64,000 bases of DNA, from assembly GCA_021810605.1 (NCBI GenBank), contig JAJZIL010000002.1, positions 1,109 through 65,108 on the forward strand. The letters are read 5' to 3'. The notes beneath the pieces are model-generated. The model saw only the letters and a list, made by a program, of their open reading frames with translations, had not been told where the DNA came from and ran no database searches. This stretch comes from a bacterium (GTDB lineage Bacteria; Patescibacteriota; Dojkabacteria; JAKAPS01; JAJZLI01). The translations under genes and the position numbers were made by a program. The stretch's first letter is position 1, and each line of letters begins with the position of its first letter. Of this stretch, positions 1 through 64,000 are shown in pieces.

Positions 1-1
1 A

Positions 2-2107
2 ACTAAAGCAGGAACTTTATCTAAATTTTTAGATAAGAGTTTTTCTGTAATAGCAACTAAAGGACATATAGAAGATTTACCTAAAAGTAGTTTAGGTATA
101 GATTTAGATAATCATTTTGCACCTGAGTATAAAATATTAAAAGATAAGGAAAAATTATTAAAGGAAATTCAGAAAAATGTTAATGTTGCAGATACTGTAT
201 ATATAGCAACAGATCCTGATAGAGAAGGAGAAGCTATTGGTTGGCATTTATTACAGAATTTAAAATTAGATAATAAAAAAATTTTAAGAATAACTTTTCA
301 TGAGATTACAAAAAATGCATTAATGGAAGCTTTAGATGAGGCTCATGATTTAAATTATGATCTAGTTAATTCTCAAGTAGCTAGAAGAGTTTTAGATAGA
401 ATAGTTGGATACAAATTATCTCCATTACTTTGGGAGAAAATTAGATATGGATTATCTGCAGGAAGAGTTCAATCTGTTGCATTAAAATTAATAGTTGATA
501 GGGAAAAAGAGATACAAGCTTTTAAAACTGAAGAGTATTGGGATATTACTAGTGATTTTAATATAAATTCTCTCTCAATAACATTTAAATTAAATAAATT
601 GGATGGTAAAAAAATTAAAATAAGTAATGAATTAGACGCAAACAGTATAGTAGAAGATATCTCGAAAGGTACTCCAAATCTAAAAGAAATTAAAAACAGT
701 CAAATGAAGAAGAACCCTAAACCTCCATATACTACATCTACTCTTCAGCAAGATTCAAATTTAAAATTAGGGTTTTCTTCAAAGAAAACTATGATGATTG
801 CACAAATGTTATATGAAGGATTAGATGTAAATGGAGAAAATATTGGATTAATTACTTATATGAGAACAGATTCAGTTTCATTATCAGAAAATTCTATTAA
901 TGATATTAGATCTTTTATAACAAAAAAGTATTCAAAAGAATATCTTCCTAATAGTAAGAATATCTATAAAGTAAAGACAAAATTAGCTCAAGAAGCACAT
1001 GAAGCTATAAGACCTTCTGATATAAATAAATCTCCTGAGCAAATAAAAAAATATCTAACTAAAGATCAATATAATTTATATAAGTTGATTTGGTCTAGAG
1101 CAATTGCTTCTCAAATGAATTCTGCAATATATAGTAATAAAAAATTACTTTTAGATGTAAAGTTGGGAAAGAAAGTTTATGATTTTTCTACTAATTTTTC
1201 TGATCTAGTTTTTGATGGATATAAAGTTATTTATAATGATAACAATAAGAAAGAAGTTGAAAAAACAAATATATTTCCTTTTAATAATTTGTCTGAGATA
1301 AATAGTGTCTTATTTATTAAATCTGAAAAATTTCAACATTTTACAGAACCTCCTCCAAGATATAATGATGCATCTCTAATTAAAAAATGTGAAGAATCTG
1401 GTATAGGTAGACCTTCAACATATTCTACTATAATATCAACATTAATTAGTAGGACATATATTGAAAGAAAGGATAGAGCATTTATTCCTACTGATACTGG
1501 TGTAGTTGTTAGTGATTTTTTAGAAAAATATTTTTCTAATATAGTAGATATAAATTTTACATCAGATATGGAAGATGATTTAGATAAAGTCGCATCAGGA
1601 AAGCTTAATTGGGAAAAGGTTGTTTCAGATTTTTATTATCCTTTTGAGAAAGAAATTATTGATAAGGAGAAGAGTATAGATAAAAGTGATATTACTAATT
1701 TAGGAAAATCTGATGAAAAATGTCCTGAATGTGGAGCGGAAATGTTTATTAAATTAGGTAAATATGGAAAATTTTTGAGTTGTTCTAGATATCCTGAATG
1801 TAAAGGAATGAAATCTATAACTGTAGGAGAACCTCAAGAAGTAGATGAAAAGTGTCCTGAATGTAATGCTGAATTAGTTTTAAAAAAAGGTAGATTTGGT
1901 GATTTCTTTGCCTGTAGTAGATATCCTGAATGTAAATATACTAAATCATTAAAGAATAATGAAAAAAAAGTACTAGAAATAACTTGTCCTGAATGTGGAG
2001 TAGGTAAAATAGTTGAATTAAGAAATAAGAGAGGACAGATATTTTATGGATGCAGTAATTATCCTAAATGTCATTTTACATCAAATAATTTAGATAAAAT
2101 TAAGTAA
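2..2107 (+). CDS. topA: DNA topoisomerase I, 5'-truncated at window edge
   Basis: Reading frame is open from position 2. A TOPRIM-like motif (ATDPDREGEAIGWHL) precedes the listed Met. Four C-terminal CPECG/CxxC zinc-ribbon repeats are typical of bacterial TopA. Confidence 0.85.
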   Translation, partial: TKAGTLSKFLDKSFSVIATKGHIEDLPKSSLGIDLDNHFAPEYKILKDKEKLLKEIQKNVNVADTVYIATDPDREGEAIGWHLLQNLKLDNKKILRITFHEITKNALMEALDEAHDLNYDLVNSQVARRVLDRIVGYKLSPLLWEKIRYGLSAGRVQSVALKLIVDREKEIQAFKTEEYWDITSDFNINSLSITFKLNKLDGKKIKISNELDANSIVEDISKGTPNLKEIKNSQMKKNPKPPYTTSTLQQDSNLKLGFSSKKTMMIAQMLYEGLDVNGENIGLITYMRTDSVSLSENSINDIRSFITKKYSKEYLPNSKNIYKVKTKLAQEAHEAIRPSDINKSPEQIKKYLTKDQYNLYKLIWSRAIASQMNSAIYSNKKLLLDVKLGKKVYDFSTNFSDLVFDGYKVIYNDNNKKEVEKTNIFPFNNLSEINSVLFIKSEKFQHFTEPPPRYNDASLIKKCEESGIGRPSTYSTIISTLISRTYIERKDRAFIPTDTGVVVSDFLEKYFSNIVDINFTSDMEDDLDKVASGKLNWEKVVSDFYYPFEKEIIDKEKSIDKSDITNLGKSDEKCPECGAEMFIKLGKYGKFLSCSRYPECKGMKSITVGEPQEVDEKCPECNAELVLKKGRFGDFFACSRYPECKYTKSLKNNEKKVLEITCPECGVGKIVELRNKRGQIFYGCSNYPKCHFTSNNLDKIK

Positions 2108-2220
2108 TGGTTTGTCATCTTTGTAATTAGATGTTATAATTTTATCATTATTTTATATCACGCACACTTAAATATCTCTTTCCTTAAATATATTTGAGGT
2201 TATTTTAAGTGGAAGTTTAA

Positions 2221-2225
2221 AGGAG
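2221..2225 (+). promoter_or_regulatory. Shine-Dalgarno (AGGAG) for rpsB
   Basis: AGGAG lies 5 nt upstream of the ATG at 2231. Confidence 0.45.
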
Positions 2226-2230
2226 AAATT

Positions 2231-2914
2231 ATGGAAATAACTTTACAAGATTTACTTCAAGCAGGAGTTCACTTTGGTCATCAGACTAAGAGATGGAATC
2301 CTAAAATGAAAAAATATATTTATACTTCAGTTAGTGGTTCTCATATAATAAATTTAGATCTGACTTTGGATTTATTAAATGAAGCTGTTAAATTTTTAAT
2401 TAATCTTAATCCAGAAAATATTTTATTTGTAGGAACAAAGAAGCAAATACAGGATATAGTAAAAGAAAAAGCATCATCAATTAATGCCTTTTATATAAAT
2501 GAGAGATGGCCAGGTGGGTTATTAACAAATTTTAAAACTGTTTCAATTAGTTTGAAAAAAATTGATGAGTATGACAAAATTTTAACAGATGATAGTGTTA
2601 ATAATACTAGAACTAAACTAGAATTATTAAAAATATCAGAAGAAAGAGAAAAATTACTTAAAATGTATGGTGGAGTAAGAGGTTTCTCTCAAAAGTTGGA
2701 TGCAATAGTTGTAATAGATGTTAAAATAGAGCAAGTAGCAATTAAAGAGGCTAAGAAATTAGGTATTCCTATAGTTGCTATAGTTGATACAAATGTTGAT
2801 CCAGATTTGATTGATTATCCTATTCCAGGAAATGATGATGGGATAAAATCAGTAGATTTGATTTTAAGTTATATTGTAAATAATATTAAAAATAGAAAGG
2901 TAGTAAAAAAATGA
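2231..2914 (+). CDS. rpsB: 30S ribosomal protein S2
   Basis: GVHFGHQTKRWNPKMKKYIY is an S2 signature. Gene order rpsB-tsf is conserved. Confidence 0.9.
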   Translation: MEITLQDLLQAGVHFGHQTKRWNPKMKKYIYTSVSGSHIINLDLTLDLLNEAVKFLINLNPENILFVGTKKQIQDIVKEKASSINAFYINERWPGGLLTNFKTVSISLKKIDEYDKILTDDSVNNTRTKLELLKISEEREKLLKMYGGVRGFSQKLDAIVVIDVKIEQVAIKEAKKLGIPIVAIVDTNVDPDLIDYPIPGNDDGIKSVDLILSYIVNNIKNRKVVKK

Positions 2915-3504
2915 GTATAAGTGTAGATTTAATAAAACAATTAAGAGATATGACTGGTGCAGGTGTATCTGATTGTAAAAAAGCATTAGAGGAGTCTAAT
3001 GGTGATTTGAAAGAAGCAATTAGTGTTTTGAAAAAGAATGGATTTGCAAAATCATTATCCAGGAATTCTAGGGAAGTTTATGAAGGATGGATTGGAAGTT
3101 ATATTCACCATAACGGGAGATTAGCTTCTTTGGTCATGTTAATGTGTGAAACTGATTTTGTTGCAAGAACAGATTTATTTAAAGAGTTATCACACTCATT
3201 AGCAGTACAAGTTGTTACATCAAATCCTATTTATATCTCTAGAGAAGATATTCCTCAAGAAGTTTTAGATAAAGAAATAAATATAATAAAAGAGGAGAAA
3301 GGTTTTTTAGAAAAAACTAAAGATTTACAAGAGAAAATTATAGAAGGAAAATTAGAGAAAGTCTTTACAGAGATATGTTTTATGGATCAAGTCTTTTATA
3401 AGGATGATAGTTTGAAAGTTGTAGAAGTTATTAATGATGCTATTGCAAAGACAGGAGAAAATATAAAAATATCTAAGTTTGTTCGATTTGAGTTGGGAAA
3501 TTAA
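2911..3504 (+). CDS. tsf: elongation factor Ts
   Basis: N-terminal UBA-like motif (MTGAGVSDCKKALEE) and position after rpsB. Confidence 0.85.
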   Translation: MSISVDLIKQLRDMTGAGVSDCKKALEESNGDLKEAISVLKKNGFAKSLSRNSREVYEGWIGSYIHHNGRLASLVMLMCETDFVARTDLFKELSHSLAVQVVTSNPIYISREDIPQEVLDKEINIIKEEKGFLEKTKDLQEKIIEGKLEKVFTEICFMDQVFYKDDSLKVVEVINDAIAKTGENIKISKFVRFELGN

Positions 3505-4052
3505 TGGATATTAAAGATTTTAAAGAAAAAATATCTAAAAATATAGATTTTTTTATAAAAGAAGTAAAGTCTTTACGAACTGGAAAAGCAAACATCTCAT
3601 TAGTTGAAGATATAAAAGTAGAAGTATATTCTAGTAATATGTTGTTATCTCAGTTAGCTACAATTACTACTCCAGATTTTAATCTTATTTTAATTCAACC
3701 TTGGGATAAATCAAGTATAGATCCAATTTATAATTCTTTAATAAGTTCTAGTCTTGGATTTAATCCTATTAAATCTGTTGATGATATAAGGTTGCCTATA
3801 CCTCCTTTAAGTGAAGAAAGAAGGAAAGAATATGTTAAATTATTGAATTCAAAATTAGAGGAATCTAAGATTTCTTTAAGGAATATAAGAAAAGATTTTC
3901 TAAATAGTATAAAGAAGCTTGAAGAAGATAAAGAAATAAGTGAAACTGAAATGAAAAAAATAGAAGAAGATGTTGATAAAGTAATGAAGGAAGGAAATGA
4001 AGAATTAAATAAAATATATGAATTAAAAAAAGAAGAACTTTTAACTATTTAA
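3504..4052 (+). CDS. frr: ribosome recycling factor
   Basis: About 180 aa with an RRF-like charged helical C-terminus. It follows tsf directly, with no pyrH between them. Confidence 0.8.
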   Translation: MDIKDFKEKISKNIDFFIKEVKSLRTGKANISLVEDIKVEVYSSNMLLSQLATITTPDFNLILIQPWDKSSIDPIYNSLISSSLGFNPIKSVDDIRLPIPPLSEERRKEYVKLLNSKLEESKISLRNIRKDFLNSIKKLEEDKEISETEMKKIEEDVDKVMKEGNEELNKIYELKKEELLTI

Positions 4053-4055
4053 AAT

Positions 4056-5207
4056 ATGATATACGTAATAACTCTTATAATTTTCATAATACTTTTAAGT
4101 TTTTTAATCATAATACATGAATGGGGGCATATGTATGTAGCTCTAAAAAGAGGAGTAATAGTTCAAAGTTTTGCTATTGGTTTTGGACCTAAAATATTTT
4201 CTTTTACGAGGAATGGAATAGAGTATAGATTAAACGTCCTGCCTTTTGGAGGGTATGTAAGTTTGTTTGGAGATGAAGATCCTACTAATAAATTAAAAGG
4301 ATCATTGGCTGCTGCAACTCCATTAACTAAGTTTTTTATAACAATTGCAGGAGTAGTAATGAATTTCATTTTTGCTGTTATATTCTTATTCTTATTTCTA
4401 ATTGTTATTAATTTTAAATTTTATTATTCAAATATTATTCCTAATTTTAATTTTACATTTGGAACAAATGTAAATAATTTACTATTTTCTGCAATTCCTA
4501 ATAATAAAACATCTACTTTATACAAAGATCATATAAAAGGTGTATATATAATTAATAAGATTAATAATGAGAATATCAATTCTGTTAAACAGATAGAAAG
4601 TATAGTAGATAGTAATAAAGGGAAATATTTGAAATTTAACTATACAAAAGTAAATAATTTGAGTTTATTTGGTATCTCTTTAGGAAATACATATACCAAA
4701 GAGTTTTTATCCAGAAAGAATTATCCTAAGAATTCTGGTCCTGTAGGAATATCTATAGAAGAAATATCTCATATAGAATTCCAATCAATCCCTGCTAAAA
4801 TTGGTTCTTTATTAACATTTCCTTATGATGTTATACAATTAACATTTCAAGGTTTTTATTATTTAATTCATCAATCTATAAAGCAGAATAATTCTAAAAT
4901 TCTAACTAGTCAAGTAGCTGGTCCTGTAGGAATATATATGTATACTAATATATTATTCCAAAATGATGGATTAACGGGTGTACTTTTCATATTTGGGATC
5001 ATATCTCTTTCTTTATCAATAATGAATTTACTCCCAATTCCTCCATTAGACGGTTTTTATGTTTTACTTTCAATTCTAGAGGGAGTGTTCTCTATTAAGA
5101 TTAATGATAAATGGATGTATTATCTTTCTATGATAGGCGTTGTATTTTTTATTATTCTTATGGTCCTAGTTACTCTTAATGATTTAATAAATTTCAAAAT
5201 AATTTAA
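4056..5207 (+). CDS. rseP: RIP site-2 metalloprotease, RseP-like
   Basis: HEWGH zinc motif inside an N-terminal TM helix, a central PDZ-like segment, a C-terminal LDG motif, and a multi-TM profile. Confidence 0.75.
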   Translation: MIYVITLIIFIILLSFLIIIHEWGHMYVALKRGVIVQSFAIGFGPKIFSFTRNGIEYRLNVLPFGGYVSLFGDEDPTNKLKGSLAAATPLTKFFITIAGVVMNFIFAVIFLFLFLIVINFKFYYSNIIPNFNFTFGTNVNNLLFSAIPNNKTSTLYKDHIKGVYIINKINNENINSVKQIESIVDSNKGKYLKFNYTKVNNLSLFGISLGNTYTKEFLSRKNYPKNSGPVGISIEEISHIEFQSIPAKIGSLLTFPYDVIQLTFQGFYYLIHQSIKQNNSKILTSQVAGPVGIYMYTNILFQNDGLTGVLFIFGIISLSLSIMNLLPIPPLDGFYVLLSILEGVFSIKINDKWMYYLSMIGVVFFIILMVLVTLNDLINFKII

Positions 5208-5414
5208 ATTGTATTTTTTATTAATTAAAATACTATATTTACTTTGTAGTGTATGATTATTGATACTATACTTTAAATAAATTTTTCTTATAATTTATTG
5301 TAATATTTACTTAATTTCATAATTAGATTATTAATAAGTGATTTTGTTTAATTTTAAGTAGTCAAATTTAGTTTTACATTTTATAGATATTTTTTTTGAA
5401 TAATTTCTATAAAT

Positions 5415-5443
5415 TTGACAAATTAGGCTTTTTTACATAATAT
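5415..5443 (+). promoter_or_regulatory. candidate sigma70-like promoter (TTGACA-17nt-TAATAT) giving a near-leaderless transcript for the NMO-like gene
   Basis: TTGACA at 5415-5420, a 17-nt spacer, then TAATAT at 5438-5443. The start codon is at 5453 and no SD is visible. Confidence 0.25.
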
Positions 5444-5452
5444 ACTTCATAT

Positions 5453-6922
5453 ATGGGTGTAGAAAATCTATCTGAACTACCACCTCGAGAAATTAAGGAT
5501 ATTGATATCATACAAGGAGGTATGGGGATAGGAGTTTCTTGGTATAAGCTTGCAGGGGCTGTAGCAGCAGAAGGTGCAATGGGGGTTATCTCTGGAACTG
5601 TTATTGGTCCAGTATTAGCTAGACGTCTACAAGAAGGTGATCCTAATGGACTTATGCGAGAAGCATTAAAAGCTTTTCCAGATCAAGAAATATCTGGTCG
5701 AATTATAGAAAGATACTATTCAGAGGAAGGTCATAAAGATAATTTCCCATATAAATCTGTACCAATGTTTAATATTGATAGTAGTGGATATGCCTTGGAA
5801 CTAAATATGGTAGGTGCTTTTGTGGAAGTATGGTTAGCTAAACATATAGCATCTGAGAAAAGTAAAAATCCTGGTCCTATAGGTATGAATCTATTAACAA
5901 AGTTACAAGCACCTACACTCAGTGCACTTTATGGGGCAATGTTGGCTGGAGTTGATTGTATTATTATGGGTGCTGGGATCCCCCATGATATTCCAGAACA
6001 ACTTAATAATCTAGTACTTGGTAAAGAAGCGCGTCTTAGATTTGATGTTACAGGATCCAAACAAAATCATTATATTACTTTTAATCCAGAAAATTACCCT
6101 AATTTATTAAATAAAGTTTATCATGAAAAACTTAAAAGGCCTACATTTTTAGCTATAGTTGCATCAAATACTTTAGCTAAAAGACTTTCTAATAAGGATT
6201 GTCCACCCAATGGATTTATTATTGAAGGTCCAACTGCTGGTGGTCATAATGCTCCACCACGAGATAAAGTTAACTATGGTGATCGTGATATTGTAGATAT
6301 AGATGAGATTGCTGAATTAGAAAGACCTTTTTGGTTAGCTGGTGGTTATGATCACCCTCAAAAGGTCGAAGAAGCTAAGAAAAAAGGAGCTAATGGGGTA
6401 CAAGTTGGTACTGCATTTGCTATATGTGAGGATTCTGGAATATCTCCACAATTGAAAAAAAAGATAATTGAAGAAATAATGAATGATGGTATTGAGGTAG
6501 TGACTGATATGTTAGCATCTCCTACGGGATTTCCATTTAAAGTAGTTCAACTTTCTGGTACAATATCGGAGAGTGATGTATTAAAAAATCGTCAAAAAGT
6601 TTGTGATTTAGGATTTCTTAGGGAAGCATATGTTTCAGGTATATCAGAGGATGGAAAAGAGATAATAAATTATCGTTGTGCATCTGAGCCAGAAAAGGAT
6701 TATATAAAGAAGGGAGGAAATTTGGAAGATACTGTTGGACGTACATGTCTATGTAATGCATTAATGGCGACAATTGAATTGGGTCAAACTCATCATGGTA
6801 AAAAAGAAGATCCTATTGTTACAGCTGGAGATACTCTAAACGATATAACTAGAAGGCTTGTATCTATATATGGTAAAGATATTTCTGCTAAAGATGTAGT
6901 AATGTATTTACGTGGTAATTAA
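5453..6922 (+). CDS. nitronate monooxygenase (NMO/2-nitropropane dioxygenase) family FMN oxidoreductase, extended 489-aa form
   Basis: GGMGIGVSWYKLAGAVAAEGAMGVISG matches the NMO TIM-barrel FMN motif. The gene is about 40% GC against about 27% in its neighbours, uses rare CGA/CGT/CTC/CCC codons, and is flanked by intergenic regions of about 200-250 bp. Confidence 0.65.
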   Translation: MGVENLSELPPREIKDIDIIQGGMGIGVSWYKLAGAVAAEGAMGVISGTVIGPVLARRLQEGDPNGLMREALKAFPDQEISGRIIERYYSEEGHKDNFPYKSVPMFNIDSSGYALELNMVGAFVEVWLAKHIASEKSKNPGPIGMNLLTKLQAPTLSALYGAMLAGVDCIIMGAGIPHDIPEQLNNLVLGKEARLRFDVTGSKQNHYITFNPENYPNLLNKVYHEKLKRPTFLAIVASNTLAKRLSNKDCPPNGFIIEGPTAGGHNAPPRDKVNYGDRDIVDIDEIAELERPFWLAGGYDHPQKVEEAKKKGANGVQVGTAFAICEDSGISPQLKKKIIEEIMNDGIEVVTDMLASPTGFPFKVVQLSGTISESDVLKNRQKVCDLGFLREAYVSGISEDGKEIINYRCASEPEKDYIKKGGNLEDTVGRTCLCNALMATIELGQTHHGKKEDPIVTAGDTLNDITRRLVSIYGKDISAKDVVMYLRGN

Positions 6923-7121
6923 TAAATTCATTATCTTTTTACTTTTTATAGAGTAGGTTTCTATGATCTCTTGATTATATTTGAAATAATATATATTTAT
7001 TAGTGTATTTTTTCTTTTATGTCTAAAAATCCCAGTATACTCTTTGGTATAAGTTATTGATAAGATAAATTTGTTGACAAAAAATTTTTATGATATACTA
7101 CCATAAGAATGTTTATGTTTT

Positions 7122-7466
7122 ATGATGAACGAGGATTGTATATTTTGTAAAATTATAAAAAAAGAGATAGATTCAGATATAATATTTGAAGATGATCAAT
7201 TTATAGTTTTTTCAGATATATCTCCAGTAGCAGAAATACATAAATTGATAGTTCCTAAGAAGCATATAAATAATTTATTAGATTTTAAAGATAATAATTT
7301 AAATGTTTATTGGGAAGATGCCATTAAAATAATTAATAAATTAGTAGATATTTTAAACGTTTCTAATTTTAAAATAGTTATAAATAATGGTGATAAATTA
7401 CAGTTAATTAAGCATTTACACATACATTTCCTTAGTGGAAATAAAGTAAGTGATAAAGTTAATTAG
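7122..7466 (+). CDS. HIT-family (histidine triad) hydrolase
   Basis: CIFCKI near the N-terminus and the HLHIHFL histidine triad. Confidence 0.75.
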   Translation: MMNEDCIFCKIIKKEIDSDIIFEDDQFIVFSDISPVAEIHKLIVPKKHINNLLDFKDNNLNVYWEDAIKIINKLVDILNVSNFKIVINNGDKLQLIKHLHIHFLSGNKVSDKVN

Positions 7467-7470
7467 GAGG
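7465..7470 (+). promoter_or_regulatory. Shine-Dalgarno (AGGAGG) for rpsU
   Basis: AGGAGG lies 10 nt upstream of the ATG at 7481. Confidence 0.5.
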
Positions 7471-7480
7471 TGAATATTAT

Positions 7481-7708
7481 ATGGCAGTAATAGTAAGAGA
7501 AAATGAAGCTTTTGAATCAGCTTGGAGGAGGTTTACGCGTGAATTAGTTAGTAATGGAGTTTTAGAAGAGTTAAAAGAAAGAGCTTATTATAAAAAACCA
7601 TCTGTAGAAAGAACTGCTCTTAGAAGAGAATTCAAAAAAAGAAAAACTAAACACCATAGAGCAATGAGAAAGATTAAAAGTAAATATGGTAAAGGTTTTT
7701 CTATGTAA
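7481..7708 (+). CDS. rpsU: 30S ribosomal protein S21
   Basis: MAVIVRENE...FESAWRRF and KKPSVERTALRREFKKRK are S21 signatures. Confidence 0.9.
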   Translation: MAVIVRENEAFESAWRRFTRELVSNGVLEELKERAYYKKPSVERTALRREFKKRKTKHHRAMRKIKSKYGKGFSM

Positions 7709-7719
7709 TTACAATTTAT

Positions 7720-8160
7720 ATGTATAATAAATTACAAGATGATTTGAAAACTTGCATGAAAAATAAGGATAATGAAAAGTTATCTGTTATTCGGTTATTA
7801 TATTCTCAGATTAAAAATGAAGCTATCAATTTAAGAGTTACTGATATTAGTGATGATATTTTTTTCTCTGTATTGAAGAAATCTATAAAAGAGATTACAG
7901 AAAATATAGATAATTATTCTAAATTAGGAAGAGAGGATCTTTCTAAAAAAGAAAAGTATGAATTATCTATATTAAATGATTACCTACCTAAGCAATTATC
8001 TGATGAAGATCTATTTAATATAGTCAAAGAAGAAGTAAATAAAATTGAAGGATTTTCTCAAAAAGATATTGGTATTATTATAAGAAAAATAACTGAAGAG
8101 TATAAAAATCAAGTTGATGGAAAAAGAGTAAGTGATATTATAAGTAAATCTTTTTTATGA
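7720..8160 (+). CDS. yqeY: GatB/YqeY-domain protein
   Basis: N-terminal LKTCMKNKD...LSVIRLL...IKN pattern typical of YqeY, and the conserved rpsU-yqeY neighbourhood. Confidence 0.6.
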   Translation: MYNKLQDDLKTCMKNKDNEKLSVIRLLYSQIKNEAINLRVTDISDDIFFSVLKKSIKEITENIDNYSKLGREDLSKKEKYELSILNDYLPKQLSDEDLFNIVKEEVNKIEGFSQKDIGIIIRKITEEYKNQVDGKRVSDIISKSFL

Positions 8161-8573
8161 TATATAAAAGTTATAATAGTTTATATGATATTAATAAAAA
8201 AAGATTTACTTATATTACTTCAAATGTTTTTCAGTATCTTAACTTAGATAAAAAACAATTTTCATTATTTATTGTTGGTAAATATAAAATAAAATCATTA
8301 AATTGCTATTATAATAATATAAATTCAGTGACAGATGTTTTGGCGTTAGAATATAAGGATCCTTTTTATATAGGGGATATATACATATGTCCAGATATAA
8401 TTTATAAAAATTCCAAAAAATTTAACTGTTCTTTTTTTGAAGAACTAGATAGAATTTTTATACATGGATTATTACATATTTTAGGATATGATCATATCAA
8501 CCCCTTAAATACATCAGAAAAAATGTTTATAATTCAAGAAGATATATTGAAGAAACTAAAATGGAATATTTAA
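8157..8573 (+). CDS. ybeY: rRNA maturation endoribonuclease YbeY
   Basis: HGLLHILGYDH zinc-binding motif. Confidence 0.8.
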   Translation: MIYKSYNSLYDINKKRFTYITSNVFQYLNLDKKQFSLFIVGKYKIKSLNCYYNNINSVTDVLALEYKDPFYIGDIYICPDIIYKNSKKFNCSFFEELDRIFIHGLLHILGYDHINPLNTSEKMFIIQEDILKKLKWNI

Positions 8574-9073
8574 TAGTAGGGTTAGGAAATCCAGGATTAG
8601 AATATAAGGACTCTAGACATAATATAGGGTTTATGTGTGTAGATTTTTTAGTAGAAAATATTAAACTAGATAGTAAAGATTTCACTTTTAATAAAGGTTT
8701 TAATTCTAATATATTGAAATATAATAATATATTATTTTTGAAACCAGATACATTTATGAATAATTCTGGATATGCTGTTTCTAGAGCAGTAAATTATTAT
8801 AAATTTGATAAAATTTATATAGTTTACGATGACTTAGATTTAAATTTAGGTGATTTTAAAATCGGAGATAAATATCCTAAAACTCATAATGGTGTAATGT
8901 CAATTAAAGAACAAGTAAATAATTCTTTTATTAGTATTAGAATTGGTATAGATAATAATCGTAATATTAATATTCCTGGAATTGATTATGTCCTTGGTAA
9001 AATTTCTAGAGAAGAAAAATTAATACTAAATGGCGTATTTAGTAATATCCTAACAGAACTTAAATTTCTATAA
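8561..9073 (+). CDS. pth: peptidyl-tRNA hydrolase
   Basis: LIVGLGNPGLEYKDSRHNIGF is the Pth N-terminal signature. Confidence 0.85.
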   Translation: MEYLIVGLGNPGLEYKDSRHNIGFMCVDFLVENIKLDSKDFTFNKGFNSNILKYNNILFLKPDTFMNNSGYAVSRAVNYYKFDKIYIVYDDLDLNLGDFKIGDKYPKTHNGVMSIKEQVNNSFISIRIGIDNNRNINIPGIDYVLGKISREEKLILNGVFSNILTELKFL

Positions 9074-9077
9074 AATT

Positions 9078-11471
9078 TTGAAAAATAATATCTTTGATAT
9101 ACAATCCATATTTGATTCAGATTCCAAATTTTCTTTATTGAAAAAAGATATAAATACTAATATTCATAAAGTTTTAAATATAGGAGGTATCCCTGATCAA
9201 TTAATTTATTTTTTTGCTAAAATGATGGATTCTTTATTAGAGAATTTTTCTTTTAGTTATTCTAATAAAAATTCCAATTTTGATTTTTTTGAAATTAATA
9301 AAAATACTAAATTTAATGAATTAATAAAAATTCTTGATAGTTTAGAATTTTATGAAAGGATAGAAATTATAGACAGTAATATGCAATTTGCTATATTAGG
9401 AGATAAGATAGATATATCTTTTAACAATATTATATATAGACTGATCTTTTTAGGAAATGATTTAGAAGATATATCTATAAGAGATTTTCTAACTTTCAAG
9501 AATATTTTATCTATTGATAATATATACTTATATAAAAATAGGGATATTTATTTATCTTCATTTACAAAACCAGTATCATCTACATCAATATATTTTACTC
9601 AAAATATAGATTATTTAGATATAGAATTTGATTATACATTATTCCCAAACTATTATTTGTCTATTAATAATTTATCTCAATTTATTCCGAAAGAAATAGA
9701 AAATATTATCATTTCAACATCTAAAGGGGAAATAGATGAAAATTACTTTAGGGATAAAAACATATTATATACAGATATAGATTTACCATGTGGATTTTAT
9801 TCTCTCTCATCTAAATTTGCTATATTAACTGATGTTGAATTATATGGAGAGTTTAATTTAAATCTATACAGAAGTAAGAAAAGTAAAAGGATAGTGACGG
9901 ATTTTATAGATGGAAAAATTTATGAAGGAGATTATATTGTACATATAAATCATGGAATAGGTATATTTAAAGGTGTAATAGCAAGGAGAGTTGGAAATGA
10001 CATGAAAGATTTTTTGGAAGTAGAATATGCTAATAATGATAGATTATATATTCCTTTAGAAATTTCAGATCGTATAACTAAATATATGTCATCATTTAGT
10101 AAAAAGCCTAAATTAACTAGGTTAGGGACTTCTGAATGGAGTAATATTAAGACAAAGGTTTCAAAAGACATAGAAGATATTGCCAGAGAAATAATATTAA
10201 CACATGCACAAAGAAATATTGCTAAGAGAGTTTTTATGTATAATTCAAATAATTTAGAAGACGAATTTAATTCATATTTTGAACATATTGAAACTCCAGA
10301 TCAGTTATCAGCTATAGATGATGTTAGAAAAGATATGTATTCTGAAAAAATAATGGATAGATTAATTGTAGGGGATGTTGGTTTTGGAAAAACAGAAGTT
10401 GCGGCAAGAGCATCTTTTATCTCTGTTATAAATAATAAGCAAGTTTTAATTCTTGCTCCAACAACTATATTAGTTGAACAGCATTATAATGTATTTAAAA
10501 AAAGATTTGCAAAATTTCCTATAAATATATCTATGTTGAGTAGAAATACAACTAAAACTGAAGAAAAAAATATATATAATAAAATAAAAAATGGTGAATT
10601 AGATATTATAATAGCAACACACAAGGCTTTTTCTAAGAAATTAGAATTTAAAGATTTAGGTTTGATTATTGTTGATGAAGAACAAAGATTTGGTGTAAAA
10701 CAAAAAGAGGCTCTTAAAAAGAGTAAAGTGGACGTGGATTATTTATCTATGACAGCTACTCCTATACCAAGAACTCTGTATTCAGCGTTTACTGGTATAA
10801 AAGATATTAGTATAATTTCTACACCACCTGTAGGTAGAAAATCTATAAAAACAGAAATTATAGAATTTAATATAGATAAATTTATAGATATAGTAAAAAA
10901 TGAGATTAGTAGAGGGGGACAAGTTTTTTTCTTACACAATAATATATCAACACTTTATAATATAAAATCATTATTTAATACTCATTATCCTGAAATTAAA
11001 ATAGGAGTAGCATATGGGGCAATGAGTAATCTAAGTAGTATATTATCAAGTTTTAAAAATAAAGAATTTGATATGTTAATATCAACATCTATAATAGAGA
11101 ATGGTATTGATTTTCCTAATGTAAATACAATTATTATAAATCAAGCTTTTAAATTTGGATTAGCACAGTTATATCAATTTAGAGGTAGAGTGGGGAGGTC
11201 AGATACAAATTCATTTTGTTATTTAGTGACACAAAATAAAATATTAGAACACAGTAAGGTCGTAAGAGATAGATTATATACATTAGTTAAGAATCAGAGT
11301 GTGGGTAGTGGTTTTAATATATCTATTAAAGATTTAGAGATAAGAGGTGCAGGAGATCTAGTTGGAGTTAATCAGCATGGAAATATATATAGAGTTGGTT
11401 TTGATTTATATTCTCAACTTTTACAAAAAGTAATAGATGATATAAAAGTAAATAATATTTATAAATATTAA
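9078..11471 (+). CDS. mfd: transcription-repair coupling factor, compact 797-aa form
   Basis: RNAP-interaction motif GDYIVHINHGIGIF, helicase motifs GDVGFGKTEVA (Walker A) and VDEEQRFG (DEEQ), and motif VI QFRGRVGRS. N- and C-terminal regions are shorter than in a canonical Mfd of about 1150 aa. Confidence 0.8.
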   Translation: MKNNIFDIQSIFDSDSKFSLLKKDINTNIHKVLNIGGIPDQLIYFFAKMMDSLLENFSFSYSNKNSNFDFFEINKNTKFNELIKILDSLEFYERIEIIDSNMQFAILGDKIDISFNNIIYRLIFLGNDLEDISIRDFLTFKNILSIDNIYLYKNRDIYLSSFTKPVSSTSIYFTQNIDYLDIEFDYTLFPNYYLSINNLSQFIPKEIENIIISTSKGEIDENYFRDKNILYTDIDLPCGFYSLSSKFAILTDVELYGEFNLNLYRSKKSKRIVTDFIDGKIYEGDYIVHINHGIGIFKGVIARRVGNDMKDFLEVEYANNDRLYIPLEISDRITKYMSSFSKKPKLTRLGTSEWSNIKTKVSKDIEDIAREIILTHAQRNIAKRVFMYNSNNLEDEFNSYFEHIETPDQLSAIDDVRKDMYSEKIMDRLIVGDVGFGKTEVAARASFISVINNKQVLILAPTTILVEQHYNVFKKRFAKFPINISMLSRNTTKTEEKNIYNKIKNGELDIIIATHKAFSKKLEFKDLGLIIVDEEQRFGVKQKEALKKSKVDVDYLSMTATPIPRTLYSAFTGIKDISIISTPPVGRKSIKTEIIEFNIDKFIDIVKNEISRGGQVFFLHNNISTLYNIKSLFNTHYPEIKIGVAYGAMSNLSSILSSFKNKEFDMLISTSIIENGIDFPNVNTIIINQAFKFGLAQLYQFRGRVGRSDTNSFCYLVTQNKILEHSKVVRDRLYTLVKNQSVGSGFNISIKDLEIRGAGDLVGVNQHGNIYRVGFDLYSQLLQKVIDDIKVNNIYKY

Positions 11472-11488
11472 GAATAATAGATAATCTT

Positions 11489-11541
11489 TATAACTATATA
11501 TTTAATTTTTTAAATATATAGTTATATATCAATTTTTTTTT
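11489..11541 (+). terminator. perfect 15-bp AT-rich palindrome plus T-tract downstream of mfd
   Basis: TATAACTATATATTT (11489-11503), an 8-nt loop, then AAATATATAGTTATA (11512-11526), followed by T9 at 11533-11541. It could alternatively be an operator for trpS. Confidence 0.35.
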
Positions 11542-11559
11542 AATTCGTTTTATTATATA

Positions 11560-12579
11560 ATGGATAATATGAAAAAAACTATTCTTACTGGTGATAGACC
11601 TACTGGACAGTTACACTTAGGTCATTATGTAGGTTCTCTTAAATCTAGATTAAAATTTCAAAATGATTATGATACTATTATCTTAATTGCTAATATACAA
11701 GCATTGACAGATAATTTTGATAATCCAAAGAAGGTATCAGAAAATATATTAGAAGTTTTAAAAGATTATATTTCGGTAGGTTTAGATCCTAATCTTGTAA
11801 CATTTGTATTACAATCTGATATTTCTGAAATTGCAGAATTGACAGTACTATATTCTAATTTAGTTACTATATCAAGATTAATGAGAAATCCAACTGTTAA
11901 GTCTGAAATTATTGAGAAAAAAAATAAATTTTCTAATGATTTAATTACTTTAGGGTTTTTAGGATATCCTGTTAGTCAAGCTGCTGATATTACTGCATTT
12001 ATGGCAGATTTAGTTCCAGTAGGTGAAGATCAAGCTCCTATGCTTGAGCAAACAATTGAAATTGTTAAAAAGTTTAATAATATTTATGGTAATATACTTA
12101 AGGTTCCTAAAATATATATAAGTGATGTTCCTAGATTAGTAGGTTTAGATGGAAAATCTAAGATGTCAAAAAGTATTGGAAATACAATTAATTTTTCAGA
12201 TACTACTAATATAATCAAGAATAAAATAATGAGTATGTATACAGATCCAAATAGAATACATAAGAATGATCCAGGAAATGTTGAAGGTAATCCTGTATTC
12301 ATATATCATAATATTTTTAATAGTAATAAGGAAGAAGTTAAAGATCTTGAATCAAGATATAGAATAGGAAGAGTTGGAGATGTAGAAGTAAAAGAAAAAT
12401 TATTTAAAGTAATAGAAGAATTCATATCTCCTATAAGAGAGAGAAGGTTATCTTTAGAAGGAAAGGATAAATATTTATTTGAAATATTGAAATCTGGTAC
12501 TAAGAGAGGAAGGGATATAGCATCTAAGACATTATATAATGTCAAAAATTCTATGGATTTAAATTTTTTAGAAAATTAA
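11560..12579 (+). CDS. trpS: tryptophanyl-tRNA synthetase
   Basis: Class I HIGH-type motif (GQLHLGHY) and KMSKS. Confidence 0.85.
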   Translation: MDNMKKTILTGDRPTGQLHLGHYVGSLKSRLKFQNDYDTIILIANIQALTDNFDNPKKVSENILEVLKDYISVGLDPNLVTFVLQSDISEIAELTVLYSNLVTISRLMRNPTVKSEIIEKKNKFSNDLITLGFLGYPVSQAADITAFMADLVPVGEDQAPMLEQTIEIVKKFNNIYGNILKVPKIYISDVPRLVGLDGKSKMSKSIGNTINFSDTTNIIKNKIMSMYTDPNRIHKNDPGNVEGNPVFIYHNIFNSNKEEVKDLESRYRIGRVGDVEVKEKLFKVIEEFISPIRERRLSLEGKDKYLFEILKSGTKRGRDIASKTLYNVKNSMDLNFLEN

Positions 12580-12583
12580 TATT

Positions 12584-13807
12584 ATGAAATTAAATTTAAA
12601 TGCATTAAAAGGTTTTACTGATTATTATCCAGAAAAATATTTAGAGAAAAATTATATAGTAAATATTTTAAATGAAGTTTCTCGATCATTTGGATATCTT
12701 TATTATGATGGTCCTATTATGGAAGAGTCCTCTCTTTATGAATTGAAATCTGGACAATCTATTGTAGAAGAAGCATATTCCTTTATAGATAGAGGAGATA
12801 GGATGGTTACACTTAGACCAGAAATGACACCAACATTAGGGAGAATGTTGGCTTCTAAATCTATGAATTATAAAAAACCTATTAGATGGTATTCAATTCC
12901 ATTAATATTTAGAAATGAAAATCCTCAAAAGGCTAGGCAAAGAGAATTTAGTCAATTTAATGCTGATATTATAGGAGTATCTTCTATAATTTCAGATATA
13001 GAGATTATAGATTTATCTATGAGTATATTAAGAAGGATTGGATTTGTTAATGATGATTTTGAAATACTAGTTAATAATAGATCTGTTGCATATAAAATTC
13101 TTTCAGAATATAGTAATGATGTAAATAGTTTAATAAAAATTATAGATAGAAAAAGTAAGTTGCCAGAATCAGAATTTATTAATCTAGTAGATAAAAATGT
13201 AAAAAATCATCAATATGTAGATAAAGTTTTAGAATATTTAAATGTTAGTGGGGATAATATTCCTAATGAAATATTAGATTTTATAAATGAAGCTTCTAAA
13301 TTTGGATTAAATCTTATTTATGATCCATCGATAGTTAGAGGTTTAGACTATTATACTGGAAGTGTTTTTGAAATATGGGATAAAAAAAGATTAATAAAGA
13401 GATCTATTTTTGGTGGAGGGAGGTATTCTGATTTACTTTCTGTATTAGGAGGTGAGAGTCTAGATGCAGTAGGTATAGGAACTTCAGTAGAAGTATTATT
13501 ACCTTTGATTAAGGAATACAATAAGGATCCTCAATTAGAAGTAGTATATGATTATTTCATATCTACTTTTGATAATATAGATAATTCCATATATTCTAAT
13601 ATAGTACACAAATTAAGGAGTAGAGGAGAATCAGTTATACTTAATGTTAATATTGATTGGAATCTAAAAAAACAATTAGAATTTTCATTAAATATAGGTG
13701 TGAAAAAATTTATAATATTAGGAGAAAAAGAATTAAAAGAAAATTCTCTTTTAATAAAAGATTTAAAGCATAAAACAGAAAAAAGAATATTAATTGCTGA
13801 TATATGA
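12584..13807 (+). CDS. hisS: histidyl-tRNA synthetase
   Basis: Class II motifs: TLRPEMTP, and GGGRYSDL for motif 3. Confidence 0.8.
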   Translation: MKLNLNALKGFTDYYPEKYLEKNYIVNILNEVSRSFGYLYYDGPIMEESSLYELKSGQSIVEEAYSFIDRGDRMVTLRPEMTPTLGRMLASKSMNYKKPIRWYSIPLIFRNENPQKARQREFSQFNADIIGVSSIISDIEIIDLSMSILRRIGFVNDDFEILVNNRSVAYKILSEYSNDVNSLIKIIDRKSKLPESEFINLVDKNVKNHQYVDKVLEYLNVSGDNIPNEILDFINEASKFGLNLIYDPSIVRGLDYYTGSVFEIWDKKRLIKRSIFGGGRYSDLLSVLGGESLDAVGIGTSVEVLLPLIKEYNKDPQLEVVYDYFISTFDNIDNSIYSNIVHKLRSRGESVILNVNIDWNLKKQLEFSLNIGVKKFIILGEKELKENSLLIKDLKHKTEKRILIADI

Positions 13808-15309
13808 AAAATTCAATACTTTACCAAAAATATAGACCTCAAACCTTTTCTGAATTAATAGGTAGAGAGGATGTATCAAGAATATTAGTTAATGAAGTTT
13901 TAAGTAATAGTATTGGAAATGCATATATTTTTTTTGGAAGTAAGGGTACAGGGAAGACTTCTATTGCAAGGATATTTTCTAAAGCAATAAATTGTTTAAA
14001 TCTAGAAAAGAATGGAGATCCTTGTAATTCTTGTACAAATTGTAAATCAATTAATGATTCAAGTTTTATGGATCTTTTAGAGATAGATGCAGCTTCAAAT
14101 AGGGGTATTGAAGATATAAGAGATTTAAAAAATAAAGTTCAATTTGCGCCTACATCAGGTAAATATAAAATTTATATTATAGATGAAGTTCATATGTTAA
14201 CTAAAGATGCATTCAATGCTCTTTTAAAAACATTAGAGGAACCTCCTGAAAATGTTGTATTCATATTTGCAACAACTGAAATAAATAAAGTTCCTGAAAC
14301 TATAATTTCTCGCTGTCAAAGATTTGATTTTCTTAAAGCATCATATAAGGATTTAATGTCTCAATTAAACAAAGTGACTAAATTAGAGAAAATTAAACTG
14401 GATGATGATATAAAAGATTTAATTATAACAATCTCTGAAGGAAGTTTTAGAGATACTATGACTAATTTGCAAAAAATTTTGTCGATCTATAGTGAAAATC
14501 TAGATTATAATGATGTTGTTAAAATACTTAATTTTCCAGATATAGAATTTCTGAAAATTATATGGGAATATTTATTTGAAGGAAATTTAGAAAAAATATT
14601 AGATCAATTTGAAAGAAATACTATAGATGTAGTTTCATTTGTAAAAAACTCTTTAGATTTTATAAAAAAAGTATTAGTTAATAGAACTTTAGAAAAGCAA
14701 TATTATAAAATTGATGATAAATTATTTGAGAATATTACTACTGATAAAATATTTAATATTGTAAATATACTTATAAAAACCCTAGATGATATTAGGATAT
14801 CTTCTTCAGATATAATATGTTTAGAAATGGCATTTGTATTTATTATGAAAGATTTAAATATTTTAAATAAAGAAAGTATCCCTTCTGTATCATATAAACC
14901 TAATCTTATAAAGACTAAATCAGTTGAAGTTAAAGTAAATCTGAATAAGACTATATCCGTAAATAAAGATAATTTTATTTCAGATAAATTGAGAGATGCT
15001 TGGCCTGAGATTATAAGTAGGACTAAATCTTTCAATCATCATATGAGTGCCTTTTTAGCAAAATCAAATTTTTCTTTTGAAGATAATATTTTTATAATTC
15101 AAGTACCATTCCCATTTTATAGAGATATGTTAATAGAACCAAAAAGTAAGGAGTATTTATCAGGTATTATAAAGAGTGTAATTGGGAAAGATATAATATT
15201 AGATTGTATTGTTGATAAAAATATTAAACCTTTTATAGTCTCATCAAAAAGTAATAATATTGATGAAGATGATATAAAAGAGCTTTTTGATATTGAAAAT
15301 TCTTTATAA
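13804..15309 (+). CDS. dnaX: DNA polymerase III subunit gamma/tau
   Basis: Walker A GSKGTGKTS, a CNSCTNC zinc module, and IDEVHML (DExx). Confidence 0.85.
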   Translation: MKNSILYQKYRPQTFSELIGREDVSRILVNEVLSNSIGNAYIFFGSKGTGKTSIARIFSKAINCLNLEKNGDPCNSCTNCKSINDSSFMDLLEIDAASNRGIEDIRDLKNKVQFAPTSGKYKIYIIDEVHMLTKDAFNALLKTLEEPPENVVFIFATTEINKVPETIISRCQRFDFLKASYKDLMSQLNKVTKLEKIKLDDDIKDLIITISEGSFRDTMTNLQKILSIYSENLDYNDVVKILNFPDIEFLKIIWEYLFEGNLEKILDQFERNTIDVVSFVKNSLDFIKKVLVNRTLEKQYYKIDDKLFENITTDKIFNIVNILIKTLDDIRISSSDIICLEMAFVFIMKDLNILNKESIPSVSYKPNLIKTKSVEVKVNLNKTISVNKDNFISDKLRDAWPEIISRTKSFNHHMSAFLAKSNFSFEDNIFIIQVPFPFYRDMLIEPKSKEYLSGIIKSVIGKDIILDCIVDKNIKPFIVSSKSNNIDEDDIKELFDIENSL

Positions 15310-15395
15310 TTATATTAAATTTCCAAAATCAATAATTTTAAAATTATATTTATTTATGTTATTATATTTATAGTTAAATTTATTATTTTATAGTT

Positions 15396-15701
15396 ATGGC
15401 AAATCCTTTTTCACAAGCAAAAGATTTATATAATCTTCAAAATGAAGCAAGAAAACTTCAAAAAGATTTAGAGTCAAAAGTATTCAAAGGTGAATCAAAA
15501 AAATCGTTAATAAAGATATCTTTAAATGGTACAGGAGAGATAGTAGATTTAGAAGTAGATGATATTCTTTTTGATAAAGAGAGAAAGAGTGATTTTATCT
15601 CTCATATAAAGGAAGCATATAAAGATGCCCAAAAAAAGATTGCGAAAGATATGTCTAAGGATATGGATCTCTCAAAATTAAAGAGCATGATGGGTATGTA
15701 A
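15396..15701 (+). CDS. ybaB: nucleoid-associated protein YbaB/EbfC
   Basis: About 100 aa with a YbaB-like profile, in the conserved dnaX-ybaB-recR order. Confidence 0.75.
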   Translation: MANPFSQAKDLYNLQNEARKLQKDLESKVFKGESKKSLIKISLNGTGEIVDLEVDDILFDKERKSDFISHIKEAYKDAQKKIAKDMSKDMDLSKLKSMMGM

Positions 15702-15707
15702 TTTAAT

Positions 15708-16319
15708 ATGGATGAGAATACTCCAATTTCTATTTTAGCTAAAGAATTCTCTAAACTTCCAGGTATAGGTAATAAGACTGCTTTGAGGATGGCATATTTT
15801 TATGTTCAGAATAAAAATAATATAACTCCACTGATTTCTTCACTTGATAATATTTATAGAAGTGTAGAAAAGTGTAAGATTTGTAATCTTATAACTTACA
15901 AAGATAGTAATCCATGCAAATATTGTGCAGATGGAATAAGAAATAAACAATTAATATGTATTGTCGAAAATGATACAGATGTAGCTCAGATAGAAAAATC
16001 AAATTCATTTAAAGGTGTATATCATATATTAGGAGGATTAATTTCTCCATTATCTAATATTTCCCATAATGATCTAGAGATTGAATCTCTAAAGAATAGA
16101 GTTATAAATAATGATGATAATTTTGAAATAATTATTGCAACTAATTTTACTACTGAAGGTGAAGCAACAAGTCTTTTTATAAGGCAATATTTAAAAGATA
16201 TAAGAAATGTAAAATTTTCTAGGTTAGCAAATGGCCTTCCTTTTGGTTCAAATTTAGAATATGTAGATTCATATACTATTGGAAAAGCTATAGAAAGGAG
16301 GATAGATTATGACAATTAA
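15708..16319 (+). CDS. recR: recombination protein RecR
   Basis: HhH motif LPGIGNKTALRMAYF, a C4 zinc finger (CKICN...CKYC), and a Toprim-like region. Confidence 0.85.
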   Translation: MDENTPISILAKEFSKLPGIGNKTALRMAYFYVQNKNNITPLISSLDNIYRSVEKCKICNLITYKDSNPCKYCADGIRNKQLICIVENDTDVAQIEKSNSFKGVYHILGGLISPLSNISHNDLEIESLKNRVINNDDNFEIIIATNFTTEGEATSLFIRQYLKDIRNVKFSRLANGLPFGSNLEYVDSYTIGKAIERRIDYDN

Positions 16320-17691
16320 ATTGAATGATTCTTTTTCAGGAATGAAAGAATTTATTCCAATAGAAAAAAATAAAGTAAAAATTTATTCTTGTGGTCCTAC
16401 AGTATATAGTTATGCTTCTATTGGAAATTTAAGGACATATATATTTTCAGATGTATTAAAAAAAGCTCTTGCATATATAGGTTTTCAGATAGATGATGCT
16501 ATGAATATTACAGATGTAGGTCATCTTGTTGGAGATGGTGATGAAGGTGAAGATAAACTTCAAAAAAAATCTACTCAAGAAAATATTTCTATATCAGATA
16601 TTATAGATAAATATACAAATTATTTTTATAAATCATTAGATGATGTAAATGTGAAGTTACCATCAAAGATATATAAAGCTTCGGAGACAATTGATACTCA
16701 AATTGAATTAATTAAAATTTTATTTGAAAAAGGTTTCGCATATACTACCAGTAGTGGTGTGTATTTTGATATATCAAAGTTTCCTGAATATTCAAAACTT
16801 ATTAATCAAAAAGGATCAGATCAAAATGAACATTCTAGAAAAGGAGTCGTTGTTGATAGGACAAAGAAAAATCCTCAAGATTTTAGATTATGGCAAACAT
16901 CATATCCTAATCATATTATGCAATGGGATAGTCCATGGGGGAGAGGTTTTCCAGGATGGCATATTGAATGTAGCGCTATAATATATAAATCTTTAGGTCA
17001 AAGTATTGATATACATACAGGTGGAATTGATCTGAGGAATACACATAGTGTTAATGAAATAGCACAGAGTAAATCTGCATTTAATACAAATTTCGTTAAT
17101 TTTTGGATGTATAATGGGATTGTTCTCGCAGATGGAGTTAAGATGGCAAAAAGTCTTAATAATATATATAAATTAGAAGATCTAGAGGAGAGAGGAATTA
17201 AAAAAATATCATTAAGATACCTGTATTTAAATTCTCATTATTCTGTTCCAATAAACTTTACTTTTGATTCTCTTTATTCAATAGAGAATGCATTAGGTAA
17301 AATATATAATTTTATAAGTATGAATAAAAATTTATATGATGAGAATATTCCGATAAACAAAGATTATAAAAAGAAATTTATTAATCAAATTGAGAATAAT
17401 ATTAATACTCCTGGGTTATTAGAAGTTCTTTGGAATGTAATAAGAGATGAAAATTTAAGTATTCAAGAAAAGTTAGTTACAATAATAGATTTTGATAGAG
17501 TTTTATCTCTAGATTTTATAAACTATTTTAATATAGATATTCCTAATGATATTATGGAACTTTTAGATAAAAGATCTCAATTAAGGAAAGATAAAAAATG
17601 GAATGAGTCAGATATAATAAGGAATTCATTAGTAGAAAAAGGATATACTGTAATAGACTTAAAAGATAGTTCTCTTATAATAAAAAAATGA
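16309..17691 (+). CDS. cysS: cysteinyl-tRNA synthetase
   Basis: CGPTVY, a HIGH-like region (SIGNLRTY), and KMAKS. Confidence 0.8.
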   Translation: MTIKLNDSFSGMKEFIPIEKNKVKIYSCGPTVYSYASIGNLRTYIFSDVLKKALAYIGFQIDDAMNITDVGHLVGDGDEGEDKLQKKSTQENISISDIIDKYTNYFYKSLDDVNVKLPSKIYKASETIDTQIELIKILFEKGFAYTTSSGVYFDISKFPEYSKLINQKGSDQNEHSRKGVVVDRTKKNPQDFRLWQTSYPNHIMQWDSPWGRGFPGWHIECSAIIYKSLGQSIDIHTGGIDLRNTHSVNEIAQSKSAFNTNFVNFWMYNGIVLADGVKMAKSLNNIYKLEDLEERGIKKISLRYLYLNSHYSVPINFTFDSLYSIENALGKIYNFISMNKNLYDENIPINKDYKKKFINQIENNINTPGLLEVLWNVIRDENLSIQEKLVTIIDFDRVLSLDFINYFNIDIPNDIMELLDKRSQLRKDKKWNESDIIRNSLVEKGYTVIDLKDSSLIIKK

Positions 17692-19028
17692 ATGATATTA
17701 AAATAGAGGAGAAAATTTCTAAAGAGGTGTATGAAGTTTCTAATAAATTAGAGCAAAATAATTTTTCTTCATATCTTGTGGGTGGATCAATAAGAGATAT
17801 ATTGATGAATAATCAAGTAAGTGATTATGATTTAGCAACTAATGCAGTTCCAGAAGATTTAAAAAAAATATTTCCAAATGCAATACTATTTGGAGAAAAA
17901 TTTGGAACAATAATGCTTGTAATATCTAATAAAAGAATAGAAATCACTACTCTTAGATCTGAATCAGAATATAATGATAATAGGCATCCAGCAAAAGTAT
18001 CATTTATTGATGATATAAATGAAGATTTAAAAAGGCGTGATTTTACAATTAATGCATTAGCTTTTGATTTAATAAATTCTAAATTAATAGATATTTTTGG
18101 AGGGAAAGAAGATTTACAACATAAAATTATTAGAGCTGTTGGGGATCCAGATGAAAGATTTAAAGAAGATGCTTTAAGACTTTTGAGGGCAGTTAGATTT
18201 TCATTAAAATTAGATTTTGTTGTAGAAGAAAATACATATAATTCTATTAAAAAAAATGCATCTCTTATTGAATATATTTCTAAAGAAAGAATTAGAGATG
18301 AACTAATGAAGATTATTTTAGAGGAAAATTCTTCTAAAGGAATAGAAATACTTAGGGATACAGAATTATTAAAATATATAATACCAGAGTTACTTGTATG
18401 TGTTGGTGTAGAACAGAATAAATTTCATTCACTAGATGTATATGATCATTTACTTTTATCTATGGATAAAGCTGATAAAAGGGTTAAATTAGTAGCACTT
18501 TTACATGATATAGGGAAACCTCAGACAAAAGATGGAGAACATTTTTTTGGTCATGAAAGAGTTGGTTCTGATATTGCAAGAAGGATACTTACAAGATTAC
18601 ATTTCCCTAAAAATGATATTAATTTAATATCTAAATTGATAGAATTACATCTTTTTCATTATGAGGAAAATTGGTCAGATTCTGCTGTAAGAAGATTTTT
18701 AAGAAAAGTTGAAGATGATAATACTTTAGAATTATTGTTTTTACTTAGAGAGGCTGATGAAAATGGTAATCCAATCTCAAGTTATGATTTTGATAATTTA
18801 GCTCAATTAAAAGATAGAATTAATAAAATTAAAAATCAGGATAGGTATTTAAGCCTTAAAGATTTAAATATAAGTGGAGATGATCTAATAAAATTAGGAT
18901 ATAATAGGGATAAATCTTTAGGAGACACATTAAAATTTTTATTAGATGTTATAATAGAGGATCCTAGTATGAATAATAAGGAAAAATTATTATCTCTAGC
19001 TAAAGATAAATTAAATAAATTAGTATAA
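17688..19028 (+). CDS. cca: CCA-adding tRNA nucleotidyltransferase with HD domain
   Basis: LVGGSIRD, RRDFTINA and LLHDIGK (HD) motifs. Confidence 0.8.
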   Translation: MNDIKIEEKISKEVYEVSNKLEQNNFSSYLVGGSIRDILMNNQVSDYDLATNAVPEDLKKIFPNAILFGEKFGTIMLVISNKRIEITTLRSESEYNDNRHPAKVSFIDDINEDLKRRDFTINALAFDLINSKLIDIFGGKEDLQHKIIRAVGDPDERFKEDALRLLRAVRFSLKLDFVVEENTYNSIKKNASLIEYISKERIRDELMKIILEENSSKGIEILRDTELLKYIIPELLVCVGVEQNKFHSLDVYDHLLLSMDKADKRVKLVALLHDIGKPQTKDGEHFFGHERVGSDIARRILTRLHFPKNDINLISKLIELHLFHYEENWSDSAVRRFLRKVEDDNTLELLFLLREADENGNPISSYDFDNLAQLKDRINKIKNQDRYLSLKDLNISGDDLIKLGYNRDKSLGDTLKFLLDVIIEDPSMNNKEKLLSLAKDKLNKLV

Positions 19029-19034
19029 TTTCAT

Positions 19035-20078
19035 ATGTCATTGAAAGTAGGTATAGTAGGTATTCCTAATGTTGGTAAATCAACTTTATTTAATGCTTTA
19101 ACAAATAATTCTGTTCCTTCTGAGAATTTCCCATTTTGTACGATAGATCCTAATGTAGGGATAGTATTCGTTGATGATAAGAGACTATACCAAATTAATG
19201 AAATTGTTCAATCAGATACAATAGTTAATGCAGATATAACTTTTGTTGACATAGCTGGTCTTATAAAAGGATCAGCCAGTGGAGAAGGTTTAGGTAATAA
19301 ATTTCTATCTCATATTTATGATATTGATCTTGTTTTAGAAGTTGTTAGAGAATTTAGAGATGACAATATTATCCATGTAGAGAATTCAATAGATCCAAAT
19401 AGGGATATAGATATTATTAAGACAGAATTAATCTTAAAAGATTTAGAAACATTAAAGAAATTAAAAGAAAACTTACTTAAAGAGAGTAAGAAAAATCCTT
19501 TATATACAGAAGATATAAATCTTTTTAATAAATTAGAAGAAATTTTGGATAGAGGTGATTTAATCTTTGAGCAGGAATTTAGTACATCTGATTTAAATAT
19601 TCTTAAAAAGTATAATTTTTTAACAAATAAAAAATTTATATATTTATATAATTCTGAAGAATATAAACCATATATTAAGAATGATTCTATCTATATGAAT
19701 ATACTTTTTGAATATGAGTTATCTAAAATGAGTAAAGAAGATCAAAGATTATTTTTAAAAGATTTCTCAATAGAGGAGTCTGGGATTAGTTTGCTTACAA
19801 AATTTTCGTTTGACAAAATTGGGTTACAAGTATTCTTTACTGCTGGTGAAAAGGAAGTAAGAGCTTGGGTTATAAAAAAGGGTACTAATGCTGCAGATGC
19901 ATCTGCTGTAATTCATACAGATTTCAAGAAGAATTTTATTAAAATGGAGGTAGTATCTTTTGAAGATTTTATTAAATTTAAAGGATGGAATAATGCTAAG
20001 GATAAAGGTTTTTTAAAAATAGTTGGTGCAGATTATATTTTAAATGATGGAGATGTAGTGATAGTAAGGCACTCTTAA
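19035..20078 (+). CDS. ychF: ribosome-binding ATPase YchF (Obg-family GTPase)
   Basis: G1 motif GIVGIPNVGKSTLFNALT, DIAGL, and a C-terminal TGS-like domain. Confidence 0.85.
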   Translation: MSLKVGIVGIPNVGKSTLFNALTNNSVPSENFPFCTIDPNVGIVFVDDKRLYQINEIVQSDTIVNADITFVDIAGLIKGSASGEGLGNKFLSHIYDIDLVLEVVREFRDDNIIHVENSIDPNRDIDIIKTELILKDLETLKKLKENLLKESKKNPLYTEDINLFNKLEEILDRGDLIFEQEFSTSDLNILKKYNFLTNKKFIYLYNSEEYKPYIKNDSIYMNILFEYELSKMSKEDQRLFLKDFSIEESGISLLTKFSFDKIGLQVFFTAGEKEVRAWVIKKGTNAADASAVIHTDFKKNFIKMEVVSFEDFIKFKGWNNAKDKGFLKIVGADYILNDGDVVIVRHS

Positions 20079-20123
20079 ATATTTCATAAATTATTAATCT
20101 TTAAATACTAGAATATAATTATT

Positions 20124-20532
20124 GGAGATGGTGGGAATCGAACCCACATCCATGAAGATAAATATATATATAGGGTTACAAGTTTATCAGTTTTAATTTT
20201 GAATTTATCATTTTACTACTGATAAAATAATGATAATTCTAATATTAGTCCAGTTTTGTTTTCATGTTAAAATCTAATATTAAAAATTTTAACACTAATC
20301 TTGTTTTGTTTAAGCAAGATAAAATTTACAAGAATTATTTTATCTCACTCTAAGTTTATTATGCTAAACTTAGATTGTATTGTGGAGTAAAAGTTGATTT
20401 TAAATTTCCAACAAATTCTGACACTTTACTTTTTATATTATTTACATTTATTATTTTAATAATTTTTAAAAGATTATTAAACTTTACTTGCCATATATAC
20501 ATCGATTTTTCTTGTCAAAACCGGTCATCCCC
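20124..20532 (-). ncRNA. ssrA: tmRNA (SsrA), about 409 nt
   Basis: Minus-strand 5' end GGGGAUGACCGGUUUUGACAAG matches the conserved tmRNA start (GGGG-UGA..GGUUUCGAC). The 3' end GUGGGUUCGAUUCCCACCAUCUCCA forms a canonical T-arm plus an acceptor strand complementary to GGGGAUG, and CCA is not encoded. There is an internal tag-like ORF ...YNLSLA-UAA-UAA at about 20356-20409. Confidence 0.85.
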
Positions 20533-20640
20533 AATTTTTAAAAGATTAATGTAAAAGATAATATATTTAATTATTATAAAAAAGGGCAAAAATACATCAA
20601 CTTTTCATTGTATCATATTTATGCTAATCTTTCAATTAAT

Positions 20641-21222
20641 ATGTTTGGTAGTAAAAAGCGTAGAAATAGTATTAATTTATTAAATAATATTGATCTCCCG
20701 AAGGACTCTTCGGAGTTATTCTATTTTTGGCTTGTTAATTATGGTCGATATATTTTGATTGGAGTAGAAATTCTTGTTATTATAGTCTTTATTTCAAAAA
20801 TATTAGTAGATCAACAATATAATTATGCAGTATTGGATTCTTCTAATTTGCAAAATAAACTTAAATCAAGCAATATTAGATATGATGTATCTAAAATAAC
20901 TTCTTATCAGAGTAAAATAGGTGAAATTGCTATTATATCTAAAGCAAGTTTTAACTATGAGTATGTATTGAATAAAATTTTAAAATTAGTTCCTAATGGA
21001 ATAACTATACAATCTATTAATTTAGCTCAAAATAAACTAACCTTAACAGTAAACTCTAATACTTATGCGCAATCACAGCAATTAGAGAATAATTTTAGGT
21101 CTGATACTAAAAATTTTAATAGTGTATATATTCCATCTTTATCTAATTCAAGTAATATAAATAATTCTAATTCAAGTAATATAAATCTTACTTTGATAGC
21201 AGATATAAATTTAAAAAATTAA
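20641..21222 (+). CDS. pilN: PilN-like type IV pilus assembly protein
   Basis: Hallmark N-terminal INLL(P) motif (KKRRNSINLLNN), a single TM helix, and a periplasmic domain with LKLVPNGITIQSINL. The start is taken at the ATG at 20641 rather than the TTG at 20608. Confidence 0.6.
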   Translation: MFGSKKRRNSINLLNNIDLPKDSSELFYFWLVNYGRYILIGVEILVIIVFISKILVDQQYNYAVLDSSNLQNKLKSSNIRYDVSKITSYQSKIGEIAIISKASFNYEYVLNKILKLVPNGITIQSINLAQNKLTLTVNSNTYAQSQQLENNFRSDTKNFNSVYIPSLSNSSNINNSNSSNINLTLIADINLKN

Positions 21223-21235
21223 TAAATAAAACTGT

Positions 21236-21877
21236 ATGGAATATCTCAATATAAAAAAAACTAGAGAATATATAACAAATAAGTTTCAAACTAAGAAATA
21301 TAGATTTTATTATTATCTAAGTGCATCTTTAATTACTATTTTGATATTTATAATATTTGCTATATATCCTACAACCACTGATATATTACAAGAATTAAAC
21401 ACAATTACTATAATAAATGGACAAAATACCCAAATGCAACAAAGATATAACTCAATTATAACTACATATTCTCAGTATAGAAAAATAATAGTTCCTAATA
21501 AATCAGTACTCTCTCAATCTTTTCCTAGTAATGATAATACTGGATTCATATTTGCAAATATTTATCAAATATTAAAAAATAATAATTTACATTTAAGTTC
21601 AATAAGTTTTTCTTCTAGTAATTTAACAAATATTATTCAATATCTACCTCAAGTAAATGGAATTAATAATGTAAATATATCTGTATCAGTTTTTGGGTCA
21701 TATAAATCATATTTATCATTTTTATCAACTATATCTAGATATCCTCAAAAAATATTAATATATAATACAAATTATGTCCCAGTTACTAATAATCAGAATT
21801 CATCTGGTATTGATATAGGGAGTTTACTCCAAGAAAAAGGTTATATATCTTTTAATGCAATAGTATTTTATTATTAA
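21236..21877 (+). CDS. pilO: PilO-like type IV pilus assembly protein
   Basis: Short cytoplasmic N-terminus, one TM helix, a coiled-coil segment and a periplasmic domain. It follows pilN-like directly. Confidence 0.45.
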   Translation: MEYLNIKKTREYITNKFQTKKYRFYYYLSASLITILIFIIFAIYPTTTDILQELNTITIINGQNTQMQQRYNSIITTYSQYRKIIVPNKSVLSQSFPSNDNTGFIFANIYQILKNNNLHLSSISFSSSNLTNIIQYLPQVNGINNVNISVSVFGSYKSYLSFLSTISRYPQKILIYNTNYVPVTNNQNSSGIDIGSLLQEKGYISFNAIVFYY

Positions 21878-21886
21878 GGTAATTTT

Positions 21887-22132
21887 ATGAAAAAAGTATT
21901 TAATATAGTAGTATTAACATTTATAGTTGTACTTATGTGGATTGTATTTTCTATCTATTCTATATATACAAGTAAACATTCTCTAATAAATATCCCATCA
22001 TCTGATACAACAAGTTTTAATAATTTCTTAAGTATTACTGAGTTTAATATATTAAAGAAGGATCAAAAATATATATGTATAACTAAAGAGTTTACCGTTC
22101 AGAAGTGCTTAAATTCTAATGTTACTAATTAA
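21887..22132 (+). CDS. small single-TM protein, possibly PilP-like
   Basis: 81 aa with an N-terminal TM helix, third in the pilN/pilO-like trio. Confidence 0.3.
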   Translation: MKKVFNIVVLTFIVVLMWIVFSIYSIYTSKHSLINIPSSDTTSFNNFLSITEFNILKKDQKYICITKEFTVQKCLNSNVTN

Positions 22133-22333
22133 TCATATAATTTAAAATCTATTATTTCATAATTTATCTCGTTAAGAATTTATACTAGTTGACAATATAG
22201 ATGTGAGTATGTTAGTATTATTTTATTGTATTAATTGTGTTTTAATGAATAAAGCTTCATTACTTTTTTTTGTTTTTAAATATTAATCTCTTAAGTGAGT
22301 TAATTTTTTTTGTTTATATAATATTAAATATAC

Positions 22334-25300
22334 ATGGATAGAATAAATCTTTCAACCGTTTATCATTCAAATAACAAAATTTTCGATTACCCGGATTTAA
22401 TAGAAGCACAAATAAACTCATATAATTTATTTCTTGAAGAGAATATTAAGTCTTTATTTGATGAAATTAATCCTATTGTTGATAATACTGGGAAATTGTG
22501 GGTTTTAGAATTTTTGGATTATAGGTTTGGAGATATTAGTCGATCTCCTAAAGAAGCTATAAGAAAAGGTTTGAGTTATGTAAGGCCTCTTTATTTTAAT
22601 GTAGAGCTTACTAATAAGGTTACAGGTGAAGTAAAAAATCAAGAACTTTTTATTGCAGAATTACCTGTTATGACTGAATCTGGAAGTTTTATTATTAATG
22701 GACATGAGAGAGTTGTGATTCATCAAATAGTAAGGTCAGAAGGAGTTTTATTTACTGAGAATGGTAAATCATTCAATAATAAACAGAGTTTATATTCTGC
22801 AAAACTTATTACAGCAATTGGTCCTTGGGTTACATTTGAAGTTAATAAGCATAATGTTATGTCTTTGAAATTTGCACCTAGGAAAAATAAAATATTAGTA
22901 ACAACATTGCTTAGAGCTTTAGGTTATTCTACAAATTCAGATATATTAAATTTATTTTCAGATGTAGATAATAATCAAGATAGAAGGTTTATTGATTCTA
23001 CATTAGTTAAAGATACTACTCATAATCATACGGAGGCAGTATTAGAAATTTATAGAAAGATAAGACCTGATATCTCAGTAAATTATGATAATGCTTTAGC
23101 TTATATTAATAGTTTATTTTTTAATCCAAGAAAGTTATATTTAGGAAAAACAGGTAGGTATAAATTAAATAAAAAATTAGGATTTGATAGACCTCTGAAT
23201 AAAGATAATTATGTCTTATTTAAGGAGGATATTGTAGCTATAATAAAAAGATTGATAGAGGTAAATAATGGTACTGTTCCTGCTGATGATGTAGATTCAC
23301 TAAGTAATAGAAGAGTTAAAAGTGTAGGAGAATTACTTTCAGATTACATTAGAGTAGGTGTAAGGAGAGTAGAAAAGATAGTAAAAGATAGAATGAGTAT
23401 TATGTCAGCAGATGAACTGTTAACTCCTTCAATGCTTGTAAGTGCAAAGCCTTTTGTATCTGTTATAAATGAATTTTTTGGGAGTAGTTCTGTATCTGTG
23501 TCTATGGATCAGGCTAATGTTTTAAGTGAAATTAGTAATAAGAGAAGAGTTACTGCAGGTGGTCCTGGAGGATTAACTAAGGAGAGTGCTACTTTTTCAG
23601 TTAGAGATATGCATTATTCTCAATATTCTAGATTATGTCCTGTTGAAACTCCAGAAGGACAACATATTGGAATAGTAAATCACTTAAGTATATATGCTAA
23701 GATAAATGAGTATGGATTTATAGAAACTCCATATGAAAGAGTTTTAAATACAATATCTTTTGATTCTAAAAATTTAGAGAATAGAAAGTTAAGAGTTGAC
23801 TTGGTAATAGGGAGTAAGAAATATAAGTCTGGTGAAACTATTAGTCCGGATATTGCAAGTGAGATTAAGAAAAACAAGATAGAAAATATATTAGTATTTC
23901 CTTATTTATCTGGTGAAGTAGAATATTTTGATGCAGATGAAGAGTATAATTTTATTATTGCAAGTTTAAATACTAATATAGATAGTAATGGAAATATTTT
24001 AGATAATATATTAGAAATCAGATCTAAAGGTGAATATTCTTTAGGTAACTCATTATTAATTAATTATATTGAAGTTTCAACAACACAGATAGGTGGGGTA
24101 TCTTTAAATCTTATTCCATTTGCTGCAGGTAATAAAGCAGATAGAACATTAATGGGATCAAATATGCAGAAGCAAGCAGTACCATTAATTTCTCCAGATG
24201 CACCAATAATTGGTACAGGAGTAGAAGGTGTTATAGCAAGAAATTCTCATAGAGCATATTTTGCAAAAGATGATGGAGTTGTAGAATATGCTGATTCAAA
24301 GAGAATTAGTGTTGAATATAAAAATAAAGAAAAAGAAACTTATTTTGCAGATAAATTTATTCCAACAAATAAATCAACATCATTTACTCAAAAAGTAGTA
24401 TTGAATAAAGGAGTTAATTTTAAGAAGGGCGATGTATTAGTAGATGGTCCAAGTATGAATGATGGTGAATTAGCTTTAGGAAAAAATTTATTAGTAGGTT
24501 ATATGATGTATGAAGGATATAACTATGAAGATGGTATAGTTATTTCAGAAAGATTAGTTAAAGAAGATGTTCTTACTTCTGTACATGTAAAATGTTATAC
24601 ACATGACATTAAAGAGACTAGATTAGGCCCAGAAATGACAACAAGAGATATTCCTAATGTATCTTTAAATTCTTTGAAAGATTTAGATGATAATGGAATA
24701 GTTAGAGTTGGAGCATATGTTGAATCAGGGAATATTTTAGTAGGAATAGTTGCTCCAAAAGGAGAAGTAGAACTTACTGCAGAAGAAAAATTATTAAGAT
24801 CAATATTTGGAGATATTGCAAAAGATGTTAGGGATAATTCTCTACGTGTTCCTAATGGAGAGTCTGGTGTTGTTACTGATGTCGAAATATTGGAAAGAGA
24901 GGATGATTCTAATAAACTCTCTCCAGGTGTCATAAAACAAATAAAAGTCTGGGTTGCTAGAACTCATAAAATTGGTTTAGGAGATAAGCTTTCAGGTAGA
25001 TTTGGAGATAAAGGTGTTATTTCAAAAATACTTCCAGTTGAAGATATGCCTTATTTGGAAGATGGAACACCTTTAGATGTATTACTTTCTCCTGCTAGTA
25101 TAACTAGAAGGTTAAATTTTGGACAATTACATGAAGTTCATTACAGTAAAGTTGCAGAAAAAATAGGATCTAATTTAGCTTTTCCAATATTTTCTCAAAT
25201 TGATGAGACAAAATTAAACAAATTAATAAAAGACTATAATATAACAGATAAAGATTTAGAAGATAAAGTATCATTATATGATGGAAGAAATGGTCTTAAG

Positions 25301-25825
25301 TTTGATTATAAGATTACAGTTGGAAAAAGATATATTTTAGTATTAGATCATCTTTCTGATTCTAAAGTTCATGCTAGATCTACAGGAAGTTATACTGTAG
25401 TAAATCAACAACCTTTAGGTGGTAAATCTAATATGGGTGGAATGAGATTTGGAGAGATGGAAGTATGGGCACTAGAAGCTTATGGAGCTGCTTATACATT
25501 ACAGGAGATGTTATCTATTAAATCAGACGATATAATAGGTAGATCAGAAGCATATAAATCAATTATTCATAATAGGAAAATCCAAATGGTTGGAATTCCT
25601 GAATCATTTAAGGTTTTATTGTCAGAGTTGAAATCTTTATGTTTGAATATTGAGCCTATTGATGTTGTAATAGAGAAAGCTATTGAAGAAGAGGAGTATG
25701 ATCTTCCTGAGGATGTATTAATTGGGGAAGGTCAGATTGTAAAGGAGGATGGAGAAAATGAAGTTATTGAAGATATTTTATTGGAAAATGATCCTGCATT
25801 ATCAGACGCAGAAGATATAAATTAA
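22334..25825 (+). CDS. rpoB: DNA-directed RNA polymerase subunit beta
   Basis: 1163 aa with conserved beta-subunit blocks (e.g. GFEVRDVH-like region, NMQRQAVP-like NMQKQAVP). Confidence 0.95.
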   Translation: MDRINLSTVYHSNNKIFDYPDLIEAQINSYNLFLEENIKSLFDEINPIVDNTGKLWVLEFLDYRFGDISRSPKEAIRKGLSYVRPLYFNVELTNKVTGEVKNQELFIAELPVMTESGSFIINGHERVVIHQIVRSEGVLFTENGKSFNNKQSLYSAKLITAIGPWVTFEVNKHNVMSLKFAPRKNKILVTTLLRALGYSTNSDILNLFSDVDNNQDRRFIDSTLVKDTTHNHTEAVLEIYRKIRPDISVNYDNALAYINSLFFNPRKLYLGKTGRYKLNKKLGFDRPLNKDNYVLFKEDIVAIIKRLIEVNNGTVPADDVDSLSNRRVKSVGELLSDYIRVGVRRVEKIVKDRMSIMSADELLTPSMLVSAKPFVSVINEFFGSSSVSVSMDQANVLSEISNKRRVTAGGPGGLTKESATFSVRDMHYSQYSRLCPVETPEGQHIGIVNHLSIYAKINEYGFIETPYERVLNTISFDSKNLENRKLRVDLVIGSKKYKSGETISPDIASEIKKNKIENILVFPYLSGEVEYFDADEEYNFIIASLNTNIDSNGNILDNILEIRSKGEYSLGNSLLINYIEVSTTQIGGVSLNLIPFAAGNKADRTLMGSNMQKQAVPLISPDAPIIGTGVEGVIARNSHRAYFAKDDGVVEYADSKRISVEYKNKEKETYFADKFIPTNKSTSFTQKVVLNKGVNFKKGDVLVDGPSMNDGELALGKNLLVGYMMYEGYNYEDGIVISERLVKEDVLTSVHVKCYTHDIKETRLGPEMTTRDIPNVSLNSLKDLDDNGIVRVGAYVESGNILVGIVAPKGEVELTAEEKLLRSIFGDIAKDVRDNSLRVPNGESGVVTDVEILEREDDSNKLSPGVIKQIKVWVARTHKIGLGDKLSGRFGDKGVISKILPVEDMPYLEDGTPLDVLLSPASITRRLNFGQLHEVHYSKVAEKIGSNLAFPIFSQIDETKLNKLIKDYNITDKDLEDKVSLYDGRNGLKFDYKITVGKRYILVLDHLSDSKVHARSTGSYTVVNQQPLGGKSNMGGMRFGEMEVWALEAYGAAYTLQEMLSIKSDDIIGRSEAYKSIIHNRKIQMVGIPESFKVLLSELKSLCLNIEPIDVVIEKAIEEEEYDLPEDVLIGEGQIVKEDGENEVIEDILLENDPALSDAEDIN

Positions 25826-25846
25826 TTATTTTATTTATTACTAAAT

Positions 25847-28800
25847 ATGTTAAAAGATTTTAAAGCTCTAAAGATAAGTTTAGCATCTCCATCTCAGATA
25901 TTGGATTGGTCTCATGGAGAAGTTAAAAAAGCAGAAACTATTAATTATCGAACTCAGAGGGCTGAAGTAGGTGGATTAATGTGTGAAAAGATTTTTGGGC
26001 CAACAAAAAATTATGAGTGTTACTGTGGAAAATATAAAAAAATAAGATATAAAGGTATTATTTGTGATAAATGTGGAGTAGAAGTAACTACTAGAAGTGT
26101 TAGAAGAGAAAGATTAGGTCATATAAAATTAGCTTCTCCAATAACACATATTTGGTTTGTGCACGAAGTTCCTAATAAATTATCTTTATTATTAGATATT
26201 CCTCAGAAAAAACTTATATCTGTTGTATATTTTTCTAGATATATTGTTTTATCAGTAGATGAAGATAAGAAAAAAGAATCAATTGAATTAGTTAAGGCAA
26301 AAATTGAAAAGGATCAAACTGAGTATGAGAATCAATTAAATGAAAAAATAAAATCTTTGAGTAATGAACAAGAAGATAAATTAAAAGAATTAAAGGCTAA
26401 GTTAGAAAAAGATGGAATAAATAGTGAATCAATTGATCTTCACTTAGAAAAAGAAAACTTCAAGTTTAGACAAAAGGTTGCTAGATTAAAAGAGGAAGAA
26501 TCTTTTGGATTTGAAGATATCGCGAAGGGTAATGATAATCTTCTAGATTTAGTAAAGAAAATAAATGTAGGTGAAGTAATCTCAGAAGAAGAATATGGAA
26601 ATCTGTTGGACAATGAATTAGAATTTTATGAATTAGACATGGGTTCTGATTCTATTAGAAAACTTTTATCTAAATTAGATTTAGAGGCATTATCTATAGA
26701 ACTTTATAAGGATATAAATTCAAAATCTGCACAAAAACGAGTAAGAGCTATACAAAGATTAAAAATAATAGAAGGTTTCAGAAAAAATAATATGAAGCCA
26801 GAATGGATGGTTTTGGATGTTATTCCAGTTATTCCACCTGATTTAAGACCTATTATTCAATTATCTGGAGGAAAATTTGCTACATCAGATTTGAATGACT
26901 TATATAGAAGAGTTATTAATAGAAATAATAGATTAAAAAAATTAATGGATCTAGGTGCTCCTGATGTAATACTTAGAAATGAGAAAAGAATGTTACAAGA
27001 GAGTGTAGATGCTTTATTTGATAATCAACACAGACCTTCTCCTCCAGTTGTAAATTCAAGGAGAATTCCTTATAAATCTCTTTCTGATAATATAAGAGGA
27101 AAGTATGGTAGATTTAGAGAAAACCTTTTAGGAAAAAGAGTAGATTATTCTGGAAGAGCTGTTATTACTAGTGGTCCAGAACTTTCATTAACTCAATGTG
27201 GACTTCCTAAAAAAATGGCATTAGAATTATTTAGACCTTTTGTTATGAGAGAAATTCTTTATAGAGGGTTGTCTCCTAATATAAAAAGTGCAAAAGTATT
27301 TTTTGAAAATGCAACTCCTGAAGTATGGGATATCTTAGAAGAAGTTATTAAAGATAGACCTGTACTTTTAAACAGGGCTCCTACTTTACATAAACAAGGT
27401 ATACAAGGATTCTTTCCAATACTTATTGAAGGAGATGCTATTAAATTACACCCATTAGTTTGTGCAGGATTCAATGCTGATTTTGATGGAGATGCTATGA
27501 CTGTACATGTTCCTTTGTCAGATGAAGCAATAGAGGAAGTTAAGAATTTAACAATGGCAGACAGTAATCTATTTCTTGCATCTGATGCAACTCCGGTTGT
27601 TACATTAAAACAAGATATGGTTTATGGTTGTTATTATGTTACTTCTATAGAAAAAGTTAATTTAGATAAAGTTTTTTCATCAGTAGAAGATTTATTATCT
27701 GGATACAATAAAAATATTATATCTCTAAGAGAGTTAGTTAAAGTTAGAATGGATAATAATTTGATTGAAACTTCAGCAGGAAGAGTTATATTCAATAATT
27801 CTTTACATGGTAGTGTGAATCAATTTATTAATGAACCTGTAAATGATTCAATAATAACAAATATTGTAGTTAGTGCAGTAGATATAATTGGGAAAAAAGA
27901 AACCTTATTAATGTTAGATGATTTAAAGAATTTAGGGTTTAAATATGCATTGCAATCTGATTTTTCTATTTCAATTGAAGATTGTGAAATGTTACCAAAT
28001 AAAAGTGAAATAATATCAGAGGCAGATAAGAAAATAGAAAAGATTGCTGATAGTTTTAAAGAGGGTTTAATAACAAGGAAAGAAAGGGTGCAACTTTCTA
28101 CAGAAGTATGGATAGGAATTACAGATACTATTGCTGATTTATCTTTAAAGAATCTTAAAGAAGGGAATTTATTTAAGACTATTGTTGAAAATAAATTTAT
28201 GGGAGCTAACATAGATCAATTAAAACAAATTATTGGTATGAAAGGGCTTGTTTTAGATCCTAATGCTAATATAATTGAGCTTCCAATTAAATCAAACTAT
28301 GTTAAAGGGCTAAGTGTTTTTGAATATTTAGTAGAAGCTAGATCATCTAGAAAAGGTTTAGCAGATGTAGCATTAAGAACATCTAACTCAGGATATTTAA
28401 CTAGAAGAATGGTAGATGTTTCTCATGATGTAATAATTAGGTTAGAAGATTGTAATAATTTTGGAGAAGGATATAAAATCTTTAAGAATGATAATAGAAA
28501 ATTAAGTTTTGAATCTAGAGTTTATGGTAGAGTATTAGCAGAAGATATAAAAAATAAAAAAGGTGAAATTTTATATTCTGTAAATACCATAATTGATAGA
28601 AAATTATCTAAAGATATAGATAAAAATAAGGAAGTTGAATCTGTATCAGTTAGGACTCCTTTAACATGTGGAGCTCAATATGGATTATGTGCAATGTGTT
28701 ATGGTTATGATATTAGTGAAAATGAATTAGTAACTGTTGGAAAAGCAGTAGGAGTTATAGCTGCTCAATCTTTGGGACAAAAAGGTTCTCAATTGACGCT

Positions 28801-29716
28801 TAATTCGAAGCATTTATCAGGAATTATGGGAGGAGTAGATATGTCTAGAGGATCCCCTAGAATAGAAGAGCTTTTAGAAGCTAGGATTCCTAAAGGAGAG
28901 GCTAAAATTGCTGATATAGATGGTATTGTAAAAATAGAAAATGTTAATAATACTGTTAAACTTAGAATTATTTCTGAAAAGAATATAAGACAAGATTATG
29001 TATTAGTTAAAGGAGATATTCCTTCTTTTGAAGGAGAGAAGAAAGTTTCTCCTGGAACTTTATTATTTGTAACAAAAAATGGGACTCAAGTAGTAGCACC
29101 ATTTAAAGGTATTGCAAAAATAGAGGATGGTAAAGCATATGTTGAGAGTTTAAAAGCTTTAGAAGTTGAATATACATTTGATCCAGAGGAGATAATATTA
29201 GTTTCTGATAATGATAAAGTTATGGCAGGGACTCTTTTAACAAAAGGAAATATAGATCCTAATGTTTTATTAAAGGCTGTTGGTATAACTCAAGCTCAAA
29301 AGTATATAATAGATAACTTATTAGATACATATGAGAATCAAGGTATAAGTGTTTATGATAAACATATCGAAATTTTAGTATCTCAAATGGGTAGATATGT
29401 AAAAGTTCTTGATCCAGGAGATAGTGATGTATTACCAGGTTCATATAAAGATATTTTCTTTATAAATGACCAAAATAAAAAGTTAAAAGAAATGAATTTA
29501 AAAGAGATAAAATTTGAAAGAAAATTATCTGGAATAACAGTAGCTGCATTGCATACAGAGAGTTTTCTCTCTGCAGCATCTTTCCAAGAACAAGTTAGAG
29601 TTCTTTCAGAGGCAGCAATTACGGGAAAAGTAGATTACTTGCGTGGTTTAAAGGAAAATGTTATTATTGGACGTAAAATTCCTGTCGGGGATGAAGCAAG
29701 ATTAGTTAATGGATAA
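25847..29716 (+). CDS. rpoC: DNA-directed RNA polymerase subunit beta'
   Basis: N-terminal zinc motif CYCGKYKK...CDKCGVEV and the catalytic NADFDGD motif. Confidence 0.95.
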   Translation: MLKDFKALKISLASPSQILDWSHGEVKKAETINYRTQRAEVGGLMCEKIFGPTKNYECYCGKYKKIRYKGIICDKCGVEVTTRSVRRERLGHIKLASPITHIWFVHEVPNKLSLLLDIPQKKLISVVYFSRYIVLSVDEDKKKESIELVKAKIEKDQTEYENQLNEKIKSLSNEQEDKLKELKAKLEKDGINSESIDLHLEKENFKFRQKVARLKEEESFGFEDIAKGNDNLLDLVKKINVGEVISEEEYGNLLDNELEFYELDMGSDSIRKLLSKLDLEALSIELYKDINSKSAQKRVRAIQRLKIIEGFRKNNMKPEWMVLDVIPVIPPDLRPIIQLSGGKFATSDLNDLYRRVINRNNRLKKLMDLGAPDVILRNEKRMLQESVDALFDNQHRPSPPVVNSRRIPYKSLSDNIRGKYGRFRENLLGKRVDYSGRAVITSGPELSLTQCGLPKKMALELFRPFVMREILYRGLSPNIKSAKVFFENATPEVWDILEEVIKDRPVLLNRAPTLHKQGIQGFFPILIEGDAIKLHPLVCAGFNADFDGDAMTVHVPLSDEAIEEVKNLTMADSNLFLASDATPVVTLKQDMVYGCYYVTSIEKVNLDKVFSSVEDLLSGYNKNIISLRELVKVRMDNNLIETSAGRVIFNNSLHGSVNQFINEPVNDSIITNIVVSAVDIIGKKETLLMLDDLKNLGFKYALQSDFSISIEDCEMLPNKSEIISEADKKIEKIADSFKEGLITRKERVQLSTEVWIGITDTIADLSLKNLKEGNLFKTIVENKFMGANIDQLKQIIGMKGLVLDPNANIIELPIKSNYVKGLSVFEYLVEARSSRKGLADVALRTSNSGYLTRRMVDVSHDVIIRLEDCNNFGEGYKIFKNDNRKLSFESRVYGRVLAEDIKNKKGEILYSVNTIIDRKLSKDIDKNKEVESVSVRTPLTCGAQYGLCAMCYGYDISENELVTVGKAVGVIAAQSLGQKGSQLTLNSKHLSGIMGGVDMSRGSPRIEELLEARIPKGEAKIADIDGIVKIENVNNTVKLRIISEKNIRQDYVLVKGDIPSFEGEKKVSPGTLLFVTKNGTQVVAPFKGIAKIEDGKAYVESLKALEVEYTFDPEEIILVSDNDKVMAGTLLTKGNIDPNVLLKAVGITQAQKYIIDNLLDTYENQGISVYDKHIEILVSQMGRYVKVLDPGDSDVLPGSYKDIFFINDQNKKLKEMNLKEIKFERKLSGITVAALHTESFLSAASFQEQVRVLSEAAITGKVDYLRGLKENVIIGRKIPVGDEARLVNG

Positions 29717-29722
29717 AAAAAT

Positions 29723-30136
29723 ATGGCAAGAGTATCACAATTAGTAAGAAAACCTAGAAAAAGTAAAGTAAGAAAGTCTAAGTATAAAGCTTTAACTTTT
29801 GTTTATAATTCTAGGAAGAATAAGTATACTAAAGTAACATCTCCTTTTAAAAGAGGAGTATGTACTGTAGTTAGGACAACTACTCCTAAAAAACCTAACT
29901 CAGCATTAAGAAAAATTGCTAAAATTAGGTTGTCGAATCGTATGGAAGTAACTGCATATATACCTGGAGAGGGACATAAATTACAAGAGCACTCTGTTGT
30001 ATTAATAAGAGCAGGTAGAGTTCCTGATGTCCCTGTTGCTAAGTATCACATTGTAAGAGGTACTTATGATGATTCTGAGGGTGTAGAGAATAGAAAGCAA
30101 TCTAGGTCTAGATATGGAGCAAAAAGAGCTAAATAG
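29723..30136 (+). CDS. rpsL: 30S ribosomal protein S12
   Basis: [17 protein letters not shown] and an S12-like size. It lies 6 nt after rpoC. Confidence 0.9.
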
Positions 30137-30150
30137 ATTAAAAAAAAATT

Positions 30151-30615
30151 ATGAGAGGAAAAATAATACAAAAAAGAAAAATTAACCCAGATATTAAATA
30201 TGGTAGTATTAATATAGAAAAGTTTATTAATAAAATAATGATAGGTGGTAAGAAATCTATTTCTAGAGAAATAGTATATTCTGCTCTAGAAGATGCATCA
30301 AATAATTTAAAGGTTGATTCTCTTGAATTATTTAATAAAGTATTAGAAAATACTTCTCCTTCTGTTGAAGTAAGATCAAGAAGAGTAGGAGGTGCTAATT
30401 TTCAAGTTCCAATTCCTGTATCTCCTGATAGACAGGTTACTTTGGCTTTAAGATGGATAATATCTTCTGCTAGAGATAGAAAGGGAATTCCTATGAAAGA
30501 TAGATTAAGTAAGGAATTTATAGAAGCATATAATAATACTGGTGGTGCTGTAAAAAAGAAGACTGATATTGAAAAAATGGCAGAATCAAATAAAGCATTT
30601 TCATATTTAGCTTAA
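30151..30615 (+). CDS. rpsG: 30S ribosomal protein S7
   Basis: S7 family profile and the str-operon position. Confidence 0.9.
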   Translation: MRGKIIQKRKINPDIKYGSINIEKFINKIMIGGKKSISREIVYSALEDASNNLKVDSLELFNKVLENTSPSVEVRSRRVGGANFQVPIPVSPDRQVTLALRWIISSARDRKGIPMKDRLSKEFIEAYNNTGGAVKKKTDIEKMAESNKAFSYLA

Positions 30616-30627
30616 TTAAATAATATA

Positions 30628-32685
30628 ATGGATAGTATACGAAATATAGGTATAATAGCTCATATAGATGCTGGTAAAACTACTAGTACAGAGAGAATAT
30701 TATATTATACTGGTAAAACATATAAAATAGGGGAGGTTCATGAAGGTGAAGCGGTTATGGATTGGATGGATCAAGAAAAGGAGAGAGGAATTACGATTAC
30801 TTCAGCTGCAACTACAACATTTTGGCAATTAGAAGGTAAAAAATATAGAATTAATATTATTGATACTCCTGGTCATGTAGATTTTACTGCTGAAGTAGAG
30901 AGATCTTTAAGAGTTTTAGATGGAGGAGTTGTTGTTTTCGATGGAAAAATGGGAGTTGAACCTCAATCAGAAACTGTATGGAGACAAGCAGATAAATATA
31001 ATGTACCTAGAATATGTTTTATTAATAAATTAGATGGTATAGGTGCAGATTTTTATATGTCTTTTAATTCAATTGTAGATAGATTAGGTGCAGATATAGT
31101 TGTTATGCAATTACCTATAGGTTCTGAAAGTAATTTAAGAGGTATTATAGATTTAGTAACTCAAAAAGCTTATATATATACAAATGATTTAGGTACTGAT
31201 ATTAAGGAAGAAGATATTCCTGAAGATATGAAAGATAAGGTAAAAGAGTATAGATCTAAACTTGTAGAGAAAGCATCTGAATATGATGATGAGTTAATGG
31301 AAAAGTATTTAAATGGAGAAGATTTAAGTATAGATGATATACATAGAGGTATTAGAGCTGGTGTTATATCTGGATCTCTTTTTCCAGTTTTTGGAGGAAG
31401 TGCTTTAAAAAATAAAGGGTTTCAATTACTATTAGATGCAATAATAAGGTATCTTCCTTCTCCTGTAGATGCTGGAGATATAAAAGGTTTAAATAGTAAA
31501 GAAGAGGAAATTGATATAAAAGTTTCTCCAGATTCTCCTTTTTGTGCATTAGCATTCAAGATAATGTCTGATCCTCATGTAGGTAAATTAACTTTTTTTA
31601 GGATATATTCAGGAAAAATTAAAAAAGGATCTTTTATATATAATTCATCTAAGAATAAAGAAGAAAGAGTTTCAAGGATACTACTAATGCATGCAAATCA
31701 TAGAGAAGAAACTGATGAACTATCAGCAGGAGATATAGGTGCATTAGTTGGATTAAAAGATACTACAACTGGAGATACTTTATGTGATAGTTCTAATAAA
31801 GTTTTACTAGAGAGTATTACTTTTCCTGAACCTGTAGTTTCTATTGCAATTGAGCCTAAAACAAAAGCAGATCAAGAAAAAATGTCTTTAGCTATACATA
31901 AATTATCTGAAGAAGATCCTACATTCCAAATGAAATCAGACTTAGAAACAGGTCAAACTATTATTTCTGGAATGGGAGAATTACACCTAGATATATTAGT
32001 AGATAGAATGAAAAGAGAGTTTGCAGTAGAGGCTAATATTGGTGCTCCTCAAGTAGCATATAGAGAAAGTATAACGAAAGAATCTAGTGCTGAGGGTAAA
32101 TATATAAAACAATCAGGGGGAAGAGGACAATATGGGCATTGTTATTTAAGAATAAAACCTAGACAGAGAGGAGAAGGATTTGAATTCATAAATGAGATCA
32201 AAGGAGGATCTATTCCTCAAGAATATATTCCTGCTATTGAAAAAGGAATAATTGAGACTATGACAGCAGGAGTTATAGCTGGTTATCCTGTAGTTGATAT
32301 ATCTGCAACATTATATGATGGATCATTTCATGAGGTTGATTCTTCAGAAATGGCATTTAAAATTGCTGCATCAATGGCTTTTAAAGATGCAATGAGAGCT
32401 GCAGCTCCTATTTTACTTGAACCTATAATGAAAGTAGAAGTCGTTACTCCAGAAGAATTTATGGGAACCATAACTGGTAATTTAACAAGTAAAAGAGGTC
32501 TAATGATAGGAACAGGATTAAGAGGAAATGCTAGAGTGATTAATATAGAAGTTCCTCTTGCAAATATGTTTGGTTTTACTACAGAATTAAGATCTATGTC
32601 ATCTGGAAGAGCTTCTTCTACGATGGAATTCGAAAAATATGAAGTAGTTCCTAAAAATATTGTTGACGAGATAGCAAAAAAATAA
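30628..32685 (+). CDS. fusA: elongation factor G
   Basis: G1 [17 protein letters not shown] and a size of 685 aa. Confidence 0.95.
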
Positions 32686-32817
32686 TTTGCAAATAATATA
32701 TTATTTATTAGTACTGTATTTTGAATTCAGTATGACTTTAATAAATTCCTGTTTGTGTTATTGTGTGTTTATATTTATTTAATAAAGTTTTTAATGTTAT
32801 AATATAAATATAATTAT

Positions 32818-32901
32818 GCCGGGATGGCGGAACTGGTAGACGCACAGGACTCAAAATCCTGCGAGAACTTTCTCATGAGGGTCCGAGTCCCTCTCTCGGT
32901 A
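32818..32901 (+). tRNA. tRNA-Leu (anticodon CAA), type II with a long variable arm
   Basis: Acceptor GCCGGGA/TCTCGGT (two G-U pairs), D-arm GGCGGAACTGGTAGACGC nearly identical to E. coli tRNA-Leu, anticodon loop CUCAAAA, a long variable arm, and T-arm GAGGG-TCCGAGT-CCCTC. The C at T-loop position 55 is unusual. CCA is not encoded. Confidence 0.8.
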
Positions 32902-32924
32902 ATTACTTTAATATGGGATAAATT

Positions 32925-33473
32925 ATGTCAACATTAAACTCAGGACAATTAAGAGCAGGTGTAGTATTTAAAGATGGAAATGAAAATTTCCTAGTTTTAA
33001 AATATGAACATGTAACTCAAGGTAGGGGAGGTACTACTATTAAATTGAAGGTTAAAAATATATTGAATGGTGCAATCGTAGAGAAGGGATATAATGTAAA
33101 TGATAAATTTGAAAGTGTAGATGTGAGTAAATCCTCAGCTCAGTTTCTTTATTCTGAATCTGGTACTTGCTATTTTATGGATTCTGCAACCTTTAATCAA
33201 TTTCAGTTGGATTTTGAAAATAAATATCTTTCTCCAGGAGAAAAAATAATAGTTACTTATTTAGAAGATAGACCTATTGATATTGAGATTCCTAATATTG
33301 TTACACTTAAAGTAGAGTATACTGAATCTTCAAGTAAAGGGAATACAGTGAATAATGCCTTAAAGAATGCTAGATTAGAAACAGGTTTAGAGATTAAAGT
33401 CCCTATGTTTGTAAATATAGGAGATTCTATTAAAATTAATACTCAAAGTGAAGAATATGTTGGAAGAGCTTGA
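32925..33473 (+). CDS. efp: elongation factor P
   Basis: 182 aa with an N-terminal KOW-like region (RAGVVFKDGNENFLVLKYEHVTQGRGG). Confidence 0.85.
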   Translation: MSTLNSGQLRAGVVFKDGNENFLVLKYEHVTQGRGGTTIKLKVKNILNGAIVEKGYNVNDKFESVDVSKSSAQFLYSESGTCYFMDSATFNQFQLDFENKYLSPGEKIIVTYLEDRPIDIEIPNIVTLKVEYTESSSKGNTVNNALKNARLETGLEIKVPMFVNIGDSIKINTQSEEYVGRA

Positions 33474-34746
33474 TGTAAAAACATATGAATTTGAAAATGA
33501 TATAAGGCTTATTACTGTAGATGTAAAGGATTCTTTATTTATATCAATAGATATATTTGTTAATGCAGGGAATAGAGATGAAGAGAGAGGAGAATCTGGT
33601 ATAGCTCATTTTCTTGAACATATAATGTTTTCAGGAACTAAGAAAAGGAAAGATAATAGAGAAATTAGTTTTGAAGTAGAGACAATTGGTGGATATTTTA
33701 ATGCGAGTACATCAGATGAATACACTATATATTATGTTAAAGTTCCATATGAAAATTTTATAAAAGCTCTTGATATAATTTCTGATATGTTTCTTAATTC
33801 TACATTTGAGAAAGATTTTATTGATTTGGAAAGAGGTGTAGTTAAACAAGAATTAAACATGTATAAAGATAATCCTAGAAGACTTGTATCTGAAAATTTT
33901 TCTAAATTATTATATAAAGGTTCTAGCCTAGATAGTGATATAGATCTACAACTTAAATTACTTAAAAGTATAGACAGAACAGATCTTCTTAATTTTATAT
34001 CAAAGTATTATTTAAATAAGAATATAATAATATCTGTAGTAGGGAATATTTCTAATTATAATGTAGAAAAAGAAGTGTATTCTAAATTTAATTCTAGGAA
34101 ATCTCAAAAAAGCCTATATACAAGGGATAAAGCAAAATTTAATATTGAAGATAATAAAATAATATATGTAAAAAAAGATTTAAATCAGAGTAGCTTTATA
34201 TTAGGAATGAAAAGTTTCTCTTTATATACAGAATATTATTATGAATTATTAATTATGTCTACAATATTAGGTAGTGGGCAGGGATCTCATTTATATCAAT
34301 TTTTGAGAAATAAATTAGGAGTAGCATATTATTCGTCAGCATATAATGCTTTTTATACAGATACTGGATATTTCTCAATATCTGCAGGTGTAGAGAATGA
34401 TAATTTTTTGAAATCATTAAAATCTGTAGTTAAGTTTTTAAATGAATTTAAATCAGGGAATTTTAATCAAGAAGATATTGATAGAGCAAAAGGATATTGT
34501 ATAGGTAGTATAATATCAATATTTGAAACTGCTGATAATATTGCCGATTTTATACTTACAGAATATGCTTATTTGGGGAGAATAAGGAGTATAAAAGAAA
34601 TGAAAGAAGGAATTTTGTCTGTTAGTAAAAATGATATAATTAAGGTATTTGATTTGATTTATAAGGATTTATATTTATCTGTCGTAACAAATTCAAATTA
34701 TGATGATGCAGAATATGATAATATATTAAAAGATGCAAATTATTGA
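33457..34746 (+). CDS. M16-family (insulinase-like) zinc peptidase
   Basis: Inverted zincin motif HFLEHIMF (HxxEH). The start is taken at the ATG at 33457, not the GTG at 33448. Confidence 0.7.
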   Translation: MLEELDVKTYEFENDIRLITVDVKDSLFISIDIFVNAGNRDEERGESGIAHFLEHIMFSGTKKRKDNREISFEVETIGGYFNASTSDEYTIYYVKVPYENFIKALDIISDMFLNSTFEKDFIDLERGVVKQELNMYKDNPRRLVSENFSKLLYKGSSLDSDIDLQLKLLKSIDRTDLLNFISKYYLNKNIIISVVGNISNYNVEKEVYSKFNSRKSQKSLYTRDKAKFNIEDNKIIYVKKDLNQSSFILGMKSFSLYTEYYYELLIMSTILGSGQGSHLYQFLRNKLGVAYYSSAYNAFYTDTGYFSISAGVENDNFLKSLKSVVKFLNEFKSGNFNQEDIDRAKGYCIGSIISIFETADNIADFILTEYAYLGRIRSIKEMKEGILSVSKNDIIKVFDLIYKDLYLSVVTNSNYDDAEYDNILKDANY

Positions 34747-35302
34747 TATTTTAATATATATTGTTCTTATTTTAGTAGCCTCATTTATATTATGGATACT
34801 ATTTACTAGAAAAAGAGTCTTTTCTAATAATGATTTTTGGGATTTTATATTTTTGCTTTTAATCTTTTCTGTTATTGGATATTACATTCTTTCATATGAA
34901 GGGATGATAGTCTCCAATATATTAGCTACATTAATATTTTTCAAATTAAAAACATATTCATATAAGGATATTTTTGATTTTTTTGCTATATTTAGTGCTA
35001 TATTATTAATTACAGAATTCATCTTTCATTTGGATATATATCTTCTTTTAATTATACTTCTTATAATATTAATTATACTTTTAAGAGTAGTAAAAAGAGG
35101 CTATAGTGTTATCCTTTTTCTATTTATATATTCAATAATATACTATTTTGATAGAAATTTATGGATGTTTTCAAATAATTATATATATAATCTAGATTTA
35201 GATGCAATTATATTACTCAGTTCATTGTTATTCTTATTTATTGGTATTTTTTTTAAAGAAGGTAAATATACTTATGATAATATTTTAAAAAGAAAAGTTT
35301 AA
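34733..35302 (+). CDS. hypothetical polytopic membrane protein
   Basis: About 6 hydrophobic helices and no recognisable motif. Confidence 0.4.
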   Translation: MQIIDILIYIVLILVASFILWILFTRKRVFSNNDFWDFIFLLLIFSVIGYYILSYEGMIVSNILATLIFFKLKTYSYKDIFDFFAIFSAILLITEFIFHLDIYLLLIILLIILIILLRVVKRGYSVILFLFIYSIIYYFDRNLWMFSNNYIYNLDLDAIILLSSLLFLFIGIFFKEGKYTYDNILKRKV

Positions 35303-35403
35303 AAGTCTAATTGAGTTAATATAACAAGGTAAATTCTATTTTTATTTCAATTTTAATATTTTGTGCTATAATGAAGTTCAAAAAATTTTATTAAACAAAA
35401 AAT

Positions 35404-35745
35404 ATGAATATAAATCAAATTAAAGATCAGTTAGAAGAGGAGAGAACAAAAATTCTTTTGGAGATATCTAACTTAGATACTTCAGTAAAGTCATTTCCAG
35501 ATGCAGATATTGCAGAGGAATTTGAAGGTGCAGATGTAATGAATAACAAAATTGAGAGATTTAAGATGAGGGATGAGTTAGAAGAAGTTTTAAAAGATAT
35601 AGATATAACATTAGGAAAGATAAAGAAGAATAAATATGGATTATGTGAGAATTGTAAATTAAATATTGAGCCAAAAAGATTAGAAATGTATCCTTTTGCA
35701 AAATATTGTACTAAATGTATGGATAACTTTGAAAATGAAAAATGA
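35404..35745 (+). CDS. DksA/TraR-family C4 zinc-finger protein
   Basis: Coiled-coil N-terminus and a C-terminal CENC...17 aa...CTKC motif. Confidence 0.6.
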   Translation: MNINQIKDQLEEERTKILLEISNLDTSVKSFPDADIAEEFEGADVMNNKIERFKMRDELEEVLKDIDITLGKIKKNKYGLCENCKLNIEPKRLEMYPFAKYCTKCMDNFENEK

Positions 35746-36676
35746 AGACACTATTGAGATTATATCAGATTATTCTACTCGATTAGACATATATTTGTCA
35801 GACACCCAAAAATTATCTAGAAATCATTTTAGAAAACTTATTAAAGATGGATTTGTTACAGTTAATGATAAATTGGTAAGGAAAACTAAATTTAAGATTA
35901 ATGTTGGAGATAAAATAGTTTATAGAGAATTTAAATATATAGAAGATCTCTCAGATATAGTTCCTCAAAGGATGAAAATAAATATAATATATGAAGATGA
36001 TAATATAATAGTTGTGAATAAGCCAGAAGGTTTAGTAGTACATCCGGCTGCGGGTAACCAAAGAAATACCCTTTTGAATGGAATAATATTTAAAATGAAA
36101 TTTGAAAAAATTTTAAATGAAAGACCAGGTGTAGTACATAGGTTAGATAAGAATACATCAGGGGTAATAATATTTGCGAAAAATGAATATACTCTTAATT
36201 TTTTAATAAATCAATTTAAATCTAGAGAAGTTGAAAAAAAATATATAGTTTTAGTTAAAGGTATAGTAAGTATTAAGAATAGTAAATTAACAAAGATAGA
36301 TAGTAAAAATTTTTATATTCAGGGTAATTTGAAAAGAAGTAAATATAATAGAAAATTATTTACTTTTTCTGAGGAAGGAAAAGAAGCAATTACTTATTTT
36401 AAAATAATAAAATATATCAATAAGGAATTCACATTACTTGAAGCATACCCTAAGACAGGAAGAACACATCAGATTAGAGTTTCATTAGCATATATAGATC
36501 ATCCCGTTGTTGGAGACAGTGCATACTCAAGAAAATCAATCTCTTATCCTCATATGTTTTTACATTCATATTCTCTTAAAATAGTTATTCCTGATAAGGG
36601 GGAGAGAGAATTTAAAGCACAATTACCAAATTTTTGGAAAAATATTCCAGGAGTATATACTTTGTATAAGGGGTAG
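35735..36676 (+). CDS. rluD: RluA-family 23S rRNA pseudouridine synthase (RluD-like)
   Basis: S4-like N-terminus and the catalytic HRLDKNTSGV motif. The start is taken at ATG 35735 (MKNEDT), which overlaps the upstream gene by 11 nt. The ORF-track start at 35696 is probably too early. Confidence 0.75.
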   Translation: MKNEDTIEIISDYSTRLDIYLSDTQKLSRNHFRKLIKDGFVTVNDKLVRKTKFKINVGDKIVYREFKYIEDLSDIVPQRMKINIIYEDDNIIVVNKPEGLVVHPAAGNQRNTLLNGIIFKMKFEKILNERPGVVHRLDKNTSGVIIFAKNEYTLNFLINQFKSREVEKKYIVLVKGIVSIKNSKLTKIDSKNFYIQGNLKRSKYNRKLFTFSEEGKEAITYFKIIKYINKEFTLLEAYPKTGRTHQIRVSLAYIDHPVVGDSAYSRKSISYPHMFLHSYSLKIVIPDKGEREFKAQLPNFWKNIPGVYTLYKG

Positions 36677-36679
36677 TAT

Positions 36680-36979
36680 ATGTCTGATAAGTTTATTAAG
36701 ATTAATGAGAGCTTCAAATGTGTATATTGTGGGATTTTTAATGAAAGAGATACACATGGATCATGTAGAAATCATTGTACAGAATGCCTATACTCACTTC
36801 ATGTAGATATATATCCAGGAGATAGAAGAGAAAAGTGTAATGGTATTATGAAACCAATACAAATAGAAAGTATTGGAGGTAAAAATATAATATATCATAA
36901 ATGTCTAGTTTGTAATAAAATAAAGAAAAATAAGTCATCTATAGATGATAACTTATTAAATTTTTATGAAGCCTATTAA
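36680..36979 (+). CDS. RNHCP-domain Cys-rich small protein
   Basis: CVYCG...GSCRNHCTEC...CNG...CLVCN, 10 Cys in 99 aa, resembling the RNHCP domain family. Confidence 0.45.
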   Translation: MSDKFIKINESFKCVYCGIFNERDTHGSCRNHCTECLYSLHVDIYPGDRREKCNGIMKPIQIESIGGKNIIYHKCLVCNKIKKNKSSIDDNLLNFYEAY

Positions 36980-38129
36980 AAGAAGAAGAAAAACTAGTAG
37001 CAAAGTTTTAATTTTATTAATTATAATAATTGTAATATTAGGATATTTCTTTATATCTAGTATAATATTATTTAATAAAATTAGTTTTAAAAATGACCCA
37101 GGATATCAAGGTTCATATGTTAGTTGGAATAATGTTAATACAATTAATATACTTGTTTTATATAGTAATATTAATGAGAATAGCTTAAATACTTATAATG
37201 CTATATTATCAATCGATCCTAGAGGTACTGTGTCAATTTTAAATATTCCTTCAGATATTAAAATTGTTACTCCATCTGGAACATACCAAAGATTAAATAC
37301 TATTTATCCTGTTGGAAATTTAAATTCTCCGCAAATAGGAGTTAATCTAACATTAAAATATTTAAGATATAATCTTGCTATTCCTATTGAAGGATATATT
37401 TCTTTTAATTCTAGTACTATAAATAATTTAAAAACTGGAATATCAATAAATTCTTTGTATAATTTTAAATATAAAGGTGTATCAATAAATAAAGGTTATA
37501 ATAATCTTTCTCTTCAAGATATTAAGGATATAATGGGAATAAAGAATGATACTCAATTAACTTTATATATTAAAAATACTATTTTTAATAGTATACTGTC
37601 AAAATTTATTAATACTTTCTCTATAGTTAATTTTAGTAGTAGTGCAAAATCTTTAAGAGATATCTTTTATTCAAATATAGGAGAAGGTTCTTTAAATAAT
37701 ATCTTTTATAATATATATAAAGTGGGAGAGAGTAATTTTAAATTATTATATCTTCCAAATAAAGGTAATGATATAAATTTACAGAATACAGACTATTATA
37801 TTAGTACCAATTTCTTAGATTATTCTTTCTCAAATAGTGGAGTATTAATACAAATTTTGGATGCTTCTAATAGTAATAGTGCAGTGTATCAATTTAGTAG
37901 ATATATTAATAATTTAGGAGGTAATATTTCATCTATAGGTATATATAATGGGAATACACAAAAAGATATAATATATGTTAGTAATAAAAATAAATATTCA
38001 TATGATGTATCAGTATTAACACAAATTTTAGGATCAAAAAATGTTAAAATAATAAATAGTACTCCTAATTTTTTTTATACTGGGTCAATAATTGTTGTTT
38101 TAGGGACAGATGATACATATATATATTAA
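36966..38129 (+). CDS. LytR-CpsA-Psr (LCP) family cell-envelope phosphotransferase
   Basis: N-terminal TM anchor, then NILVLYSN...AILSIDPRGTVSILNIPSDIKIV...LNTIYPVG, matching the LCP core motifs. Confidence 0.6.
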   Translation: MKPIKRRRKTSSKVLILLIIIIVILGYFFISSIILFNKISFKNDPGYQGSYVSWNNVNTINILVLYSNINENSLNTYNAILSIDPRGTVSILNIPSDIKIVTPSGTYQRLNTIYPVGNLNSPQIGVNLTLKYLRYNLAIPIEGYISFNSSTINNLKTGISINSLYNFKYKGVSINKGYNNLSLQDIKDIMGIKNDTQLTLYIKNTIFNSILSKFINTFSIVNFSSSAKSLRDIFYSNIGEGSLNNIFYNIYKVGESNFKLLYLPNKGNDINLQNTDYYISTNFLDYSFSNSGVLIQILDASNSNSAVYQFSRYINNLGGNISSIGIYNGNTQKDIIYVSNKNKYSYDVSVLTQILGSKNVKIINSTPNFFYTGSIIVVLGTDDTYIY

Positions 38130-38140
38130 TTAATCTAATT

Positions 38141-38920
38141 ATGTCAGGACATTCAAAGTGGTCAACAATTAAGAGAGCAAAAGAAGTTAATGATTTAAAG
38201 AAAGCTAGGTATTTTACAAAAGCTTTGAATCAAATAGTAGTTTCTGTAAAAGATGGAGGAGATAGTATAGAAAGTAATTTTATGCTTAAATTAGCAATAG
38301 ATAATGCAAAGTCTTTAAATATCCCAATAAAATCAATTGAAAATGCTATTAAAAAAGGTAAAGGAGAAGATAAAGAGTACTCAAACTTTGAAAATACTTT
38401 TTATGAAGCTTATGGTCCCGAAAATGTATCAATATTAATAGAGTGTTTTACAGATAATAAAAATAGACTTATTTCTGAGATTAGAACAGTTTTAGATAGA
38501 AATGGTGGGAAACTTCTTAATAATGGTACAATAGGATGGCAGTTCGAATTACAAGTTCTTTTTACTTTAAAAATTGAAACTGAGATAGATAGACAAAATA
38601 GAGTTAAATATGGGCATAATAATAATAAATTACATAAAATTACTGATATAGATAAATTTGAAAATAATCTTATAGATGTTGATGGTATTATTGATTACTA
38701 TATAGAGGAAAATGAATTATATATATATATACTTCCAGAAAAAATGCAAGTAATGAGAAGATTTTTAGAAGAGCAAGAAATTATTGTAGATAATATAGAG
38801 AAAACTTATATTTCAAAAGTGAAAGTAGAGATATCTGAAGAAAATTTTCAAAAATTAGATCACCTTGTAGACATGCTAAGTAGTATAGAAAATGTAGAGA
38901 ATGTTTATATTAATATATAA
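38141..38920 (+). CDS. yebC: YebC/PmpR-family transcriptional regulator
   Basis: MSGHSKWSTIKRAK N-terminus, upstream of ruvC as in many bacteria. Confidence 0.85.
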   Translation: MSGHSKWSTIKRAKEVNDLKKARYFTKALNQIVVSVKDGGDSIESNFMLKLAIDNAKSLNIPIKSIENAIKKGKGEDKEYSNFENTFYEAYGPENVSILIECFTDNKNRLISEIRTVLDRNGGKLLNNGTIGWQFELQVLFTLKIETEIDRQNRVKYGHNNNKLHKITDIDKFENNLIDVDGIIDYYIEENELYIYILPEKMQVMRRFLEEQEIIVDNIEKTYISKVKVEISEENFQKLDHLVDMLSSIENVENVYINI

Positions 38921-38925
38921 TTATT

Positions 38926-39411
38926 ATGTCTAGAAAAATATTAGGAATTGATCCTGGATTTGCTATTTTGGGGTGGGGTTTTATTGAAGGAGAAGGAATC
39001 TCTAAAGTAGATAAAGTAGAGTGGGGTGCTATTACAACTAGTCCAAAAGATACAATAGATAAAAGGTTATTAGTTATATATAATGAGCTTTCAAATATAA
39101 TTAAAATGTATGATCCAGATGAGATATCTTTAGAAAAATTATTTTTTAATACAAATTCTAAAACGGTTATATCAGTAGGGCAATCTCAAGGAATAGCATT
39201 AGTTCTAGCAGCATTAAATGAGAAACCAATTTATTTGTATACTCCACTTCAGGTAAAAAATTCTTTGACAGGCTATGGTGTATCAAATAAAAAACAAATA
39301 CAAAGTATGTTAAAATTAGTATTGAAGTTAGATGAAATTCCAAAACCTGATGATGCAGCTGATGGAATTGCATTAGCTTTATGTCATTTGCAAACAAATA
39401 AATATATATGA
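38926..39411 (+). CDS. ruvC: Holliday junction resolvase RuvC
   Basis: ILGIDPGFAILGWG N-terminal RNase H-fold motif. Confidence 0.85.
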   Translation: MSRKILGIDPGFAILGWGFIEGEGISKVDKVEWGAITTSPKDTIDKRLLVIYNELSNIIKMYDPDEISLEKLFFNTNSKTVISVGQSQGIALVLAALNEKPIYLYTPLQVKNSLTGYGVSNKKQIQSMLKLVLKLDEIPKPDDAADGIALALCHLQTNKYI

Positions 39412-39986
39412 TAGGTTATATAAAAGGTTTTATACAATATATTGGAAAAGGTTATATCGTTATTAATGTTAATGATATTGGTTATAAAGTAGAAATTGGT
39501 GAAAGAACTATTGATTCTTTAGTGCAAAGTAGTAATATTGAACTATATATTTATCCTGAATCTTCAGAAAGAAGTTCTAGATTGTTTGGATTTCTAGATC
39601 AAAAAAGTCTAAATTTATTTGAATTATTACTTACTGTTAATGGTATTGGTCCTAAGGGTGCATTAAATATATTATCAAATTCTAATGCAGATGAATTATC
39701 AATGGCAATAGATAAAGGTGATACTAATTTCCTTGCATCTATACCATCGTTAGGGAAAAAAATGGCAGAGAGAATGATATTAGATTTGAAAGGAAAGATT
39801 GATTTAACTCAGAGTGGGAGTGTTTGGTCTTCTGTAAGAAGTGCTTTAATAAATCTAAATTATTCAAATTCAGAGGTAGATTCTATATATGATATTTTTC
39901 AAAATAAATATAGTGATATAAAAGATACTTCAGAGGCAATAAAATTAGCTATATTACTTTTAAATGATAGTAAAAAATATGAATAA
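39408..39986 (+). CDS. ruvA: Holliday junction branch-migration protein RuvA
   Basis: MIGYIKG N-terminus, HhH region (VNGIGPKGAL), and a position between ruvC and ruvB. Confidence 0.8.
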   Translation: MIGYIKGFIQYIGKGYIVINVNDIGYKVEIGERTIDSLVQSSNIELYIYPESSERSSRLFGFLDQKSLNLFELLLTVNGIGPKGALNILSNSNADELSMAIDKGDTNFLASIPSLGKKMAERMILDLKGKIDLTQSGSVWSSVRSALINLNYSNSEVDSIYDIFQNKYSDIKDTSEAIKLAILLLNDSKKYE

Positions 39987-40962
39987 AGATAACGATTTAT
40001 TTACAAATATCAGACCGCAAACATTTAATGATGTTATTGGTAGAAAAAAAGAAAAAAAGAACTTATCTATACTTATAGATGCAGCAAAATCTAGAGGTGA
40101 AGTTTTAGAGCATATTTTATTTTATGGTCCTCCTGGACTTGGAAAAACAACTCTTTCTTCAGTTATTGCAAGTGAAATGGGTGTAAATATAAAAATTACA
40201 TCTGGTCCTGCATTAACTAGAGCTGCTGATATAGCTTCAATAGTAACTAGATTGTCAAGAGGAGATATATTATTTATTGATGAAATACATAGGTTAAACA
40301 AAGTTATAGAAGAAAAATTATATTCTGCAATGGAAGATTTTGCATTAGATGTAGTAATAGGCACTGGTCCATCTGCGGATATTGTTAGAATAGATTTGAA
40401 TCCATTTACGATTATAGGTGCAACTACTAGAATAGGATTGATATCTGCACCCTTAAGGGAACGATTTGGGGCTATTGTGAGGTTAGATTATTATACACAA
40501 GAAGATATTGAAGAAATTATTCTTAGGAGTGCAAAAATTCTTAATGTAAATATAGATAATGAAGCTATTAAAGAAATAGCATCTAGAAGTAGAGGTACAG
40601 CAAGGATAGCGAATAGGTTATTAAAAAGAGTTAGAGATTATGCACAAGTCTATAATATTAACCATATAAAAAAACAGGATGCTATTAAAGCATTTGATGC
40701 TCAAAGTATAGATAAAATGGGTTTAGATGAATTAGATTTAAAAATATTAGAAGTTATAGTGATAAATTTTAATGGAGGACCTGTAGGTGTAAGTACTATT
40801 GCAGACTCTGTATCTGAAGAAATAGATACAATAGAAGATGTATGTGAACCATTTTTGATCCAATCTGGACTTATCAAAAAAACATCTAGGGGTCGGGTAG
40901 CTACAAAATTTGCTTTTGATTATTTAAAAATTCCTTATAATGAAGAACTTTCTCTTATCTAA
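39964..40962 (+). CDS. ruvB: Holliday junction helicase RuvB
   Basis: Walker A GPPGLGKTT, Walker B IDEIHRL, and an AAA+ fold. Confidence 0.9.
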   Translation: MIVKNMNKDNDLFTNIRPQTFNDVIGRKKEKKNLSILIDAAKSRGEVLEHILFYGPPGLGKTTLSSVIASEMGVNIKITSGPALTRAADIASIVTRLSRGDILFIDEIHRLNKVIEEKLYSAMEDFALDVVIGTGPSADIVRIDLNPFTIIGATTRIGLISAPLRERFGAIVRLDYYTQEDIEEIILRSAKILNVNIDNEAIKEIASRSRGTARIANRLLKRVRDYAQVYNINHIKKQDAIKAFDAQSIDKMGLDELDLKILEVIVINFNGGPVGVSTIADSVSEEIDTIEDVCEPFLIQSGLIKKTSRGRVATKFAFDYLKIPYNEELSLI

Positions 40963-41740
40963 AAATATAAGATCTATAAGTCTTATTAGTTCTTTAATTA
41001 TAGTGATTATTTCATTTATAAGTATAATTTTCTTTGAATCAAGAGATATTATTATTGAAGTATTATTAATCTTTATCACTTATATTATATCATTGTTAAT
41101 ATCTGATTTTAATTTTAAAATAAAGGAATTATTTAATCTTTTTATTATTCCAAGTCTAATAATTTTTTTATTTTATTCTTTTATATTAAGATATGATTTA
41201 TTACATCAAAGTATATATTTGGTAATATTTATCGGGTTAATTTACTTTATTTTTTTATATGCTTCATTTATACATATAAGTATTATTAATGTCTCTAAAT
41301 TTGAATCAGTTCCATTAGCAAGTTTTTCCTATACTATAAATTATATAATATTAACTGTAATCTCATATTTCTCTTTCTTGTTTGGTTTTCTGCAAAATAA
41401 TATTTTTTTATTAATTCTTTATATTGTAATATTTTCGATTATTATAATATCTCAAAATTTAACATCATTAGAGTATGATTCTACAGAAATCAATTTATAT
41501 AGTGCTATTGGAGCTTTAATGTTTTTTAATTTAACTATATTCTTTATTTTCTATCCGATATATATATTCATAGCAGCTCTTTCATTAGCTTTGGTTATGT
41601 ATATTTATAATGGTATATTACTTCATAATAGGACTAATAGGATTCCATATTTTAATTATATTGAATATTTAATATTTTCTATAATTATAGTCTTATCTCT
41701 TATATATATTCCTAGTTGGGGCATATCTGGTCATCTATAA
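40940..41740 (+). CDS. hypothetical polytopic membrane protein
   Basis: 7-8 hydrophobic helices and no motif. Confidence 0.4.
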   Translation: MKNFLLSKNIRSISLISSLIIVIISFISIIFFESRDIIIEVLLIFITYIISLLISDFNFKIKELFNLFIIPSLIIFLFYSFILRYDLLHQSIYLVIFIGLIYFIFLYASFIHISIINVSKFESVPLASFSYTINYIILTVISYFSFLFGFLQNNIFLLILYIVIFSIIIISQNLTSLEYDSTEINLYSAIGALMFFNLTIFFIFYPIYIFIAALSLALVMYIYNGILLHNRTNRIPYFNYIEYLIFSIIIVLSLIYIPSWGISGHL

Positions 41741-42175
41741 TCAATTTTTATTGAAATTGTAGGGGAGTAAGTATCTTAATTATTCTTTTTCCATATTTTC
41801 TTTTTATAATTAAATTATTAATTATAGTAATTAGATAAATTATATATATTATTATAAATATAATTTATAGAGAAAGTTTATAAATCTGCTAAATATATTA
41901 CTATAACAGTCAAAGTAGGGGGTAGAGTCCTATAGTATAGAACCTATAGTGATTAGTTGAATAGGGCAATACTACCTTATAGTATTTTTAATTAATGTGG
42001 ATAAGTGAGTCGGCAAGATATACCTAAATATGATAATTAGATTATAAGTAAGTGATAATATTTTAGAAATATGAATATAATTATTAAAATAATAAAGTAT
42101 AATGTCTCTCTCATATAAGTAATGATAGAGAGGTACTCTTCTTCCATCATAAAAGCTATTAGAAAGATAAAAATA

Positions 42176-42222
42176 TAACTGAGTATAATCACCCTTATAC
42201 TCAGTTATTAACTTCTGTTTTT
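42176..42222 (+). terminator. 10-bp perfect hairpin plus T-tract inside the long non-coding region
   Basis: ACTGAGTATA-atcaccct-TATACTCAGT followed by ...TTCTGTTTTTT. Confidence 0.25.
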
Positions 42223-42831
42223 TAAAAAGGTAGGTCCCCTTCTATTCTACTCTATTTTAGACGTTTATCTTTCTTAAGGTATAAATTATTATGATATTGC
42301 AAAAATAGAAATTTTATTTATATATAATATATTATATATTTTTTTATTATTCTCTATTTATAGAATTTATATTTTATGAGAATTTTTTGTGAATAAATAT
42401 TTGTTTAGTATTATTTTTACTTTTTATCATAAATAAACCCAATTATTTTTATAATAAATACATATAGAGAAAGTATTACTGTTTGTGGAATAAATGTTTT
42501 AGTATCTGGAAGTATAGCAACTTATCCCCTATTGAGGATGCTGTGGAGAAGAAGTAGTCCAAGAAAAAGTTATTATAAGTAGATTTTATAGTTAAATTTT
42601 ACATATTTGATACTCCTACATATGCTAGAATTGCAGGTTTTTTAAAATTAGAAGTCATAAAAATGCTGAATACTAAAATATTAGGTAAAAATAAATCTAA
42701 TAAGTTCATAACTAACATTGAGAATATAGCATTATTTAGTAGTAACTTAAATCTAATTTTCTTTATTTTTCATATTATATATAATATATTATATACATTC
42801 TATATTTTTATAATTATTTTTTATATAAATT

Positions 42832-43044
42832 ATGGCTAATTCAAAAATAAAATTAACAAAAAATGGTCCTTTAAAAATTTCAGGTGATTTTGAACTTGAA
42901 GATGAACAAGAGAAAGTAATACAGATTTCTGGTGATAATTATCTTTGTAGATGTGGAAATTCATCAGATAAACCTTTTTGTGATGGAACTCATGCTGTAT
43001 TACATTTTGATTCATCTAAAGGAATACAAGAATATTCTGAATGA
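42832..43044 (+). CDS. CDGSH-type iron-sulfur domain protein (mitoNEET-like)
   Basis: CRCGNSSDKPFCDGTH is the canonical C-x-C-x2-S-x3-P-x-C-D-G-(S/T)-H motif. Confidence 0.75.
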   Translation: MANSKIKLTKNGPLKISGDFELEDEQEKVIQISGDNYLCRCGNSSDKPFCDGTHAVLHFDSSKGIQEYSE

Positions 43045-43718
43045 AAATTATATTGAAAGAAAAGAAAAAATTATTTGATGATATTTATGAATTTAATTTT
43101 AAGTCAGATGATATTGTAAATTGGATTCCTGGACAATTTTTACAATATTATATTGATTGTAAGGATGATGGTAGAGGTACAGATAGATTTTTTACTATTG
43201 CATCTTCCCCATTAGAGGGTATTATAAAATTAACAACAAGATTTTCTTCTAAAGGGAGTTCATTTAAGAAAGTACTAAAAGGTATAAAAATTGGAACTTC
43301 TTTAAATGTAGAAGGTCCTTGGGGTAAATTTACACTTATAGATAGTTATATAACAAAAAAGATTTTTTTTATTTCAGGAGGTGTAGGAATTACTCCTTTT
43401 AGAAGTATTATTCAAGATTTATATTTAAAAAAAGAAAAAATTGATATTACCCTACTCTATTATAATAAAACATCAGAATTTATATATAAAAATGAATTTG
43501 ATAAAAATAATGCAATAAAAAAATCATATATAATAGGTTCGGTCGATAAAATATCTTTATTAGAGAATATTAATGTATTAGATAATCAAAATTCTCTCTA
43601 TTACATTTCAGGTCCTGAAGGGTTTGTTAAGACTACAGAGAGTATATTCTTGAATGATTTAAATATTTATAAAGAAAATTTAAAATCAGATTTTTTCCCA
43701 GGTTACTCTAAAATATAA
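43041..43718 (+). CDS. ferredoxin-NADP reductase-like FAD/NAD(P)-binding oxidoreductase
   Basis: FAD motif RFFTIASSP (RxYS-type) and NAD(P) motif ISGGVGITPF. It overlaps the CDGSH gene by 4 nt. Confidence 0.65.
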   Translation: MKIILKEKKKLFDDIYEFNFKSDDIVNWIPGQFLQYYIDCKDDGRGTDRFFTIASSPLEGIIKLTTRFSSKGSSFKKVLKGIKIGTSLNVEGPWGKFTLIDSYITKKIFFISGGVGITPFRSIIQDLYLKKEKIDITLLYYNKTSEFIYKNEFDKNNAIKKSYIIGSVDKISLLENINVLDNQNSLYYISGPEGFVKTTESIFLNDLNIYKENLKSDFFPGYSKI

Positions 43719-43752
43719 AATATTATTGAAAGTAGTAATTTTTTGTTATAGT

Positions 43753-44733
43753 ATGATATATATGGAATTCAAACTATTAGATCATAAAAAAGATTTTCTA
43801 TTAAATCTTTTGAATAATAACTATAGTAATGAAACTATATATAACTATACAAGAGATCTTTCTCTTTTTGAACTATTTTTATCTTCTAGAGGTATTGGAT
43901 TCAGTGATATAGATAAAAATGATATTGTTAATTTTAAGGATTTTTTACGTACTGGTGAATATATAGGTATACTTAAGGAAGATAAAGAGAATATTCATAA
44001 TTTTAGTAAAGATTCTACAGGGAAACTTTCTCCAAGGTCTATTAATAGAGTATTATCTTCCTTAAGAACATATATTAGGTATCTAATTGATTTTGAATTT
44101 GATTTTCCAGTTGCTCCTGAATCTATAAAATTAATAAAGACAGAAAAAAAATCTTCTCAAGTTGCAGAATTTCAAGAACTTATAAAATTAATAGAATTTC
44201 CTTCAGTTTATGAAAAGAATGAATTTGTAAAATTTAGAAATAGAGCAATATTAGAAACATTATTCTCTACAGGGATGAGGATTTCAGAATTAGTATCACT
44301 TAATAGAGATCAGGTTAATGATGATGGACGAATATATGTATTAGGAAAAGGTAAAAAACAGAGATTTGTATATCTTACAGAAAGAGCAAAGAAGAATATA
44401 TTCAATTATTTAGAATTAAGAGATGATGATAATAATGCATTATTTACACCAATTAGAGGTGGTAGAAATGGTAGTGTAAATAATAGAATCTCAACAAATT
44501 ATATTCAGGATAAAATTTCATTTTATAGAAAAAAATTAGGAATAATAGTACCTACAAGTGCTCATAGTTTAAGGCATGGGTTTGCTACTTATCTTGCAGA
44601 AGAAGGTGCTAATGCAGTAGCAATACAAATATTATTAGGACATGAGTCATTACAGACTACTAATAAATATATGCATGCTTCTGATAAATATGCAGAAGAG
44701 ACTCACAAAAAGTTTCATCCATTAAAAAATTAA
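43753..44733 (+). CDS. tyrosine site-specific recombinase (XerC/XerD-like)
   Basis: C-terminal catalytic block AHSLRHGFATYLAEEGANAVAIQILLGHESLQTTNKYMH (R..H.R.Y). Start is uncertain: TTG at 43726, ATG at 43753 or 43762. Confidence 0.8.
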   Translation: MIYMEFKLLDHKKDFLLNLLNNNYSNETIYNYTRDLSLFELFLSSRGIGFSDIDKNDIVNFKDFLRTGEYIGILKEDKENIHNFSKDSTGKLSPRSINRVLSSLRTYIRYLIDFEFDFPVAPESIKLIKTEKKSSQVAEFQELIKLIEFPSVYEKNEFVKFRNRAILETLFSTGMRISELVSLNRDQVNDDGRIYVLGKGKKQRFVYLTERAKKNIFNYLELRDDDNNALFTPIRGGRNGSVNNRISTNYIQDKISFYRKKLGIIVPTSAHSLRHGFATYLAEEGANAVAIQILLGHESLQTTNKYMHASDKYAEETHKKFHPLKN

Positions 44734-44742
44734 ATATTTTCT

Positions 44743-45147
44743 TTAATTACAAGTGTCTAGATTACTCCCATTGTAATTATATTCACCTGATCTGATAGAT
44801 TCATATTGATTAGCATTTCCTGGATAGAAAGTACATAATGTTCCTCCAGACCCACCATTTATATCATTGTTATATATAGAATATTGGAATATAGATGGAA
44901 CGGAAGTTAGGGATTGAGTATACAAGGTTACTTGTCTAGATGTATTTCGGTAACTAGATTGAGAATAGACTCCATATTGTTCTACTATATTTGTAGGACC
45001 TACACCAGCATAAACTACAGAGTCTCTATATAAAAAAATTCCGACAAACACAAAAAATATAGAAAAAACTATAACTTTGAGTAATATTTTCCTATTTTTT
45101 AAAAACTTCATTATATCTAATATATACAATATAATATAAAAATTCAA
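44743..45147 (-). CDS. small secreted protein sharing its promoter and signal peptide with the 636-aa protein at 60867
   Basis: N-terminal 40 aa identical to the ORF at 60867. A likely SPase I site follows VYA, and the mature part of about 95 aa has a C-terminal Cys pair. The true start may be the MKFLKN Met at 45111. Confidence 0.5.
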   Translation of the reverse strand: MNFYIILYILDIMKFLKNRKILLKVIVFSIFFVFVGIFLYRDSVVYAGVGPTNIVEQYGVYSQSSYRNTSRQVTLYTQSLTSVPSIFQYSIYNNDINGGSGGTLCTFYPGNANQYESIRSGEYNYNGSNLDTCN

Positions 45148-45158
45148 TACTAATTAAT
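45027..45158. repeat. left copy of a 132-bp inverted repeat (131/132 identical) with 60856-60987
   Basis: Direct comparison of the reverse complement of 45027-45158 with 60856-60987 shows one mismatch. The repeat covers about 50 bp upstream, the ATG and about 40 codons. Confidence 0.9.
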
Positions 45159-45310
45159 ATATAGACAGAATTCTTATGATTAGTAGTTGTTTATAAGTTT
45201 AGTAAAAATCATATAATTTTGACTTTCAATATATTTATAATATAATAGATAATACCTTGTGAGTAAAGAGGTCTTTTACTAGAAATACTAGAAAATTTTT
45301 AATTTTTACA

Positions 45311-47251
45311 ATGAAGCAGTTATTAAATAAAATTTTTAATCCTCCATTAGATATTCTTGTTTTTAAAATATATATATATTGGTTTATATTAGGAATATCA
45401 ATTTTTATATTTTTTTCTAATTACTTATCAAGTCTATTTTCTGTATTAGTATTACTAATCTTCTCATCAGGATTTTTTATACTTAGATATTTAAGAGGTG
45501 ATATAAGATCTCCATTTAAGATAGCATACTTGTTTCCTATTTTTATGATATTTGCAATAATTTCTATTTTTTTTAGTGTTGATAAATATTCTTCAATACT
45601 TAGTATAATTACATATATCTCTTTATTTATAATATTTATGCTTTCTTTTGATATTTTGTCTGAACCTAAAGTATTGAAATGGTTTTTATCTTGGTTACTT
45701 TTTATAGGGGTAATATTTTCAATTGTAGGTATAATATATTATGTAGGGGGTTACAGTCATTATTTAGTAGGTACATTAAATAGTTCTTTTATATCTGCTG
45801 CTTTTTTACTATTGCTTATTCCAGTATCTTTCTATTTTTATATTTTTTCAAATAAAGTTTCTAGTAGAGTTATAAATCTCTTCACTCTTTCTATACTTAT
45901 TGTATCTTTATTTATAACTTACTCATATTTTTCATATATAGCATTATTTGTAGAAATAGTATTAATTCTATTTATATTAAGAAATTATTGGGTCAAAGAT
46001 ATAGTTAAAATCTTTTTTTTAATAGTTGTGTCAATAGTTTTATTTGTAGCAGTTAGTAAATATAATAAACCATTTGATAAAATATATAATACTTCTTCAA
46101 ATATAACTGATGTATTGAATATCTCATCCTCTCAAAGGATTAGACTTTATGAGAAAGAATGGAATATTTTTATTGCTAAACCTTTTTTTGGATATGGAAT
46201 TGGTACGAATAGTGATGTGTTTAAAAAATTCGAATATTCACCTTGGTTATATCTTTCTGGAGGATATAATGTATTTATCAATTTATTTTTAGATGTAGGT
46301 GTATTTGGTGGATTAGCTTTCTTAGGATTTTTTGGAATAATATTATATTATGGTTTTTATAGTATATTTTCTAATCCAAAATATCTTAAATTAAAAAATA
46401 ATCCTCCTAAAAATTTTATCTTTATTCCAATTTTTGTATCAATATTTGGTGTAATATTGTACTCTTTTTTTAATAATGATTTATCATATATTTCAATACT
46501 ACTACCCTTATTTATTTTTGTTGGGATCGTATTTAATTATTTTAATTTAGATAAGAAATTTTTTAAAACTTTCGCTAATATTGTATTTGTATTTTCAATA
46601 GTATTCATAGTTATATCTATAGATTTATATCTTTCTGGAGTATTTTTCAATAATGGTATAAAGGTTATAGATGGGAGTTTATCTTTAAATAAATCTCAAG
46701 TTAATTCTGCTTTAAATTATTTTGATAATTCTGCACTATTATTTCCATTTAATTTTAATACATACAATGAGATTGGAATTAGTTTTGAATATTTAAAAGA
46801 ATATAATAAATCTATTGATAATTTTAAAAAATCTCTAAGTATTAATAGTTATAATCCAAATGCTAATTATCAATTAGGAAGAGCATATTATAATAATAAT
46901 GAGTATAAAAAATCATTAGTATATTTCAAGAAAGCATATAATTTTAATAAATTATATAATCCATTATATCTTTTATCTTTAGGAGAATATTACTCTTTTA
47001 GAAAACAAAATTCTAAATCTGAAAAAATATATAAAGAAGCAATAAAATTGTTTCCACTAAAAAATCTAATACATGAAGATTATCCTCAAATATTTTATAA
47101 TAACAATGATAATTCTAACCTATCAAATATATATACAAATCTATATTCAATGACTAAAAATATTAAATATTATAATTTATATGAAGAGCTATCTCCTCTA
47201 CATATACAAACAAAAATTCCAATAAAGAAATCTGTGCCTAAGAAAAAATAA
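45311..47251 (+). CDS. O-antigen ligase (Wzy_C) family membrane protein with C-terminal TPR repeats
   Basis: About 10 TM helices, a large loop with R...KPFFGYGIG...GGYNVFINLFLDVGVFGGLAF (Wzy_C-like), and C-terminal TPR-like repeats (NANYQLGRAYYNNNEYKKSLVYFKKA). Confidence 0.6.
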   Translation: MKQLLNKIFNPPLDILVFKIYIYWFILGISIFIFFSNYLSSLFSVLVLLIFSSGFFILRYLRGDIRSPFKIAYLFPIFMIFAIISIFFSVDKYSSILSIITYISLFIIFMLSFDILSEPKVLKWFLSWLLFIGVIFSIVGIIYYVGGYSHYLVGTLNSSFISAAFLLLLIPVSFYFYIFSNKVSSRVINLFTLSILIVSLFITYSYFSYIALFVEIVLILFILRNYWVKDIVKIFFLIVVSIVLFVAVSKYNKPFDKIYNTSSNITDVLNISSSQRIRLYEKEWNIFIAKPFFGYGIGTNSDVFKKFEYSPWLYLSGGYNVFINLFLDVGVFGGLAFLGFFGIILYYGFYSIFSNPKYLKLKNNPPKNFIFIPIFVSIFGVILYSFFNNDLSYISILLPLFIFVGIVFNYFNLDKKFFKTFANIVFVFSIVFIVISIDLYLSGVFFNNGIKVIDGSLSLNKSQVNSALNYFDNSALLFPFNFNTYNEIGISFEYLKEYNKSIDNFKKSLSINSYNPNANYQLGRAYYNNNEYKKSLVYFKKAYNFNKLYNPLYLLSLGEYYSFRKQNSKSEKIYKEAIKLFPLKNLIHEDYPQIFYNNNDNSNLSNIYTNLYSMTKNIKYYNLYEELSPLHIQTKIPIKKSVPKKK

Positions 47252-47258
47252 TGAATGT

Positions 47259-49715
47259 TTAATTACTTTCTATTGTAGAGACTATATCTCCATTTTTAAG
47301 ATTTATAAGTTTTACTCCAGATGTGTGTCTATTGTGTTTTGGAATAGAAGCAATATCCATTTTTATAATCTGACCTTTGTTTGATATAATCAATATTTCA
47401 CTGCTTTGAGTATTTATCATTTTCATTGAAGCTATTTTCCCAGTTTTAGAATTTATTTTTGATGCAAATACTCCCTTTCCACCTCTTATTTGAGTATTAT
47501 ACTTTTCTACTGGAGTTCTTTTTCCAAAACCATTTTCACTAACAATTAATACATCTGTTCCTTCCTCTACTATACCTACTCCTACTACTTCATTATCAGT
47601 AGTCATCTTAATTGATCGTACTCCTCTAGATGCTCTTCCTGTTTCTCTTACATCACTTTCTTTAAATCTAATTGAATTTGCATTCTTTGTTACTACTATA
47701 ACTTCTTTTTCTCCATCTGTTTTTTCTACCCATTTTAGTAAATCACCTTTATCTAATTTGATAGCTATAATTCCATTTTTTCTTATATTTGAAAGATCTG
47801 ATATTTTTGTTTTTTTTACAATACCATTCTTTGTTGTCATAAATAGATATTTATAGTCATTTCCAGATTTATCTAGAGTTATTACTGCATTAATATTTTC
47901 TCCTCCTTCAAGATTAATAAAATTAACCATAGGTTGACCTTTTGCAACTCTTGAGAATTCTGGTATCTCATAGACTTTTGATTGGAATACTCTTCCTTTA
48001 TTAGAGAAAAACAAAATATCATTTAGAGTTGTAGTCATTATTGCATGTGATATTACATCTTCTTCTTTAGTAGTCATACCTATTATTCCCTTTCCACCTC
48101 TATTTTGAACTTTATATGTATCAGGAGAAATTCTTTTTATATATCCAGTCTTACTAATAGTTATTAAAGTTTCCTTATCTTCTACAATATCTTGAATATC
48201 AAACTCTCCTACCTTTGATTTAACTACTTTTGTAAGTCTTTCATCACCATACTTTTCTATAATCTCTCTACTTTCATTTTTGACTATTTTAACGATATTA
48301 AATTTATCAGAAAGTATAGTTTCAAGTTTACTAATAAGCTCTCTTATACTTTTTAGTTCATCTTCAATTTTTTGTCTTTCTAAAGCAGCAAGTCTTCTAA
48401 GTTGCATATCTAATATTGCTTGAGATTGAATCTCTGATAGATTAAAATTTTTAATTAATTTTAATTTAGCTTCATCAGCATCTTTAGAAGATCTTATAAT
48501 ATTAATTACTTCATCAATATTATCTATAGCAATCTTTAAACCTTCTAATATATGTTCTCTCTCTTTAGCTTTTCGAAGATCAAATTCAGTTCTTTTCTGT
48601 ATTACCGTTATCCTGTGTTCTATAAATATTTCTAATATATTTTTTAGATTAAGTGTTTTTGGTTCCCCATCAACTAGTGCTAGCATATTAGAATTAAATA
48701 CAGATTGTAGTTCAGTAAATTTAAATAATTTATTAATTATTATTTTTGCTCTTGCATCTTTTTTAAGATCTAATACTATTCTTATATCAGTTTTTGCACT
48801 TTCATCTCTAATATCTGAAATTCCTTCAATTTTTTCATTTTTTACTAAATCTGCAATTTTGATTATAAGTCTTGCTTTATTTACTTGAAAAGGAAGCTCA
48901 GTTATAATTATCTGCATTTTTCCAGATTTATTTTCTACTATTTCTGCCTTTCCTCTTGTGAGTACCCTACCTCTTCCTGTCATATACATATTTAAAATTT
49001 CATCTCTATCATATATAGTTCCAAGAGTAGGAAAATCTGGACCTTTTATATATTCCATTAAATCTTCAACTTTAACATCATCATCCAATTTATTTGTTTC
49101 AGAAACAGATTTAATATTATCAAGTATATATATAATTGCACTCATTACCTCTTTTAGGTTATGAGGTGGGATTTTAGTAGCCATTCCTACAGCAATACCT
49201 TCTGTTCCATTTAATATCAAATTAGGTACTGCTGTAGGTAATATATCTGGTTCTTGAAGTCTTCCATCATATGTATCATGAAAATTAACAGTTTCTTTTT
49301 CTATATCTTTGATAATTTCATCAGATATTTTTTCTAGTTTTGCCTCAGTATATCTCATTGCTGCTGGACTATCACCATCAATAGAACCAAAATTCCCCTG
49401 ACCTTTAACTAAGGGGTATCTTAGTGAAAAATATTGAGCCATATGAACAAGAGCATCATATATGGAAATATCTCCATGTGGATGATATTTTCCCATCACA
49501 TCTCCAACAATTCTAGAACTTTTACTATATTTAGCTGAAAAATATAATCTATCTTCATGCATAGTATATATTATTCTTCTTTGCACTGGTTTTAATCCAT
49601 CTTTTGCATCAGGTAATGCTCTAGCAGTAATAACACTCATTGAGTAGTTAATATAACTTTTTTTCATTTCATCTGAGATGTTTACTATTCTAATTTTATC
49701 TATAGTATTATCCAT
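47259..49715 (-). CDS. gyrA: DNA gyrase subunit A
   Basis: Active-site region [10 protein letters not shown] and a QRR-like region KYHPHGD. Beta-pinwheel C-terminus, 818 aa. Confidence 0.9.
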
Positions 49716-49719
49716 ATTC

Positions 49720-51642
49720 TTATATATCTATTTCTGCTGATTTAGCATTTAATTGTATAAATTTTTTTCTAGGAGGAACTTCTGTTCCCATTAACATTTC
49801 AAAAGTTTTATCTGCTTCTTCAAAGTCATCTATATTGATTTGCTTTAGTACCCTTGTTGCAGGATTCATTGTAGTATCCCATAATTGTTCAGAATTCATT
49901 TCTCCCAACCCTTTATACCTTTGTATAGAATTAATTTTGATATTTTCTGATTCTAATCTCTTTGTTATCTTCTCTAAATCACTATCATCTAATGCCCAAA
50001 TTTCATCTTTTGTATTTGATGTAGTGAGTTTATATAAAGGAGGTTGTGCTATATATACATATCCTTTTTCTAGAACTTCTTTGAGATGTCTATATAGGAA
50101 AGTTAATATTAATGTAGCAATATGCTCCCCATCTACATCTGCATCTGCCATTATTATAATTTTTTTGTATCTTATTTTATCTATATTGAGAGTATCTGCT
50201 ATTCCTGTACCTAATGCTATTACAAAATCTTTTAATTTATCATTTTCTAATACTTTATCAATTCGATATTTTTCACTATTTATAGGTTTTCCTGTTAGAG
50301 GTAATATTGCCTGAGTCATTCTATCTCTAGCAGCCTTTGCACTTCCTCCTGCACTATCTCCTTCTACAATAAATATTTCACATCTTTCAGGATCTTTTTC
50401 ACTACAGTCAGATAACTTTCCAGGAAGAGCTCCACCTTCAAAAACTCCTTTTCTTATAACTGAATCTCTAGCAGCTTTTGCAGCCTTTCTTGCTTTTGCA
50501 GCAAGTAATACTTTATCCATAATATTCTTTGCATCTTTTGGATTTTCCTCTAGATATGTTTCTAATTCTTTTGCAACAATGTTTCTGGTGATTGTTTGAA
50601 TTTCAGAATTATTTAATTTCATTTTAGTCTGTCCCTCAAATTGTGGATTCTCAAGTTTTACAGATATGATAGCAGTAAGACCTTCTCTTACATCATCTCC
50701 TGTAAGTAAATCTTTAGTATCTTTTATCAATCCTATTTTTTTTGCATAATCATTAATTGTTTTTGTTAGAGCAGTTTTAAATCCAGTAATATGTGTTCCC
50801 CCTTCAGGATTATATATATTATTTGCAAAAGACATCATATTGTCTGAAATCTCAGTTGTATATTGCATTGCTACTTCTATCATAGAATTATCAACTTCTT
50901 TTTTTAAATATATAATATTAGTAATATTATGTTTATCTTTATCGAGAGTTCTTACATATGATTTTGCTCCACCTTCAAAATATATATAGTATGGTTGAGA
51001 ATAATTAAGACTTCTCTCATCTTGAAAAGTGAAGAGTATATTTCCTGTTAGATAAGCTTGCTCTCTTACTCTTCTAAGTAGTTGTTTACTATTTATATCT
51101 ATATCAGTAAATATACTTGTATCTGGTTTAAATGTTTGAATAGTTCCATGATCTTTGGCAATTGTATTTTCTTGTTTTTTTACTTGATATTGAGGAATAC
51201 CTTTATTGTATTCTTGTATATATCCTTCTCCTCCTATAAATGATTGAGTAGACATATATTCACTTAAAGCATTAGTACAAGAGACCCCTACTCCATGTAA
51301 TCCTCCTGATATTTTATATCCACCCTTGGATCCAAATTTCCCTCCAGCATGCAATACTGTCATAACAGTTTCTAAAGAAGATTTTTTTGTTTGTGGATGA
51401 ATTGCAACAGGAATTCCTCTTCCATTATCCTCAACTTGAATAGTTCCATCTTTAAAGATTCGTATATCTATTTTATTACAAAATCCAGCTAATGCTTCAT
51501 CAATAGCATTATCAATTACTTCATATATTATTTGATATACTCCATTTATATTTGTAGATCCAATATACATTGAAGGTCTTTTTCTAACAGCTTCTAGTCC
51601 TTCTAATACTACAATTGAATTTTCGTCATATGCCTCATCCAT
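49720..51642 (-). CDS. gyrB: DNA gyrase subunit B
   Basis: GHKL ATPase N-terminus, a Toprim EGDSAGGS motif, and PLKGK-like LTGKPIN. 640 aa. Confidence 0.9.
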
Positions 51643-51645
51643 AAT

Positions 51646-52245
51646 TTATATATTTAGTAATATATCTATTAATAAAATTTTCTCTGAAATATTATTTTGA
51701 ATTGATTTTTGAATCTCATTTAACTTTTTTAATTTATCTGTAACGTTATTAATACTCTTACAGTTTCTTATTATATACGAAATTATATTTATAATAAAGT
51801 CTTCTGTGTTATTTACTTCTTCTATATATTTTAATCTATTTTCAATATCCATATTAATAAAGGATTTTATATCATAAATCTGTACTTCACTTCTATCTTT
51901 TACAAGTATACATCTAGAATTAATAGTATCAAGAAGTTTAGTATGATTATTAATTGATATTATTATAGTAGTGTCACTATTAGTTTCTTCTAGTATCTTT
52001 AGCATTGAGTTTTGGGCTTCTATTGTAATAGATTCTATTTTTATAAGTATTACTCTTTGAGTATTTGAAAATGATTTATATTTTAAATTATTTTTTATAT
52101 CATTAATATCTCTGATTTTTATATTTCCCTTAAATTTTAAAAAATCAGGATTATATTTAGAAGTATTTGTAATAAAACTTTTTGCAAAAGAATCTATATT
52201 ATTTTCTATATTAGATTCATATATATAACTTTGTGCCATGGACAA
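51646..52245 (-). CDS. holB: short DNA polymerase III delta'-like clamp-loader subunit
   Basis: AQNSMLKILEE resembles the delta'/gamma sensor region (AANALLKTLEEP). 199 aa, upstream of gyrB. Confidence 0.4.
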   Translation of the reverse strand: MSMAQSYIYESNIENNIDSFAKSFITNTSKYNPDFLKFKGNIKIRDINDIKNNLKYKSFSNTQRVILIKIESITIEAQNSMLKILEETNSDTTIIISINNHTKLLDTINSRCILVKDRSEVQIYDIKSFINMDIENRLKYIEEVNNTEDFIINIISYIIRNCKSINNVTDKLKKLNEIQKSIQNNISEKILLIDILLNI

Positions 52246-52287
52246 ATTCTATCATAATTTTTTAATCTTTAAAATTTTATTTTATTA

Positions 52288-54054
52288 GTGTATAAATTAT
52301 TTATGGATATTCTTGATATTTTAGTTTCAAAAGGAAAAATTAATCAACAGGTTGCAAATGATTTAAGAATTAAGTCTATTAAAGAGAGTAAAGATATTGA
52401 ATTTATTATTAATGAATCAAATGTTATTCCAGAAAATGATTTATTTGAAGCTAGGGGTATCCTTTATAATACACCTTTTAAAGACTTATCTACTATTACA
52501 AGTATTCCTAGAGATATATTTAATATATTTAATACTAGAGATTTAACAGAAAGGATTGTTCTTCCTTTTGATAAGACTGCAGAGGGGGCAATTATGCTTG
52601 CTATGCAGAATCCTTTGGATATACAACTTATTCAATATTTTGAAAATAAGTATAAAATAAAGATTGTCCCCTATCTAGCTATTCCAGAACAAATACTTAC
52701 TATTATTAATGCTCAGTCATCTCAACAAATTGAAAGTAATGTTATAGATGATGTAGAGGCAGCAAATACTGATTTTAATATTGAAGATGTTACTGGGAAT
52801 GTAGAGAACGTATCAGGTGATATTGATGGTTCTATAAAAAATGCTCCTATTGTCAAAATTGTGAATACAGTATTGGAATATGCTGCTAAAAATGGTGCTT
52901 CTGATCTACATATTGAACCTACAAAAAAAATATTAAGATTTAGGCTTAGAATTGATGGAGTTTTATATGAAAAATTATCAGTTCCATTGGCACTTGCTCC
53001 TGCAATAATCTCTCGTATAAAAATTCTTTCAAGACTTAAGATAGAAGAAAAAAGGCTTCCTCAAGATGGAAGATTTAATATAAAAGTAGGAAAAGAATAT
53101 ATAGATTTGAGAGTATCATCTCTTCCTACTGTTTATGGAGAGAAAATCGTTATTAGACTACTCAGAAAAGCTGAATCTATATCTGATATTAAAGATATAG
53201 GAATGCAAGGTAAAGCTTTTGAGGAATATAAGAATTCTCTGACTTTAACTAAAGGGATAATTCTTATTACAGGACCTACCGGTTCTGGAAAAACTCAAAC
53301 ATTAGCTACTTCCCTATCTTATGTTAATAAGCCAACTGTTAATATAATAACACTTGAAGATCCTGTTGAGATTGAGATTGATGGAGTTAATCAAGTTCAG
53401 GTAAACCCAGATGCTGGATTAGATTTTGCAACTGGACTACGTGCATTTTTAAGGCAGGATCCAAATATAATAATGGTAGGAGAAATAAGAGATGAAGAAA
53501 CTGCTAGACTTGCTACTCAAGCATCATTAACAGGACATCTAGTTTTATCTACAATACATACAACTTCTGCAGCAGGAGCTTTACCAAGGCTATTAGATAT
53601 GGGAATAGAGCCTTTTTTAATATCATCTACAATAGAATTGATAGTGGCTCAAAGATTAGTTAGAAAAATTTGTAATCATTGTCAAGAAGATTATATTCCA
53701 GAAGAGAGTGTATTGGATAATATAAAGGAAATTTTTAAGGATAGTAGTATAGATATAGCAAAATATGTTAAATCTTCACAAGAAAAAAACAATGTGATAT
53801 ATTTATCTAGAGGTAAAGGTTGCAATTATTGTTCTAATACTGGGTATTTAGGTAGAACTGGTATATTTGAAGTCTTAGTTGTTACTAATGATATTAGAAA
53901 ACTTATATTAGAAAAGGATTCGAGTGATAGCATAAATACAGTTGCAGTAAAGAATGGAATGATAACTTTAGTTCAAGATGGATACCTTAAAGTTATAGAT
54001 AAAATAACAACAATAGAAGAAGTTTATAGAGTTGCAAAGGAAAGTGTTGAATAA
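52288..54054 (+). CDS. pilB: type IV pilus assembly ATPase PilB (GspE family)
   Basis: Walker A GPTGSGKT, an Asp box, Walker B, and a tetracysteine motif CNHC...CNYC. Confidence 0.9.
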   Translation: MYKLFMDILDILVSKGKINQQVANDLRIKSIKESKDIEFIINESNVIPENDLFEARGILYNTPFKDLSTITSIPRDIFNIFNTRDLTERIVLPFDKTAEGAIMLAMQNPLDIQLIQYFENKYKIKIVPYLAIPEQILTIINAQSSQQIESNVIDDVEAANTDFNIEDVTGNVENVSGDIDGSIKNAPIVKIVNTVLEYAAKNGASDLHIEPTKKILRFRLRIDGVLYEKLSVPLALAPAIISRIKILSRLKIEEKRLPQDGRFNIKVGKEYIDLRVSSLPTVYGEKIVIRLLRKAESISDIKDIGMQGKAFEEYKNSLTLTKGIILITGPTGSGKTQTLATSLSYVNKPTVNIITLEDPVEIEIDGVNQVQVNPDAGLDFATGLRAFLRQDPNIIMVGEIRDEETARLATQASLTGHLVLSTIHTTSAAGALPRLLDMGIEPFLISSTIELIVAQRLVRKICNHCQEDYIPEESVLDNIKEIFKDSSIDIAKYVKSSQEKNNVIYLSRGKGCNYCSNTGYLGRTGIFEVLVVTNDIRKLILEKDSSDSINTVAVKNGMITLVQDGYLKVIDKITTIEEVYRVAKESVE

Positions 54055-54057
54055 TAT

Positions 54058-55122
54058 ATGGATATAGAAGATTTACTAAAATATACAATACAAAAAAATG
54101 CATCAGATCTTCATCTTGCAGTAGGATATCCCCCGATGGTTAGGGTTGATGGTGAGCTTGAAATTGTTAATAATGTTGCAATTGACGAGGATAGTATGAA
54201 GATACTTATAGATCCTGTAATGTCAGATTCTCAGAAAGAATTTTTAGAGGTGAATAAAGAAACAGACTTTTCATATGAGTATAAGCCTACTCAAGATAGA
54301 TTTAGAGTTAATGTTTTTCATGAAAAAAGTCATCTTGCAGGAGCATTTAGACTTATTCCTAAAGATATAAGAACCTTTGAAGAGTTATTTTTACCAGATG
54401 TAATGCATAAATTTACATCTTTACCTCAAGGGTTGGTTCTTTTGACTGGACCAACTGGACATGGTAAATCTACTACTCTAGCTGCAATGCTACAGGAAGT
54501 TAATATAACATATCCAAAACATATAATTACAATTGAAGATCCTATTGAGTATGTATATCCAAAAGCAAAGTCTCTTGTTGATCAAAGAGAGATAGGAGAA
54601 GATACTCATTCTTGGGATATATCTTTAAGAAGTGTACTTCGAGAAGATCCTGATGTTGTACTTATAGGAGAAATGAGAGATTTTGAAACTATATCTGCAG
54701 CAATAACAATTGCAGAGACAGGACATTTAGTATTTGCAACATTACATACTAATAGTGCTGCTCAAACAATTGATAGGATTGTTGATGTATTTCCAGATTT
54801 ACAACAAGCTCAGATAAGGAGTCAATTAGCTGATATTATTGAAGGTGTAATTGCACAAAGATTAGTTCCTACAATTGGTGGTGGAAGAAGAGCAGTATTA
54901 GAGGTATTATTAGCATCTTCAGCAGTAAGGAATATAGTAAGAGAAGGAAAAACATATCAATTAGATAGTATTATTCAGACAAGTGGCGATATAGGAATGA
55001 TTTCTTTAGAAAGATCTTTAGTATCATTAGTAAGAGAAGGAAAAATTACTATAGATGATGCACAAAAGTATTCTTCTAAGCCTGATGAAGTATTAAGATT
55101 ATTTAAAGGAAGAAGCGAATGA
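54058..55122 (+). CDS. pilT: twitching-motility retraction ATPase PilT
   Basis: Walker A GPTGHGKST, and AIRNIVREGK, the PilT signature AIRNLIRE. Confidence 0.9.
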   Translation: MDIEDLLKYTIQKNASDLHLAVGYPPMVRVDGELEIVNNVAIDEDSMKILIDPVMSDSQKEFLEVNKETDFSYEYKPTQDRFRVNVFHEKSHLAGAFRLIPKDIRTFEELFLPDVMHKFTSLPQGLVLLTGPTGHGKSTTLAAMLQEVNITYPKHIITIEDPIEYVYPKAKSLVDQREIGEDTHSWDISLRSVLREDPDVVLIGEMRDFETISAAITIAETGHLVFATLHTNSAAQTIDRIVDVFPDLQQAQIRSQLADIIEGVIAQRLVPTIGGGRRAVLEVLLASSAVRNIVREGKTYQLDSIIQTSGDIGMISLERSLVSLVREGKITIDDAQKYSSKPDEVLRLFKGRSE

Positions 55123-56339
55123 GTGATTTTGTTTATACTGCAGCTGATAAAGATGGGGCTATAACTCAAGGAAAGATGGATGCTCCTGATAAAGATACTG
55201 CTGCAAAGTTAATTATAGATCAAGGATTAACACCTCTAAAAATAAAAGATAGTCAATCAGTTTCAATTTCAAATTTAGGTGATTTAAATTCTATAAATAT
55301 TGGTAAAGTTCCTATAAAGGATAGAGTAATATTTTTTAGGCAATTATCAGTACTTATAACTTCTGGAATTCCAATAACTGAGGCTTTAGATATAACATAC
55401 AATCAGGTTACTAATAAAGGTTTAAAAAAAATACTTAGTAGTGTAGAAAAATCAGTTGAATCAGGGAAGAATCTTTCTGATTCATTTGAACCATATACAA
55501 AGCTTTTTACAAATATGCAGATTCAACTTTTAAGAACTGCAGAGGCTTCTGGATCTTTAGATTATATATTAAATAGAATGGCTGATGACATAGAGAATCA
55601 GAGTAATCTTATATCAAAGCTTAGAGGTGCTATGATATATCCTATACTTGTTATTATAGTCTCAATAGTTGTTATAGGATTAGTAGTGACTCAAATGGTT
55701 CCTCCAATGAAAAATCTCTATGAGAGTTTTAATGCTACTCTTCCATGGCCTACTCTGTTTATAATTGATGTGAGTAATTTTGTAACAAATTATTGGATTA
55801 TAGGTTTAATAATAGTAATAATACTAGCTATAGGATTTTATTTTTATACAAGATCAAATAGTGGTAAAAAAACAATTGATAGATTAGTATTAAAAATCCC
55901 TGTCTTTGGAGGATTAATTCAGAAAATTCAGATTATAAATTTTGGAAAAACTTTTGTTTTACTTACGAAGGCTGGAGTTCCTCTAGTTCAAGGTTTAAAT
56001 CTTATATCAAACTCTTTATCTAATACATTATTTAGAAATACAGTTAAGGAATTAGCAGATGAAGTTGAAAAAGGAAGATCATTATCAGATGTTATGTCCA
56101 AATATGATATTTTTCCTCCATTAATTTGGAGAATGATTGGTATTGGAGAGCAAACTGGAAATATGGAAGAAGTTGTTTCTAAGGTTCTTGATTATTATGA
56201 AGATGAAGTTCAGAATTTAATTGATAATCTATCAAAAATTCTTGAACCTGTTATTACAATATTTTTAGGTGTTATAGTAGGATTCATTGGAGTATCTGTC
56301 TACTTACCAATTTATACTTTAGGTAGTGTAATTAAATGA
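55119..56339 (+). CDS. pilC: type IV pilus platform protein PilC (GspF family)
   Basis: Two GspF repeats with 3 TM segments, 406 aa. Confidence 0.85.
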   Translation: MSDFVYTAADKDGAITQGKMDAPDKDTAAKLIIDQGLTPLKIKDSQSVSISNLGDLNSINIGKVPIKDRVIFFRQLSVLITSGIPITEALDITYNQVTNKGLKKILSSVEKSVESGKNLSDSFEPYTKLFTNMQIQLLRTAEASGSLDYILNRMADDIENQSNLISKLRGAMIYPILVIIVSIVVIGLVVTQMVPPMKNLYESFNATLPWPTLFIIDVSNFVTNYWIIGLIIVIILAIGFYFYTRSNSGKKTIDRLVLKIPVFGGLIQKIQIINFGKTFVLLTKAGVPLVQGLNLISNSLSNTLFRNTVKELADEVEKGRSLSDVMSKYDIFPPLIWRMIGIGEQTGNMEEVVSKVLDYYEDEVQNLIDNLSKILEPVITIFLGVIVGFIGVSVYLPIYTLGSVIK

Positions 56340-56404
56340 TATTATTGACAAAAATTACATATATTGTACACTATATATAAATTAATTTTATATTAAAAAA
56401 AATT

Positions 56405-57088
56405 ATGAAAGGTATTGAAAAAGAGAATAAAAAAGGTTTTACTCTTGTTGAACTTTTAATAGTTATGGCTATTATAGGTATCTTGATAGCAATAGCTATT
56501 ATTGGATTAGGTTCAGCACAAGCAACTGCTAGAAATGAATCTAGACAAACTGCTGTAAAAGGTTTATCAGGGTTAATAGAAACATATTATGGTGACTCTG
56601 GAGGTACTTATCCTAGTAATGTGGGTATAAATTTAAGTACCACAGCTTCAGGATATGCAGCAGGGTATGTACAATTTGAATCTCCATTAGATGGTACATA
56701 TTTTACTACTGGAACAAATTTATGTAAGAATATAGATGCTCCTTTAAAGTTAAATAATGGAACTTTTGATTCAGCTGACTGTTCATCTAAAGTTTCTTTT
56801 GCAGTATCGTCAGGTAGTACTATAAATGGAGCTACTACTACTGATACTAATTCTGAAACTTATTACTTCTATATACCATTTACATCATCAACTCCATCTG
56901 CAGGAGGTGCTGCTACTGTAACTGTTGGTGCAACATCAGGAAGTCCTGTTACAGGTTATATTATTGGTGCTTGTTTAGAAAATAGTGGTATTTTTGCTTA
57001 TTCTTCAAATGGATCAAATGCTCCATTTACTACTAATGCTAATTCTATAAATGCAGATAGTGGTTCAGTGAAAATTACTTGTGGATAA
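56405..57088 (+). CDS. pilA: type IVa major pilin, copy 1
   Basis: Prepilin leader MKGIEKENKKG|FTLVELLIVMAIIGIL with G-1, F+1, E+5. Two Cys pairs; the protein ends ...KITCG. Confidence 0.85.
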   Translation: MKGIEKENKKGFTLVELLIVMAIIGILIAIAIIGLGSAQATARNESRQTAVKGLSGLIETYYGDSGGTYPSNVGINLSTTASGYAAGYVQFESPLDGTYFTTGTNLCKNIDAPLKLNNGTFDSADCSSKVSFAVSSGSTINGATTTDTNSETYYFYIPFTSSTPSAGGAATVTVGATSGSPVTGYIIGACLENSGIFAYSSNGSNAPFTTNANSINADSGSVKITCG

Positions 57089-57898
57089 ATGTATTTAGTA
57101 TTTGATATATTTGTATTTATATTTGGTGCTGTTGTTGGGAGTTTTTTGAATGCAACAGTATATAGAGTAAAAAATAAAAAAGATTTTATAATATCAAGGT
57201 CTGAGTGTGAAAGTTGTAAACATAAACTTTCACCATTAGACCTTGTTCCAGTTTTAAGTTATATTTTTCTTCAAGGAAAATGTAGATATTGTAAAGAAAA
57301 AATCTCCTCTATTAATTTTTTTTTTGAGATTATATCAGGTATAGTATTTCTACTCTATTTTAATTTTTTATCGTTTAATTATTTAATTAATAATTCTGCT
57401 TTTGTTTATATAAATATATTATTTTATCTTTTTATAATCTGTATATTTTTATATATTGGATTATATGATTTTTTCTATTATGAGATATCAGATAAGCTTA
57501 TTTTTTACTCCTCTATTTTAGTCTTTATTTATTTCCTAATATCTTATTATTTTGGATATATATCCTTATATATTATTATAAATCATATAGTTACAGGAAT
57601 AATCGTTGCTGGATTATTCTTACTTATAATTCTTATTACCAAAGGAGAAGGTATGGGTGGTGGAGATATGAAATTAGTATTTCTAATGGGTCTTATATTA
57701 GGTTATCCTGCAATATTATATGTATTATTTGTATCCTTTGTATTAGGTGCTGTTATAGGATTAATATTAATACTTATTAAAAATAAAACTTTAAAATCAT
57801 CTATACCTTTTGCCCCTTTCTTGTCTTCCTCTATAATCTTGTATATAATTTTTAGTGTATATTTATTAAGATTAATATCTTATCTTTATATTAGATAA
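57089..57898 (+). CDS. pilD: prepilin peptidase/N-methyltransferase PilD (A24 family)
   Basis: N-terminal tetracysteine CESC...CRYC, a polytopic membrane profile, and a GGGD-type catalytic region (GMGGGDMK). Confidence 0.85.
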   Translation: MYLVFDIFVFIFGAVVGSFLNATVYRVKNKKDFIISRSECESCKHKLSPLDLVPVLSYIFLQGKCRYCKEKISSINFFFEIISGIVFLLYFNFLSFNYLINNSAFVYINILFYLFIICIFLYIGLYDFFYYEISDKLIFYSSILVFIYFLISYYFGYISLYIIINHIVTGIIVAGLFLLIILITKGEGMGGGDMKLVFLMGLILGYPAILYVLFVSFVLGAVIGLILILIKNKTLKSSIPFAPFLSSSIILYIIFSVYLLRLISYLYIR

Positions 57899-57903
57899 AT
57901 AAG

Positions 57904-58572
57904 ATGAAAAAAGGTTTTACTCTTGTTGAACTTTTAATAGTTATGGCTATTATAGGTATCTTGATAGCAATAGCTATTATTGGATTAGGTTCAGCACAAG
58001 CAACTGCTAGAAATGAATCTAGACAAACTGCTGTAAAAGGTTTATCAGGGTTAATAGAAACATATTATGGTGACTCTGGAGGTACTTATCCTAGTAATGT
58101 GGGTATAAATTTGAGTACTACAGCTCCAGGATATGCAGCAGGGTATGTACAATTTGAATCTCCATTAGATGGTACATATTTTACTACTGGAACAAATTTA
58201 TGTAAGAATATAGATGCTCCTTTAGAGTTAAATAATGGAACTTTTAATTCAGCTGACTGTTCATCTCAAGTTTCTTTTGAAGTATCTAAATTTGGTCAGG
58301 TAGCTAATATAAGTACAGGTACTACTGATACTAATTCTGAAACTTATTATTTCTATATACCATTTGTATCATATTCTCCAGGTGGAAATGATTATGCTAT
58401 TCCAACTGTTGGTACACTACCAGGAAGTCCTGTTACAGGTTATATTATTGGTGCTTGTTTAGAAAATAGTGGTATTTTTGCTTATTCTTCAAATGGATCA
58501 AATGCTCCATTTACTATTAATGCTAATTCTATACATGTAGACATTAGAGAAGTACAAATTACTTGTGGATAA
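57904..58572 (+). CDS. pilA: type IVa major pilin, copy 2 (mosaic paralogue of copy 1)
   Basis: Leader MKKG|FTLVELL. About 400 nt of the 5' region and about 150 nt of the 3' region are nearly identical to copy 1, with a divergent central cassette. Confidence 0.85.
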   Translation: MKKGFTLVELLIVMAIIGILIAIAIIGLGSAQATARNESRQTAVKGLSGLIETYYGDSGGTYPSNVGINLSTTAPGYAAGYVQFESPLDGTYFTTGTNLCKNIDAPLELNNGTFNSADCSSQVSFEVSKFGQVANISTGTTDTNSETYYFYIPFVSYSPGGNDYAIPTVGTLPGSPVTGYIIGACLENSGIFAYSSNGSNAPFTINANSIHVDIREVQITCG

Positions 58573-58751
58573 ATATGTTTATCATTTGTATTAGGTACTG
58601 TTATAGGATTAATATTAATACTTATTAAAAATAAAACTTTAAAATCATCTATACCTTTTGCCCCTTTCTTGTCTTCCTCTATAATATTATATATAATTTT
58701 TAGTGTATATTTATTAAGATTAATATCTTATCTTTATATTAGATAAATAAG
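58573..58751 (+). pseudogene. pilD: pilD remnant (first about 10 nt fused to last about 175 nt)
   Basis: 58575-58751 is near-identical to the pilD 3' end at 57730-57900, but the interior is missing. Its frame gives only MFIICIRYCYRININTY*. Confidence 0.8.
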
Positions 58752-59558
58752 ATGAATAAAGGTTTTACCCTTGTTGAATTATTAGTAGTTATTGCTATAT
58801 CTATTTTCCTTATTGGGATGGCTTTAGTTGGAACTCAAGGCACTCAGGCACAAGTAACTCTTAATGCTGCAGCTGCAAGTTTTATATCTAATGTAAATTT
58901 GATGAAAAATGATGCAATTGCAGGAGATGTAAGTTTAGGTTCTGACTATGTTTCTCCTTCAACTAATTGGGTTTATGGTTTTTCTATTTTTCCAGAAGCA
59001 TTATCTTCAACTCCATCATCAAATCCAGAATTATGTCAAAGTACTGTATCAAATGAATGTGCAGCTGGATATTATACTGCGATCATAGAAGAGAATGTTC
59101 AAAGTGCTTCTTATGGATATGGAAACTATTCTCCTCCATTTAATAATTCATTAAATTCTGTATATAATTTAAATGATTATGCATATCCTGAAAGTTTAAT
59201 AAATCATAATATTTATATAAGAAAGATATTTTCTTTAACACAAACTCAAGTATCTTATAATAGGAATGCATATAATTGGGTTTATTATAACTCATTACCT
59301 GCTGGAGTTAGTATATCTTATCCCAATACAGTTGTTTCAAATGAATATTATTTCCCTGTATTTCAAGAGTTAACAGGATATATATATCTTTATAACTTAA
59401 ATACAGGTAATTTAGTAACAAGTTCTAGTAATACATCTTTATCAGTAGTATTTAATTTATCTTATGAAGGTTATACTATTCCTATAACTTTTTATGATTT
59501 ATATAATAGTAGTAATGAGTCTAATTCTTTTTCTGAAGGAATAATTACAAATGGATAA
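58752..59558 (+). CDS. minor (pseudo)pilin with prepilin leader
   Basis: MNKG|FTLVELLVVIAI class III signal peptide. Confidence 0.75.
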   Translation: MNKGFTLVELLVVIAISIFLIGMALVGTQGTQAQVTLNAAAASFISNVNLMKNDAIAGDVSLGSDYVSPSTNWVYGFSIFPEALSSTPSSNPELCQSTVSNECAAGYYTAIIEENVQSASYGYGNYSPPFNNSLNSVYNLNDYAYPESLINHNIYIRKIFSLTQTQVSYNRNAYNWVYYNSLPAGVSISYPNTVVSNEYYFPVFQELTGYIYLYNLNTGNLVTSSSNTSLSVVFNLSYEGYTIPITFYDLYNSSNESNSFSEGIITNG

Positions 59559-60189
59559 CAAAAAAGGTTTTACTTTAATAGAAATTCTTATAACAATAGT
59601 TTTATTAGGATTTTTACTTATTGCTGTACTTGAGGCAGAAGCTTTATCAATAGATAATAATTATTATAATGTATATAGGTTATATTCAAGAGAAATTCTT
59701 TCATATGAGCTTTCGTATGCTCATATTTGGGCTAATGAAGGAAATATTAACTGGAATAGTCCTACTCCAGAGCAGATTTCTTGTCCAGGTTTTGGAGATT
59801 CTTCTGTTATATCAGGAGGCTCAAATTTGGGTGATTGTTTATCTATAAACGATGTAGGACAATTTTTAAATATAGCTACTGTAGGAACATATAGTATTCC
59901 TTTGCCTAAAGATATTGGTATATTCCTATATATTACACCTACTACTACGCATACACAAGCAGAAGTGTATGCTTTTGTCCTCTGGTCTTTTTCAACTAAG
60001 GGAGTAAAATCAAATCTTGAAGAGCAAGATAGTGAAATTTTTGGATCTAGCAGTACAACTTCACCATATTACTATATAAAAAGTACCTTAGGATCTACTT
60101 CTACATTTCTTAATTATTTAAATGGAGAAAATACTCTTCAATTTAATAATGCAATTTCTGGAAGTGATATTATTACTAAATTAAATTAA
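59551..60189 (+). CDS. minor (pseudo)pilin with prepilin leader
   Basis: MDNKKG|FTLIEILITIVLLG. Confidence 0.75.
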   Translation: MDNKKGFTLIEILITIVLLGFLLIAVLEAEALSIDNNYYNVYRLYSREILSYELSYAHIWANEGNINWNSPTPEQISCPGFGDSSVISGGSNLGDCLSINDVGQFLNIATVGTYSIPLPKDIGIFLYITPTTTHTQAEVYAFVLWSFSTKGVKSNLEEQDSEIFGSSSTTSPYYYIKSTLGSTSTFLNYLNGENTLQFNNAISGSDIITKLN

Positions 60190-60191
60190 TT

Positions 60192-60860
60192 ATGTTAAAT
60201 AAAATTTCAAAATTAAATAATATAGGATTTACTTTAGTAGAAACTCTTATTGCTATGGCAATATTCACATTTATTGCAGTTCTAATTGCAGAATCATTTG
60301 CAAATACTATTTTTTATACTAGTAACCTATCTTCAGAGATAAAGATTGAAAATCAAGTACAAAGTTCATTGGAATATATAAAAAGAGAAATGAGATTATC
60401 TGCATATACTACATTTAATGATCAAGGTACAGTAACACCACCTAATACTTGTGATTATTTAGGGCAACAATTATATTATGGGAATTCTCCAATTTGTAAT
60501 TCTCCTTCATCAGGAGGATCATTTAATTTATATAATGCTTCAGATCAATTAATTGGAAGTATTACTCTTCAATCAGGTATATTAGATTTTACTAATTCAT
60601 CAATTTCTGGATCTCCAATATCAATTCAATTAAATTCTAATGGGGTTAATATAGAGAATATTAGTTTTTTTTATGATAATTATGATTTTTCAGGGACTTC
60701 ATATAGTGGAAAAAGTTATATATTTCCTTATATAAATATTTTTATTGAAGGTTGTCAGAAAAGTTATTATAATTACCTATTTAATAGTTCTTCTAATACT
60801 ACTCCTGCATGTGTTCAACTTATAACAACTGCTACAAATGAGAATTTTGTATATCATTAA
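60192..60860 (+). CDS. minor (pseudo)pilin with prepilin leader
   Basis: ...NNIG|FTLVETLIAMAIFTF. Confidence 0.7.
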   Translation: MLNKISKLNNIGFTLVETLIAMAIFTFIAVLIAESFANTIFYTSNLSSEIKIENQVQSSLEYIKREMRLSAYTTFNDQGTVTPPNTCDYLGQQLYYGNSPICNSPSSGGSFNLYNASDQLIGSITLQSGILDFTNSSISGSPISIQLNSNGVNIENISFFYDNYDFSGTSYSGKSYIFPYINIFIEGCQKSYYNYLFNSSSNTTPACVQLITTATNENFVYH

Positions 60861-60987
60861 TTAGTATTGAATTTTTATATTATATTGTATATATTAGATA
60901 TAATGAAATTTTTAAAAAATAGGAAAATATTACTCAAAGTTATAGTTTTTTCTATATTTTTTGTGTTTGTCGGAATTTTTTTATATA
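60856..60987. repeat. right copy of the 132-bp inverted repeat (pairs with 45027-45158)
   Basis: See the left copy. It covers the promoter and 5' end of the ORF at 60867. Confidence 0.9.
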
Positions 60988-62777
60988 AAAATTCTTTAGT
61001 GCATGCAAGTATATCTTCTATTGATAATAATTTTTTTACTACAGAAGCTAGTTGTTATCCAAATGATTCAGGTTCATATAGTTGTGGTAGTTCAGGAACT
61101 AGTAGTAGTTCAGGAACTAGTAGTAGTTCAAGTACTAGTTGTACTCAAACTAGTCCAACTAATTCAACATCAAGTCCATATAATTGTGGGAGTGCAGGAA
61201 CTAGTGGTGGAGGAACTACTTGTTATCCAACTGATTCAGGATCAAACCCATATGGTAATTGTGGGAGTTCAATAACACCAAAGACTCAGACTGTGAATGT
61301 GCAAGAAGATTATTGGACACAATCAAAACCTACAGGGTCTGCCACAATTGAAAATACTGACACTCTTAGTGGTGTATTACCTACTACAAATGTTTATCAT
61401 GTAATAACTACCGGTGTAGTAGTATTATTTTCAGGAAGTTATACTTATACTTGTAATGCTCCTGCACAGACTAAATCTTACAATTCTACAACAGAAGTTA
61501 CTACTGTAACTAATTATTCTTGTTCTACTCCAGCTCCTAAGAATTGTACAGACGGAGCTTCAGTTACAGAAACAGCAAATTTATCATCAGATTATCCTGG
61601 AGAGACATTAACATATTCTGATACGTTATGTTCATATACTGCTTCTGTAAATACTATTGTAAATCATGAGTATTATAAATATCAGATAAGTGTAGGTTCA
61701 CCTACATCAACATCTCCTTTTTATGTAGAGGAACATTCTCCTATTCCTAGCTCAGCTAGTACTTATGGTCAGATTGCTTATCAAGTTACCGTATCATGTG
61801 TACCACCATCATCGACCAGTGGGTTATCAAGTTATTACTCTTACTGTACTCCTGGATATCAAGATATAGCTGAATCTATTCCTGTAAAGTGGTTGAGTTT
61901 TTCTTATTCATCTGATATTTCAGAGAATAATTCTATTTGTAATACAGATGTATATTCCCCGAGTGATCCATGCACAGTCTATTTTGCAGTAACACCTTTT
62001 ACTTCCGGAGAAAATTTACCTTCTTCATACTCTTCTTATACAACACCTATTAATGTATATTTTTCTAATTCAGATGTTTTTTCTGGTAGTTTTGGGGCAA
62101 CATCATATTTTGGAAATTATACTGCTATAAATAATCCTTCATCAATAGAGGCTACTACAAATAATGTTAATTTAATTATTTTTTCTTCTTGGATACAAGC
62201 ACAAAATGGAAATACTTATTCTCCTAATGGTTATAATATTAATACACCTCCAAACTCTTCTACTATTGAAGGAAGTGCTTTTTTATTAGGTGGTTTAATA
62301 GAATATAAAACTTCAATATTAAATTTTTTAAATCCATCTCCTCAGCAAAAAACATTTTCTGTTAATAAATTAAATTTAATATCTAGTAGTAGTGGTACTC
62401 CTGTGTATGATTTTAATTTTTTTGCAACCCTATATTGTCAATTTAGTTCAAATTGTGAAAATAGTTCAGGAAATACATATTTGTATAGAAATGGAGTCTT
62501 AAATATTAACGGTATTCAGTCATACTCTCCTTCTACTTGTAATAGTAGTGGTGGTGCCAATTGGTATTATTATTCTTCTTCACAAACCTTTTCAAGTTCT
62601 TCTTTTTGTCCTTCAAATGATATAGTTTTAGTAAATGGAGATGTGGATATAACAAATAATATTACTGGATCTACTAATCTTCTAATCATATCAAATGGTA
62701 GTATTACTGTTTCTGGGAATGTTACCAATATAGATGCATTTTTGATGGCTATGTATCAAATTAAAATATTAAATTGA
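60867..62777 (+). CDS. large Ser/Thr/Cys-rich secreted protein, candidate pilus-associated adhesin
   Basis: Signal peptide shared with the 44743-45147 gene, a low-complexity GTSSSSGTSSSSSTSC tract, and many paired Cys. It sits at the distal end of the minor-pilin block. Confidence 0.55.
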   Translation: MNFYIILYILDIMKFLKNRKILLKVIVFSIFFVFVGIFLYKNSLVHASISSIDNNFFTTEASCYPNDSGSYSCGSSGTSSSSGTSSSSSTSCTQTSPTNSTSSPYNCGSAGTSGGGTTCYPTDSGSNPYGNCGSSITPKTQTVNVQEDYWTQSKPTGSATIENTDTLSGVLPTTNVYHVITTGVVVLFSGSYTYTCNAPAQTKSYNSTTEVTTVTNYSCSTPAPKNCTDGASVTETANLSSDYPGETLTYSDTLCSYTASVNTIVNHEYYKYQISVGSPTSTSPFYVEEHSPIPSSASTYGQIAYQVTVSCVPPSSTSGLSSYYSYCTPGYQDIAESIPVKWLSFSYSSDISENNSICNTDVYSPSDPCTVYFAVTPFTSGENLPSSYSSYTTPINVYFSNSDVFSGSFGATSYFGNYTAINNPSSIEATTNNVNLIIFSSWIQAQNGNTYSPNGYNINTPPNSSTIEGSAFLLGGLIEYKTSILNFLNPSPQQKTFSVNKLNLISSSSGTPVYDFNFFATLYCQFSSNCENSSGNTYLYRNGVLNINGIQSYSPSTCNSSGGANWYYYSSSQTFSSSSFCPSNDIVLVNGDVDITNNITGSTNLLIISNGSITVSGNVTNIDAFLMAMYQIKILN

Positions 62778-62787
62778 GTCTTTTTAT

Positions 62788-63180
62788 ATGAATAATAGTA
62801 ATAAAAAAATATTAGTAATTGAAGATGAAGAACCTTTAGTGGAGCTGTATAAAGAGATACTTGAAGATGCAGGATTTAAAGTAAAATATGCATACAGTGG
62901 TGATGAAGGAGCTGAATTGGCTGCTAAGGAGAAATTTAATCTTATACTTTTAGATCTAATGCTTCCAACTGGATCTATGAATGGAACATATGTTCTCTCT
63001 TTAATTAAAGGTGATAAAGATAAGTATGGTGATCCTTTAGTAGTGGTCTTGACAAATCTTACAAATGAGGCTGTAATAAAAGATGTATTAGAACAAAAAG
63101 CAGATGGTTTTCTAATGAAAACTGAACTTACTCCAGAGCAAATTGTCAAGGAAGTTCAAAATTATTTATATAGTAGATGA
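62788..63180 (+). CDS. single-domain CheY-like response regulator receiver (PilH-like)
   Basis: KILVIEDEE, phospho-acceptor LILLDLMLP, and conserved T and K (VVVLT, FLMKT). There is no output domain. Confidence 0.8.
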   Translation: MNNSNKKILVIEDEEPLVELYKEILEDAGFKVKYAYSGDEGAELAAKEKFNLILLDLMLPTGSMNGTYVLSLIKGDKDKYGDPLVVVLTNLTNEAVIKDVLEQKADGFLMKTELTPEQIVKEVQNYLYSR

Positions 63181-63187
63181 GAAGAGT

Positions 63188-64000
63188 ATGTTTTCAAAAA
63201 ATAAAAACAATCTAAATTTTTTTGCAGTTGATTTTGGGTCAAATACTATAAAAATAGTTAAACTGAAAGATATAGAAAAGAATCCATCGGTGGTTTCTTT
63301 TGGTTCTACTCCTATGCCAAAAGGTGCATATAGTAGTGAAAGTGAACAACATAAGAAAGAGATATCAGTAGCTTTAAAATCATTAGTAAAAGATTTAAGT
63401 TTAAATACAAATAATGTTGCAACATCTCTTCCAGATACTTCAATATTTACAAGAATAGTTAGAATTCCTGCTAAGAAAGAGTCAGATTTAGAAGAGGCAG
63501 TATTTTGGTCATCTAAGAGGAATATTCCTATCTCCTTAGAAGATGTACAGATTGATTGGTCAATTGTAAATGTAACGGAATCTCCTGATGGTATGAATCA
63601 ATATGATATTCTTCTTGTTGCTGCACCAAAACTTTTAATTAATAGATATGTAGATATACTTAAGATGGCAGGGTTAAATCCTGTTTTTATAGAGACAGAA
63701 TCATTATCACTAGTAAGAGCACTCTCTTCTACTAATGAAACATCTCCAAGTATAATATTAGATTTTGGATATAGTTATATTGAGATAGTTGTAGAATTTA
63801 ATGGAAATCTACTATTTAATCAAACTATATCAACAGGTTCATCAGTCATAACTAAAGCGATAGCACAAGAATTTAATCTTGAAGATGTTCAGGCAGAAGA
63901 ATATAAGAAAAATTATGGATTAGACCCTAATCAATTAGAAGGAAAGATCTATAAAACTATCTCTCCTATAATGGAATCAATAGTAAATGAAATAAAAAGA
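63188..64000 (+). CDS. pilM: type IV pilus assembly protein PilM (actin-like ATPase), 3'-truncated at window edge
   Basis: N-terminus FFAVDFGSNTIKIVKL matches the PilM/FtsA-like start (vGlDIGs..iK.v.l). The ORF is open to the end of the window. Confidence 0.75.
   Translation, partial: MFSKNKNNLNFFAVDFGSNTIKIVKLKDIEKNPSVVSFGSTPMPKGAYSSESEQHKKEISVALKSLVKDLSLNTNNVATSLPDTSIFTRIVRIPAKKESDLEEAVFWSSKRNIPISLEDVQIDWSIVNVTESPDGMNQYDILLVAAPKLLINRYVDILKMAGLNPVFIETESLSLVRALSSTNETSPSIILDFGYSYIEIVVEFNGNLLFNQTISTGSSVITKAIAQEFNLEDVQAEEYKKNYGLDPNQLEGKIYKTISPIMESIVNEIKR

Follow-up and report, generated by a model that had tools for sequence, protein, structure and literature searches.

A candidate dif-like Xer site upstream of a Xer-family recombinase gene in a Patescibacteria genome

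Known Xer/dif modules and the palindrome

The XerCD system of E. coli comprises two paralogous recombinases and a dif site with asymmetric arms that is unlinked to the xer genes, and the plasmid sites cer and psi combine a Xer core with about 180-250 bp of accessory sequences. In the Patescibacteria (CPR), a very large and almost uncultivated share of bacterial diversity, chromosome biology has hardly been studied, and our literature search found no dif described for CPR/Patescibacteria and nothing on the motif reported here. A single recombinase serves XerS/difSL of Streptococci and Lactococci, where site and gene form one module (Le Bourgeois et al. 2007, PMC1914069) with difSL immediately upstream of xerS and autoregulation proposed (PMC1914069; PMC5357621); difSL is 31 bp long, its two arms being unequal and imperfect and its centre 11 bp (PMC5357621). 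Archaeal XerA is likewise a lone recombinase, its site being an almost perfect 11-6-11 palindrome (Cortez et al. 2010, PMC2958812), and conserved flanking sequences have been reported for the Thermococcales dif, which does not lie beside xerA (PMC2958812). XerH/difH of Helicobacter and Campylobacter also pairs a single Xer with an inverted-repeat site that has a short centre, the difH arms being AGTTATGAAAA and AAAAGTTTGA (PMC5357621).

The window analysed here is a 64-kb stretch of bacterial DNA. As initially annotated, its genes are tightly packed (43 of 57 gaps are shorter than 50 nt, and the median gap is 6 nt), and the longest gap between ORFs, at 41741-42831, measures 1091 nt, the next being 456 nt. 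The longest ORF in this gap is at most 58 aa on either strand. A gene hidden by an alternative genetic code was ruled out because every frame contains all three stop codons, and long ORFs elsewhere in the window are consistent with table 11. Inside the gap, a conserved core extends over 41912-42266. The initial description of a less AT-rich core holds relative to the neighbouring sequence (25-32% GC at 41850-42300, compared with 9-15% at 41750-41900 and at 42250-42450) but not relative to the window mean of about 26%; similarly, the extreme AT-richness described for 42290-42830 applies to part of that stretch, but not to 42450-42650, where GC returns to 23-31%.

Within this core lies a palindrome that resembles known dif sites, is conserved and linked to xer, and is unique in the DNA examined. 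Together with its anatomy, these properties suggest that 41912-42266 is probably a DNA site complex rather than an RNA gene and that the 28-bp palindrome is the dif-like site of the Xer recombinase encoded downstream. The features are as follows.

41912-41922, + strand: AAAGTAGGGGG, a G-rich block at the left edge of the conserved core
41929-41937, 41943-41951 and 41975-41984, + strand: three direct C(C/T)TATAGT copies (CCTATAGT)
41996-42004: TGTGGATAA, a perfect match to the reverse complement of the DnaA-box consensus TTATCCACA
42023-42173: AT-rich spacer from the motif cluster to the palindrome, its length roughly kept and its sequence not (A1, A2, A3)
42174-42179, + strand: TATAAC, a hexamer resembling a -10 element, at the palindrome's left edge
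42175-42208: perfect palindrome ATAACTGAGTATAA-TCACCC-TTATACTCAGTTAT, as read from the sequence
42178-42188, 42189-42194 and 42195-42205: left arm, centre and right arm of the dif-like core
42235-42266: right-hand block TCCCCTTCTATTCTACTCTATTTTAGACGTTT, conserved with locus L010
42270-42831: variable spacer, mostly very AT-rich, upstream of the CDGSH gene
43726-44733, + strand: Xer-family tyrosine recombinase gene (Pfam Phage_integrase and Phage_int_SAM_1)

The perfect hairpin described initially is real and is longer than the 10 bp claimed, with a 14-bp stem (42175-42188 with 42195-42208) and a 6-nt loop. Its inner 28 bp (42178-42205), ACTGAGTATAA-TCACCC-TTATACTCAGT, have the two arms and the 6-8-bp centre of an Xer/dif site, in an 11-6-11 layout with 11-bp arms that are perfectly complementary, complementarity reaching 14 bp. 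The 28-bp 11-6-11 layout, the inner arm ends ATAA/TTAT and a XerC/XerD-like fold are shared with E. coli XerCD/dif, and the core is identical at 15 of 28 positions to what we take to be the E. coli dif sequence. The arms here are identical to each other and thus imply a homodimer on each site. Compared with the experimentally used P. abyssi dif ATTGGATATAATCGGCCTTATATCTAAA, the core is identical at 18 of 28 positions, including TATAA-TC..CC-TTATA (PMC2958812). Its perfect 11-bp arms and 6-bp centre differ from the longer difSL, and the imperfect difH arms are unrelated to it in sequence.

The hairpin had been taken for a plus-strand intrinsic terminator, but the terminator scan reported it solely for the minus strand, and the plus-strand T-run begins about 10 nt past the stem. 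The minus-strand T-run is lacking in relatives (L091, L128, L112 and others), so that a terminator reading is unconserved. The palindrome itself occurs once in the window and once in each of ten related loci of 8-21 kb. The next best match in the window has 7 of 22 arm mismatches, which is the shuffle level, all others have at least that many, and 1.22 Mb of control ruvB loci contained no match with five or fewer mismatches. In six lineages whose RuvB proteins are 65-100% identical (L010, L091, L093, L095 and L097 among them) the palindrome is identical or symmetrically changed, and 32 nt including the loop are unchanged at a RuvB identity of only 76%. Outer arm positions vary symmetrically, from C-G to T-G to T-A across L091, L097 and L095, and L246 carries the symmetric outer-arm change ACCGAG/CTCGGT; an A/C asymmetry, which would be a mismatch in a plus-strand RNA, is tolerated in L244 and L247.

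The centres found among lineages are TCACCC, TATCCC, TCAACC, TAACCC, TCTCCC, TTACCC and TCATCC. Because the metagenome search demanded exact 9-bp arms, a pattern of conserved arms and variable centre is partly built into that sample, and the unbiased sample comprises only ten loci. At least 145 matches to TGAGTATAA-N6-TTATACTCA were present in the collection, most of them unrelated hairpins, coding sequence or small viral contigs, and matches were kept only if they had a xer or ruvB neighbour or extended arms.

The recombinase and its linkage to the palindrome

The recombinase gene, for which public gene calls place the start at 43753, is the last of a tight trio that begins with the CDGSH (42832-43044) and FNR-like (43041-43718) genes. 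Its product matches the NCBIfam models for XerC (1.5e-55), XerD (7.7e-54) and XerA (2e-47), each over the full length and below the equivalog cut-off. With 162 bits on the XerA model NF040815 (cut-off 220) and 101 bits on the XerS model (cut-off 267), it is neither a XerA equivalog, XerA being archaeal and the present organism a bacterium, nor a XerS equivalog. In the PDB, the best matches were 4a8e (P. abyssi XerA) and 1a0p (E. coli XerD), and in the alignment to 1a0p matching residues occur at all six of what we take to be the R-K-H-R-H-Y catalytic positions. Since the protein fills the XerC/XerD models end to end, leaving no room for an extra arm-binding domain, the arm-type sites suggested initially are unlikely. 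Only one xer gene was seen in the sequenced DNA examined.

In about 30 loci ranging from 26 to 58% GC, the palindrome lies beside homologues of the window recombinase, and the adjoining xer homologues found in the metagenome scan are mostly 41-59% identical. Direct adjacency, at 7-100 nt, is seen in many relatives, including L104, L112, L126, L217, L244 and L247. When loci were picked by the Xer protein alone, four of six (L244, L245, L246 and L247) had the palindrome 7 nt to 9.5 kb upstream of xer, and none was found within 10 kb in L248 (Dehalococcoidia) and L249 (Dojkabacteria). Linkage to xer is the rule here, in contrast to the Thermococcales dif. The window lacks the close adjacency typical of XerS/difSL, site and xer being 1.5 kb apart with two genes between them.

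In many loci xer begins no more than about 100 nt from the palindrome, and in most of the xer-adjacent ones a full sigma-70-like promoter (TTGACA-17-TATAAT) is found just upstream of the palindrome, which thereby often separates promoter and start codon. In the window, the hexamer at 42174-42179 may play a -10-like role; the left arm and first central base also spell TATAAT (42184-42189), and the promoter scan returned TAGAAA-18-TATAAT at 42160-42189. A TATAAY hexamer occupies the same position in eight other loci (L093, L095, L097, L120, L169, L180, L218 and L247). A location at or after the gene promoter is shared with difSL and suggests autoregulation. It would also suit an operator, for which two-fold symmetry is just as typical, or a 5'-UTR hairpin, which would control transcription or translation of xer (here also of the CDGSH-FNR-xer operon) with no recombination involved; such an operator could be bound by Xer or by another dimeric regulator. 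We regard this explanation as unlikely. An 11-6-11 arrangement with ATAA/TTAT inner ends is specifically dif-like, the neighbouring gene encodes a recombinase and no regulator, and the stem sequence itself, beyond its pairing, is retained from 26 to 58% GC. Moreover, the site is kept despite 1.5-9.5 kb inserted before xer (window, L245, L246, L095 and L097) and is also present on a phage contig without xer in the 14 kb examined.

If the palindrome is a dif-like site, two Xer monomers would bind its two identical 11-bp arms, ACTGAGTATAA and TTATACTCAGT, and two such sites on a chromosome dimer would synapse, strand exchange across the 6-bp centre then resolving the dimer. In the ancestral arrangement the site would overlap or directly follow the promoter driving xer, and for this reason we propose that Xer bound at the site may also repress its own gene. 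The lineage of the window would subsequently have acquired the CDGSH and FNR-like genes and the variable AT-rich spacer between site and xer. Judged from these sequence features, the locus appears to be a novel variant of the single-recombinase Xer/dif module. If so, Patescibacteria use a one-recombinase Xer system whose site most resembles the archaeal dif in sequence, the overlap with a promoter suggests autoregulation by a simple circuit, and a recognizable dif site would provide a replication-terminus marker for closing and checking Patescibacteria genomes. The defined 28-bp substrate and the 326-335 aa protein are open to direct biochemistry.

Motifs flanking the palindrome

The three YTATAGTR copies noted initially are present on the + strand, at 41930, 41944 and 41977. 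The motif is not enriched across the window (24 found, 25 expected), and three copies within 60 nt were found in none of 100 Markov-1 simulations (maximum 2), indicating that the cluster is beyond chance. Two or three CCTATAGT-type copies are kept in the window group and in three others (L128/L125, L107/L191 and L155), at -184 to -257 relative to the palindrome, and such repeats are missing from loci where the palindrome directly precedes xer. The DnaA-box sequence TGTGGATAA is invariant in all six close lineages and, by direct sequence comparison, shares 8 of 11 positions with the palindrome's left arm; in other lineages the box lies either 31-41 bp or 170-234 bp left of the palindrome. Further left, AGTAGGGG is invariant in the window, L010, L091 and L093, and GTAGGG is found 176-282 bp left of the palindrome in L120, L128, L125, L245 and L246. 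Taken together, GTAGGGG, the three CCTATAGT copies and the perfect DnaA-box sequence make up a conserved cluster that remains tied to the palindrome, 170-280 bp away from it in every lineage. To the right, a TACTCT core lies 26-43 bp from the palindrome, with TACT[CA][TC] at +26 to +43 in the window, L091, L093, L095, L097 and L246.

A simple dif model does not explain the left-hand motif cluster, which most likely represents protein-binding accessory or regulatory sites working with the palindrome. A more specific reading, to which we give only a small probability, is that the 350-bp unit is a chromosomal cer/psi-like resolution site, in which DnaA or an architectural protein bound to a one-sided accessory region of about 250 bp would make resolution selective or time it to the cell cycle in a single-Xer system of ultrasmall Patescibacteria with a perfectly symmetric core, possibly replacing or supplementing FtsK control, and phages would copy core and box to exploit the host Xer. 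The accessory region would in that case consist of the DnaA box, the CCTATAGT repeats and the G-rich block. As in cer and psi, a conserved region of similar length lies on one side only, with its spacing kept and the intervening sequence not. The resemblance is one of layout, however, since neither PepA, ArgR and ArcA nor sites for them can be recognized here and the site is chromosomal.

Conserved blocks at both ends of the core could alternatively belong to a structured non-coding RNA of about 300-350 nt, as had been suggested initially, running from about 41912 to 42266 and closed by a helix between AGUAGGGG and the pyrimidine-rich 3' block. The palindrome would then be an internal or terminator hairpin. 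The single-sequence MFE fold does join the 5' G-rich block to the 3' block, the blocks remain one unit in L095 and L097 despite islands on both sides, and in some lineages a TATAAC-like -10 hexamer can be read ahead of AAGTAGGGG. Nevertheless, an RNA gene seems very unlikely. Rfam searches of the gap gave nothing at gathering score and only chance-level matches at E<=10 (STnc240, MicF, mir-454 and MS2), and no match was found at the homologous elements of 22 related loci, including higher-GC homologues; RNase P, SRP, 6S and other known RNAs were rejected, there being no Rfam signal for them even at E<=10. Fold z-scores were -1.33 and -1.67. RNAalifold on six lineages, which has limited power, found the palindrome only, with one compensatory pair, and did not recover the long-range helices of AGUAGGGG with CCCCUUCU or CUUCUAC or of GAGAGUG with CACUCUC. 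Such helices can be drawn by hand for each lineage, but they need G-U pairs, shift or become direct repeats (L128). In addition, the spacers vary between conserved blocks of invariant sequence, block order differs among clades, many lineages have the palindrome without the other blocks, and G-U-compatible changes imply opposite strands in L091/L097 and in L244/L247. The imperfect stem reported at 42104-42133 is present but sits in a portion that is unconserved among relatives. A dif-like site would account for a conserved block resembling a non-coding RNA that RNA searches keep missing.

The DnaA-box consensus, perfect in almost all lineages and in the phage copy, and the direct repeats and AT-rich spacer adjoining it could also point to an origin or DnaA-controlled element made up of the box, CCTATAGT iterons, the AT-rich stretch and the palindrome. 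This is highly improbable, because the gap has one perfect box and otherwise only two with one mismatch, in place of the box cluster expected of oriC, neither dnaA nor dnaN is among the annotated window genes, and many xer-adjacent palindromes have neither box nor repeats. Furthermore, gene orientation in five lineages is convergent on the locus instead of divergent (36 on the + and 2 on the - strand on its left; 31 on the - and 13 on the + strand on the right side, beyond xer), which would also suit a dif-like site, although in the window the + orientation returns with ten pilus genes at 52-63 kb. Attempts to place an origin or terminus from composition were abandoned, since GC/AT skew across the window and per-gene GC3/AT3 skew are dominated by gene content, the whole-sequence and third-codon skews fitting neither a switch nor the lack of one at 42 kb. 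A KOPS-like polarity of GNAGGG words was rejected as uninformative because the counts merely track gene orientation.

Islands, the right-hand spacer and a phage copy

In L095 and L097, the junction carries 7-9 kb of toxin-antitoxin and defence genes and is thus an insertion hot spot, and the right part of the gap in the window is variable and has no homologue. Both observations would fit an attachment site or decayed remnant of a mobile element with the downstream recombinase as its integrase, an explanation that we nonetheless consider extremely unlikely. The recombinase resembles Xer and not a phage integrase, and in lineages whose RuvB identity spans 65-100% recombinase and site are syntenic beside the housekeeping genes ruvCAB and gyrAB. 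Because there is only one copy of the site, no attL/attR pair exists. A second copy of the palindrome with up to 6 of 22 mismatches is absent from the window, L095 and L097; Xer-mediated integration of the islands is therefore unsupported, and an IMEX or att-flanked reading of them was rejected. Among the three candidates proposed initially, a dif site is the best supported, but it corresponds to the presumed terminator hairpin and not to the TATAGT repeats, and a decayed integrated element is possible only for the right part, 42270-42831.

This right-hand spacer may contain the operon promoter or be an insertion remnant. Neither blastn nor tblastx against the collected loci detected a homologue of 42270-42831, and a minus-strand pseudogene in 42374-42760 was rejected after the same searches gave low-complexity matches only. 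The distance from palindrome to CDGSH gene is about 216 nt in L093, 336 nt in L091, 426 nt in L010 and 625 nt in the window, and in L095 and L097 about 3.7-4.8 kb of island DNA lies between them.

Finally, the phage contig (L222), which encodes a primase, a terminase and a portal protein, carries the same 14-bp arms around a different centre, and no recombinase was found in the 14 kb of it that were examined. A DnaA-box sequence lies 57 bp left of this palindrome. Phage-borne copies and the cluster of DnaA box and repeats hint at both regulation and exploitation of Xer.

Genomic context and conservation of the gap

The 1091-nt gap at 41741-42831 is the longest intergenic region of the window (next longest, 456 nt; median, 6 nt; 43 of 57 gaps shorter than 50 nt), bearing out the initial annotation, which had described it as the longest non-coding stretch in tightly packed DNA. 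Its less AT-rich core was likewise confirmed (25-32% GC at 41850-42300, flanks of 9-15%, in a window of 26% GC), and the three copies of YTATAGTR lie where they had been placed, three within 60 nt being a clustering never seen in 100 simulations. The longest ORF on either strand of the gap is 58 aa or less; a recoded genetic code as the cause was rejected since all three kinds of stop are present, and the window uses the standard code. The surrounding genes, and the sole Rfam matches of the window at gathering score, are:

Upstream of the gap: LytR-like gene, yebC, ruvC, ruvA, ruvB, gene for a 266-aa membrane protein
Downstream of the gap: genes for a CDGSH protein, an FNR-like reductase and a tyrosine recombinase
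Beyond the recombinase: EpsG-like fragment, Wzy/TPR protein, gyrA, gyrB, holB, type IV pilus genes
20120-20532, minus strand: tmRNA (Rfam, 52.6 bits, cut-off 47)
32818-32901, plus strand: tRNA (Rfam)

The gap is 99-100% identical in several public assemblies of the same species. Graded relatives were taken from a ruvB protein search (one source label was 'Patescibacteria group bacterium'), with RuvB identities of 89% (L010), 78% (L091/L092), 76% (L093/L094), 67% (L095) and 65% (L097), and the order membrane protein, gap, CDGSH, FNR, recombinase is kept in all those fetched (L010, L091-L095, L097). The gap measures 867 nt in L010, 742 nt in L091 and 536 nt in L093. Alignments of the window with these relatives gave the following conserved blocks, and the DNA separating them is not conserved:

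AGTAGGGG
C(C/T)TATAGT, in two or three copies
TGTGGATAA
the whole palindrome including its loop (32 nt unchanged at 76% RuvB identity)
a TACTCT-containing block, 26-43 nt right of the palindrome

In the most distant syntenic relatives, L095 and L097, the junction between the membrane-protein and CDGSH genes is filled with 7-9 kb of toxin-antitoxin and defence-type genes (AAA_14/DUF4143 ATPases, AbiEii, PIN, ParE). A conserved unit of about 330 bp splits these islands (L095:7687-16870; L097:11784-19410) in two. No second palindrome copy bounds them, which leaves entry by Xer recombination unsupported. Pfam found no integrase among their called genes.

The right part of the gap (42270-42831) differs in length among relatives and had no detectable homologue; it probably serves the CDGSH-FNR-xer operon as promoter and spacer, and may also be what is left of an insertion. 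Within it, a patch at 42450-42600 (about 31% GC) aligns partially with L010 only (ACTTATCCCCT...GGAGAAGAAGTAG), holds no ORF and had no homologue elsewhere.

The palindrome as RNA and as DNA

The palindrome folds into a perfect hairpin with a 14-bp stem (42175-42188 with 42195-42208) and a 6-nt loop. It had been annotated as a 10-bp hairpin acting as a plus-strand terminator; the hairpin stands, with the longer stem, and the plus-strand terminator does not, as a terminator scan called it on the minus strand only. A terminator role is not conserved, the T-run being missing in most relatives. Nor did the structured ncRNA of about 300 nt once suggested here find support. The proposed Rfam search of the gap returned no family at gathering score and only chance-level matches at E<=10, the core is no more stably folded than shuffled sequence (z = -1.33, plus strand; -1.67, minus strand), and the covariation check, RNAalifold on six lineages, predicted the palindrome as the only helix, with one pair changing on both sides (C-G to U-G to U-A). 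Where symmetry is broken, plus-strand RNA would carry a U-G pair in L091/L097 and an A-C mismatch in L244/L247 (loci chosen by Xer protein), opposite-strand changes indicating that no single strand is favoured. Since the inner 8 bp of each arm also have the same sequence across 26-58% GC and the T-run is mostly absent, we argue that the palindrome is conserved through DNA recognition and not as an RNA hairpin.

Its inner 28 bp (42178-42205), ACTGAGTATAA-TCACCC-TTATACTCAGT, comprise 11-bp inverted arms ending ATAA/TTAT and a 6-bp centre, and match what we take to be the E. coli dif sequence at 15 of 28 positions. Xer sites are defined by 11-bp inverted arms around a 6-bp centre, and the P. abyssi dif oligonucleotide ATTGGATATAATCGGCCTTATATCTAAA is identical to the window site at 18 of 28 positions (PMC2958812). 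By this sequence comparison the palindrome looks like the dif site of Xer. Dif or att sites had been among the initial suggestions; the dif part is the best supported, for the palindrome itself, and the att part is unlikely on its single copy, since a search of the window and each related locus gave a next best match that is no better than in shuffled sequence (7 mismatches in the 22 arm positions). The literature searched contained neither a dif described for Patescibacteria nor the motif; if the reading as dif is true, the site would be new for Patescibacteria in that literature, within a single-recombinase system of a kind already known (Xer/dif).

Linkage to the recombinase

Models of XerC (1.5e-55), XerD (7.7e-54) and XerA (2e-47) match the recombinase over its full length, below every NCBIfam equivalog cut-off; these cut-offs place it outside the XerS, XerA, XerC and XerD equivalog families. 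Among solved structures it is closest to P. abyssi XerA (4a8e) and E. coli XerD (1a0p), and in the alignment to XerD its residues match at all positions of what we take to be the R-K-H-R-H-Y catalytic set. Residues 44-291 also match PDB 9i5v chain 14 (401 residues; E 1.5e-21), annotated as 'Ribosome-associated translation inhibitor RaiA', apparently in error unless the chain is a fusion.

A scan for TGAGTATAA-N6-TTATACTCA over metagenome and viral contigs gave more than 145 loci, many of them unrelated hairpins or coding sequence. By local tblastn, palindromes in loci of 31-58% GC have a homologue of the window recombinase beside them (mostly 41-59% identity), in many cases with the xer start within about 100 nt. 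Most of these loci have TTGACA-17-TATAAT directly upstream, TTGACA lying 26-41 bp before the palindrome; with the promoter upstream and the xer start close, the site lies at the beginning of the xer transcript. Centres vary across lineages (TCACCC, TATCCC, TCAACC, TAACCC, TCTCCC, TTACCC, TCATCC, TAATTC, TATCTC), and their orientation relative to xer is the same in all xer-adjacent loci examined except L120 and L164.

Because the scan fixed the arms, an independent test used six Xer homologues picked by protein search with the DNA disregarded (more than 4000 homologues; source names including Dojkabacteria, Azambacteria and Patescibacteria). Four of the six have a site:

Loci chosen by Xer protein
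L244, 55% GC: ACTGAGTATAA-TATCCC-TTACACTCAGT, 16 nt upstream of xer
L245, 33% GC: ACTGAGTATAA-TATCCC-TTATACTCAGT, order ruvCAB, membrane protein, palindrome, one gene, xer
L246, 36% GC: ACCGAGTATAA-TATCCC-TTATACTCGGT, both arms changed symmetrically, 9-kb gene between palindrome and xer
L247, Azambacteria, 54% GC: ATTGAGTATAA-TATCCC-TTACACTCAGT, 7 nt upstream of xer
L248, Dehalococcoidia, 64% GC: no site within 10 kb
L249, Dojkabacteria, 37% GC: no site within 10 kb

The ruvB loci of other phyla (1.22 Mb) gave no match with five or fewer arm mismatches, and in 79 such loci (L011-L089, including Saccharibacteria, Doudnabacteria and Shapirobacteria) neither a xer homologue nor a dif-like palindrome was found.

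The arrangement would be a one-recombinase Xer system whose perfectly symmetric 28-bp site ancestrally overlapped the xer promoter; genes inserted in the window lineage would have parted site and xer. Closest in organisation is the XerS/difSL module, in which difSL lies immediately upstream of xerS and autoregulation has been proposed (PMC1914069), and closest in site sequence and symmetry is archaeal XerA/dif. The neighbourhood of ruvC-ruvA-ruvB, membrane protein and Xer site with xer is itself conserved (window 36966-47251, L001-L097, L245), such that Holliday-junction resolution genes adjoin a putative dimer-resolution module in this clade; the membrane protein has a weak DUF5656 match in L095.

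Flanking motifs, gene orientation and other copies

Left of the palindrome, TGTGGATAA is the exact reverse complement of the DnaA-box consensus and, by our own comparison, matches the palindrome's left arm at 8 of 11 positions. The region is unlikely to be a replication origin, given a single perfect box, genes that are not divergent and no dnaA nearby. TGTGGATAA lies at -31 to -41 from the palindrome in L120, L185, L194, L245 and L246, at -172 to -234 in the window group and the L128/L125 and L107/L191 groups, and at -57 in the phage contig L222. CCTATAGT repeats occur only in lineages keeping ruvB, membrane protein and element together, and the window group and the higher-GC groups arrange them in a different order with respect to TGTGGATAA; the cluster-to-palindrome distance is 170-280 bp in every case. 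Short words that do not vary, spacers that do and a nearly constant distance suggest protein-binding DNA, in a layout like that of the accessory sequences on one side of cer and psi (PMC5357621).

Across five lineages with differing neighbours, the plus strand carries 36 genes left of the palindrome and the minus strand 2; within 10 kb right of xer the minus strand prevails, with 31 genes against 13. This convergence fits a dif site but is no proof; composition skews in the window mainly reflect gene content and are uninformative here.

The phage contig L222, which encodes primase, large terminase and portal, has an intergenic copy with the same 14-bp arms:

L222:8363-8449: TTAACTGAGTATAA-TGACCA-TTATACTCAGTTAT, with ATGTGGATAAG 57 bp upstream

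Such copies also occur in L100, L118, L182, L220, L221, L229 and L241, with variants in L101, L117 and L243. No recombinase was found in the 14 kb of L222 examined, and its copy recalls mobile elements that borrow host Xer. Separately, L162:322-533, L208:72-283 and L172 (22-24% GC) contain 188-nt tandem units, each with TGAGTATAA-ACAATT-TTATACTCA; the sequence examined has no xer homologue, and the units therefore look like a different repeat family sharing the 9-bp arms. Finally, seven loci (L104, L106, L111, L137, L159, L160, L163) share a block, CCCCTGAAAAGCCGTTTTTGGGGCATTACAG.GCCTCGTGCCTGGATAGGC, some 150-200 nt upstream of the palindrome. The block matches no Rfam family at gathering score and includes a small hairpin with apparent compensatory changes (GCCTGGATAGGC versus GCTTGTGTGAGC); it could represent a terminator or a small RNA not yet described.

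Follow-up and report, generated by a model that had tools for sequence, protein, structure and literature searches.

A putative promoter and signal-peptide leader probably transplanted between two loci in inverse orientation and kept uniform by gene conversion

Two nearly identical stretches of DNA in inverse orientation enclose gyrase and type IV pilus genes in the window (the whole 64-kb stretch analysed, from an uncultured, very AT-rich bacterium), and a tyrosine recombinase gene lies close to one of them. Is this arrangement a switch, in which the recombinase inverts the enclosed segment and so varies pilus or surface proteins, as the preliminary description proposed, or does the repeat have another history? 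From pairwise alignments, public assemblies and orthologous loci, we consider it probable, at roughly 0.8, that the repeat arose when a 5' gene module was transplanted, and that it has been kept homogeneous by intrachromosomal gene conversion, that is, by concerted evolution.

The 132-bp near-perfect inverted repeat is itself well founded: alignment of 45027-45158 with 60856-60987 in inverse orientation gives 131/132 identical positions (99.2%), both copies are present in independent assemblies, and the sole mismatch (45106 / 60908) is a synonymous AAG/AAA difference in a Lys codon. A repeat search of the window delimits arms at 44994-45158 and 60856-61020 (165 nt, 92% complementary, spaced by 15,697 nt). 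The surrounding sequence had been described as diverging quickly; the background of ~40% is indeed reached, but homology of 64-76% first continues for ~35 nt past the core at either end, on the right side with 75.6% identity over 60817-60855 and 63.6% over 60988-61020. When a 43-nt core probe was used to look for further copies of the leader, it matched the 64-kb window at these two places only (none expected from 100 shuffles), and no third copy was found there.

45027-45158, minus strand: left core copy (recipient), with 47 nt upstream and codons 1-28 of the 122-aa gene
60856-60987, plus strand: right core copy (donor-type), 131/132 identical to the left copy, in a region that three other species conserve upstream of their orthologue of the 624-aa gene
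44994-45199, minus strand: full left homology, made up of a remnant (45159-45199), the core and 44994-45026
60817-61020, plus strand: full right homology, made up of 60817-60855 (3' end of the minor-pilin gene, 75.6% identity), the core (99.2%) and 60988-61020 (codons 29-39 of the 624-aa gene, 63.6%)

Each copy of the core covers the 5' end of an exported-protein gene. Translation probably starts at the ATG at 60903 / 45111 (MKFLKNRK...), which is used by the public gene calls and shared by the orthologues; the core content is consequently 47 nt of upstream sequence and 28 codons rather than the ~50 bp and ~40 codons initially given, and the proteins are better taken as 122 and 624 aa than as 134 and 636 aa.

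44743-45111, minus strand: 122-aa exported-protein gene, a chimera with residues 1 to ~39 from the 624-aa gene and residues ~40-122 from a conserved small protein
60903-62777, plus strand: 624-aa exported-protein gene, Ser/Thr/Cys-rich, located after the minor pilins and before the response regulator/pilMNO genes
60867-60895, plus strand: promoter-like motif TTGAAT-17 nt-TATATT, its end 7 nt upstream of the ATG, with hexamers invariant in four species and a variable spacer
45147-45119, minus strand: duplicate of this motif in the left copy, which comes with the repeat

Beyond the common leader, the bodies of the two proteins are unrelated; neither matched a known family, and residues ~40-122 of the smaller one contain the core motif QVTLxxQSLTSVPSIFQYSIYN. 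The right core takes in the last minor-pilin gene's stop codon, codons 1-28 of the 624-aa gene and, between them, a 42-nt intergenic region with the TTGAAT-17-TATATT motif; on the left, the signal peptide ends with RDSVVYAGVGP, encoded by 44994-45026. A promoter consensus scan alone did not place the motif above chance, and its two hexamers are unchanged in the window, L026, L013 and L016; from this phylogenetic footprint we infer that it acts as a promoter. The small protein is thus predicted to share the promoter and signal peptide of the pilus-associated 624-aa protein.

The bracketed segment (15.7 kb, 13 genes) contains, as previously listed, the Wzy/TPR gene, gyrA, gyrB, the holB-like gene and the genes from pilB to the minor pilins. 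The pilus operon does not end with it, however, but runs past the right repeat, with a response regulator, pilM and two further genes outside.

45311-47251, plus strand: Wzy_C/TPR membrane-protein gene, divergent from the 122-aa gene and the first gene within the segment
47259-49715, minus strand: gyrA
49720-51642, minus strand: gyrB
51646-52245, minus strand: holB-like delta' gene
52288-60189, plus strand: pilB, pilT, pilC, a major pilin, a prepilin peptidase, a second major pilin and two minor pilins
60192-60860, plus strand: last minor-pilin gene, 222 aa with an N_methyl motif, whose 3' end is the apparent source of the left copy's upstream flank
62788-63180, plus strand: response-regulator gene, with pilM and two further genes just beyond

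Elsewhere in the 64-kb window, ruvC, ruvA and ruvB are found at 38926-40962 and recA was not seen.

A chimeric or mis-joined contig might have created such a repeat, and one metagenome-assembled contig (L007) does break 11 nt inside the right copy. Yet both junctions recur base for base in at least 16 independent assemblies (ENA, NCBI, JGI, Logan), and a single 33-kb contig spans both copies. An assembly artefact is therefore refuted, with next to no probability left to it.

Comparison with orthologous loci suggests which gene is the native owner of the module. The leader appears native to the 624-aa gene, an orthologue of which (P0004) begins MKFIKNRKIII...FLYRD, and the orthologues of this gene share both the upstream motif and the type of leader. 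The leaders of the small-gene orthologues are different (MNKKYIVLF... in P0002, MNKHNIKYIV... in P0003, MKRKIYIKSF... in L016), and these three proteins match that of the window from ~residue 40 onwards only. Upstream of the left copy, the intergenic region between the wzy and small genes is ~110 nt longer than in L012. Its stretch 45159-45199 is non-coding and seems to be what is left, after decay, of the 3' end of the minor-pilin gene (31/41 identical positions, against a background of ~40%). Since the left copy carries this remnant, the transfer would have run from the pilus locus to the small gene. In an ancestor of the species, ~205 nt of the pilus locus, comprising the last minor-pilin codons, the intergenic region with the promoter-like motif and the first ~39 codons (signal peptide) of the 624-aa gene, would have been copied in inverse orientation onto the 5' end of the small gene, 15.7 kb away, replacing this gene's own upstream region and leader. 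Afterwards the flanks of the copy would have decayed to their present 64-76% identity.

The core seems to have had a different history from these flanks, and the step from 99% to 64-76% identity is sharp. Over 17.1 kb, the window and the sister-strain contigs (L018-L025) differ by 16 substitutions (99.81% identity), and four of these are packed within 31 nt of the left core (P ~1.6e-5 for such a cluster).

45061-45091, minus strand: minimal recent gene-conversion tract, with four sites (45061, 45079, 45081, 45091) at which the left copy of the window equals its right copy and the sister strain differs

The maximal tract is 45027-45105. The right copy of the sister strain (L004, L007) is identical to that of the window, the left and right copies of this strain being linked, across two separate contigs, by the membership of L007 and L020 in the same genome bin (GCA_021844045.1) and by a SNP common to L004 and L007. 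Codon 11 is ATT in the sister-strain left copy and in the large gene of L026, and CTC in both copies of the window. The left copy thus underwent short-patch gene conversion: the strain comparison shows, as the latest event, a patch of 31-79 nt copied right to left in the lineage of the window strain, presumably with RecA. Altogether, non-reciprocal homologous recombination would have made the central 132 nt uniform again on two or more occasions.

The same observations bear on the alternative that the two genes are ancient paralogues whose core is held by purifying selection, with no gene conversion at all. The core does coincide with the promoter-like motif, start codon and signal peptide, and strong selection on the promoter and signal peptide could add to its conservation. 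Nonetheless, synonymous and non-coding sites are identical too, although the region differs at ~17% of positions between species (the right-region orthologues are ~83-84% identical to the window in L026 and ~75% in L013), the leaders of the small-gene orthologues are unrelated, and constraint is not absolute, as the left copy of the sister strain has accommodated four changes, including an amino-acid replacement (L11I). We regard old paralogy as very improbable. The earlier preference for ongoing gene conversion or recombination over old paralogy is upheld by the sharp identity step, the unrelated orthologue leaders and the cluster of four differences in 31 nt that was erased in the window strain.

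Does the segment also flip? All 34 public contigs that span a junction (13/13 at the right, 21/21 at the left, from at least 16 assemblies) have the orientation of the window, and none is inverted; these are consensus assemblies, which show the majority form and not minority inverted molecules. The preliminary description had suggested comparing related loci for both configurations. L012 (~80% DNA identity) and L016 (PilB 71% identical) share the gene order and orientation of the window, and in L016, where both ends are covered, no comparable inverted repeat is present.

The neighbouring recombinase gene is less close to the repeat than stated at first: the 10 nt reported between them separate its stop codon from that of the 122-aa gene, and the distance from the end of the gene is 294 nt to the core and 261 nt to the extended arm.

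43753-44733, plus strand: gene of a Xer-like tyrosine recombinase, convergent with the 122-aa gene, the two stop codons 10 nt apart
42175-42208, no strand: candidate dif site ATAACTGAGTATAA-TCACCC-TTATACTCAGTTAT, a palindrome with arms perfect over 14 nt, 1.5 kb upstream of the recombinase gene

The translation displays GMRISE, GKGKK, HSLRHG, GHES and NKYMH motifs (the R-K-H-R-H/W-Y residues being sought). Among NCBIfam models its highest scores are for XerC (188.8 bits, curated cut-off 335) and XerD (183.2 bits, cut-off 330), so that it reaches the cut-off of no Xer equivalog model; invertase models give 22-29 bits only. The 28-bp core of the candidate dif site (42178-42205, ACTGAGTATAA-TCACCC-TTATACTCAGT) has an 11+6+11 layout, in keeping with the known architecture of two 11-bp inverted arms around a 6-8-bp centre (PMC5357621, PMC3025954). 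The site occurs once in the window and recurs unchanged in L012 and L016 amid poorly alignable non-coding DNA, and no dif half-site (up to 2 mismatches) was found in either repeat arm. The recombinase is most likely the lineage's Xer chromosome-dimer resolvase, predicted to act at this dif-like site, which is probably its true substrate and lies outside the repeat system. Between 1 and 38 kb every ORF of 100 aa or longer lies on the plus strand, as does every large ORF as far as the recombinase gene (44.7 kb), and the GC-skew regime shifts at ~44-46 kb; strand bias and skew shift are at most suggestive of a replication terminus here.

These data bear on programmed site-specific inversion, in which the recombinase would flip the 15.7-kb segment in a shufflon- or fim-like phase variation of pilus or surface proteins. 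What recommends it is the location: a tyrosine recombinase gene with conserved catalytic residues lies ~0.3 kb from the left repeat, and each of the inverted repeats occupies the 5' end of an exported-protein gene, in one case within the pilus operon. Against this, no junction-spanning contig is inverted; the recombinase gene occupies the same place in L012 and L016, whose small genes carry their own leaders and of which L016 lacks a comparable repeat; the enzyme resembles XerC/XerD (183-189 bits) far more than invertases; a perfectly conserved dif-like site lies nearby; and flipping would split the pilus operon while, since each repeat has the whole promoter and leader, leaving both coding sequences as they are. 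The recombinase-driven, shufflon-like switch is unsupported and extremely unlikely, and we conclude that the recombinase plays no part in the history of the leader repeat.

Homologous recombination is another matter, and a 132-nt identical stretch is ample for it. The repeats are long enough for an occasional crossover, so rare RecA-mediated inversion is possible as a by-product of the gene conversion favoured here. A RecA-dependent reversible inversion serving as a switch, similar to the Campylobacter fetus sap system, would go further: it would swap the 122- and 624-aa bodies behind the pilins and uncouple pilB-to-minor-pilins from pilMNO. The conversion tract demonstrates that the copies recombine, the geometry would exchange the gene downstream of the minor pilins, and in the tuf system inversions arise in up to 50% of such recombination events (PMC6735719). 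The inverted configuration is nevertheless absent from the assemblies and related species examined, there is no unique promoter inside the segment, the promoter-like motif being in both copies, and gyrA, gyrB and holB are unusual cargo for a switch. We hold such a switch to be unlikely. If inversion did occur, it would cut pilB-to-minor-pilins off the 624-aa gene, the response regulator and pilMNO; one may speculate, at poor odds, that rare reversible homology-driven inversion of the gyrase-plus-pilus segment is a low-frequency type IV pilus phase switch, maintained by the recombination that homogenises the repeats, in which the 122-aa gene would replace the 624-aa gene behind the pilin cluster of this bacterium.

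How does a transplanted, converted leader compare with known systems? Dworkin and Blaser reportedly described S-layer gene switching in C. fetus, where homologous recombination between the conserved 5' regions of sapA homologues leads to inversion. There, a single promoter lies inside the invertible element, inversion picks the expressed gene, and both orientations are readily found. Our locus likewise has oppositely oriented exported-protein genes with a conserved 5' region including upstream sequence, but each copy has the promoter-like motif, the DNA between them includes housekeeping genes and a single orientation is seen. R64-type shufflons employ a dedicated recombinase (Rci), several short (~19-bp) sfx repeats in alternating orientation and multiple invertible segments to produce alternative PilV C-termini; one constant 5' portion of the gene lies outside the segments, and every culture contains a mixture of orientations. 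The likeness consists of a tyrosine recombinase gene near inverted repeats at a type IV pilus cluster and of an N-terminal part common to alternative bodies; the differences are the two copies only in the window, the 132-nt core, a recombinase independent of the repeat and the one orientation in 34/34 contigs. In fimS-type invertons, short inverted repeats flank a small promoter segment whose orientation sets expression, whereas here the promoter-like motif is inside both repeats and the segment has 15.7 kb and 13 genes.

The recombinase is instead reminiscent of the single-recombinase Xer/dif modules (XerS/difSL, XerH/difH, archaeal XerA/dif), in that an Xer-family gene is near a unique site whose inverted arms of 11 bp enclose a 6-bp centre; xerS directly adjoins difSL, and a xerA/dif module is found in some archaea (PMC5357621). 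Unlike in these, the arms of the putative module here are perfectly palindromic over 14 nt, and the protein scores below the Xer equivalog cut-offs. The closest parallel to the leader repeat itself is the tufA/tufB pair of Salmonella enterica, inverse homologous copies on one chromosome that co-evolve by RecA-dependent gene conversion and stay near-identical through contiguous non-reciprocal conversion tracts, with inversions in part of the events and a fitness cost via operon disruption (PMC5485169, PMC6735719). In our case, only a 5' module of 132-205 nt is common, as against a whole 1.2-kb gene, with unrelated gene bodies, the copies are 15.7 kb rather than 762 kb apart, and no inversion is seen. 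Two hallmarks of such a pair are nevertheless present, namely a core (99.2%) far more alike than the flanks (64-76%) or the orthologues (~75-84%), and a contiguous patch of strain differences (four sites) matching the other copy in the same genome. The leader repeat thus appears to be a case of concerted evolution as known for tufA/tufB, acting on a transplanted 5' module.

The inverted repeat of the preliminary description was confirmed by pairwise alignment, with 131 of 132 positions identical between 45027-45158 and 60856-60987, and its sole core mismatch (45106 / 60908) is a synonymous AAG/AAA difference in codon 2. The start codon assigned there has to be moved: the likely start is instead the ATG at 60903 / 45111 (MKFLKNRK...), since the public gene calls (624 and 122 aa) use it and the orthologues begin there. 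The features concerned are:

43753-44733, plus strand: Xer-like tyrosine recombinase gene
44743-45111, minus strand: gene of the 122-aa exported protein
45027-45158, minus strand: left copy of the repeat core
60856-60987, plus strand: right copy of the repeat core
60903-62777, plus strand: gene of the 624-aa exported protein

An inverted-repeat search gave arms of 165 nt at 44994-45158 and 60856-61020, 92% complementary and 15,697 nt apart. Identity outside the core does not drop to background at once; it passes through 75.6% over 60817-60855 and 63.6% over 60988-61020 before settling farther out at ~40%, the random level in window DNA of ~26% G+C. A 43-nt core probe matched only these two sites in the 64-kb window (0 matches in 100 shuffles). 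The 10 bp previously placed between the recombinase gene and the left copy are the gap of 10 nt to the stop codon of the 122-aa gene, the repeat itself being ~0.3 kb away.

The right copy is composed of the following elements, in order:

stop codon of the last minor-pilin gene (60192-60860)
42-nt spacer with TTGAAT-17 nt-TATATT, ending 7 nt before the ATG
codons 1-28 of the 624-aa Ser/Thr/Cys-rich protein
with the weaker flank, the complete signal peptide to ..VHA/S

The minor pilins precede the 624-aa gene, and a response regulator, pilM and two more genes follow it; the pilus operon therefore crosses the right repeat. Upstream of this gene, the TTGAAT and TATATT hexamers are invariant in the window, in two other species (L026 and L013) and in the relative L016, while the intervening spacer varies, a pattern that we interpret as the signature of a real promoter. 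A consensus promoter scan gave a motif score not above chance in AT-rich DNA, and the promoter call was based only on the cross-species conservation of both hexamers. Neither the 624-aa nor the 122-aa protein has a meaningful Pfam or NCBIfam match, the only ones being sub-threshold matches to EpsG and MG319 on the hydrophobic leader, and searching the PDB with the 624-aa sequence gave no match. AlphaFold2 models built from 4-sequence alignments were too poor for use (mean pLDDT 33.6 for the 624-aa and 52.9 for the 122-aa protein). Elsewhere in the pilus locus, two near-identical major pilin genes (56405-57088 and 57904-58572) flank the prepilin peptidase gene and are accompanied by direct repeats (56419-56718/57897-58196, 98%; 57726-57984/58574-58832, 89%). 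The second pilin gene is missing from three public contigs (L001, L002 and L005), with deletion endpoints in the 259-nt direct repeats in the L001 alignment; pilin copy number is therefore strain-variable, or has been collapsed in some assemblies.

The left copy heads the 122-aa gene, whose neighbours are the divergent Wzy_C/TPR gene and the convergent recombinase gene; the two copies enclose wzy/TPR, gyrA, gyrB, a holB-like gene and the pilus genes from pilB to the minor pilins. The 624-aa protein has orthologues (P0004, 55% identity; P0005 and P0006, 53-54%) that occupy the same place after the minor pilins, and the N-terminus of P0004, MKFIKNRKIIIGAVVFSVFFVFIGIFLYRD, is of the leader type of the 624-aa protein. 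Orthologues of the 122-aa protein are alike only in the body, from about residue 40 (..IVEQY..QVTLxxQSLTSVPSIFQYSIYN..), and each has a leader of its own:

P0002: MNKKYIVLFLVV..
P0003: MNKHNIKYIVLS..
89-aa ORF in L016: MKRKIYIKSFAL..

Upstream of the left core, the final ~13 codons of the minor-pilin gene are present as a decayed, non-coding copy (31/41 identical), and the spacer from wzy to the small gene is ~110 nt longer in the window than in the relative L012. The native state of the leader and hexamers at the large gene, the different leaders of the small-gene orthologues, the minor-pilin remnant and the longer spacer together fix the direction of copying, from the pilus locus to the small gene. 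In the proposed event, ~205 nt from the pilus locus would have taken the place of the small gene's 5' end. The 3' flank of the left copy, RDSVVYAG, is nearer to the family consensus (RDYVVHA, RNSFVYAG) than KNSLVHAS of the window's large gene, and the first copy is therefore of some age. No small gene was recovered for the P0004 species, and the 801-nt contig of P0002 could not be linked to that species.

Subsequent exchange between the copies is recorded in a sister strain represented by nine contigs (L018-L025 and one more). Over 17.1 kb, L018 and the window are 99.81% identical, and four of the 16 substitutions (45061, 45079, 45081 and 45091) fall inside 31 nt of the left core (P ~1.6e-5 for clustering of this kind at any place in the alignment). 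The window's left copy equals its own right copy at each of these sites and differs there from the sister strain, which bears out the earlier suggestion of ongoing gene conversion or recombination. In the sister strain the right copy matches the window type, as judged via L007, which comes from the same MAG as the sister-strain contig L020 (GCA_021844045.1), and L004, which equals L007 across 4.2 kb and has in common with it a SNP setting both apart from L001. Codon 11 is ATT in the sister strain's left copy and in the large gene of L026, and CTC in both window copies. In the simplest history, a patch of 31-79 nt would have been converted right-to-left in the window lineage, following an older homogenisation that already held the core at 96% while the flanks dropped to ~70%. 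The two copies thus exist and recombine non-reciprocally, and the module came from the pilus locus; the conversion is presumably RecA-dependent. Three other local differences were observed between strains. Within a minor-pilin gene (59217-59225), the window differs from L001-L003, L005 and L006 at three sites within 9 nt; at the 5' end of the last minor-pilin gene (60188-60284), also the end of the L004 contig, L004 differs at 13 sites in ~100 nt, and a search for an internal donor of this patch found none; and a 9-nt tandem duplication just 5' of the wzy/TPR start (45277-45294, TACTAGAAA twice) is a single copy in L018-L020.

Crossover between the copies would flip the intervening DNA; the preliminary description had proposed a recombinase-driven inversion. 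Exact-protein look-ups returned contigs from at least 16 assemblies (ENA, NCBI, JGI, Logan): the 624-aa gene is on 14 of them, the 122-aa gene on 12 and the latter's strain variant on 9. The junction-crossing contigs (13 and 21) are all in the window arrangement, in a count that is blind to a small inverted subpopulation because assemblies report the majority form only, and one 33-kb contig crosses both junctions in that arrangement. Since inversion leaves both encoded proteins as they are, these look-ups would also have recovered inverted molecules. A PilB-based scan yielded only a 34%-identical locus (L017) among metagenome contigs and one useful relative, L016, among genome contigs. L012 (~80% DNA identity to the window) and L016 (a GTDB representative MAG, PilB 71% identical) have the window's order and orientation only (CDGSH gene, recombinase, small gene, wzy, gyrA, gyrB, holB, pilB onwards), and the arrangement is therefore ancestral and stable; the idea that the present orientation is itself the product of a past inversion was rejected on the grounds of this common order. 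L016, which covers both ends, has no inverted repeat above chance-level AT-rich matches. Both genes would keep promoter and leader after inversion, and neither product would therefore be altered. Orientation is thus uniform in assemblies, and a switch driven by homology between the copies is quite improbable.

Programmed inversion by the neighbouring Xer-like recombinase is more doubtful still. This recombinase has Phage_integrase and SAM-like domains and scores 188.8 bits with the XerC and 183.2 bits with the XerD curated model, both under the cut-offs, and only 22-29 bits with FimB/FimE-type invertase models; there is no second tyrosine recombinase within the 64-kb window. Its gene is at the same position in L012 and L016, 5-14 nt from the stop of a small gene with its own leader. 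Lying 1.5 kb upstream of it, a perfect palindrome, ATAACTGAGTATAA-TCACCC-TTATACTCAGTTAT (window 42175-42208, 28-bp core 42178-42205; L012 12776-12809; L016 about 568-601), has a core identical in all three and occurs once in the window. Its layout of 11-bp inverted arms, inner ATAA/TTAT and a 6-bp centre is that of dif in E. coli (GGTGCGCATAA-TGTATA-TTATGTTAAAT) and B. subtilis (ACTTCCTAGAA-TATATA-TTATGTAAACT) (PMC3025954, PMC5357621), and in single-recombinase systems such as XerS/difSL the gene and its site are neighbours (PMC5357621). Neither repeat arm contains a half-site at up to two mismatches. The palindrome is rather likely to be a dif site, and with the Xer-like gene it probably forms a xer/dif module with a single recombinase; the enzyme appears to be a housekeeping Xer with its own dif-like site. 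Taking the homology-driven and Xer-driven forms together, we consider an inversion switch unlikely.

The palindrome is situated in 1.1 kb of non-coding, ORF-free DNA (41741-42831) also found in relatives and barely alignable between species except for a ~100-nt block around it; this is also where the compared strains are most polymorphic, numerous SNPs and small indels lying at 41877-42727. An Rfam search of this region found no RNA family, a sub-threshold STnc240 match overlapping the palindrome being taken as spurious. At the gathering threshold, the only Rfam matches in the window are a tmRNA gene (20120-20532, minus strand, 52.6 bits) and a tRNA gene (32818-32901, plus strand). At 1-38 kb the plus strand carries all ORFs of 100 aa or more, and thence to 44.7 kb all large ORFs; GC skew is +0.2 to +0.35 over this region (1-44733), its steady cumulative rise ending at about 44-46 kb. 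To the right of ~44.7 kb (44743-64000; L001 13500-19500), strands are mixed and the cumulative skew levels off. Such a pattern would fit a replichore boundary (terminus) near 42-46 kb.

The small conserved protein is probably co-expressed or co-regulated, and co-exported, with the pilus-associated 624-aa protein. In a lineage that is uncultured and known from metagenome assemblies only, the locus offers a clean natural example of a promoter-plus-signal-peptide module moving between unrelated genes, with short-patch gene conversion afterwards holding both copies identical. For genome scans it is also a warning that a tyrosine recombinase gene next to an inverted repeat does not on its own amount to an inversion switch. 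The literature search gave no match for the assembly accessions, nor for C. fetus sapA/RecA. The defining features of shufflons, fim-type promoter switches and the C. fetus sap inversion are absent here or only superficially present. In Salmonella tufA-tufB, one and the same recombination yields gene conversion and inversion as linked products, and inversion is costly through operon disruption (PMC5485169, PMC6735719). Inversion here would part pilB-to-minor-pilins from the 624-aa gene, the response regulator and pilMNO, a disruption of the same kind. Of the known behaviours, tuf-type concerted evolution of inverted repeats comes closest; its defining features, where testable here, were found, and the locus is a fresh instance of this known process.

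Follow-up and report, generated by a model that had tools for sequence, protein, structure and literature searches.

Tandem hypervariable major pilin genes, pilA1 and pilA2, are found in the type IV pilus operon of an ultrasmall bacterium of the Patescibacteria with AT-rich DNA (26% GC). The locus belongs to a known kind of surface-protein variation and involves no new mechanism. The account that we consider probable, if well short of certain, is that a unit of pilA and pilD was duplicated in this lineage, that the duplication is derived and varies among strains, that it would have arisen by unequal recombination and be lost again through its own repeats, and that the second pilin would provide an alternative pilus surface. 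The operon runs pilB-pilT-pilC-pilA1-pilD-pilA2-ΔpilD and then three minor pilin genes (Table 1), and the position of pilB, pilT and pilC upstream of the pilins is a gene order common to related species. A preliminary description of the window (the whole 64-kb stretch of DNA that was analysed) had placed pilA1 and pilA2 at coordinates which agree with the open reading frames. Three features that it described are borne out by the nucleotide alignment: pilA-pilD is duplicated in tandem, the second pilD has decayed, and conserved and variable segments form a mosaic.

Table 1. Features of the pilus locus (positions in the window)
Feature	Position	Strand	Description
pilB	52288-54054	+	Assembly ATPase; Pfam T2SSE, E=2e-129
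pilT	54058-55122	+	Retraction ATPase; Pfam T2SSE, E=5e-43
pilC	55119-56339	+	Platform protein; Pfam T2SSF, E=4e-57
Intergenic region	56340-56404	+	5' of pilA1; found at copy 1 only
pilA1	56405-57088	+	Complete prepilin, 227 aa; leader MKGIEKENKKG/F
Direct repeat copy 1, pilA 5' region	56429-56804	+	Partner 57907-58282; 206 nt identical, then 7 SNPs in 170 nt
pilA1 patch 1	56805-56840	+	aa 134-146; predicted loop, pLDDT <50 at residues 141-147
pilA1 patch 2	56879-56949	+	aa 159-182; strand end, loop and hairpin in the model
pilA1 patch 3	57045-57072	+	aa 214-223; C-terminal hairpin right before the last Cys in the model
pilD	57089-57898	+	Intact prepilin peptidase/N-methyltransferase, 269 aa
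pilD-tail repeat copy 1	57726-57903	+	Last 55 codons, stop codon and 5 nt; diagnostic bases T, G, C, G, C, G
pilA2	57904-58572	+	Complete prepilin, 222 aa; leader MKKG/F
pilA2 patch 1	58283-58324	+	6 nt longer than in pilA1; variants K129A and V133A in other samples
pilA2 patch 2	58363-58433	+	Variant N162I in other samples
pilA2 patch 3	58529-58556	+	Variable segment of pilA2
ΔpilD (tail repeat copy 2)	58573-58751	+	Remnant of a second pilD, non-coding; lacks about 630 nt
First minor pilin (minor1)	58752-59558	+	268 aa; leader MNKG/F
Second minor pilin	59551-60189	+	Single copy; Pfam N_methyl; synteny
Third minor pilin	60192-60860	+	Single copy; Pfam N_methyl; synteny

Two complete, adjacent and co-oriented genes in one pilus locus make pilA1, the presumed major pilin, and pilA2 tandem major-pilin paralogues. 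Both products contain the N_methyl domain (PF07963; 34.3 bits for pilA1 and 30.8 bits for pilA2, with a cutoff of 21.2) and a class III signal peptide which reads KKG/FTLVELL in each, with Phe at +1 and Glu at +5, and the proteins are 85% identical. The different leaders of the two copies were already apparent in the preliminary description and are borne out by the translations. An AF2 model of the pilA1 product (pLDDT 77, pTM 0.71) predicts a helix at residues 14-63 and then 12 strands in a beta-rich head, the 'lollipop' fold of a pilin; no solved structure significantly resembling the head was found by Foldseek against the PDB (best E 0.97). Sequence identical to pilA1 was found on at least 7 contigs, and a protein identical to PilA2 (P0117) is encoded on one NCBI contig of 65,143 nt.

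The first pilD is a single intact reading frame with both expected domains (A24_N_bact PF06750, E=9e-29; Peptidase_A24 PF01478, E=3e-12), and exactly the same protein is encoded on 12 contigs. The second copy falls short of a prepilin peptidase, since tblastn covers aa 215-269 alone, and 58573-58751 contains no open reading frame of at least 40 aa and no in-frame start codon; judged by these features it is a pseudogene remnant. Positions 58574-58751 match pilD 57726-57903 at 172 of 178 sites (96.6%), and the diagnostic bases are G, T, A, A, A and A in the remnant. This supports the part of the preliminary description which derived the remnant from the last 175 or so nucleotides of pilD (the last 178, by our alignment). 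The left edge, which it assigned to the first few nucleotides of the gene, is not assignable to the nucleotide; about 12 nt past the pilA2 stop codon could come from either end of pilD. The same deletion junction was found on eight contigs (L014, L015, L016, L099 and L182-L185).

As had been pointed out, the pilD-tail sequence also precedes both pilA2 and minor1, which share the same 24 nt followed by ATGAA. A pilin promoter and ribosome binding site had been proposed to lie there, and -35/-10-like matches do occur in both tail copies. In this AT-rich region, however, 70 promoter-like matches were found against 87.8 expected in shuffled sequence, and terminator matches were likewise no more frequent than chance. 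A match upstream of pilA1 (TTGACA-16-TACACT at 56345-56372) is a consensus match alone and does not rise above chance. A simpler reason for the shared sequence would be that pilA2 inherited the 5' end of minor1 via the duplication junction.

The differences between the two pilin genes are unevenly distributed. In the nucleotide alignment pilA1 nt 25-230 has no differences from pilA2 in 206 nt, and nt 231-400 has 7 in 170, in keeping with the roughly 400 nt of near-identical 5' sequence and the differing central region described previously. Three patches follow: patch 1 (pilA1 nt 401-436) with 17 differences in 36 nt and 6 gap columns, patch 2 (nt 475-545) with 21 in 71, and patch 3 (nt 641-668) with 10 in 28. 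The segments between them hold one difference each (in 38 nt at nt 437-474 and in 95 nt at nt 546-640), and the last 16 nt are the same in both genes. The near-identical 3' block, earlier given as about 150 nt, is actually about 95-110 nt long, and the third patch lies 3' of it (NADSGSVK vs HVDIREVQ). Altogether 48 of the 57 substitutions fall inside 135 of the 660 aligned nt (binomial p about 1e-24), so that patches which are 30-47% divergent are set in a framework with 9 differences in 525 nt. The predicted structure places the patches in loops and hairpins of the pilin head.

Population evidence came from short-read metagenome contigs throughout. A search of JGI metagenome contigs with the pattern MKKGFTLV gave only distant pilins among the matches listed. 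Among contigs of the same species the flanks are near-clonal: 8 of the 9 sequences compared have 0-1 SNPs across 4889 nt of pilB-pilC, and no SNPs occur over about 4.4 kb downstream of minor1. Both the two pilD tails (6 differences in 178 nt, p=2e-6) and the pilA frameworks (p=4e-6) differ by more than this background. Some of these near-SNP-free contigs have the duplicated form and others a single-copy form. The duplicated form has two junctions: a pilD tail with CTTG followed by ATGAAAAAAGG (J1), and GGATAAATATGTTTATC followed by ATTA and minor1 (J2). Single-copy junctions are of three kinds. In J3 a full pilD with CTTG leads into minor1 (L001, L008 and L017), in J4 a full pilD with the remnant-type ATTA does so (L186 and L187), and in J5 a full pilD is followed by ATGAAAAAAGGTTTTACT fused to the body of minor1 (L002), giving a hybrid pilA/minor-pilin 5' end.

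The CTTG-minor1 and ATTA-minor1 forms cannot both be ancestral, so one or both must derive from the duplicated form by a recombinational deletion. That the single-copy junctions are of three kinds suggests that the second copy was probably deleted repeatedly through direct repeats. The CTTG-type form could be ancestral rather than derived, and the hybrid of L002 may reflect gene conversion of a short stretch of minor1 by pilA1 instead of a deletion scar. The reading given in the preliminary description is partly supported by these contigs. Recombination at the locus is evident from copy-number differences, with duplicated and single-copy forms among same-species contigs, and from the three single-copy junctions, including a recombinant pilD tail. 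The alternative central cassettes that it envisaged did not appear; two patch sets only, plus point variants, were seen in the species. SNPs 231/237, shared by pilA2 and the A1-type allele of L017, were also considered as evidence of recombination and set aside: the outgroup L098 has G at 231, so simple ancestry explains them.

A scan of species-representative genomes (best match 58% identical, none of the same species) served to examine synteny. Six related loci (L018 and L020-L024) all have the order pilB-pilT-pilC-pilA-pilD-minor1-minor2-minor3. The single pilA-pilD of related species marks the duplication as derived. Its junction, ATGAA/AAAAGG, can be read from pilA2, which agrees with minor1 and the sequence upstream of minor1 as far as ATGAA and with pilA1 from AAAAGG on; pilA2 starts ATGAAaAAAGG and minor1 ATGAAtAAAGG, and the first 47 nt of minor1 are 87% identical to the pilA2 5' end. 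The junction lies at the edge of an N-terminal coding block common to pilA and minor1, with minor1 as the right-hand partner, which is consistent with unequal recombination and a subsequent loss of about 630 nt from the second pilD. The proposed mechanism would begin with recombination between the conserved N-terminal coding blocks of pilA and minor1, giving pilA2 the upstream region and short leader of a minor pilin, and a later deletion would have removed most of the redundant second pilD. The direct repeats that resulted, namely the pilD tails (178 nt), the pilin N-terminal blocks and the pilA 5' regions (206-376 nt), would be substrates for RecA-type recombination, which may repeatedly delete the second copy and probably also holds the two pilin frameworks near-identical by gene conversion. 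Framework conversion is inferred from dS heterogeneity at few sites, and a recent duplication with very fast positive selection, or the import of foreign patches, would account for the data almost equally well. pilA2 would probably be expressed from signals of the minor-pilin type.

A second origin, which we regard as unlikely but still to be taken seriously, is that the extra copy was captured after DNA uptake from a diverged strain with an A2-type pilA allele, perhaps already beside a defective pilD, and was joined by unequal recombination. The paralogues have diverged (1.7-3.4% in framework and tail, 30-47% in patches) far more than the strains have (at most 0.14%), and A2 is the outlier in patch 2, where per 71 nt A1 and L098 differ at 15 positions, A1 and A2 at 21, and A2 and L098 at 31. 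Both observations favour a captured allele. However, no A2-type gene was found with an intact pilD 3' of it, as an allele at a single-copy locus would have, and among 5.8 billion proteins no closer donor of the A2 patches was found, the next matches after the species' own alleles being at most 65% identical. Selection in place also fits patch 2, in which 19.7 nonsynonymous and 1.3 synonymous differences were estimated and none of the latter is unambiguous; this lack speaks for positive selection in place, rather than import or old age, in that patch.

The patches have dN 0.55 and dS 0.25, and the framework dN 0.015 and dS 0.025; synonymous differences in conserved codons number 4/22 and 3/166, respectively (p=0.004). 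K129A, V133A and N162I are new within the population, in which the 4889-nt flank has 0 SNPs (p=2.5e-7), and within-population patch changes are nonsynonymous point substitutions with no block swaps. We infer that the three loop or hairpin patches are under diversifying selection and that the polymerisation helix and scaffold are common to both pilins. Patch differences on a shared scaffold therefore suggest a putative alternative pilus surface (receptor, phage or antigenic specificity), and pilA2 would be expressed and its product functionally different from that of pilA1.

We hold it rather improbable that this is an ordinary old duplication in which pilA2 is a fixed, subfunctionalised pilin with normally diverged patches and no current recombination. 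Tandem pilin paralogues are common, adjacent pilin genes occur in Patescibacteria at L027 (Saccharibacteria) and L028 (Roizmanbacteria), tandem pilA1/pilA2 pairs are described in Legionella and cyanobacteria, and every sample shows the same pair of patch sets. Age alone does not readily place 0 differences in 206 nt beside 47% divergence, or give patches a dS ten times that of the framework. Moreover, in the patches the A1-A2 distance is as great as that of either to L098 (an 87%-identical lineage), whereas in the framework A1 and A2 are 5-10 times closer to each other than either is to L098. The presence or absence of the second copy and the recombinant junctions in a near-clonal background also speak against it.

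It is distinctly improbable, in our judgement, that the repeats act as a high-frequency switch, in which recombination between the two pilA 5' regions would place the A2 body behind the promoter and leader of pilA1, with loss of the only intact pilD, and recombination in the tails would remove pilA2. Four contigs (L014, L015, L016 and L099) do have exactly the layout expected of the 5'-region event. If such a switch existed, a clonal population would continuously produce A1-only cells, A1 + A2 cells and cells with A2 and no peptidase (non-piliated), and repeat-driven pilin replacement and phase variation would operate in an obligate epibiont.

The preliminary description likened the pattern to cassette-type variation. 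Programmed antigenic variation of the Neisseria pilE/pilS type, in which pilA2 would be a donor of segments copied into an expressed pilA1 by non-reciprocal conversion, is very improbable. The conserved and variable segments do resemble minicassettes, leader 1 is joined to an A2-type body on L014, L015 and L099, and L016 (P0118) alternates A1-type and A2-type bases. pilA2 is nevertheless a complete gene with a start codon, leader and G/F site, and it is a single extra copy, with no further pilA-like fragments elsewhere in the 64 kb (blastn and tblastn). There is also no G4 in the window (G3+N1-7 x4, both strands). On all four of these contigs the leader-1/A2-type or mosaic gene is followed by the remnant and not by pilD, so they look like a path or deletion across the 206-nt repeat rather than a converted pilA1. 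Single-SNP alternation as in P0118 is expected from assembler bubble-merging of two paralogues, which makes it unsafe to take P0118 as a true recombinant; the mosaics L016 and L099 may be products of segment transfer or artefacts of the assembler.

An assembly artefact, with two strain alleles stitched in tandem, is hardly credible, even if the 206-nt exact repeat breaks most short-read assemblies here and several samples clearly hold more than one form. Joining alleles could not produce the novel junctions from the pilD tail to ATGAAAAAAGG and from GGATAA to ATATGTTTATC, and each recurs at 100% identity on contigs assembled independently, from no fewer than 5 assemblies for the first junction and 8 for the second. 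Unitigs L010-L012 start at pilA1 nt 90, cross pilD and reach pilA2 nt 122-209, and L182 starts at pilA2 nt 69, crosses the remnant and enters minor1. Measured from the nearest copy-specific base, the starts of all four, and also the end of L011 at pilA2 nt 144, are at a distance of exactly 141 nt, which is the assembly k. L182-L185 have the pilA2 body, the remnant and minor1 at 100% identity, and one sample, JGI 3300033990, gives both halves of the duplicated locus (L005 and L183). The junctions are real and independent of the assembly of the window.

Two further systems were considered and rejected. Switching of the Moraxella tfpQ/tfpI-Piv type has inverted repeats flanking pilin segments and a site-specific invertase; here the copies are direct repeats, every gene of the locus is a pilus gene, and the inverted repeats found were two weak, distant pairs only. 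In diversity-generating retroelements (DGRs) variable-region differences are confined to template-repeat adenines and a reverse transcriptase lies nearby; here the bases at differing sites are spread (A1: C9, G9, A7, T6; A2: A10, T9, C7, G5), and indels occur too.

The locus is the single variation hotspot in a near-SNP-free population, with gain and loss of a second pilin and new amino-acid changes in three loops. This picks out the pilus surface of an uncultivated lineage as a target of selection by hosts, phages or grazers, and the residues and junction sequences given here can be tracked in metagenomes. There is also a lesson for assembly, in that an exact repeat of 206 nt causes short-read assemblies to break or collapse and yields chimeric 'alleles' in protein databases.

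Among known systems, Neisseria pilE/pilS comprises one expressed gene, promoterless 5'-truncated silent copies and a G-quadruplex initiator. The present locus resembles it in its conserved framework, short hypervariable segments and homologous recombination between copies. It differs in having, within the 64 kb, one extra copy, no silent, truncated or promoterless copies and no G4, and its rearrangements are mostly deletions with one possible short conversion, no conversion repertoire having been observed. Tandem pilA1/pilA2 pairs have been reported from Legionella pneumophila (PMC13170364) and Synechocystis (PMC8546353). These too are complete prepilin genes that stand side by side in the same orientation in a type IV pilus locus, and their products share the N-terminal helix and diverge in the head; here, by contrast, the unit is pilA plus pilD with a pilD pseudogene scar, 206 nt are identical including synonymous sites, and near-clonal strains either carry or lack the second copy. 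Competent bacteria exchange hypervariable major pilin alleles horizontally, an example being the PilA variants of Vibrio cholerae, which are reported to mediate kin-specific aggregation (bioRxiv 10.1101/354878). There too the pilin head is the most variable locus of a conserved background and its variation is thought to alter surface specificity, but the variants are alleles of one locus in different strains, whereas here two stand in tandem in one genome. Type IV pili of cultivated Patescibacteria mediate host attachment, motility and competition (PMC11623550). Nanosynbacter lyticus TM7x (Saccharibacteria), from the same phylum-level group, has pili for host binding and motility with small 'lollipop' major pilins, and its T4P-1 and T4P-2 are two different filaments with pilA1 and pilA2 in different loci (PMC11623550). 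The two pilins described here, by contrast, are 85% identical and are encoded side by side in a single operon, and the window contains one set of assembly genes.

The tandem pilA-pilD feature is real, and its most fitting description is a second major-pilin gene that is flanked by repeats, varies between strains and is under diversifying selection. The anatomy given in the preliminary description (two pilA genes, an intact pilD and a decayed second pilD) is correct, as ORFs, Pfam and alignments agree. PilB, PilT and PilC were identified upstream of pilA1 by Pfam, which also found an N-terminal methylation motif in all five pilin-like genes and both peptidase A24 domains in pilD. The spacer (ΔpilD) matches the final 178 nt of pilD at 96.6% identity and has no usable reading frame by ORF listing or tblastn. 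As to the promoter proposed for this pilD tail, consensus matches are found in both tail copies, at a frequency not above that in shuffled sequence. The window has a GC content of 26%. Elsewhere, ARAGORN predicts a 410-nt tmRNA gene (20123-20532, minus strand) with an unusually long tag peptide, VNNIKSKVSEFVGNLKSTFTPQYNLSLA.

Genes of the duplicated unit (positions from the ORF listing and direct reading) and segments of the pilA1/pilA2 alignment
Feature	Window position	pilA1 nt	Differences from pilA2
pilA1	56405-57088		
pilD	57089-57898		
pilA2	57904-58572		
179-nt spacer (ΔpilD)	58573-58751		
minor1 (pilin gene)	58752-59558		
Framework segment		25-230	0/206
Framework segment		231-400	7/170
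Patch 1		401-436	17/36, plus 6 gap columns
Framework segment		437-474	1/38
Patch 2		475-545	21/71
Framework segment		546-640	1/95
Patch 3		641-668	10/28
Framework segment		669-684	0/16

PilA1 and PilD proteins with exactly the window's sequence are encoded on many same-species metagenome contigs, whose flanks match the window at 99.6-100% identity. Contigs L010-L012 begin at pilA1 nt 90, cross pilD with its tail and stop in pilA2 (nt 122-209); L182 extends from pilA2 nt 69 across the remnant into the minor pilins, and L183-L185 cover the same stretch from deeper in pilA2. All of these contigs agree with the window at 100% identity. Measured from the nearest copy-specific base, the distance is exactly 141 nt, the assembly k-mer, for the starts of L010-L012 and L182 and for the end of L011 (pilA2 nt 144), and these contigs are the unitigs expected of a genome with the pilA repeat. 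Moreover, both halves of the locus were recovered from one JGI sample, 3300033990 (L005, L183). Since contigs with window-identical sequence recur, both novel junctions exist in many samples, and it is very unlikely that the layout is an assembly artefact. Contigs L005, L014 and L016, from three samples, share a start at about 51539-51540, in the 5' end of a minus-strand gyrB-like gene, which suggests another repeat or strain-variable site that breaks assemblies.

The pilin's closest named relatives are from 'Patescibacteria group bacterium' MAGs. In all six related loci the order is pilB-pilT-pilC-pilA-pilD-minor1-minor2-minor3-large ORF, with PilA identity of 47-58%, and in five of them a response regulator comes next. 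Because each of these loci has one pilA and one pilD, the duplicated arrangement is derived. The large ORF (60867-62777), 3' of the three minor pilins, encodes 636 aa (624 aa in other gene calls), is Ser/Thr/Gly-rich with SSSGTSSS-type runs and has no Pfam match. Its position is conserved in related species, at 30-54% identity, and its product is a candidate for a pilus-tip protein or an adhesin.

The sequence 5' of pilA2 is exactly that 5' of minor1. The two genes start with ATGAAAAAAGG and ATGAATAAAGG, respectively, and from AAAAGG onward pilA2 has the pilA1 sequence. This switch from minor1-type to pilA1-type sequence places the duplication junction at the left edge of an N-terminal coding block of roughly 45 nt, which is common to pilA and minor1 at 86-87% identity. 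From the junctions we infer that unequal recombination between these blocks on two chromosome copies would have produced the order pilA1-pilD-(hybrid start + pilA)-pilD-minor1. This would explain the short MKKG leader of pilA2, which is the MNKG of minor1 with a single base change. The second pilD would then have lost about 630 nt, in a deletion whose left end is not assignable exactly, to give the present layout.

Substitutions between the two prepilin genes are concentrated in the patches, with 48 of 57 falling within 135 of 660 aligned positions (p about 1e-24). The alternation of conserved and variable segments noted earlier holds, with a third, C-terminal patch that had been overlooked; the near-identical 3' block also exists, at slightly less than the length first claimed. 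The 172 framework codons contain 3 synonymous and 6 nonsynonymous differences (dS 0.025, dN 0.015), and the 47 patch codons contain 8.2 and 39.8 (dS 0.25, dN 0.55). In patch 2, about 20 nonsynonymous and no unambiguous synonymous differences separate the two sequence types (A1 and A2), which points to positive selection in place. Patches 1 and 3 have four clear synonymous differences in 11 conserved codons. Over all patches, synonymous differences affect 4 of 22 conserved codons, versus 3 of 166 such codons in the framework (p=0.004), indicating that the history of the patches goes back further than that of the framework; either gene conversion has homogenised the framework or the patches are imports. 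An 87%-identical lineage (L098) shows the same incongruence: in the framework it is 5-10 times more distant from A1 and A2 than these are from one another, and in the patches all three are equally distant. Furthermore, the A2 variants in the population (K129A, V133A and N162I) are all nonsynonymous and all in patches 1 and 2, versus 0 SNPs in the 4889-nt flank (p=2.5e-7).

An AlphaFold model of pilA1 (pLDDT 77, pTM 0.71) has the usual helix (14-63) and a beta-rich head. Patch 1 is modelled as a low-confidence loop, patch 2 as a strand end, loop and hairpin, and patch 3 as the C-terminal hairpin preceding the last cysteine. As Foldseek found no significant PDB match to the predicted head (56405-57085; best E-value 0.97), the head fold of this pilin family appears to be uncharacterised.

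Across pilB-pilC (4889 nt), eight of nine sequences differ by 0-1 SNP and the ninth, L017, by 6-7; about 4.4 kb downstream of minor1 contains zero SNPs. Relative to all other strains, L017 (GCA_027425055.1) has five substitutions clustered in 22 intergenic nt just upstream of pilB (52243-52264), which may be a regulatory-region variant, and a single further SNP over the following 4.6 kb. In this near-clonal population, some contigs run directly from an intact pilD into minor1, by three junction types. J3 (L001, L008, L017, L004) has the pilD-type tail (…CTTG…) and the normal minor1 start, J4 (L186, L187) has an intact pilD with the remnant-type ATTA in its tail, then minor1, and J5 (L002) has the pilD-type tail, then ATGAAAAAAGGTTTTACT fused to the minor1 body. 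J3 and J4 cannot both be ancestral; one or both must have arisen when a crossover within the 178-nt tail repeat deleted pilA2 and ΔpilD. For J5, the alternatives are a deletion with its crossover in the N-terminal block and a short conversion that had a pilA gene as donor. Because the paralogues differ far more (6/178 nt in the tails, 9/525 nt in the framework) than the strains do (at most 7/4889 nt; p about 1e-6), the duplicated form is probably older than this clone, and the single-copy forms probably reflect losses that are recent and have recurred. Junctions of both kinds, duplicated-type and single-copy-type, were found together in one MAG, GCA_027425015.1 (L010, L187), and in one sample, ERZ27236985 (L014, L008). 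Within minor1, codons 156-158 (59217-59225) read ATA AGA AAG (I-R-K) in the window and TTA AAA AAT (L-K-N) in every other same-species contig, giving three nonsynonymous changes in three adjacent codons of an otherwise SNP-free 5 kb. For the I-R-K allele (P0129), recorded solely from the contig that the window was taken from, possible causes are a multi-nucleotide mutation, a micro-conversion and a sequence error.

On four contigs (L014, L015, L016, L099) an A2-type body follows the pilA1 leader, and in all four the pilD remnant, not pilD, lies 3' of this gene. These may be assembler paths through the 206-nt exact repeat, or real deletions between the pilA 5' regions that removed the only pilD seen in the window. 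In the protein cluster P0118 (L016), A1-type and A2-type bases alternate at single SNPs, and it is a probable assembler chimera. Public 'PilA' entries of 227-229 aa with the pilA1 leader and a pilA2-type body form clusters P0118, P0119 and probably P0001 and P0120. Since the remnant lies downstream on the four contigs, some database alleles of pilA are probably repeat-collapse artefacts. That the locus is a repeat-driven pilin-replacement and phase-variation switch seems unlikely. The earlier label of cassette-type variation overstates the evidence, and a pilE/pilS-type silent-cassette system is excluded, because pilA2 is a complete gene and the 64-kb window has no extra pilin fragments (blastn, tblastn) and no G4 motif. 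An invertible switch is likewise excluded, as the pilA copies are direct repeats and the locus has no flanking inverted repeats or recombinase gene (repeat search, Pfam), and so is a DGR, as the A1/A2 differences include indels and are not adenine-specific.

Adjacent pilins are also found in other Patescibacteria loci (L027, L028). Additional PilA-like genes (36-45% identity, and in L026 60% over a partial match) are carried by L019, L025 and L026 (MAGs DBS1-2.bin54, YP4.bin81 and clean1586), on other contigs than the main pilus operons (L020, L024 and L022, respectively) and with no window pilus-assembly gene detected beside them. Extra paralogues of the pilin have thus originated repeatedly in the clade. 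In cultivated Saccharibacteria, host binding and competition are driven by pili (PMC11623550). Tandem major-pilin paralogues are well known, with reports from Legionella (PMC13170364) and cyanobacteria (PMC8546353), as are hypervariable pilin heads, with a report from Vibrio (bioRxiv 10.1101/354878). In contrast to the known tandem pilins, here the duplication took in pilA together with pilD and has left a scar of the latter, the framework shows no synonymous difference over 206 nt, and the second copy is probably lost repeatedly in a near-clonal population.
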